From Lytechinus pictus (Eukaryota): a DNA stretch of 64,000 bases. Of the stretch, positions 1-64,000 are shown piece after piece (positions within the stretch are counted from its first letter, which is position 1; every line of letters begins with the position of its first letter). The notes below the pieces were generated by a model. That model searched no databases, was not told where the DNA came from, and saw nothing but the letters and a program-made list of their open reading frames with translations. The stretch spans positions 44,146,001 to 44,210,000 of the forward strand of contig NC_087251.1 in the NCBI RefSeq assembly GCF_037042905.1. Reading direction: 5' to 3'. A program made the position numbers and the translations under genes.

Positions 1-3000
1 TGTAATGTGGATACCCATTCAGATTGGAGACGTTACTATTTATTATAAATATTAAAAGGATATAGATATTTGGAATGAAGACCACTTTCCTTCTGTGTTT
101 CCGAGGGTGGCTTGAGAGTCAAGAGAAAAGGGCGGTACCTGTGGGCGTTGCAATATATTAGCATCGACACATGAGCAGCTTAGTCTTGCAGGCACAGACC
201 TTTGTTTTTTGTTTTTCTGCAATTTGCATAGATTGCAATATATGCAGAGTCTGAAGTAGTGAGACTAGATCTCATGTGACACAACCAGAGAGTCTTGCAT
301 GATCTAGTCTTTAATCTAGACTTGGTATAATTTGTTATAATGTCTAAGATGAGTCTGTGCTTGTAGAATACATATACGAGCAGCTCATTTCAGAGTTGGC
401 TTTTAAATATATTCACAAAATGTAAATGTCAGCCTTGCCCAGAGGCATAGGCCTATGTAGGTGGAGTGAGTGAAGGCCCCTGTGGTCTATTACATAGCTA
501 CATACATGTTGTACGTACAACATGATTTGTGATGATCCGTCAGAATTTATACACTCAGTGGGTCATTAACTAGTTTAATCCGACAGACTAGTCCAGCAGC
601 CTGTTCCCCTGTGTGAGCTAGGGAGGAAACAGTGACCTTAAATGACCTTGATTAGTTCCATTACATGGAAAAGACAGATCTCCCACAGACATGGTTATAT
701 GAATGGGAGTCCTATTGAATATGCTAGGCAATGTGACATGTTTGGGTCACGTGCCTTCTATTTGAAGAATTGAAGAGTAATAGGCTACGTATTTTGATAA
801 ATTATGTACATCTTGTTTGAGACTTTGAAGATTTTTTAATAAAAAATAATTAAAATTTACATACATGTACGTAAGTTCTCATTACAAGCAAAGCTACATG
901 TACAAGTATGATGAAGTTAATCTGATATCCTTCCTGATCAAGTTAAATTCATATTCTGCATGGTCATGATTATGACTCAATAGGGATTGTGAATGATTAT
1001 TAAATTCTATATAACTTTACCGATTTCACTTATGAAAATATTTTTGAAATATGATGATAAGCATGAATTTGCATAGCACAGCTGGATAAGAACTCTTGTT
1101 AGGCCTGAATACTCAGTTCTATGAAGCAAGTATACAAACTAAATTTCTAAACTATTAGTAGATAGGCCTACGTATTAATTTAAATTTGAAGATCAATGTA
1201 GAATTTCTCATATCAAACGTCAGTATATTCCACAGTTTAGTCTAGGATATTCCGAAGTGAATATTTGAGAAGTTCATGGCAGGGGAATAAAATTGCATGG
1301 GCTCATGCTCAAAAGAGGAAACTAAAAAAAAAGGAAGCTCTGGGAAATCCCCATTTATTGCAATGTTATAAGCTTATCCAAAGTTGGAGATTTAGGCAGT
1401 AACTTGTGAAAAGTAGCCTAGAAAAAAAAATTGTTTGCCTTCTTTAGTTTGCATTCCATAGTTTTATGATGTTCTGAATGAATACTTTGGGAAGTTCATG
1501 GAAAGACTTGTCTAGGTGTGGACGTTGTTGTTTGAAGGAAGGGCATCGAGAAAGGGCGAGGGTGAACAGGAAGTTCAATGTACCATAGTACATGTACATA
1601 CACTGACACGGGTAATGATGAGGTGGGACCATTGCTTATCTTTGTTGACTAGGAAGGAAATCATTACCTGAAAGATTATACTAACCTGACCAATTGTCTA
1701 CATGTACATTGTACATGCACACATTGCATAGGACTTTCCATTGTTTGCTGCGTGTCCAAGCATCAGTGTTTTAGCTTTTATCCAGGTTAAAAAAAATATT
1801 GTCTAGGATTTTCAGGGATATGATAAAATGCAGGCCTACAAAGTTTACCTGTAGTGCACTATAGCACAGCAAAAAATCTGTTATTTCATCAAATAGCATT
1901 ATAACTTCCTTGAGGCTTTACAAAAAATACAAAATACACATGTACTTGCAGTACCTGTGTATACTCACATACAGTATATAGTATACCTTCTATAAGTCGA
2001 ATAATCACTGAACACAAAATAAAAATTGAGACCAGATTTTATAAGACTTGATTTTTTATTTTCTGTATTAAAAAGTCAATATTGCCTATTAAAGCCAAAT
2101 TGATGTTTTGGGTCGAAAGAGATCATTTGACTATAGGCAGAGATTCCTGTACATGTATGCAAGTATACTTACATGTATGCATACATGATTAATTCATATT
2201 GTACGTTGCGAGATAATCATACTGCTATGCTATGCTTCATCATTTACTTTAGTCTTCATCAATGTACATAAATGTCAGCGCCCATCATGTAGGCCTGTAC
2301 ATGTATACACCTTCATAGCCCCATCACACTTTGCATCAATCCCTTTCTAGAAAATGTCACTTAGTTTGCATTATGGGGGCTGACTTTCCTCTATTGTACA
2401 AACTAGCATTCAGACTTAAAAAAAAGAGCGAACTCTTTAATAATGTAAGGATTTTGTACCAACATGTAAGTCCTACAGTATTTAGCTGTGCAAAATTCTC
2501 TAATAATCATGAACATGTAACTCTATTCCAGTATTATGGAGTTGTTTTTTAATAAAAGCAGGATACCATTAATATATTTGTCTAGTCAGAGGTCAACATT
2601 ATGCTTGGTTGACTTCCTTTATTGTCTCTTTATTCCAGAGTAGCAATTATGATCAAACAGGTAAAAAACATTATGAAACGCAGTGAATTTTCAAGAAAAC
2701 AATGAATGCATGAATATACATCATGGCTAGAAAATATTTTGAACAAACATGCATAATAGATGTTGACGTTGCTGGCCATCCATAGTTACGATTGATCGGA
2801 TCAATTGTAACTCTTTGTAAGACGGGGCCCTGTTGTTTTCTGTGACTAATATCAATGGTTTAAACATAGTGAATGTAAGAAAAAAAAAATGTACTGATGG
2901 AAGAAAAAAAACCACCTGACAGAATGGTGCTATTATTTTCTGATGCCCCCAAACATTGACAAAAAAAACAAACCCTTTTCACTTTTTCAGTCCAACCAAA

Positions 3001-3242
3001 CACACAGAAATACCTGGTATATTTTGATCGGGAAATCGACCCCAATCTACCCATATTAGAATTATAGGAAGCTTTTTTGCACTTGTATAATGGAAATTAC
3101 TTGTGATATCCCCTAAAGAAAATACCTACCAATCTGTACTTCACAAACTTACAATAATTTTTGCAGGGATTGCCCATTTGAATTGCTCATTTATTGACTG
3201 TTCTTATCGAATTTGTTGTGGTTTTCCATTTGTTTTCTGCAG

Positions 3243-3379
3243 AGCCATCAGCTTTAAAGGGAAAGACCCTGATTTCTGCAGTGAAAAGTGCCCCCTTGAA
3301 GGATGCGGAGATCCAACAACTGATTGAAATTCTTCTCAACCGTCAGGGAGGATCTGCATCAGCTGATGACTGGGTCAAG
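3243..3379 (+). CDS. RRBP1: RRBP1/kinectin-like gene, first coding exon in the window (phase 1->0): PSALKGKTLISAVKSAPLKDAEIQQLIEILLNRQGGSASADDWVK
   Basis: Acceptor ttttctgcag, donor AAG|gttcgt. Peptide resembles, from memory, vertebrate RRBP1 'KTLVSTV...EAQRLIEIL...DTWHK'. Probably co-orthologous to RRBP1 and KTN1. Upstream exons lie outside the window. Confidence 0.9.
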
Positions 3380-3525
3380 GTTCGTAAATTTCTTTTTTTA
3401 ATTTTAAACAAAATCCCCAAAACCACAAAAAAAAAAGGTTTGTTACTTCTCATTTCTCACTAACTATCCACCCCGCTCTTCTTTCTTCACTTCTTCCTCA
3501 CTGCCAACTTCCCATTTATCAAGTC

Positions 3526-4318
3526 AAGGGTATGTTTATGTTTCCACTTTTAAGGTCAGAATCAACGTTTTCATAATACGCATTTAGGTCGAAACACAGT
3601 TGCATCCTTTCACAATTTCATTTAAACAGCATTTCAAAACACCGTTCTTAAACTTAAAAAGTCGCGTTTATGATTGTCATTTCTCCAGAATCACAGTTCC
3701 TGGAGGAAAACATGACCATGGTGATCGTGATCACACAATCAGTTTTAAATGATATGTTTTGGTACATGTTTCTGATGTGAATGAGAATCTGCGCATAAAT
3801 GCAGGCACATACATGTAGTTTTAATAATGGCCAACAAGTAACACATCCATAGTTCTTGAATAAAGTACTATCGATACTCCTCTAATTTGTCTTCATAACA
3901 AATGTTAATGGATCAGACTAACGAGAGCATGAGCTATATAATGAGGTGAGATCGCCGAGCCAGTAGCGCAAATGAAACCGTATCTGTAACTGAGGTTTCT
4001 TATGTCTTGATATTCATTATCCTCACCATGATGGAAACTCTATGGCTATGCCAAGTAAGTAAACAAAATAGTACCTAAAATATTGTTTTAAGTTTTAATA
4101 AAATCACAATAAAGACGTCCATAACAACACTCTGAAAAAAAAAACTCTCAGAAAAATGGTGCTCCCAATTAGTCACTTGCGAAGCCAGCTGCAGATTGTG
4201 ATTTCGTCTCTGAAAAATTAAGCTTAAACAACACTCCTAGAACCATGTTTGCGATCGGCGTTCTGAAATAGCGTTTCAAAACGGTGATTCTGTCTTCGTA
4301 ATGGAAGCATTCAAACCC
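3526..4318. mobile_element. Diverged ~800-bp palindromic MITE
   Basis: gggtatgtttatgtttcca..cagaatcaacgtttt / aaaacggtgattctg..tggaagcattcaaaccc. Confidence 0.6.
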
Positions 4319-4845
4319 AGCCAAATTTGTATGGAGTTACTTACAGGCCCTGTCGATTAGATCGGCCCTTAATTTTAACATTTTGACATGCGCTATCAGT
4401 GAAACGCATCAGCTCCCCTTTATAGAACTTGTTATAATAACAAATTTTCAATAACAGTTATAAGCTACTGAAATCCTTCAATCTGATTGGCTGATTGTAG
4501 ACTTGTTATAGACTTTGTGCATCTGTTATTATGACAGGTCTTTATGAAACAGGACCCTGATGTGTTCGACATTAACAATGTTCAAGGAAAGGTGGATCAT
4601 GCTTATCATCTGTGCAAATTTGAATAGAAAGGAACATGTGATTGATATCGTTATTTTGATAATTAACATTGAATAACCACAACCTTGTAACACCCACTTT
4701 CATGTTCCCAGCAATGCACACCCTCAACATAAGTTCTAAAGTACATGCTTTGTATTCCTAATTCAGTTTTGTAAACATAAATAGTTTTATAAACTCAGCC
4801 CCTGGCCTGAGGGGTTGGGAGGATAGAATTTGTTGGGGAATTCCT

Positions 4846-5117
4846 GGGCCCCGTCTTACAAAGAGTTACGATTGATCCGATCAATCCTAACTCTATGGAA
4901 ATCCATCAGTGTCATAATTTTTTCTATGAAAAATTTGCACAATGTCCTTTGTATGCAAAGAGAAGCGCAGTAAATTATCAAGAAAACAATGAATGCATGA
5001 ATGTATATCATAGCTAGAAAATATTCTGAACAAACATGCATATTAGATGTTGATGTTGCTGGTCGTCCATAGTTGCAATTGATCGGATCAATTGTAACTC
5101 TTTGTAAGACGGGGCCC
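4846..5117. mobile_element. Palindromic MITE (Harbinger-like); partial copies at about 2640-2830 and 5125-5345
   Basis: TIR gggccccgtcttacaaagagttac / gtaactctttgtaagacggggccc, in ctg/cag context. Confidence 0.85.
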
Positions 5118-5939
5118 AGGAACTTATATACAAAGAGTTTTTTCATCCAATGAACCACAACTATGGAAAGCCAGCAACGTCAACATCTAAACTGCATGTT
5201 TGTTCAAAATGTTTTATTAGTATATTGTATACTCATGCATTCATTACTATCTTAACAATTCAATGTGCTCCTCTTTGTTTACAAAAGGACATAGTGCAAA
5301 TTTCCTGTTGGAAAAATTATGACAATTATGGATTCCCATAGTTGAGGTTGATTGGACAACTCATAGTTAGACGTGATTTTGCTGCATCTAAAGTATCTGG
5401 GTATCATTTGTTTTAGAATTTGTTAGGAGGATTCCTCATAAATCAAAATATACACTCTTTTATCTACACTCATATCTAAATAGGATATGAAAGTAATGAA
5501 AATTCATTGGGAATTAATTTTATATTGATATAATTTTTAAAGGAAATGAGTAAAGGCCTTGTTTTTGTTCACGCATTGAATTGAAATATCATTTCCGTAA
5601 ATAGTAAACGTCGTAATCAGTATGACTTCTTAGAAAAAGTGGATTCAAGTGCAGTATATTAATGGGATATGGGATAGCTGTGTAGAGGTAATCTGTATTT
5701 GCTGGTAGTGTAGTAAGTTTAATTTAGTCTAGTGTGCTTTCCTTGTACATATTCTGCTTATCCATAGAACTATATCGTGCTTTTAGAATGATATTGGAAC
5801 TCATGTAAATACTGATAACTGTAGGGGTGATAAATGATTCAAAATCAAATTAAGATAAGTTTTAAGCAATTATATTAATGCACCCTGCAAAATTTGATGA
5901 AATTCTGGTTGTATGTTTACTAACATGTATCTTATAGTA

Positions 5940-6140
5940 TATTTTATTTTAATTTTTTTCTTAATTTTATTTTTTTATTTATTTATTTATTCATTTATTT
6001 GTTTATTTTATTTCATTTTATTTTTTATTTATTTATTCTATTTGTTTAATTATTCATTTATTGATTCACTTATTTGTTTATTTCATTTTATTATTTATTT
6101 ATTTATTTTCATTTTGTTTTATTTCATTTCATTTTATTTA
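5940..6140 (+). repeat. (TTTA)n-like low-complexity tract
   Basis: Seen directly. Confidence 0.9.
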
Positions 6141-6724
6141 TCGATTTTTTTTTTTTGGGGGGGTTATACATGTATATACAGTACTGAAATTCTTATATGA
6201 TGGTGCAATGGTAAAAACTATAAACCCTCATCTCCACTCCCCTCTGTATCTGATGAATGGTTATATTGTTTATGATGCACTGCAGTTCAAATGATAATAC
6301 ATGTGCAAGCACCGTGGTCCTGCATTAATTCTTAAATATCAACACCTTAATTACTTTAATGTTTTGACTATAGAATCATATATCGCTATATGGTTATATT
6401 TCAACATTTTACTCATGTGATATCAATACATTCTATAAATACGATTTTACTTATAGTTCATCAATAAATCTTTCATCTTGGTCCCATAACACAAAGGTTA
6501 GTGATGAATTGTACGCTTGATTTTCCCAATTAATGATACATTGTAGTCGATGTAATCATATAAAAATGTTCTAGGATGATTGCTAAGCTTTGTGTTACGG
6601 CCCTTGGTCTTTCAATCACCGAAAAATAACCACAAACTAGAGACCTTCAATTATTTCTATGAAATTTACTGTTTAGGAAGAGGGACTGGCTCTGAATATA
6701 TGTGGTATGTTTTTGTCTTTGTAG

Positions 6725-6797
6725 GCTAATCAGAGGAATGACCCAGTTTCCGCTCTCAAGAAACAGCTCCAGGAGAAAGAACAGGCTCTCCACAATG
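6725..6797 (+). CDS. RRBP1: RRBP1/kinectin-like exon 2 (0->1): ANQRNDPVSALKKQLQEKEQALHN
   Basis: Acceptor tttgtag, donor G|gtgaga. Resembles RRBP1 'ATQKGDPVAILKRQLEEKEKLL'. Confidence 0.92.
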
Positions 6798-8458
6798 GTG
6801 AGAATATTGTACTTCTAAGATAAGCATATCATTGTTTAAAAAAAAAAACAGTTAAAAAAAAACCCTTTATTGGCACCACTTCACTTTGAAATATGAGAAG
6901 AAAAAAATGCTCGATCACCCACTCATATCTGTTAGCATCTTCTCTTTCTCTCCAATAAATATTATAATTATGTTATGGTGGGGGAGACCTAGTCTGCAGG
7001 CACAGACCCTGATTGAAACTTTGATCAACAGATGTGTCTCCATGCGAAGACTAGCACATACAAAACTTGCTGTTTCAGAGGGCCTTCAGTACACAAGGCA
7101 TGAGTAGGCTGCAATTCAGACCCTTTACTCGAGTGAAGGGTTTGCACAGCAGACTAGGGGAGACCAGTCTTTAAAAAGCAATTGGTCTATGCTGGCTCCC
7201 CCCATATTAATTTTTTCCTTCCTGTTATATCTTTTGTTCTTTGTGCCTTTATTTGTGGATTGATATATAGATCTTCTAAGTTTGAATTATTTGTTATGTT
7301 TTTTATGGGAATTTGAATGTATGTATGTATGTGGGTCTTGTACTACTGTAGTTGAAAAAATGTATGGTATTATATTTAAAAGTTTATTTAGTTTACCATG
7401 TGTTGTACCTTATTCAAATGCACAAGATGCTGTCTGGCATGTTTCAATAATTTCTGCAAAATTATCAGCTGTATGATTCTAAATAGGAGTCCTCTCTTTA
7501 AGAAGCAGCAGCGATGCATGGCAGCTTTAATCTGGCTCGTTTTTTGGAGGTCGGTCTGTTAAGCTGACATTTTTGTGGCATTAAAGAAATCAGGAGAATA
7601 ATGCAGACACAGTTGTTTTGCCATGCATAGGGGCAATCTTTGCTGATGACCTTCGTACCCCAAGTCTTTTAATCTAGTAGCTGACCATTTGAAGCTCATG
7701 AGTGTCTTGCAAGCAAATCAGCTGTCCTCTGTGAAAATGAGCAGTTCTCTTCAATTTTCATTAATTTCAAAGAGATTTTGTGTTTACTTCTGAATGTACA
7801 TTATTTGTTTTATTTTTTATATGTATAGTTTAATATGCCTTTTGTTCTTGCTGTTGTAAAGAGGATGGGCTTAAGTCAACATATGAAATTACTCCATTGT
7901 CTTTAGAGATCGTGCAGTTCTGCATGTAATCAGTTATGAAATGCTAAAAACATACGAGAAGAGACTAAATCTTATTTCTATCATACAAAAAGGTAATTTG
8001 TTTTTTATGGCAAAGTTTGAAAAGTGACGAGTGAAGACTTTCTTTTTCTGGGGGGGGGGGGGGTGCTATTTTCAAATTTCTCTTGATTGTAATAACCTTA
8101 AGCCTTTGCCAAACATAACGTCTCAAAGTACAGCTGCATTTCTCAGTGTTTAGACAACATCTGGATTACTTTACATTTCAAAAGAAAAACAATTGTCAAT
8201 AGTTTTGCAGGCAATCTCTGATGTAATTATTTGCCTATCATGAAGTGAATTTATGCAACTTTTGAGGCCAAAAAAAAAATCAAATTTTTTAAAAAGAAAG
8301 AATTGAGTGGTGAACAGCTTTTTCATACCCATGTGACACGTCCCACCCCTAAAAAAGAAAAAAAAGAGAATCATTTGTCAAATACTTTGTTTTATCTATC
8401 CTAGTTTTTCACTATCTCAGAACATTGATTGTGTATAATGATCAAAATATGTATATGT

Positions 8459-8718
8459 AGAGGTGTTGCGGCTCAGTGGATAATTTCACGGACTTTGAAC
8501 CACAAGGTCCAGGGTTCAATCCCACCGCAGCACTAGTGTCCTTTGGCAAGGCGTACATTTGCCACTCTCCACCCGGGTGTAGTAAATAGGTACCCAATAG
8601 GAAGGAATTCCTGAATGCTTGAGCGTCCGATCAGGGTTGCCATGCTAAAGCCAGGGTAATAGTGTGCAGTGCTTGGAATCATTTGTATCAAGCGCTTTAT
8701 AAATGTTGCGTAATATTA
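8459..8718 (+). mobile_element. tRNA-derived SINE with L2-like 3' tail
   Basis: A box (gcggctcagtgg), B box (gggttcaatccc), body gtgtcctttggcaaggc...aaataggtacc, tail aagcgctttataaatg. Confidence 0.85.
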
Positions 8719-8732
8719 TGTTTTTTTTTCAG

Positions 8733-8890
8733 AGATGCTTCTTGCCCAGGCTGCCTCCCAGAAGGTGAAGGAATTACGTCATGAGTTGAACCACCAGAAG
8801 GAGCATTCAGGCAGCGTAGAGACGCAGTTTAAGATGAAGCTTGAGAGCCAAGCTCGTGAGATTGAAGCCTTCCATGTCCGTATGCAACAG
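8733..8890 (+). CDS. RRBP1: RRBP1/kinectin-like exon 3 (1->0): EMLLAQAASQKVKELRHELN...REIEAFHVRMQQ
   Basis: Acceptor ttttttcag, donor CAG|gtaata. Resembles RRBP1 'KLRELNKE...EQEITAVQARMQ'. Confidence 0.92.
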
Positions 8891-11800
8891 GTAATAACAC
8901 AGACTCTTGATTGTATGTTTACCGTGAGATAGATCATAGATATGACATTGAGATATCTAGTGTGATCTTGATGAAAATCAGCATGCATGATGACACCCAT
9001 GCTGTAATCTATGAAATTATCTACTTGATTATTGAAAATTAATTCAAATTTGTTTGTAATTGACTAATTATGCTAATTTATATGTGAAATTAGAATTCTG
9101 CTATGAATCTGTAAATGAAGTTCCTATACTCATATTTTAGGGGGCTATTCTCTCTAGAGGATTATTCTTGAGTGGCAATGTTAAAAGATTTTCTTATGTA
9201 CTTCTTAGTTTTTGACATCTTGTTCACTGTTTTTACGATGGAAATCTTTGGCAACACTATTCTGGTCATAAACAATATGAAATCTTGATTTTAATAAAGA
9301 AAGTAAAAATAATGATCCATTCATGAAATGTATGAAATCATGTATTTTAACAAGTTATATTCTGAGATGCATATTCAAAATCCTGCTTATTCTTCATCTT
9401 TGTAACCTCATACCTGCACGAAGAACTTTCCCCATAGGCACACAGTAGACGGATTCCCTGCACGCTGATTGGCTGATCGCGCGACCCTCTTCCCTTCCTC
9501 GCCCAGCGCTGTGTGTGAGAATCTTTACACCGCGCGATCGGCTGACTCACGGAGCACAACACTCTGTCGGGTAAAGATGCCAGCGTGTAGATTTCGGGCG
9601 CATGTTCGGATGATATCGGCACTTCGGCAGGCAGTGTCCGAAGTCTAAGCAAAACATGTGGTTTTCATCGGGTTACGCAAGGCCGAAGGTCGCTTGCATA
9701 AATTGTATTTGCATAGAGTACAGTGCACAGCGTATTTATAATGTACATGTATACTTGTCTGTACTGTCTACTGAATTCTGCGTTGCCCCCGCGATAGATG
9801 AATTTCCTGGTAGACTGCCTTATGATTAGATGCTCGGCGCAGACTTCATAAATTAACTTTGTTTTTTAATAGAATCATTTGATGTTATAAAAGAGTGTAT
9901 TTGTAGGATGTTTGAACCCTGAAAGGCAGTACATTACTACATTTTATTAGAGCATATTATAAGTTGTATTTTCTGTGTGCTTACGAGAATTCATGTACTT
10001 GTGACACTTTGTCTGGAGTGTGGGAGTGCTTCTAGACTAGCATGAGTCTACCCAGTTGTATGGACAGGTTGTGCGTCCGGACGATCAATTTTAGAAAGTC
10101 ATTTGGAAAAATTTACAAGCGAAGTTTCATCAATTTTTAGTACAAGATATTAGGAAATATTATGGAGAACAAGATGATTACAACCATTGAATTCATACTT
10201 TTAGTGTAATGCAAAGACAAAAAAGAAGGCTTCAAAAATATAGTGTCCGGACGCCCGACCCCCCCCCCCCCCCATCCTACAACTACGAGAGTGAGAACGA
10301 ATGTGACGTGATTGTGTGTTATAATTTTCATATTCTATTTGACTTAATTGTTGGTTTATAATTCAATTATTTTTTATTAACTATTTGACAATTTTCTGTT
10401 TTGCTGGACAATATCATTATAAGAGTTTGAGTATTCAATATCTTTGTATTATGCATTTCTACTCGAGCTAAGGTGTTTCATCAACTTTCAGACAGGAATC
10501 TTAGAAATCAATTTTAACAGAAAATATTTTTTTATCTAAAATTGATTTTACATGAGATATCAAAGTGATTGTTTTCAGAAAGGTGGTTTAATCAACGATC
10601 TAAAATGGGATTATTTAAAATTCACAATAGTCATATAAAATATATTTTCTATATTAAAAAATTATTTTCATTGTCAATATCATATTGAGATTGATGAAAC
10701 ACATGTAATTACAATGACTGAAATGTTTTAACATTATTACAGCTAGTATTATTGTTCTACTGAACAATTCAATAAAGATATTGAGCTATTAACTTTTTGT
10801 TTATTTCGTTCATGTTCACGAAAATATTATACTTTTGCATTTTATTGGAAAATGAAATACTCTCCCTCCCCATACCCTCTCCCCCAATTCCCTCAGTCCT
10901 AAACGTTGTTTACAATAAATGGTTATCATTTAATACCAATATAGGGTTTTTGGTGGTTTTTCCTCACTCCGATGTGCTGAGAAAATAGAAATTCCAAAAA
11001 AAGGGGTAGACTCCGATCTCCCTGGTCTAATCATGGACTAATTATCTGGATGCCGATGGTAATGTAATTTTCTTACCCATTTTGAAACATGGTGCATAAT
11101 AATGGAATGTTTATATTAGATGACAAGAATATATCTGACCTCTATTATATCAAAGTGCAAACAATATTTTATGTAATAGCTTTCAGGCTTTAACATGTCA
11201 CAGCCACGGCAATGGTGACATTTCATGAAATAATTGTGAATGTATTTATGAAGATATCGTCAGTACCTAACAATGTAAATAAGATACCATATATGTAACC
11301 GTATGTTATCTATGGTGATTGGGAAATCTATACCTTGGATCGGGAGGGGTACGTGATTCAACAGATTCCAATAGAAGTTCACATTCAACAATCTGACAAG
11401 ACTTCATGAAGCATATTTCTGATGGAATTGAACAATTCATCGAAAGATATAGATATCAAGTTAATTGATTTGTCTGAACGTTTAGGAGCATGTATTTCGT
11501 CTGTTCACCCCTATCTCTACACGAGTTGATACTATTTTTATTTGAATATCGTTGGAAATTTCGATGCATTGTTCAATTTCAATTGTCTTTATATATTTTA
11601 TATCTGAATAACGCTTCAAAAATAGTTATCTTTACAACGGCATCGGCCTAGTTTGTAAGAGTTTATTTATGAAATGATAGTTGGAATGTGAACGAGAACA
11701 CTCGGCCCTAAAGCCGATGGCACGTGATCGAATTAATTAGTATTGCTTGAAAATGGTGTTTCCCGAATTCCCGTCATTGGGTGAAATCCTCTTCTGTAAC

Positions 11801-12247
11801 TTTAAAACTGCACTTCTATGGAAACTTACTGAATCACTCACCTCTCCCCAGTACAAGAAAACATTTCCAAAATCGCCCAAATTAAGATGTAAAGATTAAT
11901 CAACCATCATCGTAATCAGCAGTGACAACATTCGCTTCGAACACCCCCCCCCCAAACACACACACATGATCTCAATTCTCAACATCCCCTCTTCATTTAT
12001 GGACCACTTTCTCTTTTGCTCGATCGCTCTTTGCGACCATCCTACCCCCCCCCCCCCCTCTCGCACACTACACGCTGATGCAGAGTAGCAACAGTAGCTC
12101 CATGAGTGTGGTATGCAAAAAAAATTAGGCCTGTCGAACTATTTTCATAACATTTAGAATCGTATTTAAAAAAAAATTGTGAGGTACATGTATGCATTAT
12201 GAAAACATTCGTGATCATGGGTGAACAAATGAAAGAACAATAAAAAT

Positions 12248-12446
12248 CACTGGCGGATCCGGGGGGGGGGGGGCACAGCCGGCCCGTGCGCCCCCCCCCC
12301 CACCATTGAGAGGCACAAGTAAAATTTGTAATTTAAAAATGGTGTTAAAAACAGAAGCGTGCCCCCCCCCCTTTAGAAAGTGAAGACCAAATCCCCTTAA
12401 TTATTTTTGGTTGAAACCCTTAAAAAAAATCCTGGATCCGCCCCTG
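12248..12446. mobile_element. GC-ended MITE; sister copy at about 22122-22398
   Basis: cactggcggatcc(g)n ... ggatccgcccctg. Confidence 0.8.
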
Positions 12447-12675
12447 AAACAAATGAAAATAATTATAATTCATATTAAAAACGAAATAATTAAATACGAA
12501 TTATAAACTTTAACAGAAAGCTATTAATTATGAAAGTTATATTAATTTTATCCGAAATTGAAAAACATTCAATTTATAAAGAGAAGTTTGGGACCCTGTC
12601 TAATGAATTATTAATTATTTGGAAGCCTCGGAACAATTGATCTTGGGATCTCACGGACCGAGGGGCTATGTCCTT

Positions 12676-13219
12676 ATACCTCGGTCACATTATTTTGCTC
12701 TACGGCGGCCATACGGCGAGTCGAAAACAGTCGTTTTAATATTGTTTTTGTACCAGCTACATATTGGTGGTTTATCCATGTATAAAAATGAATAAAAATG
12801 CTGTTTTCGACTCGCCGTGCGGCAAATGTGACCGAGGTACGAGTCTGTCATAGACATGAAAAACAATGGTTGACAGACAGAACCAAAACACGCATTCAGA
12901 AAATTAAATCACAATTTCAAAAGATGTAGAAAGTATGGGGTAAATTTATTGATCAATATGTGAATAAATCTGGCTTTAAGTAATTTCGTTGGACTTTATA
13001 TCAATCCTTTCCAGTTTTCCATTAAAAGATGTTCTTTAAATGTTGACGTCCTTAGTATAGTAGTCACATTTGCTCTACGGCGGTCGTACGGCGAGTCGAA
13101 AACGGCCGTTTTATTCATTTTTATTCAAACCATGTATATGTACACTGGTACAAAATAATGTTAAACTGCTGTTTTCGACTTGCCGTACGGCCGCCGTAGG
13201 GGAAATGTGACTGGGGTAT
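12676..13219. mobile_element. Two copies of a ~160-bp hairpin MITE (about 12676-12839 and 13061-13219)
   Basis: gtcacatt..gctctacggcgg..tacggcgagtcgaaaac / ctgttttcgact..ccgt..aaatgtgac in both copies. Confidence 0.8.
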
Positions 13220-13485
13220 TAGAGTGACATATAAAAATAATAAAGTTGATGCAGTTGCAAATTGTTAAATCTTTATTAAAAGAAATCATGATATAGGGGT
13301 TGGCTTACTCTTTACAGTTTGGCTTTAATTTATTTTTGATGATTTTCATTATACTTTTCATGAACAGTGTTTTACATGTATTCCGTGAAAGTGAATGTCA
13401 TTCCAGAATTCCATGTTTTTTGTATAATTCATACTGAACTGGAAAATCTTATTGAAGGCAAATTTAATGCATAAGAATTTATTGA

Positions 13486-13487
<2 letters not shown>

Positions 13488-13543
<56 letters not shown>
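13488..13543. repeat. (TA)n microsatellite
   Basis: Seen directly. Confidence 0.95.
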
Positions 13544-13547
<4 letters not shown>

Positions 13548-15159
13548 CATATTTATATGTTAAGAATAATTCAAACAATGCTGTTTACTGTGTGAATCCC
13601 ATAGTAGTTTAAACAGTTTAAACAAGTGTTCAAAATCTTAAACAACCATGCTTTATTTATTGATGATTAAATATTAGAGTTTAAACTTTGTTGTTTATAA
13701 AGTTCTTAAACACTTGTTTAAATGTTTAAACTACTATGCAATTCACATATTAAACATTGTTTGAATTATTTTCAACAGTGAAACAACATAATACATAAAT
13801 TAATTACAAATAAATCACAAGAACATTATGACCATATATACATAATAGCATTTTTACAGTGCATCATTGTTGACAGATAATGGTTTTCGATCCTTCTCAG
13901 CATCATATTCATAATTTTTAAAGATTATTCACTTCTTCAATTTTAAGTAAAAATAAAGTTGAAAGATTATCTCATATAAAAATAAAATTGTTTTTATATC
14001 CGAATATCGTCGTCTTGATTTAGTGATCCCCAAATCCTTCACCTTCTTGAGCAGTTGTAAAATGCGATATGAACTTGTAGCTCTCGACCTTTGTCCTTTG
14101 GGTCTTGTGAAATACAGTCTTTCAATCAGTGTCAGTCATCTTCGGATTATGCTGTAGATTATACAATGAAAATAGACCATAGTTTGAACTTTTGAGTTTG
14201 ATTTATTGCTGTCATAATTGGTAATTCAAAGATAAAAAAAAATTGATAAGAAAAAGAACAGGGCAGGAAAATATTTGATTTTTGCAAAAAAAAATACTGA
14301 AGGAAAAGAAATCAAAATCAATCTCCATCCATATCAATTTGGTACACATCCGCACTTCAGTGATTATAATTTGCATTATTTTTCAATTTAATTTCCTGTA
14401 TTTCTGTAGGGTCTATAATTATTGATATTATCATAGAGCTATAGCTCTATGATATTATCATGTCTCAACAATTCCATTGATTGTCCCTGGCTTTACCGAA
14501 AGAAAAAAAATCAGTGTCCAGTTTTAAAAGTAAAATCAGTATCACGAAAGTCCCAACAAATAAAATGCCCAAACTTATATTCCTAAAACACTAGGATATT
14601 CGCCATGCCATAAATAGAAAGAGAGCTTCAATTTCAGAGGCATACAAACAACAGGTGCAGCTGCCATTCATTACATTCACGCCCCAAGGCCGCATGGCCG
14701 AGCTCCACACGCATTCCACGGCCCTTCACGAACACCCGAGCGAAGCCCGATCACAACGCAACGCTCGCCATGCTTAAAATACACCAATGCGGGCTAGCAC
14801 AAACACCACCGCAAAACAGTCCACAAAATCAACATCGGTGTAGACGGTTTTCCGTATGTCGCTTTGTACCCATACATGTCGCTAACATACACTTTGCACA
14901 CATTGATACACAGTAAACAACGAACACAGTCATGCGATTTTCACTACTCGACGGTAAATATCTTCAAAAATATGACTTACCAAATGACGAGAAGTCCGCA
15001 AAATATCATCAGATTTTCCAAGGTAATGTAGCTACACCGTATGAAGAAAATGAGATTTTCAACTCGAAATCTTGAAGGAAATACGTCGTGTTTAGTATGA
15101 GGTTGATCGGTGGTTCGCAGAGAAACTTCTCGCACTACATAGGTTTTGTATTATGGGAA

Positions 15160-15275
15160 AATATGCAAATGAGAGCCAAAACACCCAATGAGATCACAGC
15201 TCAAGATTTGTGAATGAAACATGACGTCACGCACTACGCTGGCGATCGAACGAGCGTATCGCGCATGCGCGGGTT
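15160..15275. promoter_or_regulatory. CpG-rich motif cluster: octamer, CCAAT, CRE, NRF1
   Basis: ATGCAAAT 15163-15170, CCAAT 15185-15189, TGACGTCA 15222-15229, GCGCATGCGC 15261-15270; function inferred. Confidence 0.45.
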
Positions 15276-15480
15276 TCCTGTACAATTCTTCTTTGTGACC
15301 TGGGCATCACCAAGTGAGACTTAGAAGGACAAAAGCCATGAAAAGTCTTGACGAGAGCTGTCGTGTTACAGATGTCTCACGAAAAATACCTTTTAGGGGT
15401 TGAAGAAAAAACTTAACATTATTGGGTGTAGAGTGATTTCTATGATTTAATCTATGATGATGTTAATATTTGTCTTGCAG

Positions 15481-15632
15481 AGCCATGATTCCCACACCCA
15501 TGACACCCAAGCCCTTCAAGCTCGTATCAAGCAGCTCCAGACTGTATTAGATGATTCTAAGGTAGACGTAGTGAATCAGCTCAGAGAAGAGAACAACAGA
15601 CTCAAGACTGAAGCAGGACATGCTGCTCAACA
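15481..15632 (+). CDS. RRBP1: RRBP1/kinectin-like exon 4 (0->2): SHDSHTHDTQALQARIKQLQ...QLREENNRLKTEAGHAAQ
   Basis: Acceptor tcttgcag, donor CA|gtaagt. Resembles 'LQGKIRTLQ...LQQENSILRD'. Confidence 0.9.
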
Positions 15633-15672
15633 GTAAGTATCTCAACTTTTTAGAGGTCATCACAGATATTTG

Positions 15673-15755
15673 ATCAAACAGCTCCAGACTGTATTAGATG
15701 AATTTAAGGAAGATGTAGTCAATCAGCAAAGAGAGGAGAACAGTAGACTCAACAG
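15673..15755 (+). pseudogene. Degenerate partial tandem copy of exon 4 (3' half)
   Basis: atcaaacagctccagactgtattagatga...aatcagcaaagagaggagaacagtagactcaa repeats 15526-15605 with substitutions; no acceptor is copied with it. Confidence 0.85.
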
Positions 15756-15791
15756 TTAATATCTTTATTTCTTAGAGATCATCTTTTATTT

Positions 15792-15966
15792 GGGCAATAT
15801 AGGTGCTAACTCGTGGAATAGTTCTTGTATACCGTTCTGAGCCATGCGATATTACTCTTGTCTTGCATCAATGGCTTTTTTTGTAGGAAGGAGCAGCTGA
15901 TGGGTCAGGAGCTGGCCCGTCTGTAGACTGAACTTCAGAAGGTACAGTGTCAACTGACATCTACAG
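15792..15966 (+). pseudogene. Degenerate tandem copy of the intron end plus 5' half of exon 5, with in-frame TAG
   Basis: Repeats about 15989-16166, including the tgtag|GAAGGAGCAG acceptor at 15886/15887; codon CAG has become TAG at 15924-15926. Confidence 0.88.
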
Positions 15967-16086
15967 TATTGCACTCATCTATGATTCAGGCAATATTGTC
16001 TCTAACTCGTGGAATATTTCTGATATCCCATTCTAAGCCATGCAATATAATGCTTATATTGTATCACATGTTTTTTTCTTATGTAG

Positions 16087-16252
16087 GAAGGAGCAGCTAA
16101 TGGGTCAGGAGCTGGCCCGTCTTCAGACGGAGCTTCAGAAGGTCCAGAGTAAACTCACATCTACAGAGGACTTGATGAGGCAGGGAGAGGAGCATCGTAG
16201 AACACTGGAAACACAGAATAACCAGTTCAAACAACAGAGGAGTAGTGAACAG
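16087..16252 (+). CDS. RRBP1: RRBP1/kinectin-like exon 5 (2->0): KEQLMGQELARLQTELQKVQSKL...EEHRRTLE...SSEQ
   Basis: Acceptor ttatgtag, donor CAG|gtgcgt. Resembles 'AELAKLRQELSKVSKEL...EQQRKALE'. Confidence 0.92.
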
Positions 16253-16284
16253 GTGCGTGTTACTTCACTCTTGAGATAGGTTTT

Positions 16285-16370
16285 GTGTGGTCAAGTGGTT
16301 AGAGCATTGGACGCGTGACCGTTAGCTTGTGGGTTTGAATCCCTGCATGGCCATTATCTCCACTTTAACC
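16285..16370 (+). mobile_element. Decayed tRNA-derived SINE head
   Basis: tggtcaagtggttagagc...gggtttgaatccc (A and B boxes). Confidence 0.7.
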
Positions 16371-16586
16371 CCAAAAGGACCTAGAATAATTTGTTTCCTA
16401 TAAGGTCAGCCACTAACTATGACTTAGTAACTTAAAATTATATACCAGCTTGACGTTGATGCTGCGGAAAGCTGCTTTGCTTAGTTCCTACTGGCATTAC
16501 TTCATGCTGAAATATGGATTGCATTTAATGTCTTGAGATGGAGATTATAGACCAATTCGGTTTTGGTGTTCTGTTTCATGTTGATT

Positions 16587-16801
16587 TTTGTTTTGCCTGC
16601 GTATGAGAGTGAAACTATAGGAGCTGCTTTTCTGATGGGGGCATCATCAACATTTAACCAATGTTGAATTTTTAAAAAAGTCAGAAATTCAAAAGTATTT
16701 AGACCTTTTTCACGAAACTTGGACATAAGGGTAATCCAAGTATCACTGATCATCTGGCATGAGTTGCAGGGCATATGATCAAGGTCAAAGGTCATTTAGG
16801 T
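16587..16801 (+). mobile_element. Old truncated copy of the HINE-like element
   Basis: Degenerate 5' end (gcctgcgtatgagagtgaaactatagg) plus one unit (gaaacttggacataagg...aaggtcaaaggtcatttagg). Confidence 0.75.
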
Positions 16802-17168
16802 TCTGTGAATGTTAATAGATTATGTAGTGGTAAGTATTCATCTTGAGAGGGATGTTGAATTATGAAGAGCTAGAGACACATATATCACATTTTGGATTTT
16901 GTTGAAAGAAGTTTCAGATGCAAGAAGTTATTTCAAATACTGGTAATATTTAAAACCCTATTAAAGTTCTATTGGTAATCTTATAAGAATAGTCAGAAGT
17001 TACTTGCATGATATAAAGATATGTTTCCGGGCCCCGTAACATTAAGCTTAGCGATTGATCGTTTGGCTTATTTCTACGATTGATTGCATTGATTATTGTG
17101 TATGATCAGTCGTAAAAATGAGGATTATGATTAATCTTTATTTTATGGGGCCCTGGATATGATACATT

Positions 17169-17479
17169 GGCCCGTATTCTGAAGTCGGGCTTAACTTAAA
17201 CTCAGGTTTAAAGTTGTGGTTTAAGTATGAATAGCCAAGTGTTACATAAATCACTAACAGTAGAGATATCATATTTCAGTTCATTTGGCTCTAAAATAAT
17301 TCATAATTGTCTAGGAAGTATAAACTGATGATTGTCTTTACCATGGATGAATCAAGAAAGAGCACATTAAACATAAGAAACATACAACTTAATAAATTTT
17401 TTTACACTTTTGGCTTCCCATTATTTTAGCACAGAGTTTGACCATGGTCTAAGTTAAACCAGACTTCAGAATACGGGCC
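17169..17479. mobile_element. MITE with 3-bp TSD (Harbinger-like)
   Basis: att|ggcccgtattctgaagtc ... gacttcagaatacgggcc|att. Confidence 0.88.
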
Positions 17480-17515
17480 ATTATGTATCGATATCATTAC
17501 TTTTCATTGATTCAG

Positions 17516-17719
17516 CGTGAGAGTGAAGCAGCCGTCTCAAAGAGGTTGGCTGAAGTCGGCGAGGAGCTGAGGAAGGCCGAGGCTCGTAACCAATCCCTTG
17601 CCCAAGCCATGGAGGCCGCTAATGGAGAGACGGAGAAGTTCAAGGGTCAAGTCACCGAGTTACGTCGTCTGGATGGAGATAGGAACAACACACTTCAGGC
17701 AATACAGGCAAAATTGAAG
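17516..17719 (+). CDS. RRBP1: RRBP1/kinectin-like exon 6 (0->0): RESEAAVSKRLAEVGEELRK...IQAKLK
   Basis: Acceptor gattcag, donor AAG|gtaagt. Resembles 'RESEEALQKRLDEVSREL'. Confidence 0.92.
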
Positions 17720-18224
17720 GTAAGTCATGTTAGATAACGCAGTATCAGAAACTGATGCATATGAGTATATGTTATTTAGTTTATGTCAAATATATATAAA
17801 GGTAAATGTACGTTTCCAAATATCAGAGCAAAAGATTGCCCTCCTTAAAGCAGCAGTGGTGTAACTGATTAATTTTCGTTAATCAGTGGATGTGTCCAAA
17901 TTGCCTTTACACGTTTGACATTTAAACAAGAGAATATAATATGAATAAAATAAGTATTTTTCAGTAGATGAAAAAAAAAATTCCTGTTGACTTACAAGTT
18001 GCTCGAGATGTAGTATCTAAGAATTACCGATCATTATAACCCCAGTTATCATATTCACTCGTTCTTGCCCGCATTCTCCATTCCCTTGGGAGTATTCCAG
18101 ACGGTCACTGTCTGGAGCATTCGCATTACTGGGCAAATACTGGACTTTTGATTTGTTCGGGTGTCCACTTTAATAGCGTTTTTAGAAAGAGAAACTCAAC
18201 GTTTATATCTACGTATTCTTGTAG

Positions 18225-18329
18225 GAATCTGAATGCCAATGTCAGAACCTGGAAGGTAAAGTAAGGACTGTGGAGAGTCAATTAGCAGAGAAGGAACAAC
18301 AGAAAACTCAGGCTGTACAAGAAGTAGAG
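18225..18329 (+). CDS. RRBP1: RRBP1/kinectin-like exon 7 (0->0): ESECQCQNLEGKVRTVESQLAEKEQQKTQAVQEVE
   Basis: Acceptor ttcttgtag, donor GAG|gtaaga; 105 nt open with coiled-coil composition. Confidence 0.88.
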
Positions 18330-18401
18330 GTAAGACATAATACATCAAAGCATTAATAAAAGTATTCTAGTGTTGCACAATACTTACAGTTGTTTATTTA
18401 A

Positions 18402-20823
18402 AGGACAAGTCCACCCCAACAAAAAGTTGATTTGAATAAAAAGAGAAAAATCCAACAAGCATAAAACTGTTAATTTCATCAAAATCGGATGTAAAATAAG
18501 AAAGTTATGACATTTTAAAGTTTCGCTTAATTTCACAAAACAGTTCTATGCACATCCTGGCTGGTATGCAAATGAGGAGACTATGACGTCATCCACTCAC
18601 TATTTCTTTTGCATTTTATTATATGAAATATGAAATATTCTAATTTTCTCCTCATTGTCAAGTGATACAACGGTTAATTCCTCCCTCAACATGTGGAATT
18701 AGGATTGTTTTATACCATATGGTTCAGTCAAGTTGGTCCTTATTGTCAAATCTATAAAAAATGAAATATTGTATAATGATGATGATGATGATGATGGGTT
18801 CTTGTATAGCGCCGGTATCCGCCTCAGCTGGGCGCTCATGGCGCTTGCTCAAAAATAGGAAATATCTCACAAATTTCAATGTCTTTAAACAGTGCTTAGG
18901 ATCATCATTCAGTTCAAGTACTGTCCTAGTAATGCTACAATTGAGTTATTCTTGCAATAATGTTGGACTGGGGAACAGAAAAGTCTTCAGGTAAGACTCA
19001 AAAGTTGATTGGGTCTCTGCTCTCCTGATAAATTGAGGAAGGCTATTCCACAGCTTTGGTCCAGAGATGTAGAAGGCTCTGTCACCCCAAGTTGTGTGGC
19101 TGAGAGATTCTGTCAGCAATGCTTGATCTGCTGATCTGAGACTGCGTGTTGGTCTATGCTGAGATAAGAGCTCTGATATGTAGGGTGGAGATTTATCGTT
19201 AAGCGCTTTAAATACGAGGACCCCAAGTTTATAGGCTATTCTCTGGTTGACAGGCAGCCAATGTAGGTCACGCAGAATTGGAGTAATATGGACTCTCTTT
19301 CTTTGAAGGGACACAAGACGTGCGGCCATGTTCTGCAGACGCTGAAGTCTGTGCAGTTGATGTTGAGTCAAACCAGTCAAAATTGAGTTGCAAATGTCCA
19401 GTCGGGTTGTTACAAAGGCATGAACAAGGAGTTCAGCAACTTTTTTAGTTACATGCTTGCGGATCCTTCCAAGATTACGGATAGAGATACAGGCAGCCTT
19501 GGAAGTGCCTGTGACATGCTGCTCCATTGTAAGTGAGGAATCAAACACTACTCCAAGGTTTCTCACTTGATCAGAAGGCTTGATTAAAGAGTTGCCAATT
19601 CTTAGATGGTTTATTGTAACTTTGGCTCGTTGTTGACGAGATCCCACAACAAGGAATTCCGTCTTGTCCTTATTCATCTTAAGATAGTTATTAGACAGCC
19701 ATTGCTGGAGGTCAGCTACACAGGATTCAATGCGCTGAAGTCCTAAATTGACCTCAGTTTGAGATGAGTTGACGGTACAGTAAATCTGTGTATCATCTGC
19801 ATATCGGTGATACTGGAGTCCGTGCCTCTTGATGATGTGAGATATGGGCGAAGTGTACATGCTGAACAACTGCGGGCCGAGGACAGAGCCTTGAGGAACA
19901 CCATACTTCAGCGTTGATGAGTCGGACCTGGCACCGTCAACGGAAACATAGCTCGTCGAAACCACTGTAGTGCGACTCCGCTGATTCCATATAGGTCACT
20001 AAGTCGATGGAGAAGAATATCATGGTCGACAGTGTCGAACGCTGCTGAAAGATCCAGTAGGACTAGAAGCGATATCTTCTTTTGATCCATGCCGGAAAGT
20101 AGATCATTCTGGACTCTGAGGATTGCTGTCTCGACACTATGATTGGCACGATAGGCAGACTGGAATGTATCATGGAGAGAATTATCTGTGATGTAGGAAC
20201 TCAACTGGTTCATCACGACGCGCTCCAGTGTCTTGCTCAAGAAGCTGAGGTTGGAGATCGGGCGATAGTTGCTCATGTTCTCTGGATCGAGTTTTGACTT
20301 CTTCAGCACTGGATTAACTTGTGCAACTTTCAGAACTTCTGGGACTTCTCCAGATTGTAAAGAGGTATTAATGATTGATGTCACAATAGGGATCACAGTA
20401 GAAGAACAGGATTTGAGCAACAGAGTTGGGATAGGATCCAGATCACATGATTTTGGTGGTGAAGATAATACAATGCGTCGTACCTCATCCTCTGTTACCT
20501 CTTCGAAAACCGACAAGTTACTAGGTGATGACAATATTCCAGCAGAAGGAAGGCTTAGGTCATCAGCAATCTGGCATCCTTGGCGGATGTTTGAGATCTT
20601 TCAAACATCAAGTATAATTCAAACAATAAAAAACAAAAGAAATAGTGAGTGATGGACATCATCGACTGACTAACCTAGTTGTGCATATCACTGTTTTGTG
20701 AAAAATAAGCGAAACTTTAAATTGTCATAACCCTCTTATTTTACATCAGATTTTGATGAAATTTTTAGCACTATGCTAGTTTGATTTATTCAAGTCAGCA
20801 TTTTTCTGGGGTGGACTTGACCT
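18402..20823. mobile_element. TTAA-flanked palindromic MITE (Kolobok-like), interrupted by the LINE
   Basis: ttaa|aggacaagtccacccc ... ggggtggacttgacct|ttaa; an uninterrupted sister copy is at 31717-32308. Confidence 0.88.
18778..20611 (-). mobile_element. 5'-truncated L2/CR1-group LINE (ORF2 RT region) with one frameshift
   Basis: ORFs 20534-19908 and 19965-18946 carry NYRPISNL, FQSAYR, LLDLSAAFDTVDH, GVPQGSVLGP, YADDTQ and LHWLPV. (ATC)n 3' tail at 18778-18796; gtataat duplicated at 18771-18777 and 20612-20618. Confidence 0.95.
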
Positions 20824-21412
20824 TTAAACGTTGAGGGAAATGATAATTCCATCTTACTGTGCGACCTTGTAGTTGTGATTGTTTTCATGATTTGGTTATT
20901 TAATGAGAATGTGAATATGAAATTAGAATCCTTGAATAATACATTGTAACTGGGGTGTTATACCTTGTATCTCAAAATTACAGAAAATTGAGGGCAGCTT
21001 AGAAAAAAACAATTATAGAGTTATGAGATTAAGGAGCTACGTTCGTTTTTCGAGAAAGAGTTGTCGACGGAAATTGGGAGACTGTTTAAACAACAAGAGG
21101 TTGCCACCATTGTCATATATATTTCTAAAATGCATTTTTTTTCTTAGCTGCCTGCCATATTTTTTTATTTTTTTTAGAAACACAGTTTTAGCACCCTTTT
21201 GACGATATTATGATGAAATTTTAAAGGCACTTCATATGGGTTTTTACATTTCATTTGCATCTTATATTGAAGAGATTAATGTGCTGGATTGCCATTTTTA
21301 GTGTGTAGTCATAAATTGAAGATGAACATATTCAAGAATATGATTCATCATAGTCATTGATCCCTTTAATTATTAATGTTGATTGATATTTTGTTTTCCT
21401 TTCTCTCATTAG

Positions 21413-21576
21413 AATCTGAAGAAGGAAAAAGATTCCCTCCAGGAAATGTTAAGGACCCAAGAAAAGAGGTCAGAAGCTGAAGGTCAAGAAGCTCCGCCCC
21501 CTGCCAACGGCGATGTAACTCAGACAGACTCCGCCCCCAAAGAGCCTTCTATCCTCCTCAAGGAGCACAATAATTT
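21413..21576 (+). CDS. RRBP1: RRBP1/kinectin-like exon 8 (0->2): NLKKEKDSLQEML...APPPANGDV...LKEHNN
   Basis: Acceptor ctctcattag, donor TT|gtaaag; phase matches the next exon. Confidence 0.85.
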
Positions 21577-22121
21577 GTAAAGAACCATTCTTAGTTTCCT
21601 TTTTTTTTCTTTTTTTGAGGGGGGGGGGTGGGGTTGATGGGTGTTTTTTTTATGTTGTATAGATTCTTCATTTTCAAATTTGATAGTTACTAGATAAATG
21701 CCTTAATGTTTATCTTGCTTTGTGTGCATTTGTTCTGCCCTGATCAGCGATTTTAATTTAAAGATATTTTTTACCTCTATTTACTTGCCAATCAGCACAA
21801 TCACCTTAATGTCATCATGGTCAGGTCTGAGTAATAGATAGAATCCATGTTATACACAAACAAGGTTCAAAACATCATATTCAGGTCTAAGCATAAGATT
21901 GGAAAGAATTTTAAATGAAAATTTAAAATTTTGTGCTTTTCTGTGGAGTAATTTTTTCTATCTCTGATTTTGTTCCATGTGTAATATTGATGGTAAGTCA
22001 CTTGAATGTGGCACTGCATTATTTTTTTTCTGAAGATTTCTTCCCTTTTTTTATCAAGATGCTTACTTCACACTGTATTGATGGCATTTCTATCTGTCTT
22101 AAGAATACAAGTCAGTGACAG

Positions 22122-22398
22122 CACTGGCGGATCCAGGGGGGGGGGGGGGCACATCCGGCCCATGCTCCCCCCCTTTTGAGAGGCATAATAAAAATTTTGT
22201 AATGTAAATTTGCTATTCTAAGACAAGTGTGCCCCCCCTTTTGAAAGTGAGGACCCTTTTTTGGAAGGGGGGGTTGTCAAATTTTCCATGTACGAAATGA
22301 CCTGAAATTTCAAGTGAAAACTTTTTTTTTTTGGGGGGGGTCAAATTTCTTTTGGAAAATGTGCCCCCCCCCCTTTTTGAAAATCTTGGATCTGCCCG
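22122..22398. mobile_element. GC-ended MITE, same family as 12248-12446
   Basis: cactggcggatcca(g)n...tgagaggca...gaaagtga...ggatctgccc. Confidence 0.78.
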
Positions 22399-22449
22399 AG
22401 TCAGTGATATTCATGACTGTTTTATCTTTGGTATGTATACACCATGCAG

Positions 22450-22561
22450 GTTAGCAGATAAGACGAAAGCAATAGAGGGATTAGAGCAGGAGTTGAATTC
22501 AAGTAAATCCGAGCTTACACAACTGCAGTCATTGATTGAGCAGCAGAAACAGAGGAATAAT
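22450..22561 (+). CDS. RRBP1: RRBP1/kinectin-like exon 9 (2->0): LADKTKAIEGLEQEL...LIEQQKQRNN
   Basis: Acceptor catgcag, donor AAT|gtaagt. Resembles 'AVEQQKVKNN'. Confidence 0.92.
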
Positions 22562-24043
22562 GTAAGTCAATGAATGGACCTTTGCACTTACCCACAACCC
22601 CCTAGCCAAGTCTTGTTTGCTTTCAACTGATATCTAATCTCCTGTCAATCCCTCTTTCTATCCCATTGCGTCAAGGCAAGGATTTAGAACTGTCTTGTCT
22701 TGTCTTGTTTGGGTATGTTTGAATATATATGATCAGAGCTGATGAGAATAGAATCTGTAATCTGATTAACTGAAGTAGGAGGGTGGGGGTAGTTTGGGTG
22801 AACTTTCCTCGTTCATGGAATGCACTTTACCGTGGAAAAGTAGAATATGAATACAAAATTTGTAAATGGGAAATTTGTAAACACCCATTTATGAAAATTG
22901 AAACATGCTAAATTTCTGCTGTGGACTCAACCAGATATGAAGTTATATTCTTTAATTACCCAATAATCAGCAAATTTATCATTTTTTGTAAAAAGAGGAT
23001 TATTCATGCAAAAGTAGGATTATGAAGATTTATTACCAACAACATCTGATCTAACAGCTTTTTGTCGACTAAAATATTAATGGCTTTATATATTTGAAAT
23101 TACATGTACATATTTGAAATTCATAAAGAATATACCCACATGAAATACTTATCATGTATGGTTATTAATCTTAATTACTATTTATAGACCTCACTTTTCA
23201 AAACAGTTTCTCATTTCAATTAAGATTTTGTAACAACCTCCTCCCCTTGTCATGTATGTTCCTGCATTATCCCATGTTTGTTGATAATCCAAACCAGGGC
23301 CCCCTTTTCATAAAACTCGCTTTCAATATCAAATCATAGAATCCTATCACGAATCTGCTATTTAGCCAATCAAATGGCATGATTCTAGTAGCTTATAACA
23401 GCTACCTATGACTTGTCATTGATTGATAACAGGTTTAATGGAACAGGGCCCTGTGTTTTCTTCTTGCTCAACTAAAACAAACGCTTGATTAACCTGTACA
23501 TTCTCTCAATCCTGTATGTGAACATGCTTATTCCTCCCCTTCCAAATGTCATCCAGCCCAACTGTGCTTAGTCTCATTTTAGAAGTGTGTGTTGATGCAA
23601 GAGGCCTTTGTCGTCTTTTGAAATGATATATGTAGCCTGAGTGAAGTCACCAGTTATTCATTTTGATGAGAGAGATAGAGAAATAAAAATCTTTCAAAGT
23701 ATTTTAGAAGAGCTTTTCTTCTGTGATATATAGAGTTTCTGACTTATATTATCGGTTCTGCTTACCATATTCATATTTCATCTAATATTTTAACTCGCAC
23801 TACCATTTTACAGTGTAGTTCTGTCGAACATAACCAACGTCATCGTGACGTCAACAATTAATCGTACATTTATTTCCTTTCTGTTATTCATCATGTCCCA
23901 TCATGTGGGTTCACAAACAGTATGTCTAAATATTACAGTAGCAAAAGCAGATGCATTCTTGAGACAAGTTTGTTTCAATTCGTTTGGAGTGGCTTCGTCC
24001 TCCTAAGTTACGTTGTGTTGTGAACTGTTTCTGTGTAAACCAG

Positions 24044-24139
24044 AACCTACGGGAGAAAAATCGGAAACTAATGGAGGTGGTGTCGGCAGCTGAGCAATCT
24101 AGGGCAGAAAATGCTGGACAGACAGCTAAGACATTAAAG
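24044..24139 (+). CDS. RRBP1: RRBP1/kinectin-like exon 10 (0->0): NLREKNRKLMEVVSAAEQSRAENAGQTAKTLK
   Basis: Acceptor aaaccag, donor AAG|gtactg. Resembles the family motif 'DLREKNWKAMEAL'. Confidence 0.88.
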
Positions 24140-25743
24140 GTACTGCAACAAATCTTTCAAATTCAGATATCCAAACGGTTGTCTGTTTGTCTTGATCATT
24201 GATATGGGATTATTACACCCTGTGAAAATTTGCATCAGTACAAAATTTATGGTATACTAGTGAGCTGTGGCATTTGTCTGAATGTGCCCTATTTATTTGT
24301 ACTGCTGTCAGCCACAAGGTGGCATGTAAAAAGTAATTCCGTGTATCAAATCCTTTGGAAATCTGATCCTCAGATCACAACCTCTTAATTCCTATTACAT
24401 GATATCATTGTAACCTGGCATTTATCATGAGTGTATATGTTTCATTCTCTATGTATCTATGTCTTGTTTCTTATTATTTTCTTTGAATATATGAAATATA
24501 TATCTAGCATGTAAAGAAGTCTTGTTATTTACTGCAACATAGCCCCCAAAACACTAACAATTTCTATTGCTCTACTGATGCATTCATTAATATGTTTTTA
24601 ATGTGTTTAAATGACATGCTTTATGAACTGATCCTATTTTCTTATGCTCACTCTCTTGTCATGCCTAACATTAAAAAAAAAGAAAAAAAAGATGAAAAAT
24701 AGGTTGCTTAGAATAGTCCATTGCATCTGTATATATATATTTCCTGTCCAACATCACTGCTTTAGACACAGTTATATACCTAACTAAATGATTCAATTAG
24801 TGGTTGTTTATGAAAGATAGAACGAGTGCATATGTACTTTACTGTAGATACTCTTTACACCTGTTTGTAATCTCAATTGTTATTATTTTTTTGCTTTATT
24901 CAAAGCTTCTTCTGTTTTGCATTGCTTCTTTTGTAAACTTATTGAGCCTTCCCCTAATAACTCACAAAGTATTTCAGCAAATGTCTTGTGCCAATTGTTA
25001 GATCTTATGCATTGACGGGCCGACATCTTGCATGCTAAGCTAAGTGATCTGCAACTGGCACATCTCTGACAACTCAATTTTCGCACATTCCCATATCCTC
25101 TGAGGGAGGGCGCTATGAGATAATGATGTCATATGCATAAGGTCTATGGTATCAAGAGAGAGAGGTTAACAATTCATCAATAAAGAGTCAGTTGGTTTTG
25201 CTTATTTATATGAGTTGTGATTTTCTATGATGATATCTACTCATATCTGGTACTTCATTACTAATTTTAAATAAATGTACTCGTAGCACTAATACTGTGA
25301 ATGTATAATATGTTGTATTCACTAATATTATTTACATTTAATACATGAATAAATTTATCCTTGCATATTCTAACATTACATGCAATAATTAGAAATGAGA
25401 CATGGTATGAGCCACCTGTGCTTAAGATTTGCCCTTGAAATGTAGTTACATAGGGGTGACAATTTGAAAAGCCTTTTTTGATACAAAGAGAGAGTGCATT
25501 TTTGTCTCACCTGCATAGCAGAGTGAGACTATAGGCGCCGCTTTTCCGACGGCGGCGGCGTCGGCGTCAACACCAAATCTTAACCTAAGGTTAAGTTTTT
25601 GAAATGACAGCATAACTTAAAATGTATATGGACCTAGTTCATGAAACTTGGCCATAAGGTTAACCAAGTATTACTGTCCATCCTGCTTGAGTTTCACATC
25701 ACATGACCAAGGTCAAAGGTCATTTAGGGTCAATGAACTAGAC

Positions 25744-26555
25744 CAGGGGTTCTCAAACTTTTTCTTTGAAGGGCCAGATGAGACTCCAAGTAAACCTGAA
25801 AGGGCCAGGGTGAAGTGGATACTTAGAAGAAAAAAAATTGTACCTATTGTACCTATACATACCTGGTATTGGTGAGACAGATAATGTCTTGAAGCATCAA
25901 TATTTTTTGTAGTCAAAGTAGATTGAATAATAGAGCATGTCTGTTGTAGACTCTAACAAGAATGTCAGTCTCTCAGTCATGCACTTTCAATATGGGAAAC
26001 GTGACAGTCTGTCAGCAACAAGTTGCTTGAACCTTGGCACAAAAAGGTTTAATTGCCAGACGAAGGCACTGGTGCAAATGTTCACTGGTCAAGCAGGGGC
26101 CGCCGAAGCGGGGGGGGGGGGGGGGGGGGGGCTTCAGCCCCCCCACTTTTTTTTCCAAAACCATGTACAAAAACGTGAAAATGACCATATGATTGTAATT
26201 TTTGCATGGCCAACCCCCCTCCACTTTGAATACCGTTCCGCGGCCTCTGTCCGCAAGGTACTTTGGTATAAGTTAGTTCTTTAACTTTCGCATCTGTATG
26301 TAGATCCAAACATGGTGAGAACAGCGCTGGTCATCTAATAAGAAAGTAGATCGAACAGACAGAAAAGACTCCACAAAACTTTACTTAAGTCAAATTTATT
26401 TGACTGTCATTACTTTTATTACGGTTAGGTCTACATGGATACACAATGTAATCATTTCATATTGTGATTAAAAAAACCCAACAGAGTCTCGCGGGCTGGA
26501 TTGAGAAGCTCTGCGGGCCGGATCCGGCCCGCGGGCCGTAGTTTGAGAACCCCTG
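25744..26555. mobile_element. Non-autonomous hAT (Charlie-like) element nested in the HINE-like copy
   Basis: TIRs caggggttctcaaact / agtttgagaacccctg; perfect 8-bp TSD aactagac (25736-25743, 26556-26563); subterminal gcgggccg motifs. Confidence 0.93.
26094..26249 (-). mobile_element. Short CAG..CTG MITE nested in the hAT element
   Basis: Reverse-complement sister of the copy at about 53198-53346. Confidence 0.75.
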
Positions 26556-28608
26556 AACTAGACCATGTTGGGGGAATCAACATCAAAATCTTAACCTAAG
26601 GTTAAGTTTTTGAAATGTCATCATAACTTAGAAAATATATGAACCTAGTTCATGAAACTTGGGCATAAGGTTAATCAAGTATTACTGAACATCCTGCATG
26701 AGTTTCACGTCACATGACCAAGGTCAAAGGTCATTTAGGGTCAATGAACTTTGGCCAAATTGGGGGTATCTGTTGAACTACCATCATAACTTTGAAAGTT
26801 TATGGATCTGATTCATGAAACTTGGACATAAGAGTAATCAAGTATCACTGAACATCCTGTGCAAGTTTCGCGTCACATGATCAAGGTCAAAGGTCATGTC
26901 AGGTCATTGAACTTTGGCCATTTTAGAGGTAATTATTAGATTGCTGTCATTACTTTCAAATTTTATAGAAATAGTGTATAAAATGTGGATATAGGGGTAA
27001 TCAAGTTTCACTGACAAGTTTTAGGTCACATGATCAAGGTCAAATGTCAATGAACGTAGTATTGTTTCCTTATATGAATGGTGTTTTTTGTGAATAATTA
27101 TTTGATAGTAGTTTTCAAAGTCAGCACTGCTGCTATATTGAATCGCGTGATGCAGGTGAGACCGCCAGAGGCATTCCACTTGTATAATTATCTTCTTTTT
27201 TTTTTACAAAGATATATGGAGCTTAAGAGACAATAATATATTTTGCAAGAAATCACTGCATCCATAAAAAGTTGTCAAGAAATGTCTGCTTTTAAGATTA
27301 TGATGTTAATCAGATAACGATGAATATTGCCATAGAAGTGTCACTTATTTCGAAATTGATGAATGATTTTGTTATTGAAAAGCATGGATGTGTAATCATA
27401 TATGTGATGCATGTTTGCATTGTTTTGTTGATTTTGGGGGTTTTCTGTTTTCTCCAAAGTTAATGAGAATTCGTCAGTTGAGTGTAAATATTGTTTTTGC
27501 ATTCCAAACAATTATAAATAAATTGATCTGCATCAAAGTATGACAACAGTTAATTGACAAAGTACATAAAGTAAAAAATCTGTTCAAAATATATTATGCA
27601 TGCTTGTGTGAATGTATTATGATTTTCCTGTGAACTTTTTCTGATATGTTTGATTTTGATTTAATATAATTTAATGAGCCATTGTTTCATCCATCTTTAG
27701 AAAAATTTGAATGGCAAAGCTTCAGGATAATAATTGTGATATATTACTTCTTAAATTGTGCAAGGTCATTCTTTTTTCCATCTTTGCTTATATAGTTTAT
27801 CCAAGGCCTTTATTCATATAAGATATCGAATATGAAATGGTCTTATGAAGAAAAAATGAATTAATCAGTACTCTACATTTGTGTTAGCTTACATTTAAAT
27901 TTTCTATGAACATTTAAAATAATAATGATGATAATAATAATACAAGGTATTTGTATAGCGCATGTATCCACCTTGTTAAATGCTCTCCTATATTAATTAC
28001 CCTGGCTAAGCTAGGCTACTGATTTTGGTACCCAATCAACTCATCCAGCAATAAGAATTATTCATAATTATGAAGTATTATGTTGAGAAAGATTTTAAAA
28101 CTTTTATTACAATATTTATCAATTTAGTCATATTCTCTGTACATGACTTTAATCTGGTTGTATGTGTTGTAAATGGTTAATGTTAAATCGTAAATCATTA
28201 CAATGCATAAGGCCCCAGTGTTAATAGAAAGAGTTAAGAAACCCTAATTGCAATACATTCGGGCATTTATTATTCCTTTATTTTTGCTATTCCTCATTGC
28301 TATCGCATATTGCATCTAACTTCAATACTAATAATCACGCTGATTTAAGCTGACCTAAACCCTCCATTTTTTGTTTAAACATTTACATGACCTGCCAATC
28401 CTTCTGATTTAATTAGAATTTGGAGACTTCCTTCTCTTGAGAATGAAACATCCTTAGTGAAGTCCTATTTTCCCAGGAAGGTAATCCATTTTCCCTAAAT
28501 GGCAGAGGTGGAAGGGGGGGGGGGGGTGCATTTAATGTCATTATGGTAAGACTGTATAGGGGGAAAACATTCACCGGTCTGGTTTGATCTTTTTATCATT
28601 TGGTACAG

Positions 28609-28701
28609 GATGAAATTCAAACTGCCGTAGTGAAAGAACAGAGTACTGTGAAGACAGTGCTAGAGAGGTTATTCCCTACTGTAACATTAGAACCATCACA
28701 G
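28609..28701 (+). CDS. RRBP1: RRBP1/kinectin-like exon 11 (0->0): DEIQTAVVKEQSTVKTVLERLFPTVTLEPSQ
   Basis: Acceptor ggtacag, donor CAG|gtaagt; 'LxxLFPxV' motif of the family. Confidence 0.9.
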
Positions 28702-29403
28702 GTAAGTTGGTATCATATTCATGTTGCAACCTCACCAATTTAATTTGAATATCCTCATCCCTTTTTTTCCATGTTCGATGGGTGTAAGAGTTCAGCTTTT
28801 TTTTCCAGCTTATTTTCAGCTTTTTGTGAACTTATTTTTTTACAAAAGTGTAGGGGATTTTTTTTCAATTTTAACTATGTTCATTTGTGGTCATTGACAA
28901 CCCTGATGCGAGGAAGGAAATTTCATATTCACAATGGTACAACCAAGGAGTATTACTGGATGGATTAAAAACAAACTTGTTTCTAATGCTGGGTCGTCTT
29001 TTTGTAGGTCCTGGGGACCGTTTCTTAAAGCTGTTCGTAAGTTTAGAATGACTGGTGAACCTTTCTTAAGCGCTTAACCATCGCCAATGAATATACCATT
29101 TAACACAAGAAAGGATCACCAGTCTTTCTTAAAGTCGCTCTTAACATACAAACAGCTGTATGAATCACCCACCCGATGGTGTAACTCATGACCCAGTATC
29201 CCAATGAAAAAAAATCAACACAAATCTAAACTGGATTAAGAACTGAAACTGGACATTGGATTACTGCCCAGGATTTCTCAATTTTTTTGCTGGAATTTAT
29301 CGACCCTTAACGCAATTACTTTGTGAAATCCTATTTGGTTGCTGTCAAATATATTTGTTTACACATATATGTCATTAGGAATGATAATATTGCAATCAAT
29401 TAA

Positions 29404-29987
29404 AGGAGAATGAAACTCTTGGAGCAAGTTAGCTTTTGTGAAAGCAGAAAAATCAAAGACTAAGATCAACAAAACTTTGAGTAAAATAGGACTAGCAATA
29501 AAAGAGTTATGAGCATTTGAATGTCGAGATCACTAATGCTATGGAGATCCTCCCATTGGCAATGCGACCAAGATCTGTGATGTCACACACGTACAACTCT
29601 CCCATTCGGACACTGAAAATATACCCCAAAACATCTCTTTTTGCTCATTCTAATCATATGACAAACGATTCAGCAATGATATAATGTTGTGAAACCTCTG
29701 TACTTGTCATCTCATAAAGAAAACACCTAACCTTGTGATAGACTCTATAAAAAATGAGAATATAAGTGAAATAAGTACTAAAGTAATGAGGGAGTTGTAC
29801 GTGTGTGATATCACAGATCTTGGTCGCATTGCCGATGTGAGGATCTACATGGCACTAGTGATCTCAATATTCAAATGCTCATAACTTTCTTATTATTCAT
29901 TCAATCTTCCTCAAACTTTCAACAATATGTTTCTTTGATTTTTCTCTTTGATATGGATTCAGCTAGTTTCAAGGGTTTCATTCTCCT
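29404..29987. mobile_element. TTAA-flanked palindromic MITE (Kolobok-like, second family)
   Basis: ttaa|aggagaatgaaac ... gtttcattctcct|ttaa; internal inverted blocks such as gcgaccaagatctgtgat / atcacagatcttggtcgc. Confidence 0.88.
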
Positions 29988-30209
29988 TTAACATGATTCA
30001 AGATTCAGGATGTATTTATTCAATTATTTCAGCTCGAAGGCTGAATTGCCATTGAATTAACGGTGAAGAAGACTAAGCTATATTCAAGCTAAGTTTATTT
30101 TGTACTTGAAGGTAAATAGTTTTTGTAAGTTTTATGACAGGGCAGGTTTGATGCATGAGTAAGAACACCTAATGATATTTAAAAAAAACTTTATTTTTTT
30201 ATTTCCTAG

Positions 30210-30287
30210 GATAACAAGGACTGGTTAGCTAAATTTGAAGAGCAAGCAGGCCAGGTACTTAACAGTCAATCTTCCTCAAATTCACAG
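30210..30287 (+). CDS. RRBP1: RRBP1/kinectin-like exon 12 (0->0): DNKDWLAKFEEQAGQVLNSQSSSNSQ
   Basis: Acceptor tttcctag, donor CAG|gtaagt; 'WLxxF' motif as in 'YTEWLQDL'. Confidence 0.9.
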
Positions 30288-30551
30288 GTAAGTTATCATC
30301 CATGGTTGATTAAACATATGGCATAAATTCCTCGCGACATACATGTATAAATGAATTGCTTTTGATATGTATTCCTTTAAGTCATTACTGTTTTATTGTT
30401 GTGCAGTTATATGCAGAATGTGTATTTATCAGTGTATGTTTTGGGTTGGGATTCATTGGTATATTTTATTATACTTCAGGAAATCAAATGAAATGATCTT
30501 TCTTTTTTTAAGTTGATAATATATAATTTTTGTATTTCAATTGCTTTATAG

Positions 30552-30647
30552 GTTGATGAATATGTACTAAAGGTGAATACATTAGAAGCAGAAAAAGAGC
30601 AATTATCATCACAGTGCCAGCATTACCAATCTGTTTTAGCTGATACG
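30552..30647 (+). CDS. RRBP1: RRBP1/kinectin-like exon 13 (0->0): VDEYVLKVNTLEAEKEQLSSQCQHYQSVLADT
   Basis: Acceptor ctttatag, donor ACG|gtaagt. Resembles 'LQAECDQYRSILAET'. Confidence 0.92.
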
Positions 30648-31062
30648 GTAAGTTATCCACACGATCCTTTCCCCCTCCCCCCTGGAAAAGACCAGAATAA
30701 TCCTTAACATATTACACTGGTATGCAGCCTGGCCATCACTATTCCAAACTACCCTACTAAATGCCACTGGCTCAGTTTCTTTTAGAGTTAATTTTTATCA
30801 CTAAGATTGTCCAAAAGATTCATATCAAAATTAATAACTCAACAACACATGCCTAAAAAAGAGCATTGAAAACATAAACACTGGAGCTTTTTGACATGTA
30901 CTCATCAGAGTAAAATTGCATGAATAAAACAGAAAGCTTAATAAAACATTTATAATAGAACCCAAAAAACTGACTGTGGATGCTTAATGACGAGCTGTTA
31001 TTGGCTATCAAGATAAACAAAACTAGGCTTAGTAAACAGCAGTTGATTAAAACAACCGGTAA

Positions 31063-31360
31063 TAGAGTACCGAAGTGATGACGTCACAAAAAACTTTTTT
31101 TGTATTTCCGTGTTTTTGATACCTTATTTTGGTAGAGCTTGATGAAAAACCCCACAACCCAAATTTGGAGGGAATTGATTTATGGGGGCCTTAGATATGA
31201 CATCATGAATACATCATTAGCCCCATTGAAGTCAAGGTATTATTGGCCCTGTTCCAAATTTGGGTTGTGAGGGTTTTTCATCATGCTCTATCAAAATGTG
31301 ATATAAAAAATGCTGACATGCAAAAATGGAAAATTGATGACCTTGCACTTTGGTACTCTA
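31063..31360. mobile_element. Small palindromic MITE with TAG..CTA ends and 3-bp TSD (Academ-like)
   Basis: taa|tagagtaccgaagtg ... cactttggtactcta|taa. Confidence 0.8.
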
Positions 31361-31716
31361 TAAAACACACATGTTCTTGTATGGGAATTGAAAGTATAAA
31401 CAGATAAAAATGAATCATTCATATTTGAATATAATATTCAGCCAAATAGTTTGTAGATGTGTGCTTCTCCCTGCATGGCCCTTTAATCAGGTATCATTTT
31501 ATCATTTTAAAACAAAATATGGATTAAACACAGAGGCCTGGAGGGTACATTTTGTGATTTTAGCAAAGACCAATAATTTGTCACCTTTGTTAGACAAGTC
31601 TAGCATAGATTTTTAAAGAAATCAATAAAAAAAAAAAAAATTATAGTTATTGGGGTATTTTTTGTGTTCCATTGCATGGTTCATTTTATTCTCTCTCTAT
31701 TCTCCCTTTCATTTAG

Positions 31717-32308
31717 AGGACAAGTCCACCTCAACAAAAAGCTGATTTGAATAGAAAGAGAAAATTCAAACAAGCATAACACTGAAAATTTCATCAAAAT
31801 CGGATGTAAAATAAGAAAGTTATGATATTTTAAAGTTTCGCTTAATTTCACAAAACAGTTATATACACATCCTGTTCGGTATGCAAATGAGGGGACCAAT
31901 GACATCATCCACTCACTATTTCTTTTGTTTTTTATTAAATGAAATATTTTGATTTTCTCGTCATTGTCATGGTAAACAAAGTTTCATTCCTCCCTGAACA
32001 CGTGGAATTCCAATATTTTAACATTTTGTGGTTCAGGCAAGTAGGTCCAAATTGTCAAATTCGTAAAAATTGAAATATTGTATAATTCAAACAATAGAAA
32101 ACAAAAGAAATAGTGAGTGAGTGACATCATCGACTCTCTCATTTGCATATCACTGAGTTGAGCATAGAACTGTTTTGTGAAAAATAAGCGAAACTTTAAA
32201 ATGTCGTAATTTTCTTATTTTACATCCGATTTTGATGAAGTTTTCAGCGTTATTCATGTTTGATTCTTCTCTATTTAAGTCAACTGTTTTCTGGGGTGAA
32301 CTTGACCT
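31717..32308. mobile_element. Palindromic MITE (Kolobok-like), same family as 18402-20823
   Basis: aggacaagtccacc ... ggtgaacttgacct|ttaa (left flank reads ttag); long imperfect inverted arms. Confidence 0.88.
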
Positions 32309-32901
32309 TTAATGAAGTCGGAGCAAACTTTTCTCAAGTAACTTGATAATTCAGATCACATCATAACAATGATAATAATTATTTACTTAATTCAGCATAT
32401 TAAATGCCTGCAGTGATAAATTATGAAATTGGTTCAAGTATTCTATTGCCCTTTATTTATATTCATAGTACTGGGATTTTCACTAAAATTCTGTTTGTTA
32501 GCAACTATGTTAATTGATTTATCAATTGCCTTCTTTCATACAAGACAAACTTTCTTCTCTCAAATTGCACATTTATTTATTCCTTGTGTGATATTTGAAA
32601 ATTAAATGCTTTTTTAATTCACTCCATGTTAAAAAGTGAAAGTCATTTGTGTAGAGCGCTGCCAATTCTATGCTATCCTCTAGCATATGGCGGATGTAGC
32701 TATCCTGATACTCCAGCAAGCCAACAAAATTGCTATCTTGATAAATTAGCCTCCCAGTTTTTGTGAAAATCCTTGTACTCCAGTGAGAGTGTGTTTCCTT
32801 CTTTGGAAATGGTAGCTCACGATTGTTCAATTGTCAATGTCTTGATGTTGATTGTTACTATGACCATTGTAGTGTTTGTGTCTAAGATGAATTACTGAAA
32901 C

Positions 32902-33162
32902 CAGGGTTGGCTGGAATGGGAAATACTAATGGTAAATACTGCCTCGATCATTTTTTAGGAAAAGGGGGGAAAAAGTTGAAAATGCAGGGAAATACTATGA
33001 AATCTAATTCTTGAATATTTTCAGGTATTGCCCAGGAGTTTCTAAAGCATATTCTGGCATTTTCTTGTACATTTTAAGTACTTCCAAGCATTTACAAGTT
33101 TTTCGCAGTATTTCCCACCTGGTCGGGAAATAGCAAAATTTCCCTGGAAATTGCCAACCCTG
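32902..33162. mobile_element. hAT-like MITE
   Basis: cagggttggc ... gccaaccctg; TSD not intact. Confidence 0.65.
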
Positions 33163-34896
33163 GTATGAACATTGATTTGTCATGTACTGTCTTATTAGTA
33201 TTCAATTACTTTAAGTCTTGTATTGCATTTATTTGCTATGTTTTTTGTAAAGTTATGATTTTCTGTTCTTGATTTTTAGTGTTGATTGGCATGAAAGTGC
33301 ATTGAAATGTAGATTGTTTTATTTTGAGATAAATCTATCGCTTGTTATGAATTTCATTTGTATTTGATTTGTTTTATTTGTGTAAGGTGGGTTGATGGTG
33401 TTTCAACCCTTTTTAGACCAGAAATTTGCTGCTTTTATGATTTTACTTGATTTATACATTCACATTGCCTTTGCCCAACCTGTTTTTTTTTTTAGCACCT
33501 GTACCGGTAAATTTAAAAGAAAATCTGAAATCACAAAATTATTTTACAGAAAGAAGAATAAAAGTTTTTAGTTTGACTCACTTGTCTATTTAGAAGAGAG
33601 AACACTCTGAATTTGTAGCCTATCTTGTTCCCTGCTCATTCGACATTAATGAATTTTGAAATGGCACTATCTTCCTCAGGAATGGCACCACTCATCCTGG
33701 CTGGTTTTCCAGGAAATTACAATTCAAATTTTCAACAATGCCAATCTAAACAAACGTCTTTCTCCATTTTGTTTTGAATTCAACTTTAAAGTTTTTGAAA
33801 TAGTGCCTATTTCAATATGCCTGCTGCATTATTTTGTGTGAGGGATTGTATTAAAAATACCCTCTGTTAATGTTTTCCACTCTGACATAGTCATAAATGA
33901 GTCAAAATTATTATGCTTTGAAATTCTTGGTTTTCTGCATGGTGTGCACTGTATGTTGTTTTTATTATTTTTTTATATTTTTACTGTGTAATTAAATAAA
34001 GAAATTTATTGCGTATTTTTTATGTTGAGTATATTACACTTTTATTTTATTAGTGCTTGAATTTTTCATTTAAATTATTCAAATTTCAATTTCAAATTGT
34101 GTTTAATTAATAGTAACATTAATGGAACAAAATCCATCAAATTTCAAGAGCATATTCCAAGAGTGTGTTTATCTAATGCCATTTTTATGGTGGATGTGAT
34201 ATGTGATGGTTTATTTCAATTACTGAAAAGACCAAAACAATGCAAGATACACGTTTTCTTGAATGATTAAAGTGTATATTTTCTTCCCACATTCAAAAGA
34301 ATGTTCCACTTAAGTGTACATGTAATTGCACACTAATCTCACACACACATTTTTTTTTTTTTTTTTGAGGGGGGGGGGCATGAACAGCCTAAGGAAAACA
34401 AATTATTCATACAAGGCTCCACATATCTCTTTTTGTTGGTGTCCCGATCAGTCCACCAAAATCATCAATTTCATATTTTTGGTGGCACACAAAGCAAATT
34501 TGGTGGCCGTAAAACAATAGAAAACATTACAATTTATCTTAACTTTGGGAGCCCAACCAGGCCACCATGTGTGGGCTTTTACCGAATTTTGGTGGCCCAA
34601 CTCTCATTTTTGGTTGCCCCGGGCCACTGCCAATGTTGAGCCCTTCATATAGGTGGATTTTATACCAGGCTTGATTGCCTTCTGTACAATAAGATTGACA
34701 AATTTGTACTTGTTGCATGTTGTGATTTAACCTAGTTATTGTTACCTAACTTTCCTTTGCACGTCTTCGTATACCTACCTTGTTGGTTTGTCTTGTTCTT
34801 GTCTTGCATTGTGCTTTTTGAAACAAAAACACACACAAAAAAACAAAAATATATGGAACAAAGGGCTCGTACTGGTCGAACTGGTTGATGTTGCAG

Positions 34897-35241
34897 GAGG
34901 GAATGGTCGACAAGCTCCAGCAGAGCGTGGAGAGCGAGGAGGAGCGCTTCAAAGGTCGGATCCATACCCTGGAGGCGGAGAAGGAGCAGCTTGATAGGAA
35001 ATGCAAGGAGCTCCAGGGAGCCGGCGTATCGCGAGGAGGCCAGGAGGCCTTGAAGAGGTTAGAAGATAAAAATAGCGAACTCTCGGATCAGAACGAGGAG
35101 CTAGAAAGGAGAGTCGAGTCTGCGGAGGAGAGGTTAGACACGGCGGAGGCGAGGTTGAGAGATCGAATCGGAGAGATGGAGAAGGAGAAGGTTCAACTCA
35201 CAGCGCAGTGTCATCACTACCAAGTGGTGTTGAAAGAAACC
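34897..35241 (+). CDS. RRBP1: RRBP1/kinectin-like exon 14 (0->0, 115 aa, internal repeat, probable cassette exon): EGMVDKLQQSVESEEERF...QLTAQCHHYQVVLKET
   Basis: Acceptor ttgcag (possible in-frame alternative at 34863/34864), donor ACC|gtaagc; fully open, Glu-rich coiled coil. Confidence 0.88.
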
Positions 35242-35860
35242 GTAAGCTATATCATTGTCAGCTGTACGCACGCTTTGGTATCTTGATTTGTTTGTTTTTT
35301 AATGTTCGATTGTGGGAAAAACTGGGTGTTAAAAAAAAAACCTTGTACATCAAATTTTGAGGACAGCTTGATTTTAGAATTATGACAGTAGCAAACCTCT
35401 TGCCTTTGAAATAAATTACAAGACTGCTTCCAGGCAATGAGGTTGCCAGCAAAAAGCCGTATTTTAGAAAATTTCTAAACTACATCTTTTTTTTTCTTTT
35501 GCGCCAAGCTGCTCTCATTACTTTTGCAATTAGAAATACAAGGTTTTTTAACAGACAAGCAACGATTATATAACTCTTGAGATATAAGATAAATGTAGTT
35601 GTTTAGGTTACTAGTGGTGGATGGTAAAGGATAATGGAGCATAGCCTTGCATATTTCCCTCATAAACATTAGGTCAAAATGGAGGAAGTTAGATTTTAGA
35701 GTGGTTTTTACTTTGTTATTCATTAGAAAAGAAATTACTGCAAATGAGACATATCGCAAAATGGGGCATGGCCGCAGCTAATCCATTGTTCATTACCATT
35801 TCATGCACTAATTCAATATTTTGTGATTTATTTTATTTTGCATTTTGTTTGAATATATAG

Positions 35861-37207
35861 TTTTATTGTCTCGCCTGCATAGCAGAGCGAGACTATAGGC
35901 GCCGCTTTTCCGACGGCGGCGGCGGCGGCGTCAACATCAAATCTTAACCTAAGGTTAAGTTTTTGAAATGACATCATAACTTAGAAAGTATATGGACCTA
36001 GTTCATGAAACTTGGACATAAGGTTAATCAAGTATTACTGAACATCCTGCTTGAGTTTCAGGTCACATGACTAAGGTCAAAGGTCATTTAGGGTCAATGA
36101 ACTTGACCATGTTGGGAGAATTATTTTCAAAATCTTAACCGAAGGTTAAGTTTTTGAAATGACATCATAACTTAGAAAGTATATGGACCTAGTTCATGAA
36201 ACTTGCGCATAAGGGTAATCAAGTATTAGTGAACATCGTGCTCGAGTTTCAGGTCACATGACCAAGGTCAAAGGTCATTTAGGGTCAATGAACTTTGGTC
36301 AAGTTGGGGGTATTTGTTGAATTACTATCATAACTTTGAAAATTTATGGATCTAGTTCATGAAACTTGGACATAAGGTTAATCAAGTATTCGTGAACATC
36401 CTTCCTGAGTTTCAGGTCACATGGCCAAGGTCAAAGGTCATTTAGGGTCAATGAACTTTGGCCAAATTGGGGGTATTTGTTGAATTACCTTCATAACTAT
36501 GAAAATTTATGGATCTAGTTCATGAAACTTGGACATTAGGTTAATCAAGTACCACTGAATATCCTGTGCGAGTTTCAGGTCACATGACCATGGTCAGTGG
36601 TCATTTAAGGTCAATGAACTTTGGCCGTGTTGGGGGTCTTTGTTAAATTACCATCCTAACTCTGAAGGGTTATGGATCTAGTTCATAAAACTTGGACATA
36701 AGAGTAATCGAGTATCACTGAACATCCTGTACGAGTTTCAGGTCACATGACCATGGTCAAAGGTCATTTAAGGTCAATGAACTTTGGCCGTGTTGGGGGT
36801 ATTTGTTGAATTACCATCCTAACTCTGAAGTTTATGGATCTATTTCATAAAACTTGGGATATAAGAGTAATCAAGTATCACTAAACATCCCCTGTGAGTT
36901 TCAGGTCACAAAACCAAGGTCAAAGGTCAGTTAAGGTCAATAAACTTAGGCCATGTTGGGGTAATTGTTGAATTGCCATCATAACTTTGAAAGTTTTTGG
37001 ATAGAGTGAATGAAATGTGGACATTGGTGTATTTGACAAGTCTTAAGTCACCGTTCAAATGTCATCTTTGGTCAATGAACGTGGTATTATGTCATTATAT
37101 GAATGGTGTGTTTGTGAATGATTATTTTATAGTAGTTTTCAAAGTTAGCACTGCTGCTATATTAAATTGCGTAATGCAGGCGAGACTGCCAGAGGCGTTC
37201 CACTTGT
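35861..37207 (+). mobile_element. HINE-like element with 6 internal repeat units
   Basis: Same termini; the ggtcaaaggtca core (variant in one unit) is at 36075, 36266, 36429, 36592, 36755 and 36918 (spacings 191, 163, 163, 163, 163). Confidence 0.85.
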
Positions 37208-38578
37208 TTGTATGTAAATGTATTTGATTGAAGCAAGACTAAGATGCTTTGGTGTACCTTGTAGATTTTGTAAGGGGCCTAATATTTGCAACCGTTTGTT
37301 CAACAAGTAACATTCGTTGATTGACGAAACATAGTGAGATTTTGTGTTCTTTGTAGTTTCTAAATACAGTGTATGTGAAGTTTTTGTTTTGGAAATAAAA
37401 GTGAGAAACACGTAACATTAGTGTTGCATTTTGTTCTTCATCATTTTGATTTTATTATGATTTTCTTTACCTATCTTTTATGTTTATTTTTGTATTTTGT
37501 TTTTAATTTGATTTCTTTAGTACATTTCACTTTGTGATATTTTGTTTGTCAGTTTTTTTTTTCTATGAAATGATTAACTTCAATGATATGTCTGCAATGC
37601 ATGACATGAGTGCCATTCAAAATAGATGATCTTTATAGTTTTCTTTTAATATTCTCCCAAGTAATATAAGGTGCAAAATATGAAGGTTTAGGTGGTCAGC
37701 GCTTACATTGATGTTTTATTTTTTAGAAGAAGTTTATGTCCTTAAATCCCTCACCAGTTTAAATTAACTTTAATTTCATTACTGCACACCACTTTTGAAA
37801 AAATGAATCTTTTTGTGAATCATGGTGGATATACATGTATATGATGATTGAAATACTTCCAATACTATGCTCATATTGCTTCATTCTTCATTCATTCAGC
37901 CCTTCATTTGCAAAACATTTAATTCATTAATGGTAATGTGTAATATCTCTTAATGTGAAAGATATAAGTCTTTGTTGTGGGGGAGGGAGAGGGGTATTTT
38001 CATCTTTCACAAATCACAATAATGGCATACAGTTTCCATTGGAATTGGAATAGTAGAATAGCTCTCAATGTAATTTCGATGACAATTTGTATTCATTTGA
38101 AAATTAAGATCAAGATGTGTATGATATGCTTATTGAACTGCTCAAGGGACTTTTTTCCTATAAGGTTCATTGTATGGAAGTTGCAACGAAAACTAAATCT
38201 GCTTTTACTTTTTGAAAAAATTAAAAGTTTTCAAAATACAGGGTGATGGGGCATTGCCAGAAATGTTTCCCAATCAGTCGTAAGTCCTTTGATTAAACGC
38301 AGATGATTTGTGTTCAGTTGCAACTCAATGCTCCTGCAATGCCTCATAAGACACTGTGGAACTTTTATGAGGACAAGTCATGGTTACTTCTTTTTTTCTT
38401 ATTGTCATGCTTGCATCATTGAAGCAGTATCAACAAAATGAAAATTCAATATGATATGAAAAAAAGATTGAATTTCACCTAGGGTTTTGAACCAAGACTT
38501 CCTTACCATGCAGCACGTGCAGAATCCTGACGATTGTTGAGATTACTCATGAATGTTATTTTTTCTTATCATTTACAG

Positions 38579-38671
38579 GAGGCGATTCTTAACAAACTTC
38601 AGAGTAGTGTAGAGACAGAAGAGGTTAAATGGGAAGAGAGGTTAAATCAAACGGAATCCAACCTAGGCCAG
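38579..38671 (+). CDS. RRBP1: RRBP1/kinectin-like exon 15 (0->0): EAILNKLQSSVETEEVKWEERLNQTESNLGQ
   Basis: Acceptor tttacag, donor CAG|gtaagt. Resembles 'EGMLRDLQKSVEEEEQVW'. Confidence 0.92.
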
Positions 38672-39228
38672 GTAAGTTGCATGCATGTGTGTGAGTTGCA
38701 TTGCTTCTATTTTTTTTTCTCTCGCTCTTGTTTTTAATGAAATACTAGACAGCCATTTGATATTTCTTATCTGAATAAAAAGGTAGAAAAGATTACCCTA
38801 AGTAATTGCAACCAAAAAATCAAATGTGCAGTGTTTACTAGAAGCACTTTAACGTTTGAATCAAAGAAAAAAGTATGGGGGCATAGAAAAAATGTTGTTA
38901 TATCTTTAATTTGGCTCTGACAATTTTATGTCTTACATTTACAATAATTGTAAAAAAAAAAAAGAAGTAAATTTAGAAACTTTGGTTTGGGTTCAGGCAT
39001 CATTTGTTCCTTTAATAAAATGAATATTTTTGTAACGCAAAGCTATATTCATTGTGAATTTAAAAATTATGCTTAAATGTGCATGTTGGTCATGTTCAAA
39101 TATTGTCCCTAATATCCTTGTATAATGTCTATGTGCATGTATTAGTATAGTCTCTTTTATTAATACAGTCTCTTGTGTAGCTGCAATGTCTTATTAATTT
39201 GCTTGTGTGCTTTGTGCAATGGTTTATA

Positions 39229-39715
39229 CCCCTTTTCCCTTCTTTTCCTCCTCTTCTACCTCCCTTTTCTCCTGCCTCTCCTCTGCCTGCTGCTCCTCTT
39301 CCTTTCCAATCCTCTTCCCCCATCACCTCTTCTCCTCACCCCTTCCTATTCTCTTCTTTCCTCTTCTCTTCTTTCCTCACTCCTCTCCCTCATTCCTCTC
39401 CCTCCCTCCTCCCTCCTCCTCTTCCTCCCTCCTTCCTCCTCTACCTCCCCCATTCTCCTCCCCCTTTTCCACTCCTCCCCCTCCTCTTCCTCCCTCCTCC
39501 ACCTCTCCTTCCCCTCCTCTCTTTCCTTTTCCTTTTCCACCCCTCCCTCCTCTTCCTCCCTCCTCCACCTCTCCCCCTTCCACCCCCTTCTTCCTCCTTC
39601 CCCTCTCTTTCCTTCTCCCTTTCCTCACCTCCCACTCTCCTCCCCTCCTCTCTTTCCTTCTGTCCTTCCTTGCCTCCTCCTTCCCTCCCTCCTCTCACCC
39701 TCCTTCCTTGTTCTT
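39229..39715 (+). repeat. ~490-nt (CT/CCT)-rich polypyrimidine low-complexity tract
   Basis: Almost purely C/T, directly upstream of exon 16. Confidence 0.95.
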
Positions 39716-39719
39716 AAAG

Positions 39720-39782
39720 GCTAAATCTGAAGTCGACTCATTACAAGAAGAATTGGCTTCATTGTCTTCTTCTCAGTCACAG
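39720..39782 (+). CDS. RRBP1: RRBP1/kinectin-like exon 16 (0->0): AKSEVDSLQEELASLSSSQSQ
   Basis: Acceptor cttaaag after a very long pyrimidine tract, donor CAG|gtgaga. Confidence 0.82.
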
Positions 39783-40321
39783 GTGAGATTATAGACCGAT
39801 AAAAGTCTAAACCAAACTCACATTGGTGTGTACCTTATTGCATGAATCTTGCCATCATTAAATGAAACTTATTTGGGGTTTATTTCATAGAACTGCGTAT
39901 CTAGATCAGGGGAGCGTTTCATGAAGTTTTGGTCAGTGAGTTTGATGTTATAAGCTACTGGAAATTCTTGCATCTGATTGGCTCAGAGCTGATTAGTCAG
40001 TTGAAATCACTGACAAAATGCTTTCTGAAACGCTCCCATGAAGTCTCTTTAAGCATTATTGTAATTTTCATGAGTGATTTAGAAAGAGTTTGAAATTCAC
40101 CACTTTTTGCCAAAGTATGTGTCATGAAATCACATTTAAAGTCCGTTTCAGTGCATCTATATACTTTTAAAAAGTATATTTACAAAAATGTTCAAGATTT
40201 ATAGTATATTTATTCCTCAGATTTAAAACAATATTTAAGAAACAGTAATAAATGAATAGGGGTTACTTTTTTAATGATGACATCAGCCTACACTGCATTA
40301 CATTGAAATATTTGATTACAG

Positions 40322-40961
40322 TTTTATTGTCTCACCTGCATAGCAGAGTGAGACTATAGGCGCCGCTTTTCCGACGGCGATGGCGGCGGCGGCGGCGGCG
40401 TCAACACCAAATCTTAACCTGAGGTTAAGTTTTTGAAATGACAGCATAACTTAGAAAGTATATGGACCTAGTTCATGAAACTTGGCCATAAGGTTAATCA
40501 AGTATTACTGAACATCCTGCATGAGTTTCACATCACATGACCAAGGTCAAAGGTCATTTAGGGTCAATGAACTTAGACCATGTTGGGGGAATCAACATCA
40601 AAATCTTAACCTAAGGTTAAGTTTTTGAAATGTCATCATAACTTAGAAAATATATGGACCTAGTTCATGAAACTTATACATAAGGTTAATCAAGTATCAC
40701 TGAACATCCTGCATGAGTTTCACATCACATGACCAAGGTCAAAGGTCATTTAGGGTCAAAGAACTTTGACCACGTTGGGGGTATTTGTTGAATTGCCATC
40801 ATATCTCTATAAGTGTATTGGTCTAGTTCATAAAACGTGGAAATAAGGGTAACCAAGTATCACTGAACATCTTGTGCGAGTTATAGTAGTTTTCAAAATC
40901 AGCACTGCTGCTATATTGAATCGCGTGATGCAGGTGAGACGGCCAGAGGCATTCCACTTGT
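40322..40961 (+). mobile_element. HINE-like element with 2 internal repeat units
   Basis: Same termini; cores at 40545 and 40737. Confidence 0.85.
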
Positions 40962-42206
40962 TAGTTTAATATCCCCTCATTGAAAATTCAAAATGAATTT
41001 GAACATTAAATCTGTCTGTCAAATTCCATCTTTATTCATTCCATGCATGTTCACTTGGATATTTCAAAAAAACACATCAGGCCCGTGTAAGTGAATGCTT
41101 TAGATTGAGTGAAAGTGTATATTATACCCTTTTTGTGTGTAAAATGTAACCTTAATGAATGCATACTGGGTATAGTACCTACTACATCTCCCTGATATGA
41201 CTAATTTTACATTTATACATTACATGGTAATATGTATAGTGTGTCGTTTATCTATATTTTTCTATAATATGGAGTTCTGTCTAGGCATTTTATAAAGTTA
41301 TAAACATCAAGCGTAAATGCAAAAATGACTCAGCATTGAAATGTATCTATCACTTGATATTTTGGGGTTTAGAAAATTCAAATAGTTTCAAATCTCATAA
41401 AGGTCATGGAGTAGTAACTTCCCAGTTATTAAGACATTGTACTTGTATGAATTGAGATATGCAGTCTGTAGTGAACTAACATCTATTACACTGGTTGTGT
41501 TAGCATTTTGCACCAATAATAGTTATTACAGTAATAATGTTAACATATTTATTGTGCTATATTGGTATTATATTAGATTATAGTAATGTGTGTAATTAAC
41601 AGTTTTGGGAAGACTCGTTTACTCTAACTGCATTACATAGCAATAGGTTGTAATAACGAGATAATGAATGCCATGTATAAGCAACCAACTGTGCATTATT
41701 TGTTATATATAAAGTTTATGGTTTTTGGTCAATTGTTGAGATAAATGATTCCCATCACCATGTTTCTTATTTAGTATGCTGAACAGTACGAAATCCCCAA
41801 CATGGTGAGCATTGAACCCATACCCTAACGTATTAAGGCTTTCATCACGTTCCACTACTCCTATCATTACTTCATGCTCGAATTGCTCATCTAACACCTG
41901 ATTTTGGTGGCTTTATGGATCATTAATAGACATGTATCTAGTTTGCCACCTCTATATCATACAGGCGCCCTGTCCTCAGCAGTTCGGCCCTTTGTAAGAA
42001 CTGTGTGTTGTAGAACTTTTCTTGTAAGGCCTCTCCTCTGACATGGTCATTAGATGGATCAATGACCTTTATAAGCAGGTTACACTGTTATGATAGGTGT
42101 GAATGGATGAAATGATGCGACACTGCTCTGTGTGTTATAGTTATTATTCAATTTAATCTATAGTGCACACAGAAATCTTGCAGTGATTTAATGAACGCTG
42201 TTTACC

Positions 42207-42672
42207 GCCCTTTCACACGGTAAAAAAAAATCGTAATTTGAATGAGTTTAGTGAAAAATAAGGCTAATGACAAATTTTTAGCATGTGTGAAACCAAACTA
42301 GAATTACGAATGCTAATCACAATCACAATTTCAAATTCCACTGTGGAGGTGAATTCCAGATAAGTTTCACTCAAATTACGATACAAATTTTACGTGTGAA
42401 AGGCTTGACCTCCAAAACATTTTTTTTTTTTTGGGGGGGGGGCGGAGCTTACATGTCTTTTCAAGCATTTCCATAGGTAATACAATTGTCATGCACTCAT
42501 CATATCGATGCAGTGCTTTGATTGACAAGTCACCAAGGACACATACCCCCTTGCTCGGGAATCCGAATTCAAATCACAGTTTTCGAGTGAGCGTGTGAAA
42601 GGTCCGATGATTCTAAAGACAAATTGCAATCATCAATACAATGATGATTCAAGATTCACGTGTGAAAAGGCC
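42207..42672. mobile_element. MITE with ctttcacacg / cgtgtgaaa inverted motifs
   Basis: gccctttcacacg ... cgtgtgaaaaggcc; several internal gtgtgaaa repeats. Confidence 0.6.
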
Positions 42673-43948
42673 CTTAGACATTGCAGGAAGGGTTATTATA
42701 TAACTGTCAATGAATTTTTCATAGAACATAAACGTATAATGTTATTTATTTTTCTTCCAACATCCTTCGATTCATTATCGACAAAGAAAAAGGGAACAAA
42801 CCCGCCAGAGGTACAGTAATCCTATTAAGAATGATCTTACTATAAAATCGATCATTATGCTAGATGAGTCACCAAATCGACTGTTACAATATTGAATAAT
42901 AGAAATGAGCTGCGAAGTACAGTAGTAGTACTATCATTAGAGTAAAGCTATAATTGTTTGTACCCATTCAGCTCACTAGAACCATTCTTCAATGATAATG
43001 TACCCCCTTTAGAACATTAGTCGTACTCATCATCAAGATTTATCTGCATTATGAATTCAATAACTCATTAAAACCTGTGCATGGGTGCTTGTATACTAGA
43101 GGGCATTTATTTCTCTCTTTGATTCCTGGGTATGCGGGTAAACTGGAGAAGGTTTAATGCAGTATTGATTAGCTTAAAGTGATTCCCAGGCACGGTTTCA
43201 ATGAGATTTGCAGTGGAAGTTTCTTTATTTGATGTTTATGGGTATTTTAGGAGAAAATCATATCCCTTATTGACGGTTTTCATTAAAAATGTGCATATTG
43301 AAGAGATTAAATTAAAACATACTTAATTAAATCATTTGTTAAGACCATGATCCAAAAGTTATGAGTCTTTACAAAGAGTTTTGTTTTTTGGCTCAGGATC
43401 ATTCATACTCAATGTTTAGGTATTACCCCGGATGTAAGAGAATAGCATACTCCATAGGTTACAGTACAAAATTATTATATATATCTAAAAAAATATCGTT
43501 TAGGATTATTGGATTATTTCTTTGTGATATGGAGGCAAACTATAGGCTTGAAAAAAAATCAATATTGATTATATTAATGTGGGTTATGCACATCATTGTG
43601 CGGCCTAGAGATTTTCAAATTCAAAATAATTGGACATTGTCAAATGTCAAGGGAGGATTTGGTAGATGAAATGATAGTTTACCAAAGATGATATATTTAT
43701 CTAATACTCTATTAACTACATAAAATGATCTTCTACTTAAAAGTGGATTTCTTGAATATATTCCTCTTCCATCTGAAATATTATTGAAATAAGACAAAGG
43801 GGTTTCTTTGGCATTTGCCTGTCGTTTTGAGGTTTCATGTTTTTTCTATTGCTATTTGGTGAACTTTTAAATTCTGCCAATCTGTTCCCCCTGGTGAAGG
43901 ATTTTTAGTCAGTTGCTGAGCATTTTTGAAATATCCCATAATTTTCAG

Positions 43949-44167
43949 AAGACCACTGAAAATTCAAGGTTGTCCTCCGAGCTCGAGGAGGCCCAAGCCA
44001 CGATAGAAACACTCAGGCGGGACCAACAGGCGGCGGCGTCGAACTACGAGACGACAAGCCAGGAATTAGAAGAATTGAAAACGCAGCTTCATCAGTTGAA
44101 AGAGCAGCTGGAAGCAGCCAATCAGAGGGTAGAACAGAGCCACGACAGAGAGGAAGAAAACCAGGAG
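43949..44167 (+). CDS. RRBP1: RRBP1/kinectin-like exon 17 (0->0): KTTENSRLSSELEEAQ...DREEENQE
   Basis: Acceptor ttttcag (CAGAAG tandem acceptor), weak donor GAG|gtagcc; 73 codons open with coiled-coil composition. Confidence 0.82.
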
Positions 44168-44712
44168 GTAGCCTCATCTCAAACATCCATAATACTAATT
44201 CATCTTTTGAAACCACTAATATTATATTGAATCAAGGAGTTATCTTGGATTAGGTCCATCAAAATGGAGCTAATTCTACAACTTTCTTCCACTTCTCTTC
44301 AGCTATTCTTTCTATAAACTCCCAAACTTGCTTTTGCAACCCTGTCCCTTTTGTATAAAATAGTTTGCAGTGTTTGTTGCATGTGGCGCCATATTATGCA
44401 TGCCTTCCAAATTTTTTCTTATCAGTAGTAAATGTAATAAAGATTTTTCTAGTAAGATCTAGTTAATTTCTTTTAATGCATTATTATCTATAGATTTAGT
44501 ACAATTGTTCTATGTAACAGGGTTATTCATTGTTATTATTGCATGTGACACGTTCTTTTATGCAAATTGGCATCACAGGGTACAGATCCATTTTGGAAGT
44601 ATCCAAAAGAAAAACGTTTGACTGCATGGATGCAATAATTTTCATAATACGGGAAGTTTACCTATGCCAGAACCTTATTGTTGTTTACATTCATATTCCA
44701 TCCTTCATCTAG

Positions 44713-45018
44713 ACCAAGAATAGGCTATCTTCATCTGAAGCGGAAGTGAAGAGGCTATCCGCTGACCTGGAGCAAGCCAAGGCCAGTCTGTCTGACCTGC
44801 AGTCAAAGATCACATCCTCCGAAGGTCAAGGTGAAGAGGTCAAAGCTCTCCAGAAACAACTAGCTGAATCTCAGAGCAGGCTGGATGCCTCGGAGAAGGA
44901 GATTAGCTCCTTGAAAGAGGCAGCGGCTGCAGCTCCAGCTGGAGGGGATGATGGAGCCAAGGAGAAGCTCAACAAGGCACTCAGTGAGGCCGAGGAGAAG
45001 GCTGCTGCTCAGCAGAAG
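44713..45018 (+). CDS. RRBP1: RRBP1/kinectin-like exon 18 (0->0): TKNRLSSSEAEVKRL...LQKQLAESQSRLDAS...AAAQQK
   Basis: Acceptor catctag, donor AAG|gtcagt. Resembles 'LRQLLLESQSQLDAA'. Confidence 0.9.
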
Positions 45019-45570
45019 GTCAGTTGCTGTAGCAGTTTCATTTAGTCCTAATAAATCAATATCCTTTTAGTTCTGATACTTTTCAACAGAATATTTTTCA
45101 TAATTATGCTTTTTTTGGTGAGAAATAGATTTGGTTTTCATTTGAATAATGTTGCTTTCATATAAACTGAATTGAAATCATGAGTTAGCTCATGTATTGA
45201 GTACTATTGGATTTCTCGTGTATTCGATGAGCTTTTCAATTCATGCGAGATAGCAAAGGAAGTTGATGTTGGGAGTTTGATTAATCTCCACCTACTATTC
45301 TAGTTGATTTTTTGAAAATTCTTTTATAGTATGTTTTGTTTACTTTTGGATGAGAGCGTATATCAGTCATTCCGTAGCAATTCCAGCTTCCCATTTCAGG
45401 CTTCTTCACACTTTTCTTTATCAAGCACATTTTGGGCTTTAACATGCTCTGGCTTATTTTTTGGCCTAGTGAGTAAAACTAACTGACATCCCTGAACTCA
45501 AATCCTTTTTTTTTAGTCATGATTATGCAGCGCTTTGATTGTATTAAGCACTTCATGAATATTGTATTTC

Positions 45571-45768
45571 ATTATTATTATTATTATTGTTATTAGTAGT
45601 AGTATTATTATTATTATTATTATTGTTATTAGTAGTAGTAGTATTAGTATTATTATTATTAGTAGTAGTAGTATTATTGGTATTGTTATTATTGTTATTG
45701 TTATTATTATTATTAGTAGTAGTAGTATTGTTATTGTTATTATTGTTATTGTTATTATTATTAGTATT

Positions 45769-45799
<31 letters not shown>

Positions 45800-45929
45800 G
45801 TATTGTTATTATTATTAGTAGTATTATTATTATTATTAGTATTAGTATTATTATTTTTATTAGTATTATTATTATTATTAGTAGTAGTAGTAGTATTGTT
45901 ATTAGTATTATTGTTATTGTTATTATTGT
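45571..45929 (+). repeat. Compound (ATT/AGT/GTT)n microsatellite
   Basis: Seen directly; abuts the exon 19 acceptor. Confidence 0.95.
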
Positions 45930-45931
45930 AG

Positions 45932-46099
45932 GAAATTGCAACTTTGAATGATAACCTGAAGAAAGAGAGGACTCTCACCCAAGACCTGGGAAAGGCAGCT
46001 GCCAAGCTTCAGGCCATGCTAAAGAAAACCCAAACATCTCTGAACACAGAGAAAGAAACAGTGGCTAAACTCAAGATGCAGAGCGGGGCCAAAGAAGGG
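45932..46099 (+). CDS. RRBP1: RRBP1/kinectin-like exon 19 (0->0): EIATLNDNLKKERTLTQDLGKAAAKLQAMLKKTQTSLNTEKETVAKL...EG
   Basis: Acceptor ttgtag, donor GGG|gtgagt. Close to RRBP1 'LEKEKKLTSDLGRAATRLQELLKTTQEQLAREKDTVKKL'. Confidence 0.94.
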
Positions 46100-46672
46100 G
46101 TGAGTAGATTCCTTTCATTCAGATTCTCCAATACCAATAGGGATCGTTTCATGCAAGTGGTCAGCATTGACAAGTTCTCTTCCTCCTTCAGTTACCCACA
46201 GTAGGGTGTTTTTGCACAGCGACTATGGAGGATTCAAGAACATAGAAAATGTATTGTCACTTGCCCTTCATAACAATGAGCAACCAAGACGTCCTTGTCG
46301 AAAATTGGTGAATCGAAACAGCAGTTTCATCTTGGACTCGAGACAAACAACTTATTTGCAATTTTTGGTCGGCTTCGAAACTTGGGATGAACTGCTGTTC
46401 CGGTACACCAATTTTCGACAACAAAGACCTCCCATCTGTGCATTGCCACTTGATGGGCAATTTTGTTACATTTATTTTGTTCTTGAGTCCTCTGTATGCA
46501 GTGGAGTGAAAACTCTCGAGTAACAATCAGAGACCAGTGCTTCTCAGCCAATCAAACCAAGGATTTCACTGAAATCATCGGTGCTTATAACTTTCATGAA
46601 ACACTCCCCAGAACACAACGGTCTTGGCAGTTAAGTTGATAATAGCTCTGAAACTGGAGGAGAATGAATATC

Positions 46673-46807
46673 CAGTGGCCCGTAACACAAAGATTTGAAA
46701 TGATTGTAGAACATTTCTCTACGACCGATTCCATTTACTACAATTTACAATCAATCATGAAAATCAAGCGAATGATTAATCGCTAACCTTTGTGTTACGG
46801 GACCCTG
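46673..46807. mobile_element. Hairpin MITE; sisters at about 6479-6603 and 17027-17155
   Basis: cccgtaacacaaag ... ctttgtgttacggg. Confidence 0.78.
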
Positions 46808-48864
46808 ATCATCTGAATCATTTTTTTTTTTTGGGGGGGGGTCTGAAATTAAGAAGAGCTTTCTTCATCACACATTCAACTCATCATAAACATCATTAAG
46901 TCACCTTGACCACTTTCATGTCACTTACTGGACAAAGCAGTGCTATTGGGAAGAATATTTTCAGGTTTTATTTTTGTACTTGAATTTTACAGGGAAAGTA
47001 TTTTTGTTGTGAGTAAAGGTCACAACCTTTGCTGGGGAAGCCTGAATGATGATGTATTTCTGGCTTGCACCTAATAAAGAAGATGGCTTGTTTGATCTGA
47101 AAAATAAGTTGGATTAAAATATTGGAACCTGGATTATTTATTAGGTTCATGCTAGAAATTTGTTTAACACTCACAGACTATCCTTTTTTCAGAAAGGAAA
47201 AATGAAAATGGCATTTAGTTGATTTTTTTAATTATTCAAAAGCAACATGAGAATTATTCAATAGTATTGCATTTACAACCAAGGCAATGGAAGTAGTCTT
47301 AAAAGCTGAAATACTACCATAATTGGTTATTTCTTGAGTTTTGTGGAATTCTAAAATCAACATTAAATCTGGTGAGCATGGTTTATTACACCAAAACTGT
47401 AAATGACCTTAAAAAAAGTATGTGTTATTTGATTTTAATTTTAGAAACTTATCACTGGTACAATATACTTTTTAATTTAGGTTGTAATGACCTTAGCTGT
47501 AGAAAGAATTAATTAGGACAAGCACATATTCTTCTCTTTCCTGGTCAACTTGTTAGATTTGAGACATTACTGATTGTCACTTGCCCACCCACCAAAAAAT
47601 TAATAGTAGTAACAAGTACAGCAATAGCAACAACGGCAATAATAATAATATGGATAATAATTTTATTGACAATAATAACGATAATGATACTGATTACAAA
47701 TTGAAATATATTTCACAATTTTGTCAGCAGATTTTGAATTGTGATTTTTTTTTTGTGCTTTATTTTTCTTACACAACTTCTTTGGTTAAAATAATGTAAG
47801 TTTGGCACATTGGCATTTTGCACCTGATGCAGTTGAATCTTGCACCGAATGTGTTTTAAATTCCCATCAACCATTCATAATCATTCACTTTTAGTGAGTA
47901 TGTATATAATCAAATAATGGACAAACGGATTGCTTTGATTATCAATGAAATCGATTAAAGGAAAGATTTATTACTATTGTGTATAAATTACTGTTGGCAT
48001 TTTAGTGAGTCCCTTCCTGTCAGTTTCTTGTCGTGTAAACACTACTAAGTTGCATGGGCGTATCATGTGCGTGTTTGAGTTTGTTGTAAACCATCGCAGA
48101 AACCCATGCATGAAACTATTTCCTTTTCACCCCAATTATAACTGTATACATCTCCCAAATAAACCTTTTCATTGCATTGTTTTCTGTTCATTTTATGCCT
48201 TTCCACCCAACATCATACCAGATGCAATGTATTTACAGGTTGCCTCATCTTCTGTACAAATATTTGAACATAAAAATATAATATCTAAAGAATTTATGGA
48301 TGGATTTTCTTAGAACCTCATATTCATGTCACTTGAATATTGGCATTCCGAAAGCTAAGAAGAATTTGGTGGCATGAGCTCAGAGGTCATTTTGCAAGGT
48401 TAGAGGTCATTAGAACTACAACCTTATAATTTTGAAAATGAAATATTTTAATGACTTGGAGGAGTTTTATGAGGGGTCATATCAGTGTCTTCCATTAGCG
48501 GCATACAAGCTTACGAGTTTCTGGGGTCTTGTCGAGATTGAAATGGTAAATGTCGAAATATTTTCTATCCGACTCAGGCGGAGGCATAAATTTCAAAAGT
48601 CCCGCATATTTTTCCAAAGCCATTCTAGTGATTTACTGCAAGTTCAGACGGCCTGCTTTTTGATGAAAGGGTGAACTTTTTAAATAAAAAGTCGTTTTTA
48701 AATGGTAGAGGAACGCCTTTGAAATCTGTCCTATTCCTATTCTTGCATCAGTCTTTTGCTTTATTATAGCTTTATTTCTGCTTTATTTGGAGAGCTATAT
48801 TTTGGGGGATTCTATTTTTCTATTTTTTTTTCTTTATTTCTTGCCCTTACCCCCGCCCAAACAG

Positions 48865-48933
48865 GCCCAAGAGAGTACGTCATTGACAGAAAGCCAAGTA
48901 GAATTGCAACTAGCAGATGCGGCCAATGAGGAG
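48865..48933 (+). CDS. RRBP1: RRBP1/kinectin-like exon 20 (0->0, probable cassette): AQESTSLTESQVELQLADAANEE
   Basis: Pyrimidine tract then aaacag acceptor, weak donor GAG|gtacac; 69 nt open; no homology support. Confidence 0.65.
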
Positions 48934-51646
48934 GTACACTTTCTGTACATTTTTTTTGGTTATTGTTTGTTAAAGCGATGTTTAAACGGGATTAATTCTA
49001 TTTTTTTTCCAATAACCCATGTCCAAAAAGGAATTGTCGTGGTTCAATAATGCTCTGCTAATTTTCTTTCTTTGGAATCCACCATCACATTGTCACATTC
49101 ATATACATTTTGTACCATCTTTCTAAGCATTACCATCCTACCGATAGCATCAACATCAGCAACTGTTACCATTACTTTTTGCATACTTTTACGTAAGCAT
49201 ACATTTTCAGCAGTTTATTACAAGAGGAAATTGGAATATAAGCACTGATTAAGCGATTTTGTACATCTTTATATTTTGCTATGAAGAATTTACATCTTGT
49301 AAAAGTTTCGTTATTGCCATATTTCATAATCCCGGTTTTTTAACTCGCAATATTTTGGTTGACTTGAGGGGTCCCTTTTCAGAAGAAGTTGGTAGCTGTA
49401 TGAATGCAGGGCTCTCAATTCTGATGAGGTCTGAAATCTTGGTAACGAAAAAAAAAGTTTGTTATGATTAAGATAATTTTTTCTTCAAGTCCTAAAATTA
49501 TTAGTAAAAAAAATCCTAAAAATATATCAATGTTGATCAAATAGAAAGAAGAAAGGATGAAACATTTAGTAAATGTTAGAAATCAATGCTACTAACCAAT
49601 CATTAGCAACGTTCCATTTATTGAATTAAATGGTATTTAACTAAAATTGTGTCATGGTCTGTCTAGGTATGGTGAATATTTTTCAAGACTCCTGATCAGT
49701 TTGGTGGCAAACATGGTACTTTATAATACTACTTCTTGCTTTATTTCTCATCATTTTCATTCTGTCTGTTGAACATTTGTTTTCTGTTTTCAAAGGAATA
49801 CAATGTTCAGTTTACTTTTTTTACACTTCCAGTTTGCAATTTTTCCAATTCCTCATGCTGGGCTTGGGGTTTTATTTCTCAACGATCATTTGGAGAAAAT
49901 ACATTGCTATTTTCTTTTATTTGGTAGATTTTATTTGCATGTCGGGTTCTCTATATTGATTTGCATTGTGATTGTACTTTTCCTTTTTTATTTTCTTTGA
50001 AAATGATTATGTAATAATTATATGAATGTATCATTCAACTAACTGCTATCCGTGTTTTTGAGTGTATGTTCAATATTTTTTTCTAGTCAGTAGCATTCTC
50101 TTTAATTTTGAAAGTTTTAGTAAGTCTATAAAGATGGGATAACATTTGAAAACAGAGTACCTTAGAAAATGTTGATTTGTACATCATTGGTAGGCATATT
50201 CTTAAATTAACATTTTTGTCGGATCTGTACCCTTCTTTGGGGGAGGTTTTCATTACCGGTAATGATTTTATGCTCAATGTAAAGAAATCACATGTTTGAG
50301 TTGTCCCCTAGAGATCCTATGATAAGTTGCCAGTGAACTATGATTTTTTTTAGACTTTCCAAACATGTGCTGTAACTGAACCATGAGTAATACATGTATT
50401 TTAAACCACCAATATCTTTCAGATCCCAGCTTATAATTCACCATAGAAGTTTGCAAAAGGTGTAGACACTTATAGCTGCAGCCCACTTTCCTTCCATTAA
50501 ATGAAATTTTGGCTTGTTTTATATTTGATGACTGATGCAAAGTATCTGGGATAATTGAGGATATCAATTATATTAGCAATAATGATGATAATCATAATGT
50601 TAAAAATAATGATAATGATAATGGGGAACATTCCAGATAGAGCATCAAAGCATTAAGTCTATTTAGACATTTCTTATTCTCTTTTTATTCATTCCGACTG
50701 ATCTCTCCATAGTCCAGACTGTCTTGTTTCTTCCTAATTTGTGTATTATATGGTGACACGACATAAACTCCTGCGACATTTGCTCCAGTCTTCAACTCTC
50801 ATAGAGGGCATAGGGTTAGAGATACAATTGTAATAAGAGTTGTTGGTTCAGAACAATGAAAATAGTATGATTAGGGTTCATTTAGTTTTGGAGGTCAGGT
50901 TTTATGTTTGGCTTAACGTGCAGATTTTCCATTGGAACAATTTGTCGCTGGAGCAAATGTCGTGGAAACGTATTATATGATAACACATACTATGTCATTT
51001 GTATAATTATTGATAGTTTGAGAAAATTTGTGTATGGAATTGATGGAAGTAGAAATCTCATTACCAATCTGAATCGCATGAAAATATGGGGAGAGATTAA
51101 AAAAGTCATTTTTTGTTTGTTTTTTATTTGTCTTTTGGTTTGGCGATTGAATTTGTTTCAGTTTTAGTTTTCTTTCAGATGTTGTGTTCCTTGCAACTTT
51201 TTTTTGTTCATATCAGATGTCATGAAAAAAAAAGTGATTTCCTGATAGTGAAAAGTATAAATGAAATACAACATAATGGTCATAATCTTTATGGAAAAGT
51301 ATGAAAAATTGATTGCATTGCTGGTGTAATTTTGAAGAAAAATATTCACTCCCATTTCTTTTAAAAAAATGTAAAAGGGTCTAACTTTGAAGGTTTCATA
51401 AAATCATTCTTTTATATATTTTTAATTGTTATTAAATATTTGTAATGTAAATTGAATTATTAACCCCATTTCCTTTTCATTTTGTCACCTATTCTGTACT
51501 TCTCTTTACTTTCTCTCTTCTCTGTTCTTTTCCTTACCCCTTTGCTTCTTGTCATTCTCCTTTTCCTTGCTTCATCTTGTCCGTTTTCCTCTCCCTTTCT
51601 TCTCCATCTTTATCCCTTCCCCTTCCATTTCGTTAACTCTTTACAG

Positions 51647-51676
51647 ACGAAACAAGCCGATGGTACAGGGGTATAG
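51647..51676 (+). CDS. RRBP1: RRBP1/kinectin-like terminal coding exon: TKQADGTGV*
   Basis: Long pyrimidine tract then tttacag acceptor; C-terminus resembles RRBP1 'KEGTSV*'; TAG at 51674-51676. Confidence 0.88.
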   Translation, partial: TKQADGTGV

Positions 51677-51906
51677 CTGATGCAGTCGCCTCGTTGATAC
51701 AGCAGCAGCAGTAGCATCACCAGCCCTCCTAAATGATACAGTGCAACTCATATACACAACGGCCAATACCTTGTTCCATTGTATACACTTCTGCATGCTT
51801 GACTCATATCGGTAGTAGGGGTAGATTGTTATTATTATTATCATTAGTAATTATACTGTACTTAAACAATTCTGTGTAGTGTACAGGCCAGGTCTTGGCA
51901 TATCAG

Positions 51907-51912
51907 AATAAA
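51907..51912 (+). terminator. Candidate proximal polyadenylation signal AATAAA
   Basis: First AATAAA after the stop codon; a distal candidate is at 57905-57910. Confidence 0.4.
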
Positions 51913-53197
51913 AACACAATGGAGCATCACTTTTCTAAAGATAATGCCCTTAAAAATATGTAAGATGGAATCTAAAGGAAAGTGGTATTATATAAAGAGG
52001 TTTTTATTTTGTTCTAGCCAGTATATACATTGATTCAAAGTAATACCCTAACAAAATAGTAGGTAACATTGAAAATAATGTTTATATTGGTTAAATAGAT
52101 GAAATTTCAAGTATTTTTTTCTCTCTTTAAATTTTTGTTCTTGATTCCATGTTTGTTTTTGTTTTTTTTAAAATAATTTTCTTAGAGCAACAGATCGCTG
52201 TAAGTTTCTTTTGGAGATCTGGGAGATTTCATTGTGATTTATTTTTGTTTATCTTTAATTAAATGTATAATAATTCTTTCATTGCATCCATTGAGCTTCC
52301 ACCAATGTTGAAGAAAACAAAAACAAACTGAACTGTGATGCACTTTTCAAGGATGGATCGGGGGAGTGTTTCATCAATATTTTCATCCGACAAGTTGTCA
52401 GATCTGACATCTTTCCATGATTTTGATTGGCTGAGAGACACTGTTCCCATGGTAACTGTCGGATAAAATGGGACTTGTCGGATAAAACGTCCGACAAGTC
52501 CTTTCATGAAACGCCCCCCTGAACTTCAAAGATGCTCTGGGTAGATGTTAGATATTGTTTGTATTAATCTTGCAAAAAAAAAAAGAAGAAAAGTAATGAA
52601 TTGTAGTAACTTTAGATAAATTTGAAAAGGAAAGAATGCACTGAATGTGAATGTTAATTCACTGCCATATCATTTCAGCTTCTCTACATTCCTGCACACT
52701 AAAAAGTAGGGTCTGTACCAACATTTCATACATGTAGATTTGGCTGAGATAGAACAGTGGATGAAATTGCCTTGCTTAGTGAAGATTGCATGATATTTCA
52801 CTTTGGCATGAATCTGTTGAGGTTTTTCTAGAAGATAGCATTGTGATGGGTTTATATTTGGGACTGATACCTTTCCCATTAAAATGAATCCATATCCTTG
52901 GCAAGACATTGTCAAGATCAAGAAATCATAGCATGACTGTTGTAATGAAATGATAACCATACTCAGCAGTGTTGGTCTTATTTCATTCATAATGAAGGGT
53001 TACCTTTTATTCTTAAGATAAGGTTTTAAGTTGGTGATGAATGAATAGATTTGAAATCTTGCCTGCCATTTGCTGTGAATAATGCATGTGTAAAGTCAAA
53101 TTCTACCTCTGTATTTCACTAATAAGGAGCCAAGGTTTTATGATGGTATGGGTAGATCGCAGGATGGGAAATGGGAACAGGATTAAAACCCACTCTA

Positions 53198-53346
53198 CAG
53201 GGGCCGCGGAACGGTTTTCAAAGTGGGAGGGGGGCTGACCATGCAAAAAATCACAATCTTATGGTCATTTTTACGTTTTTGTACACGGTTTTGGAAAAAA
53301 GTGGGTGCTGAAGCCCCCCCCCCCCCCCCCTCTTCCGTGGAACCTT
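53198..53346 (+). mobile_element. Short MITE, same family as 26094-26249
   Basis: caggggccgcggaacggttttcaaagtgg...ttttggaaaaaagtgggtgctgaagcccccc. Confidence 0.75.
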
Positions 53347-54023
53347 CTCTAGCATACTGGAGTGCTAACATCCACTAGCAATGTATGACACTGCAGTTGT
53401 ACACACGGGGAACATATTCCTCGCTCACAAGGGACACTTCTTTTTTCCAGAGAGCACTGCCCAACCCTGCCCACACAAAAAGTACACCATTTACTGTCAA
53501 TACACTAATAATGTCAAGAAAACGAGTACGCCGGAATGTGATAGCATACCGTGGAAGGAGTGTTGCATTTCATTTGCATTGTTCTTTAAGCTGCCATCTT
53601 CCCAACTGCCAATGTGAATCGTAAGGTCCCTCATGTAGCTCTTTCCAGAATCGAGTGGCGTGTTCCCACTGCCAAATCATTCGATGCTAAAATTGACTCT
53701 GCATGGGTGGCAATACTTACAGTACCACAATTGATTGTAGTACTATCACTGATGAAGATTGATTTGTCACAAACAATCAAGCCGTGAGAACAACCACTCC
53801 ATGTTTGTTGAAGTCCTTATTAAAGTTTGTTTTAATAGATCCCCTTCCCAATTTTCCTTATTCCTGAGTAACCTTTTTGTGTAGTGTTCCCTGGTTTGAG
53901 GTAGATTTTAAAAGAGGAGGTTGAAATGACGATGGTAGTCGTACTAAGAAGATCTCATTTCAAAGATGACCGGAAGGTATCGATAGGAAATTGGGTCAAA
54001 CCAAAGATAAGACAGGGGATCAT

Positions 54024-54455
54024 CAGACCTGCCAACCAGTACGTTTTTGGCGTATTTAGTACGTTTTTGCAACCAAAATATGGCAGTACGTTTTTTCTTT
54101 TAAAAATACGTTTTTGTAAAAAAAAAAATCGTAATTTATTGAGAAAAATCATCTCTATATGTCTCTATTTCATAAAACTTACACAAATATGGTTATTAGA
54201 TCAATGTAATTTCAGGTACACTGTAACTTGTTTTTTTTCCCAATCGTTTTGATAAAAATCAGGGTGAGATATTCACATGTTTAAATGTTTTTTTTTTCAT
54301 CTGCAAGAGCAGTGCGCATTTTAGCTTGCATGCAGCTTGAGCGCCGCGATGAGCGAGTGCACCACGCATTTTATTATGAAATACACTTTTTGGGGAAAAA
54401 TACACTTTTTTTATCACAGAATATAATTTTTCATTCCCAGAGGTTGGCAGGTCTT
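54024..54455. mobile_element. hAT-like MITE
   Basis: cagacctgccaacc ... ggttggcaggtct; gatcat on both flanks. Confidence 0.72.
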
Positions 54456-54993
54456 GATCATACAAGGCTTAATAGGACAGGGGAACAGGGCTTATTAAGG
54501 AGATAAATAATGTGAAAATATGCTTATTTTTAAGTTGGTTCTTTGGTATATTGGCAGAAAAGGGTAATCTTTAATGAGATGAGACATGAATACATGTATA
54601 TTCAGAAATTTATTATTATTATTATGATCATTTTCAGATGCGGATTCACGCATAGATTTGATTATAGGATGAATTTCGAGGATTATAGATAGTTTAAAAA
54701 AAAATCATAACTCAATTAATTTTGCTTGAATACATTGCCAACCTTCGTTCTCTTCTGTTGTCTGTTTGAAGGATTAAATCTAGTGACACATCGTCGTTTT
54801 GGAATGGGAAGTTTGCATGTGAAACAGAAAAGCAGTTCAGTATTCTCTAGTCCCCCACTCCCTTGTAACCTTGTTTCATGAATGTGTACCCTAATGCAAA
54901 GATTCTTCAAGTGAAGTGGTGAAATTTGTTTAGATATGGCAGAATCTCTCTCAGTTTTGATCTCATTATACAGTCAAGAACTTATGTGACCTG

Positions 54994-55327
54994 GCGGGTG
55001 TTTCATAAAGCTGTTCGTAAATTAAGAGCGACTCTAAGAACGACTGGTGATCCTTTCTTATGGTAAATGATATTCACCATTAATGTTCATTGGTGATTAT
55101 TTAGCCCCTAAGAAAGGTTCACCAGCCGTTCTTAAAGTCGCTCTTAACTTGCGAACAGCTTTATGAAACGGCCCCCAGGATCACGTTTCATAGACCCTTG
55201 CTATGATAACAAATTCACAGTTACTATAACAAGTTTACTATCAGTCTATCAGATTGAAGGATTTTAGGAGCTTTTCAGTGTTATTGCAAATTTGTTATTA
55301 AAACATGTTTTATGAAACGGGGACCTG
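54994..55327. mobile_element. Two abutting Harbinger-like hairpin MITEs; sisters of the first at about 29013-29174 and 55693-55860
   Basis: ctg|..gtttcataaagctgttcg / cgaacagctttatgaaacg..|cag, followed directly by cgtttcatag...ttatgaaacggggacctg. Confidence 0.8.
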
Positions 55328-58076
55328 GGATGATGCTATGCCTCTGGGTTTCATGTACTGCATACATGTTTTGATGGTAGATTGAGCTCAACTACTTGTA
55401 TCTCCTAATTTGTAGGGGGGGGGGGCTGTCTCCCCTGAACATGTGCGCCAGCGTATGCCAATGTACGTATACAATGGCAAGCTATGTTATCTCATTTTAG
55501 ATACAAAAAATGGCCTTCAGCTACCAACACATATGAGTCTTCATATAAAGAATATGAATTCTTAATGTTTTGTGTTAACAAACGATGATTCTTGGTATCA
55601 ATTATGGAATGCTTGATATAAAGAAATGGGATTAGTGGCAAAAGGCTGGCCAGACATACAGTACGTCAGCTTACGCTGGCTAAAATGTGCAGGCGGGTGT
55701 TCCATAAAGTTATTAGTACGTTACAAGCGACTTTAAGAACGACTGGTGATCCTTTCTTGTGGTAAATGACGTACACCAAATTTTCATTGATGTTGATTCA
55801 GCACTTGAGAAAGGATCACCAGTCATTCTCAAAGTCGCTCGTAACTTATGAAAGACCTACCGGATATGACGCCCCCTTATATACTTTCACTCCGAGCAAG
55901 AGCAAAGATTTTTTCACATTCTCCCATAATTAAAAGACTTACAGTTTATGTCATCAGAGGCAGCATTTGTTGGGTAGTCTGGCTCCATAACTTAATAACC
56001 AAGTAGGCAAACATTCCATATTCTATGTAACGAGTGACTTACATTACCAATGGTTATATCTTCTCTTTTGTAGAAATTTGTACTTAAGAAATGATAATCA
56101 CAGCCTCACAAAATTGTGTTTTGTGGTCGAGTGTATGATTTTATGTCTTGGTAACACAGGGTTAACACATTCTAACCCAGTGTTTTATTAGCCTTTGCTA
56201 TCGGTGTTTGGAAACAGGAATATTTTCATGATTATGTGTTTCATGATTGACATGGTTGTAAGTTTTGTGTTCAAAATGAATCAGGAAGTTTTCAGGTAAT
56301 TGATTATGTTTCTTGTCAATGGATATACGATTTCTGTATTGAAGAGCACAATTTTTTTTTTGATACACAAAAAAGATAACATTTCAGAAATAACAAAGAC
56401 AATGATACAATATTGCATTTGTTTATAATGCTAAATGTAATTCATTTGGCTTTATAGCCATAGGTTTCTTTTATAGAGTCAGTTTCTGAGGGAGGGTGAA
56501 ATGTGATTTGTATGATGCTATAATGAACAAATCATTGATTTACAAATTCATTCAGTATTTGCAAAAATATATTTCCTTTCTGTTGCCTTTTCTCTTGCTC
56601 TGTTTTTAATGTTAATACATTTCTATATTACATGGTGAAGGATGGCTATCTACTTATAGTCGCAAGTTATGAGTTTTAATCTTTGATTTCTTACATCTTT
56701 ATATAGTATGAAAATAGGTCTAGATTTAGTAAGAGATTAAAAGAATTGAATTTGAACTGTTTGTGTACAGGATAACAACACTCGGTGACAGTAATTGATT
56801 TTGATTTTAGATATTTTATCAGAGTTGGAGAAGCAGAGATTTTTGAATGGGATGAATTGGAAAAGAGTATGAATTTATTATCTATCTTGGAATTATTTCA
56901 TGTTGTAGAGTAGTCAATATTGATGTGTAGGAGGGAGGTATTATATGTATTGCAAAGTAATTCAGAGTTCAACCCGCTCAGATGGAACCATTCCAGTGTA
57001 TATTGAAACTTTACCTACCTAAATTCTATCTTGTGTGTCTACTAACATTTCTATCTGTCGACGGGCTGTACCAAGTTTGGTTTCCACAAATACATACCCA
57101 CCTCGTGTTCAGCATGCAATTTGAAGGAATTGTTCTGGAAAATTATTTTGGATGAATGCTCTTATTTTGGTTTCTTCGGCAGGAATGCCACTTTGAACTT
57201 CCAGACTTTTTCAACATATTTTTGGCAATAGAGAACACATTTTTAGAGTAGAAAAGGGGCCATTCTAGATAAATTTCAGACTTTTGATCAATCCTTAAAT
57301 ATTTAGTTGCATCCCTGCTTCTGAGAATATTTAATTGCAAGATATCTGAAGATTGTAATCTGGTCAAGTATGCGTAAAACGTAATTGACTGGATTAGTTA
57401 TGAATCACCACTAAATTAATTTGTTGAATTGATATTTCCATTGTGAAGACTATGACCTATTATTTTCTATTGGAAAGGTCCATACTGTGGTTACACGGGA
57501 CCCATTACAGAAAGAACTGCATTCAATTGCAACTCGGAAAATCATATGCAACTCCTGAACGCTGGCTTCTGATTGGTTAAGACTCAAGTTGCATTTGATT
57601 TTGTAGAGTTACGTTTGATTGCAACTCTCTCTGCATCAGACTTCAGGGTCCTGTTTCATAAAAGACTTCTTTTTGATAACAAATGCACAATTTCTATAGC
57701 AAATACACTATCAGCCAATCAGATTGAAGGATATCAGTAGCTTTACCGCAAATTTGTTAAAACAAGTTTAATGAAAGGGGCCCTCAGAAGGAATAAGTGT
57801 TGTTACTTCTTACATTATCATTTTTTTATTTTCATTTTCATTTATGTGGTTTTTACTTTGTGATAATAGATTCCAGATATAATAAGAGCCTCTTCTATGT
57901 TATGAATAAATTTACAACAAAATATGGTTTAATCCTGTGTTGATCTGGAATTGAGTGCCTTTATGTCCATTAAAGATTTTTTAATAGAGATGGAGTCATG
58001 AGGCCGTGGGACTCACCCTGAGGCCTTAAGGCTGGCTTGCATGGACTACAATCCCTGGTTTCCACTATGTCAGTGG

Positions 58077-61000
58077 TAGTAGACTTGTTAAGAGGTTAAA
58101 CGCTGCATTTTTGAGTACAAATGTCCCACTTGGCACAAATGTTCCTTGAGTCAAAAGAAAAAAAATTATCCAAAGAGACACGCTGTATCTATGCAAATAA
58201 GCAAGTAATTTGCATAAATTTGCATATTATGTCGATATAGTGAAAGCAAGTATTTAAGATTATATATTTAACCAGAACTGCCCTAAAATTGGAAATAAAG
58301 ACTTAGGGTAAGAAAGGGAAGAAAATTGTCATAAAATGATTGAGATATCCTTGTTTATTATTACCTAATTTACATAAATTATGCAAATTATAATTCAAAA
58401 CAGAGTATTTTTTCATGAATCCTCAACTGTTTTATAAATAACACCAATTAATATACAATGTCAACATTCTACATGAAAGAGAATGTATTAGCGAAAACAT
58501 CGATATGCTTCATGACAGTATTGGTGTCATAATTTGCTTAGAAAGAGGGCAAATGTGTCAAAATGTATGACGTGATATTGCGCTAAAACGAGACCAAAAC
58601 AACCTCTATGTCACAGTCACACTCACGAATCCGACAATAAAGCGATCAATGGTATGTCATTCGAGATAACACAATCCCAACACAATAGCTTCCATCGGCT
58701 TCTCGTATCGGTTTTGTTGGTGTGTCTGCCACACCGTAATCTATGATATATACGGGCAAAATGCATTTCGGTATCGTTAAAAAGCCATTTGTTTTATTTG
58801 TTTCTAATGTGTTTCTCTTGAAAATTTACAGGAGACATTGCTTTGCAGGTTACTGCTTTAATGAAGCTCTGGACCATGAATTCATGATGAATGTACCCTA
58901 CCTCAATCCATATTTTAACTTTATTAAAATATATATCTTTTGGAGACCCCGAAGTGGCAAAACTGCATTCCCGCTACTTTACAAAACCAGTTTGACTTGT
59001 ATTATCGACTTGGAAAAGACAGATGTATGACACATCAGTCAACATGTTTCCTGAAGAAAGTTTTTTGTTTATTTAAGCCTACGCCCATGGGAGCCCTCCC
59101 AATTTACCCCATCCCCTCTCCGTATTTCGACACTAAATTAAAAATATCGTGTTTTAAAGCCATCAGCAAGGCAAACTGTGTTTTTTTGTATAGTAAAGCA
59201 ACTTTTATATCTATATATTTTTAAATCTATATTCATCATTATTGATATTATTATAAACATTATTAAAATTATCTAAGTTATTATTATAATTATTATCATC
59301 ATTATTATTATTATTATCATTATTATTATTATCATTATTATAATCATTATTATTGTTATTATTATTATTATTATTGTTCTGCAGTTTGTAATAATGCTCT
59401 AGCACAGTAAAGGCTATATAACCCAACAGAAGCATGCCTAGGATACCCTTTCCCCTTTTGGTTTTATGTATTCAAAGATAGTTTATTGTCTTTAGAACTC
59501 TTAAAAGATTACTTTTGTTTGTATTGATATCTTGGAATAGATTGAGGAGAAAATACTCTACAATTGACGTGTAAAGGAGCTGTGGTACATTGAAGAACAG
59601 CCACACGTAAGCTCTAAACTACTCAAAGCCCTTTATTGATTCCACTCTATGTTAAATTTAAATATTTTTAGGACCCAATCGGAAGAAAGATGCATTTCTA
59701 CTACACAGTAAAGCCGCTTTACGTTCTCCTCTTGAATAACCCCCCCAAAAAAAAAAACATAGAAGGCATTGTTTTATATCGCATAAAATAAGTTCGTGTA
59801 CATGAGGTGGCCTGTCGAAGTTGCTCAACCCTTTATTTTGTTTTGACAATATATATTTGGAATGTCGTCTAAATGAAGCCCTCATCTGGAAAAGGGCACT
59901 TATTAAAGGCAGCATCTACATTATATAGAGGAGGCCCTGGCACTTGGAAGCGGGGGCTGAAGCACCCACAAGATTTCCCGGGGGGGGGGGGGTGTGCTGC
60001 ATGTATTATTTTCCATAGACAGCACCCCCTGGAATTCCGGCAGATGTGACAAACCCGAAAAAAAAAACGTTACCAAAATAACCTTCATTTTGTAGTGCAA
60101 TCCTTTTTATTTATTTGCTTGTTAAATTTCCTGGGACCAAAATTTTACATTGAACCTTATTTGCATTTCAAATTTACATCAAGAAATTTAACAAACAAAT
60201 ATACAAAAAGGATTGCACTACAAAATGAAGGTTATTTTGGTAACGTTTCTTTTTTTTCGTTTTGTCACATCTGCCGGAATTCCAGGGGGTGATGTCTATG
60301 GAGAATAATACACGCAGCACCCCCCCCCCCCCCCCCGAAAATCTTGCGGGTGCTTCAGCCCCCGCTTCCGGGTGCTAGGGCCTGCAATGTAGATGCTGCC
60401 TTTAATAAGTGCCCTTTTCCAGAATGAGGGCTTCATTTAGACGATATTCTAAATATATATTGTCAAAACAAAATAAAGGGTTGGGCAACTTCGACAGGCC
60501 ACCGTCATCATGGTCATACACACGAACTTATTTTATGCGATATAAAACAATGCCTTCTATTTTTTTCCAAGAGGAGAACGTAAGGCGGCTTTACTGTGCA
60601 GTTTATAGAAATGCATCTTTCTTCCGATTGGGCTCTAAAAATATTTAAATTTAACATAGAGTGGAATCAATAAAGGGCTTTGAGTAGTTTGGAGCTTACG
60701 TGTGGCTTTTCTTCAATGTACCACAGCTCCTCTACATGTCAATTGTACAGTATTTTCTACTCAATCTATTCTAAGATATCAATACAAACAAAAGTAAACT
60801 TTTAAGAGTTCTAAAGACAATAAACTATTTTTGAATGCATACAACCAAAAGGGGAAAGGGTATCCTAGGCATGCATGCTTCTGTTGGGTTATAGCCTTTA
60901 CTGTGCTAGAGCATTATTACAAACTGCAGAACAATAATAACAATAATTATAATAATAATAATGATTATAATAGTAATAATAATAATAATATTATTATTAA

Positions 61001-62206
61001 TAATAATAATTATAACAATAATAATAATATTAATATTGATAAATATAAAATATAGACATAAAAAGTTGCTTTATTATACCAATAAACGCAAGTTGCGTTG
61101 CCGATGGCTTTAAAACACGATATTTTTTATTTAGTGTCGAAAAAAGGAGAAGGGATGGGCTAAATTCGGAGGGCTCCCGTGGGCGTAGGCTGAAATAAAC
61201 ACAAAAACTTTCTTCAGGAAACATGTTGACTGGTGTCTCATACATCTTTCTTTTCCAAGTCGATAATACAAGTCAAACTGGTTTTGTAAAGTAGCGGGAA
61301 TACCGGAGGAATGCAGTTTTGCCACTTCGGGGTCTCCAAAAGATATATATTTCAATAAAGTTAAAATATGGATTGAGGTGGGGTACATTCGTCATGATTC
61401 ATGGTCCAGAGCTTCATTAAAGCAGTAACCTGCAAAGCAATGTCTCCTGTTAATTTTCCAAGGGGAACAGATTAGAAACAAATAAAACAAATGGTGATAC
61501 CGAAATGCATTTTGCCCGTATATATCATAGATTACGGTGTGGCAGACACACCCAACAAAAGCGATACGAGAAGCCAATGGAAGCTATTGTGTTGGGATTG
61601 TGTTATCTCGAATGACATACCATTGATCGCTTTATTGTCGGATTCGTGAGTGTGACTGTGACATAGAGGTTGCTTTGGTCTCGTTTTAGCGCAATATCAC
61701 GTCATACATTTTGACATATTTGCCCTCTTTCTAAGCAAATTATGACACCAATACTGTCATGAAGCATATCGATGTTTTCGCTAATATATTCTCTTTCATG
61801 TAGAATGTTGACATTGTGTATTAATTGTTGTTATTTATAAAACAGTTGAGGATTCATGAAAAAATACTCTGTTTTGAATTATAATTTGCCTAATTTATGC
61901 AAATTAGGTAATAATAAACAAGGATATCTCAATCATTTTATGACAAATTTTGTTCCCTTTTTTACCCTAAGTCTTTACTTCCAATTTTAGGGCAGTTCTG
62001 GTTAAATGTATATTCTTAAATACTTGTTTTCACTATATCGACATAATATGCAAATTTATGCAAATTACTTGCTTATTTGCATAGATACAGCGTGTCTCTT
62101 TGGATGAATCTTTTTCTTTTGACTCAAGGAACATTTGTGCCAAGTGGGACATTTGTACTAAAAAATGCAGCGTTCACCCCTTTTTTTGCAGTTAACAAGT
62201 CTACTA
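58077..62206. mobile_element. 4.1-kb non-coding foldback (palindromic) element, Academ-like termini
   Basis: tgg|TAGTAGACTTGTTAA ... TTAACAAGTCTACTA|tgg; arms about 58077-60130 and 60183-62206 are reverse complements along their whole length, spacer about 50 nt. Confidence 0.92.
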
Positions 62207-62843
62207 TGGCCCCTAAGATGAAACCAATAGCCCTTCCAAGAAAAACATATACCTAATTTCTCAATTTTAATACATTAGAGAGGTCATGATAGAAGGGTAA
62301 AAAACTTTTAGGAACAGTGACATATTTATGAGTTTCATAATGTAATTGTCAATATATTTTTTTCTTTTTTTCATGCTAGTATTGGATTCATACGAATTGC
62401 TTGGACGAAGGAAATCAGTTTTCCGTTACTGATTTTATTGCTCCCACTCTGAAGTCCATTTAGAACTTTGATTTATCAATTAATTAGTAGGAATTGGAAT
62501 GGCATCAGTTTAAATTCTAATTTTCCAAGAGTAATTGTTGATGTAGAAACATTGATATAGTGAAAGATGTGTATGTTATGACTGAACATATATATGTTTG
62601 TATGTAGAATTGCAAATATGAATGTGCATGGATCATATATGTGCTAGTATGGTAAATGTAGTCTCGTGCTGCCAAAATATTGTATTGTAGCAGTTTAACA
62701 AAGAGGAAAATTAAAAGAGAAATATGGCTGTATCAAACTAAAATGATCTTGTTGTGATTTATTCTTTTGTGTGAATTATATTGGGCAGTGTAATTAGGTT
62801 TGCTGTATTTGCTTTGATGAATTCAAAGGAATAATTAGATTAA

Positions 62844-63236
62844 AGCTAAATGAAAGTAGTTGCAGTAAAACACTGATTTCGTGAGATATTCTGTAAAACC
62901 AAGGTTAAGTATTACTATATCATCGTGGATCTAGATCTGGTACAGTTACATAAATTGAACTTTGTGAAATCATAAAATCCAAGCTAAAAAACGATCACAT
63001 TGGAGATCGCCAACACAGATAGGCACACGTGGGATAGTGTATATTATTATTGCTGGAATAAAGACCAGACGGAAGTGCCCGAATCCGCGCTTATTTTGCT
63101 ATTTCTCAGCAATTACACAATTTCTTCCAGAATCCTTTGGCACCTATTTTTTATTCATACAAACAGACACTTGGGTGGTCATATTGAATTCTGTCAAAAG
63201 TCATTTTGATATCGTTACCACAACTGGCATTTATCT
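62844..63236. mobile_element. TTAA-flanked non-autonomous element (Kolobok-like)
   Basis: ttaa|agctaaatg..agttg ... caactggcatttatct|ttaa. Confidence 0.65.
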
Positions 63237-63604
63237 TTAAAATGCAAACTTTTCTCTATTTTAGAATGAAGTACTGGGACCAGTAAATACATTGTTATCC
63301 AAGACCATCTTTAAATTGACACTTCTGAAAATCATGTTGTGTTTGAATATGGAGTTGTATTCATATGCATGGTAGAATTACATATTTTAGTTTCCAAATC
63401 CCAAAGGTTGCTGAAATTCTCAAAAGAGAGGTAGTGGGGTGATTTTTCTTTTCTCATTTTTTTGATGATTTACATTTACCAAGTTTAATGGTTAAATTGA
63501 TGAACCTTGTATATGAAACAGATTCAAAGGGGCTGTGTGGGGGGGGGGGGGGACCAAAGGAACTTCTGGCAAAAGTAGTAACTGACAATATTGATGACAA
63601 ATAG

Positions 63605-63775
63605 GATGAGAATGATGATGGTTATAATGATGAAGTGGTAATGGTGATAATGGTTTTGATGATGGTGGTGGTGATGGTGATTGTGATGATGAATCAGTGG
63701 TCATGATGATGATGGTGGTGACCCGGGGTGGTGATAACGATTGATGATGGGGATAATGATGATTACTGTGATTGA
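63605..63775 (+). repeat. (GAT/GGT)n degenerate microsatellite
   Basis: Seen directly. Confidence 0.85.
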
Positions 63776-64000
63776 TAAAAATAAAACAGGTTATGTATAT
63801 ACAGTTCATATTTGATCAATATCAAATCTAGGCAGTGATCGGCCTTGAATAAAACGTTAAAAAAGGATGATGAAAAACGACCAAATGGCTGAAAAGCTTA
63901 TAAAAACCAATGAAAGGTTGTAATAATACTGGGATCCAAACTAACTTGCTGGTCACTATTCAAAGGCCAAAAGCAACCATAACTTCATTTAAAGACGAAC

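Follow-up and report, generated by a model that had tools for sequence, protein, structure and literature searches.

A 4.1-kb foldback-shaped repeat of Lytechinus pictus with Academ-like ends, lying behind an RRBP1-like gene

Background

What kind of DNA is a mirror-image block of 4130 nt, without genes, that occupies positions 58077-62206 of a 64,000-nt stretch of the Lytechinus pictus genome (the whole of which is called the window below)? Is it mobile, to which superfamily might it belong, and does the RNA of the gene in front of it pass through it? A first-pass annotation had described it as a near-perfect palindrome with Academ-like ends, a member of a possibly undescribed non-autonomous foldback family that could form a double-stranded RNA hairpin by read-through. 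The locus may serve as a seed in the annotation of an abundant repeat of Lytechinus; it is also a probable insertion specific to the lineage, situated at the distal end of the RNA of a housekeeping gene.

Structure of the locus

The host gene is recognised from the exon at 34891-35235, which matches ribosome-binding protein 1-like (RRBP1-like) of L. pictus at 99 to 100% identity (22 of the 27 matches belong to that species), L. variegatus at 96% and Strongylocentrotus purpuratus at 87%. All 27 matched RRBP1-like proteins share the same terminal residues; these are encoded by 51647-51673, the stop follows directly, and the element starts 6.4 kb downstream of it. The distal AATAAA (57905), placed about 170 nt before the element at first pass, lies at 172 nt. 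The features are listed below, with strand (a dot where neither is assigned) and, in brackets, the basis of each.

51647..51676, +, host gene (RRBP1-like), final coding exon with the stop (protein matches)
51677..58145, +, RNA-covered region behind the stop, either a long 3' UTR or read-through, in six separate contig pieces and reaching at least 69 nt into the element (run X2 records 9-14; strand by X21)
57905..57910, +, AATAAA, 172 nt upstream of the element; some RNA continues beyond (sequence, RNA contigs)
58074..58076, +, TGG, left copy, candidate 3-bp target-site duplication (read from sequence)
58077..60130, +, left arm, 2054 nt, non-coding (alignment, frame scan, Pfam scan)
58077..58091, +, outer 15-nt terminal block, identical at both ends, TAGTAGACTTGTTAA (sequence comparison)
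58092..58098, +, 'short' end, 7 nt between outer and inner shared blocks (inner block begins at position 23)
58190..58390,., ATGCAAAT, an 8-mer found four times, counting either strand, close to the end; candidate sites for a transposase or host factor (sequence only)
59238..59375, +, (ATT)n microsatellite in the left arm (tandem-repeat scan)
60131..60182,., central spacer, 52 nt (arm alignment)
60183..62206, -, right arm of 2024 nt, with 95% complementarity to the left (arm alignment)
60933..61035, +, (AAT)n microsatellite, mirror partner of 59238-59375 (tandem-repeat scan)
62175..62191, -, 'long' end, 17 nt between outer and inner shared blocks (inner block begins at position 33)
62192..62206, -, outer 15-nt terminal block, right end (sequence comparison)
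62207..62209, +, TGG, right copy, candidate target-site duplication (read from sequence)

In a global alignment, the left arm and the reverse complement of the right arm show 1878 matches and 98 mismatches, that is 95.0% identity, with 126 gap columns in 25 indel events. Identity is uniform lengthwise (89 to 98.5% per 200-column step), and the terminal inverted repeats (TIRs) make up 99% of the element's length. Two inverted arms of about 2.05 kb and a spacer of about 50 nt had been announced by the first-pass annotation, and both descriptions held. Its 'near-perfect' palindrome did not, as the longest unbroken stem between the arms is just 96 nt, which weakens the case that the structure should be unstable. 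Nor are the ends fully mirrored, as had been supposed: beyond the identical 15 nt, the sequence shared by both ends resumes at position 23 (left) and 33 (right), with a further block from 39 and 49. The offset is exactly 10 nt, about one helical turn, and the stretch between the blocks differs by substitutions too.

The TAG...CTA termini noted earlier proved to be part of the 15 nt that are identical at both ends, and the TGG duplication was found directly outside the element on either side; a 3-nt flank match of this kind has a chance of about 0.02, for the flanks of this one copy. When the whole window was searched for TAG..CTA pairs that have a 3-4-nt duplication and agree in 14 or more of their 15 terminal letters, two were returned, the 4.1-kb element and one of 298 nt (31063-31360); the same search of 20 shuffled sequences gave one match in two of them and none in the other 18. 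Scans for the element-end pattern gave 0 matches in metagenome contigs, viral contigs and prokaryote genomes, as expected for an animal repeat, and this counts as evidence neither way.

No stop-to-stop frame of at least 100 aa is present in the element. Twenty-nine frames reach 50 aa, and 26 of these were compared with Pfam (left out were two frames made of microsatellite and a third that lies largely beyond the element): no curated cut-off was reached, the matches were all sub-threshold, and there was no transposase among them, in keeping with the first-pass annotation. An XPG nuclease/transposase was likewise not found in the element's frames, as expected of a non-autonomous copy. Rfam and tRNA matches in the window numbered 0. 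The only tandem arrays in the arms are the mid-arm (ATT)n/(AAT)n tracts, and the earlier remark that the element is without short tandem-repeat outer domains of the TU type is thus correct. Other captured repeats, sought by BLAST of the microsatellite-masked left arm against the rest of the window, came down to four poly-C/poly-A matches of 18-25 nt. The stretch 59948-59967 has a 16-20-nt likeness to poly-G repeats at 53199-53340 and 26092-26250, too short to call. The 8-mer ATGCAAAT is presumably the Oct/POU octamer.

Abundance of the family

Four of the 24 listed sequencing runs were compared with the region 51640-59200, which comprises the end of the gene and the first 1124 of the 4130 nt of the element. 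X9 and X12 are DNA runs of a related urchin, X2 is an RNA run of the window's own species, and X21 is raw rRNA-depleted total RNA. For the four bins that fall entirely within the arm, the summed contig depth relative to five unique flank bins was 760 to 5970 times (X9) and 690 to 3420 times (X12), values that are depth ratios and not copy numbers. At five single arm sites, depth was 115 to 6009 times (X9) and 523 to 2527 times (X12) that of the flank. The first 1.1 kb of the element is an abundant interspersed repeat in the related urchin. In the RNA run X2, 12 distinct contigs lie over position 58555, and an abundant family is indicated in L. pictus too. The structure, the high arm depth in two related-urchin DNA runs and the many distinct contigs bear out the first-pass view of a non-autonomous foldback-type family.

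The outer 650 nt or so are 2- to 8-fold deeper than 58724-59200 in X9, X12 and X2, and many relatives are therefore shorter or different inside. Among the other copies, the letter found at 58246, 58260, 58555 and 58819 is that of the right arm, and few share the 8-nt insertion that the left arm has near 58783 (7 and 12 times flank depth). These differences thus correspond to decay of the left arm, right-arm decay being invisible in the region covered. Position 58077 is absent among the contig loose ends listed for the region.

Age of the probable insertion

Outside the microsatellite, the arms differ at 83 of 1836 sites (K2P 4.7%). Over the flank pieces listed, the window differs from the related urchin at 228 of 3504 sites in X12 (6.5%) and at 178 of 2611 in X9 (6.8%). 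The arms are less different than the flanks, which fits an insertion after divergence of the two urchins, provided that the arms were alike at insertion.

A contig of X12 (record 6, 1108 nt) fits the window at 57742-58008 and then runs on for 809 nt that are unlike anything in the region 51640-59200, and a contig of X9 (record 24) also ceases to fit at 58008. The related-urchin contigs depart from the window 68 nt before the element, which is not a clean empty site. Since an abundant repeat would break a contig at its entry, the element is probably absent from this site in the related urchin. It is probably a fairly recent, lineage-specific insertion in the L. pictus lineage. The left junction is real, as it is bridged by an X2 contig (record 14) that extends 69 nt inside the element.

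Transcription at the left junction

Run X2 looks like spliced RNA: the acceptor 51646 is where its record 9 ends. The six pieces behind the stop have depths of 833 (51646-52390), 78, 25, 20, 35 and 101 (55808-58145) and show four differences from the window in 5649 nt; the X2 animal may be closely related to the one that was assembled, and the run does not sample a population. The contig 55808-58145 crosses the junction, so that some RNA goes beyond the AATAAA at 57905. Candidate places for the distal poly(A) site are the signal at 57905, an A-run at 58152-58165 and a further AATAAA at 58294. The contig end at 58145 was rejected as an RNA end, because the last 31-mer with a left-private base ends at 58143 and shared 31-mers begin there.

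Farther in, the letters private to the left arm account in X2 for 4.4 of a depth of 216 at 58246, for 0 of 94.9 at 58260 and for 0 of 260.8 at 58555. Gene-strand depth in X21 is 10.8 at 57965-58217 and 0.4, 2.7, 0.24 and 0.42 in the next four bins, at 85% likeness and in an animal that may lack the insertion; this animal has many alleles common to the related organism, and its alleles differ from the window. Raw reads in the arm amount to 1-2 per site. In the one RNA run that shows it, and with these limits, the long host-gene RNA is minor and fades within about 170-180 nt inside the element.

Read-through had been predicted at first pass to give a dsRNA hairpin of about 2 kb. That RNA enters the tip, by at least 69 nt, is confirmed; the rest of the prediction finds no support in the private letters, which make up 2% at 58246 and are absent from 58260. 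A read-through hairpin is unsupported at steady state, and edited, diced, nascent or rare RNA could escape contigs. If made, the hairpin would be very stable according to folding predictions, in which the inner 721 nt reach -550.7 kcal/mol (z = -41). An A-to-G excess in X21 (83 A>G and 52 T>C over the whole region 51640-59200; 65/62 and 72/62 in the DNA runs) was set aside, since the animal differs from the window and most of the places lie outside the element.

Discussion

TAG..CTA termini are a mark of Academ DNA transposons, whose AcademX lineage is reportedly treated by Kapitonov and Jurka (2010) and by Kojima (2020, Mob DNA 11:15). Judging from the ends and flanks of a single copy, we favour with moderate confidence the view that the element is a non-autonomous cut-and-paste DNA transposon of Lytechinus, foldback-shaped and most likely mobilised by a transposase of AcademX type that is encoded elsewhere. 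The TAG..CTA termini agree with AcademX, and so does TGG, on this one copy. Of the 'Academ-like' ends described earlier, the 3-nt duplication thus fits AcademX; the assignment is plausible but falls short of proof, given the flanks of one copy and a TA-duplication reading that also fits. Published target-site duplications are of 3 or 4 bp for AcademX and of 9-10 bp for AcademH (PMC10045372, in part), and of 3 bp for Academ MITEs (PMC5199201, in part). AcademH was rejected, as only 3 nt are repeated versus 9-10 bp and no frame encodes a helicase; membership of the RAG-like/ProtoRAG group was rejected because the ends begin with TAG, not CAC. Under the Repbase rule for non-autonomous elements, the terminal 11 nt should align to a classified family with at most one mismatch (PMC4455052, in part). 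The element shares with AcademX its ends and the 3-nt direct repeat outside them, and differs from it in being almost entirely TIR and in keeping no remnant of a transposase or XPG nuclease. The Academ MITEs of insects have a mean length of about 470 bp (PMC5199201, in part) and the autonomous Academ of bivalves is about 5.6 kb (PMC10294476, in part). Among the literature matches listed, from a weak search with Repbase Reports outside its scope, we found no palindromic or unequal-ended Academ.

Sea urchin TU is a foldback element of the same kind as FB and Tetris of Drosophila, with tandem-repeat outer domains. Like FB and Tetris (PMC4079207, in part), and like TU, the present element has long inverted arms, non-coding, around a small middle, which is the classical foldback form; it differs from them in having no tandem-repeat outer domain and a duplication of 3 bp instead of 8-10 bp. 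The foldbacks treated in that paper are mostly Mutator-type (PMC4079207, in part). Another parallel is Galileo, of the P superfamily, with the non-autonomous extended-TIR copies 112, 145 and 147 in Drosophila willistoni; copy 147 measures 4306 bp, with TIRs of 1575/1608 bp that are 97.5% alike (PMC4168063, in part). The likeness lies in TIRs that take in internal DNA and other insertions, which are then present in both arms (same source, in part). In contrast to the present element, Galileo has a 7-8-bp duplication, P-type transposase fragments in its arms and other termini.

Four alternatives are considered: a foldback of another superfamily, a palindrome that never moved, a functional hairpin and an assembly artefact. 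The true ends might be GTAGAC..GTCTAC with a TA duplication, or lie in another register, the TGG pair being due to chance. TA does stand on either side of these hexamers, and the chance of about 2% for a 3-nt match is low but comes from one copy. Tc1/mariner-type elements, which make TA duplications, usually begin with CAG, and that start is absent here. Foldbacks are known from several superfamilies (PMC4079207, in part), yet the TA reading leaves the flanking TGG pair unexplained, and on balance we consider a mobile foldback of another superfamily unlikely. Alternatively, an ordinary family copy may have lost its middle and had one half duplicated in place, so that the palindrome itself never moved and the other members have short TIRs. 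A second palindromic copy was not seen in the region covered, which is the first 1.1 kb of the element, and the depth in X9, X12 and X2, which at 58724-59200 is 2- to 8-fold below that of the outer 650 nt, agrees with many relatives being without the inner arm. However, the inner bins are still at 690 to 1450 times flank depth in the related urchin and arm identity is even along the length (89-98.5% per 200 columns), and we give such a one-off event a small probability.

If the long RRBP1-like RNA ran through both arms, the 2-kb duplex might be edited by ADAR or cut to endo-siRNAs, and hence be missing from RNA-seq contigs. Gene-strand RNA does reach the element and passes the AATAAA at 57905, the inner 721 nt alone have the predicted stability given above, and the contig end at 58145, which coincides with the last private 31-mer (58143), need not be an RNA end. 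We nevertheless think a functional hairpin improbable: left-private letters in X2 are scarce or absent at 58246, 58260 and 58555 (4.4/216, 0/94.9 and 0/260.8), and none of these is an A-to-G site; gene-strand depth in X21, whose animal may lack the insertion, is 0.24-2.7 in the arm versus 10.8 in the junction bin; and the single transcript over both arms that characterises an endo-siRNA/ADAR locus does not appear in the steady-state data. As for an artefact in which two haplotypes, or a foldback read, were joined head to head, haplotype differences in sea urchins are of the order of 5%, with which the 5% divergence of the arms is compatible, and the read check covered the left junction only. 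Against this, the symmetry goes exactly as far as TAG..CTA, beyond which stand a direct 3-nt repeat and then unrelated flanks; there is a 10-nt difference between the ends; and the left junction is bridged by the spliced-RNA run X2, with four differences in 5649 nt. Misassembly is in our opinion highly improbable.

Returning to the AcademX reading, the question arises as to why the ends are unequal. Indels of 7-11 nt are common between the arms, and a net offset of 9-11 occurs in 2 of 91 non-overlapping 20-nt windows elsewhere in them, so that the chance of a 10-nt end offset from a chance indel is about 2-3%. To our knowledge, the mechanism of the Academ superfamily is unstudied. We tentatively suggest that AcademX transposases might require a short and a long end differing by a helical turn, in a 12/23-like manner, and that the tips of about 35 nt would stay unequal in this high-copy Academ foldback family since a fully symmetric foldback could not move; this is possible, and we would not be surprised if it were wrong. 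As a rule for the whole window, unequal ends were rejected: the 298-nt element at 31063-31360, if it is Academ at all, speaks against it, with ends that show no offset (79 and 79; 97 and 98). Its ends do not align to those of the 4.1-kb element.

RAG-type duplications are of 5 bp. ProtoRAG has asymmetric TIRs with 27/31-bp spacers that start with CAC, and its unequal ends are needed (PMC8289069, in part). The likeness to ProtoRAG and to the RAG 12/23 signals consists of two conserved blocks whose spacing is unequal between one end and the other (7 and 17 nt in the present case); the differences are that the present element has no CAC start, no 5-bp duplication and no RAG-like genes, and that its need for unequal ends is a guess. 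If unequal ends hold family-wide, they would provide strong evidence from nature that the Academ transposases, like RAG, pair two ends that differ.

How could such an element have been generated? The element has no coding capacity and carries identical 15-nt ends with a 3-nt direct repeat outside; its first 1.1 kb belong to an abundant interspersed family, observed in the related urchin and indicated in L. pictus, of which the outer 650 nt or so are commonest. The microsatellite occurs at mirror positions, which argues that one arm was copied from the other. Internal DNA by one end, microsatellite included, may have been copied in reverse beside the other end by gap repair or conversion, as in Galileo, whose TIRs lengthen by recruiting internal DNA (PMC4168063, in part); the foldback form can arise in several superfamilies (PMC4079207, in part). 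The unequal tips suggest that the parent's two ends were kept, unlike in a plain duplication of one half, and the outermost 35 nt or so of its left and right ends would have been retained in this way. Insertion at TGG, downstream of the RRBP1-like gene, would have followed once divergence of the flanks between the two urchin lineages was under way, and the arms of the element would have decayed apart since. Today, as seen within limits in one RNA run, a minor long host RNA enters the tip and fades, and the copy appears mostly inert.

RNA behind the RRBP1-like stop codon

The 6.4 kb downstream of the stop codon of the RRBP1-like gene (window 51677-58145) are covered by RNA contigs. Because contig depth behind the stop drops from 833 to 78 near 52400, the data suggest that the main poly(A) site of the gene lies near this position, and that a minor transcript form carries a very long 3' UTR, rich in small repeats. 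Four short inverted-repeat elements, all of very high copy number, lie within this transcribed region:

52361-52519, short inverted-repeat element
54996-55179, short inverted-repeat element
55689-55870, short inverted-repeat element
57600-57760, short inverted-repeat element

As sources of small edited hairpins, they are better candidates than the large element, the 4.1-kb foldback transposon copy.

Flank of the large element

In the related urchin, contigs from both DNA runs (X9 and X12) match the window up to exactly the same last base, 58008, 68 nt upstream of the large element. This break appears to mark an indel or insertion distinct from the large element, close to a GAGGCC direct repeat. 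Over window 51640-58217, the rRNA-depleted total-RNA run X21, labelled as Lytechinus pictus, shows fixed differences from the window, many of them common to the related urchin's DNA runs.

Close to the large element's end, the 8-mer ATGCAAAT occurs four times in a cluster (58190-58390), and within its inner terminal block, the second stretch common to both ends, ACAAATGT occurs twice, 18 nt apart. Both the cluster and the pair are possible binding sites.

Other repeats in the window

31063-31360, small TAG..CTA element, 298 nt, flanked by TAA on both sides
25492-27183, 35856-37207 and 40317-40961, three copies, all in introns, of a repeat with internal tandem units of 163 and 191 nt
18946-20600 (-), broken intronic LINE reverse-transcriptase remnant (RVT_1 match, E 1.4e-17)

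The two ends of the TAG..CTA element form a TIR some 107 nt long that is imperfect: positions 16-62 are unlike between the ends, without any length offset. It is a second small DNA transposon in the window.
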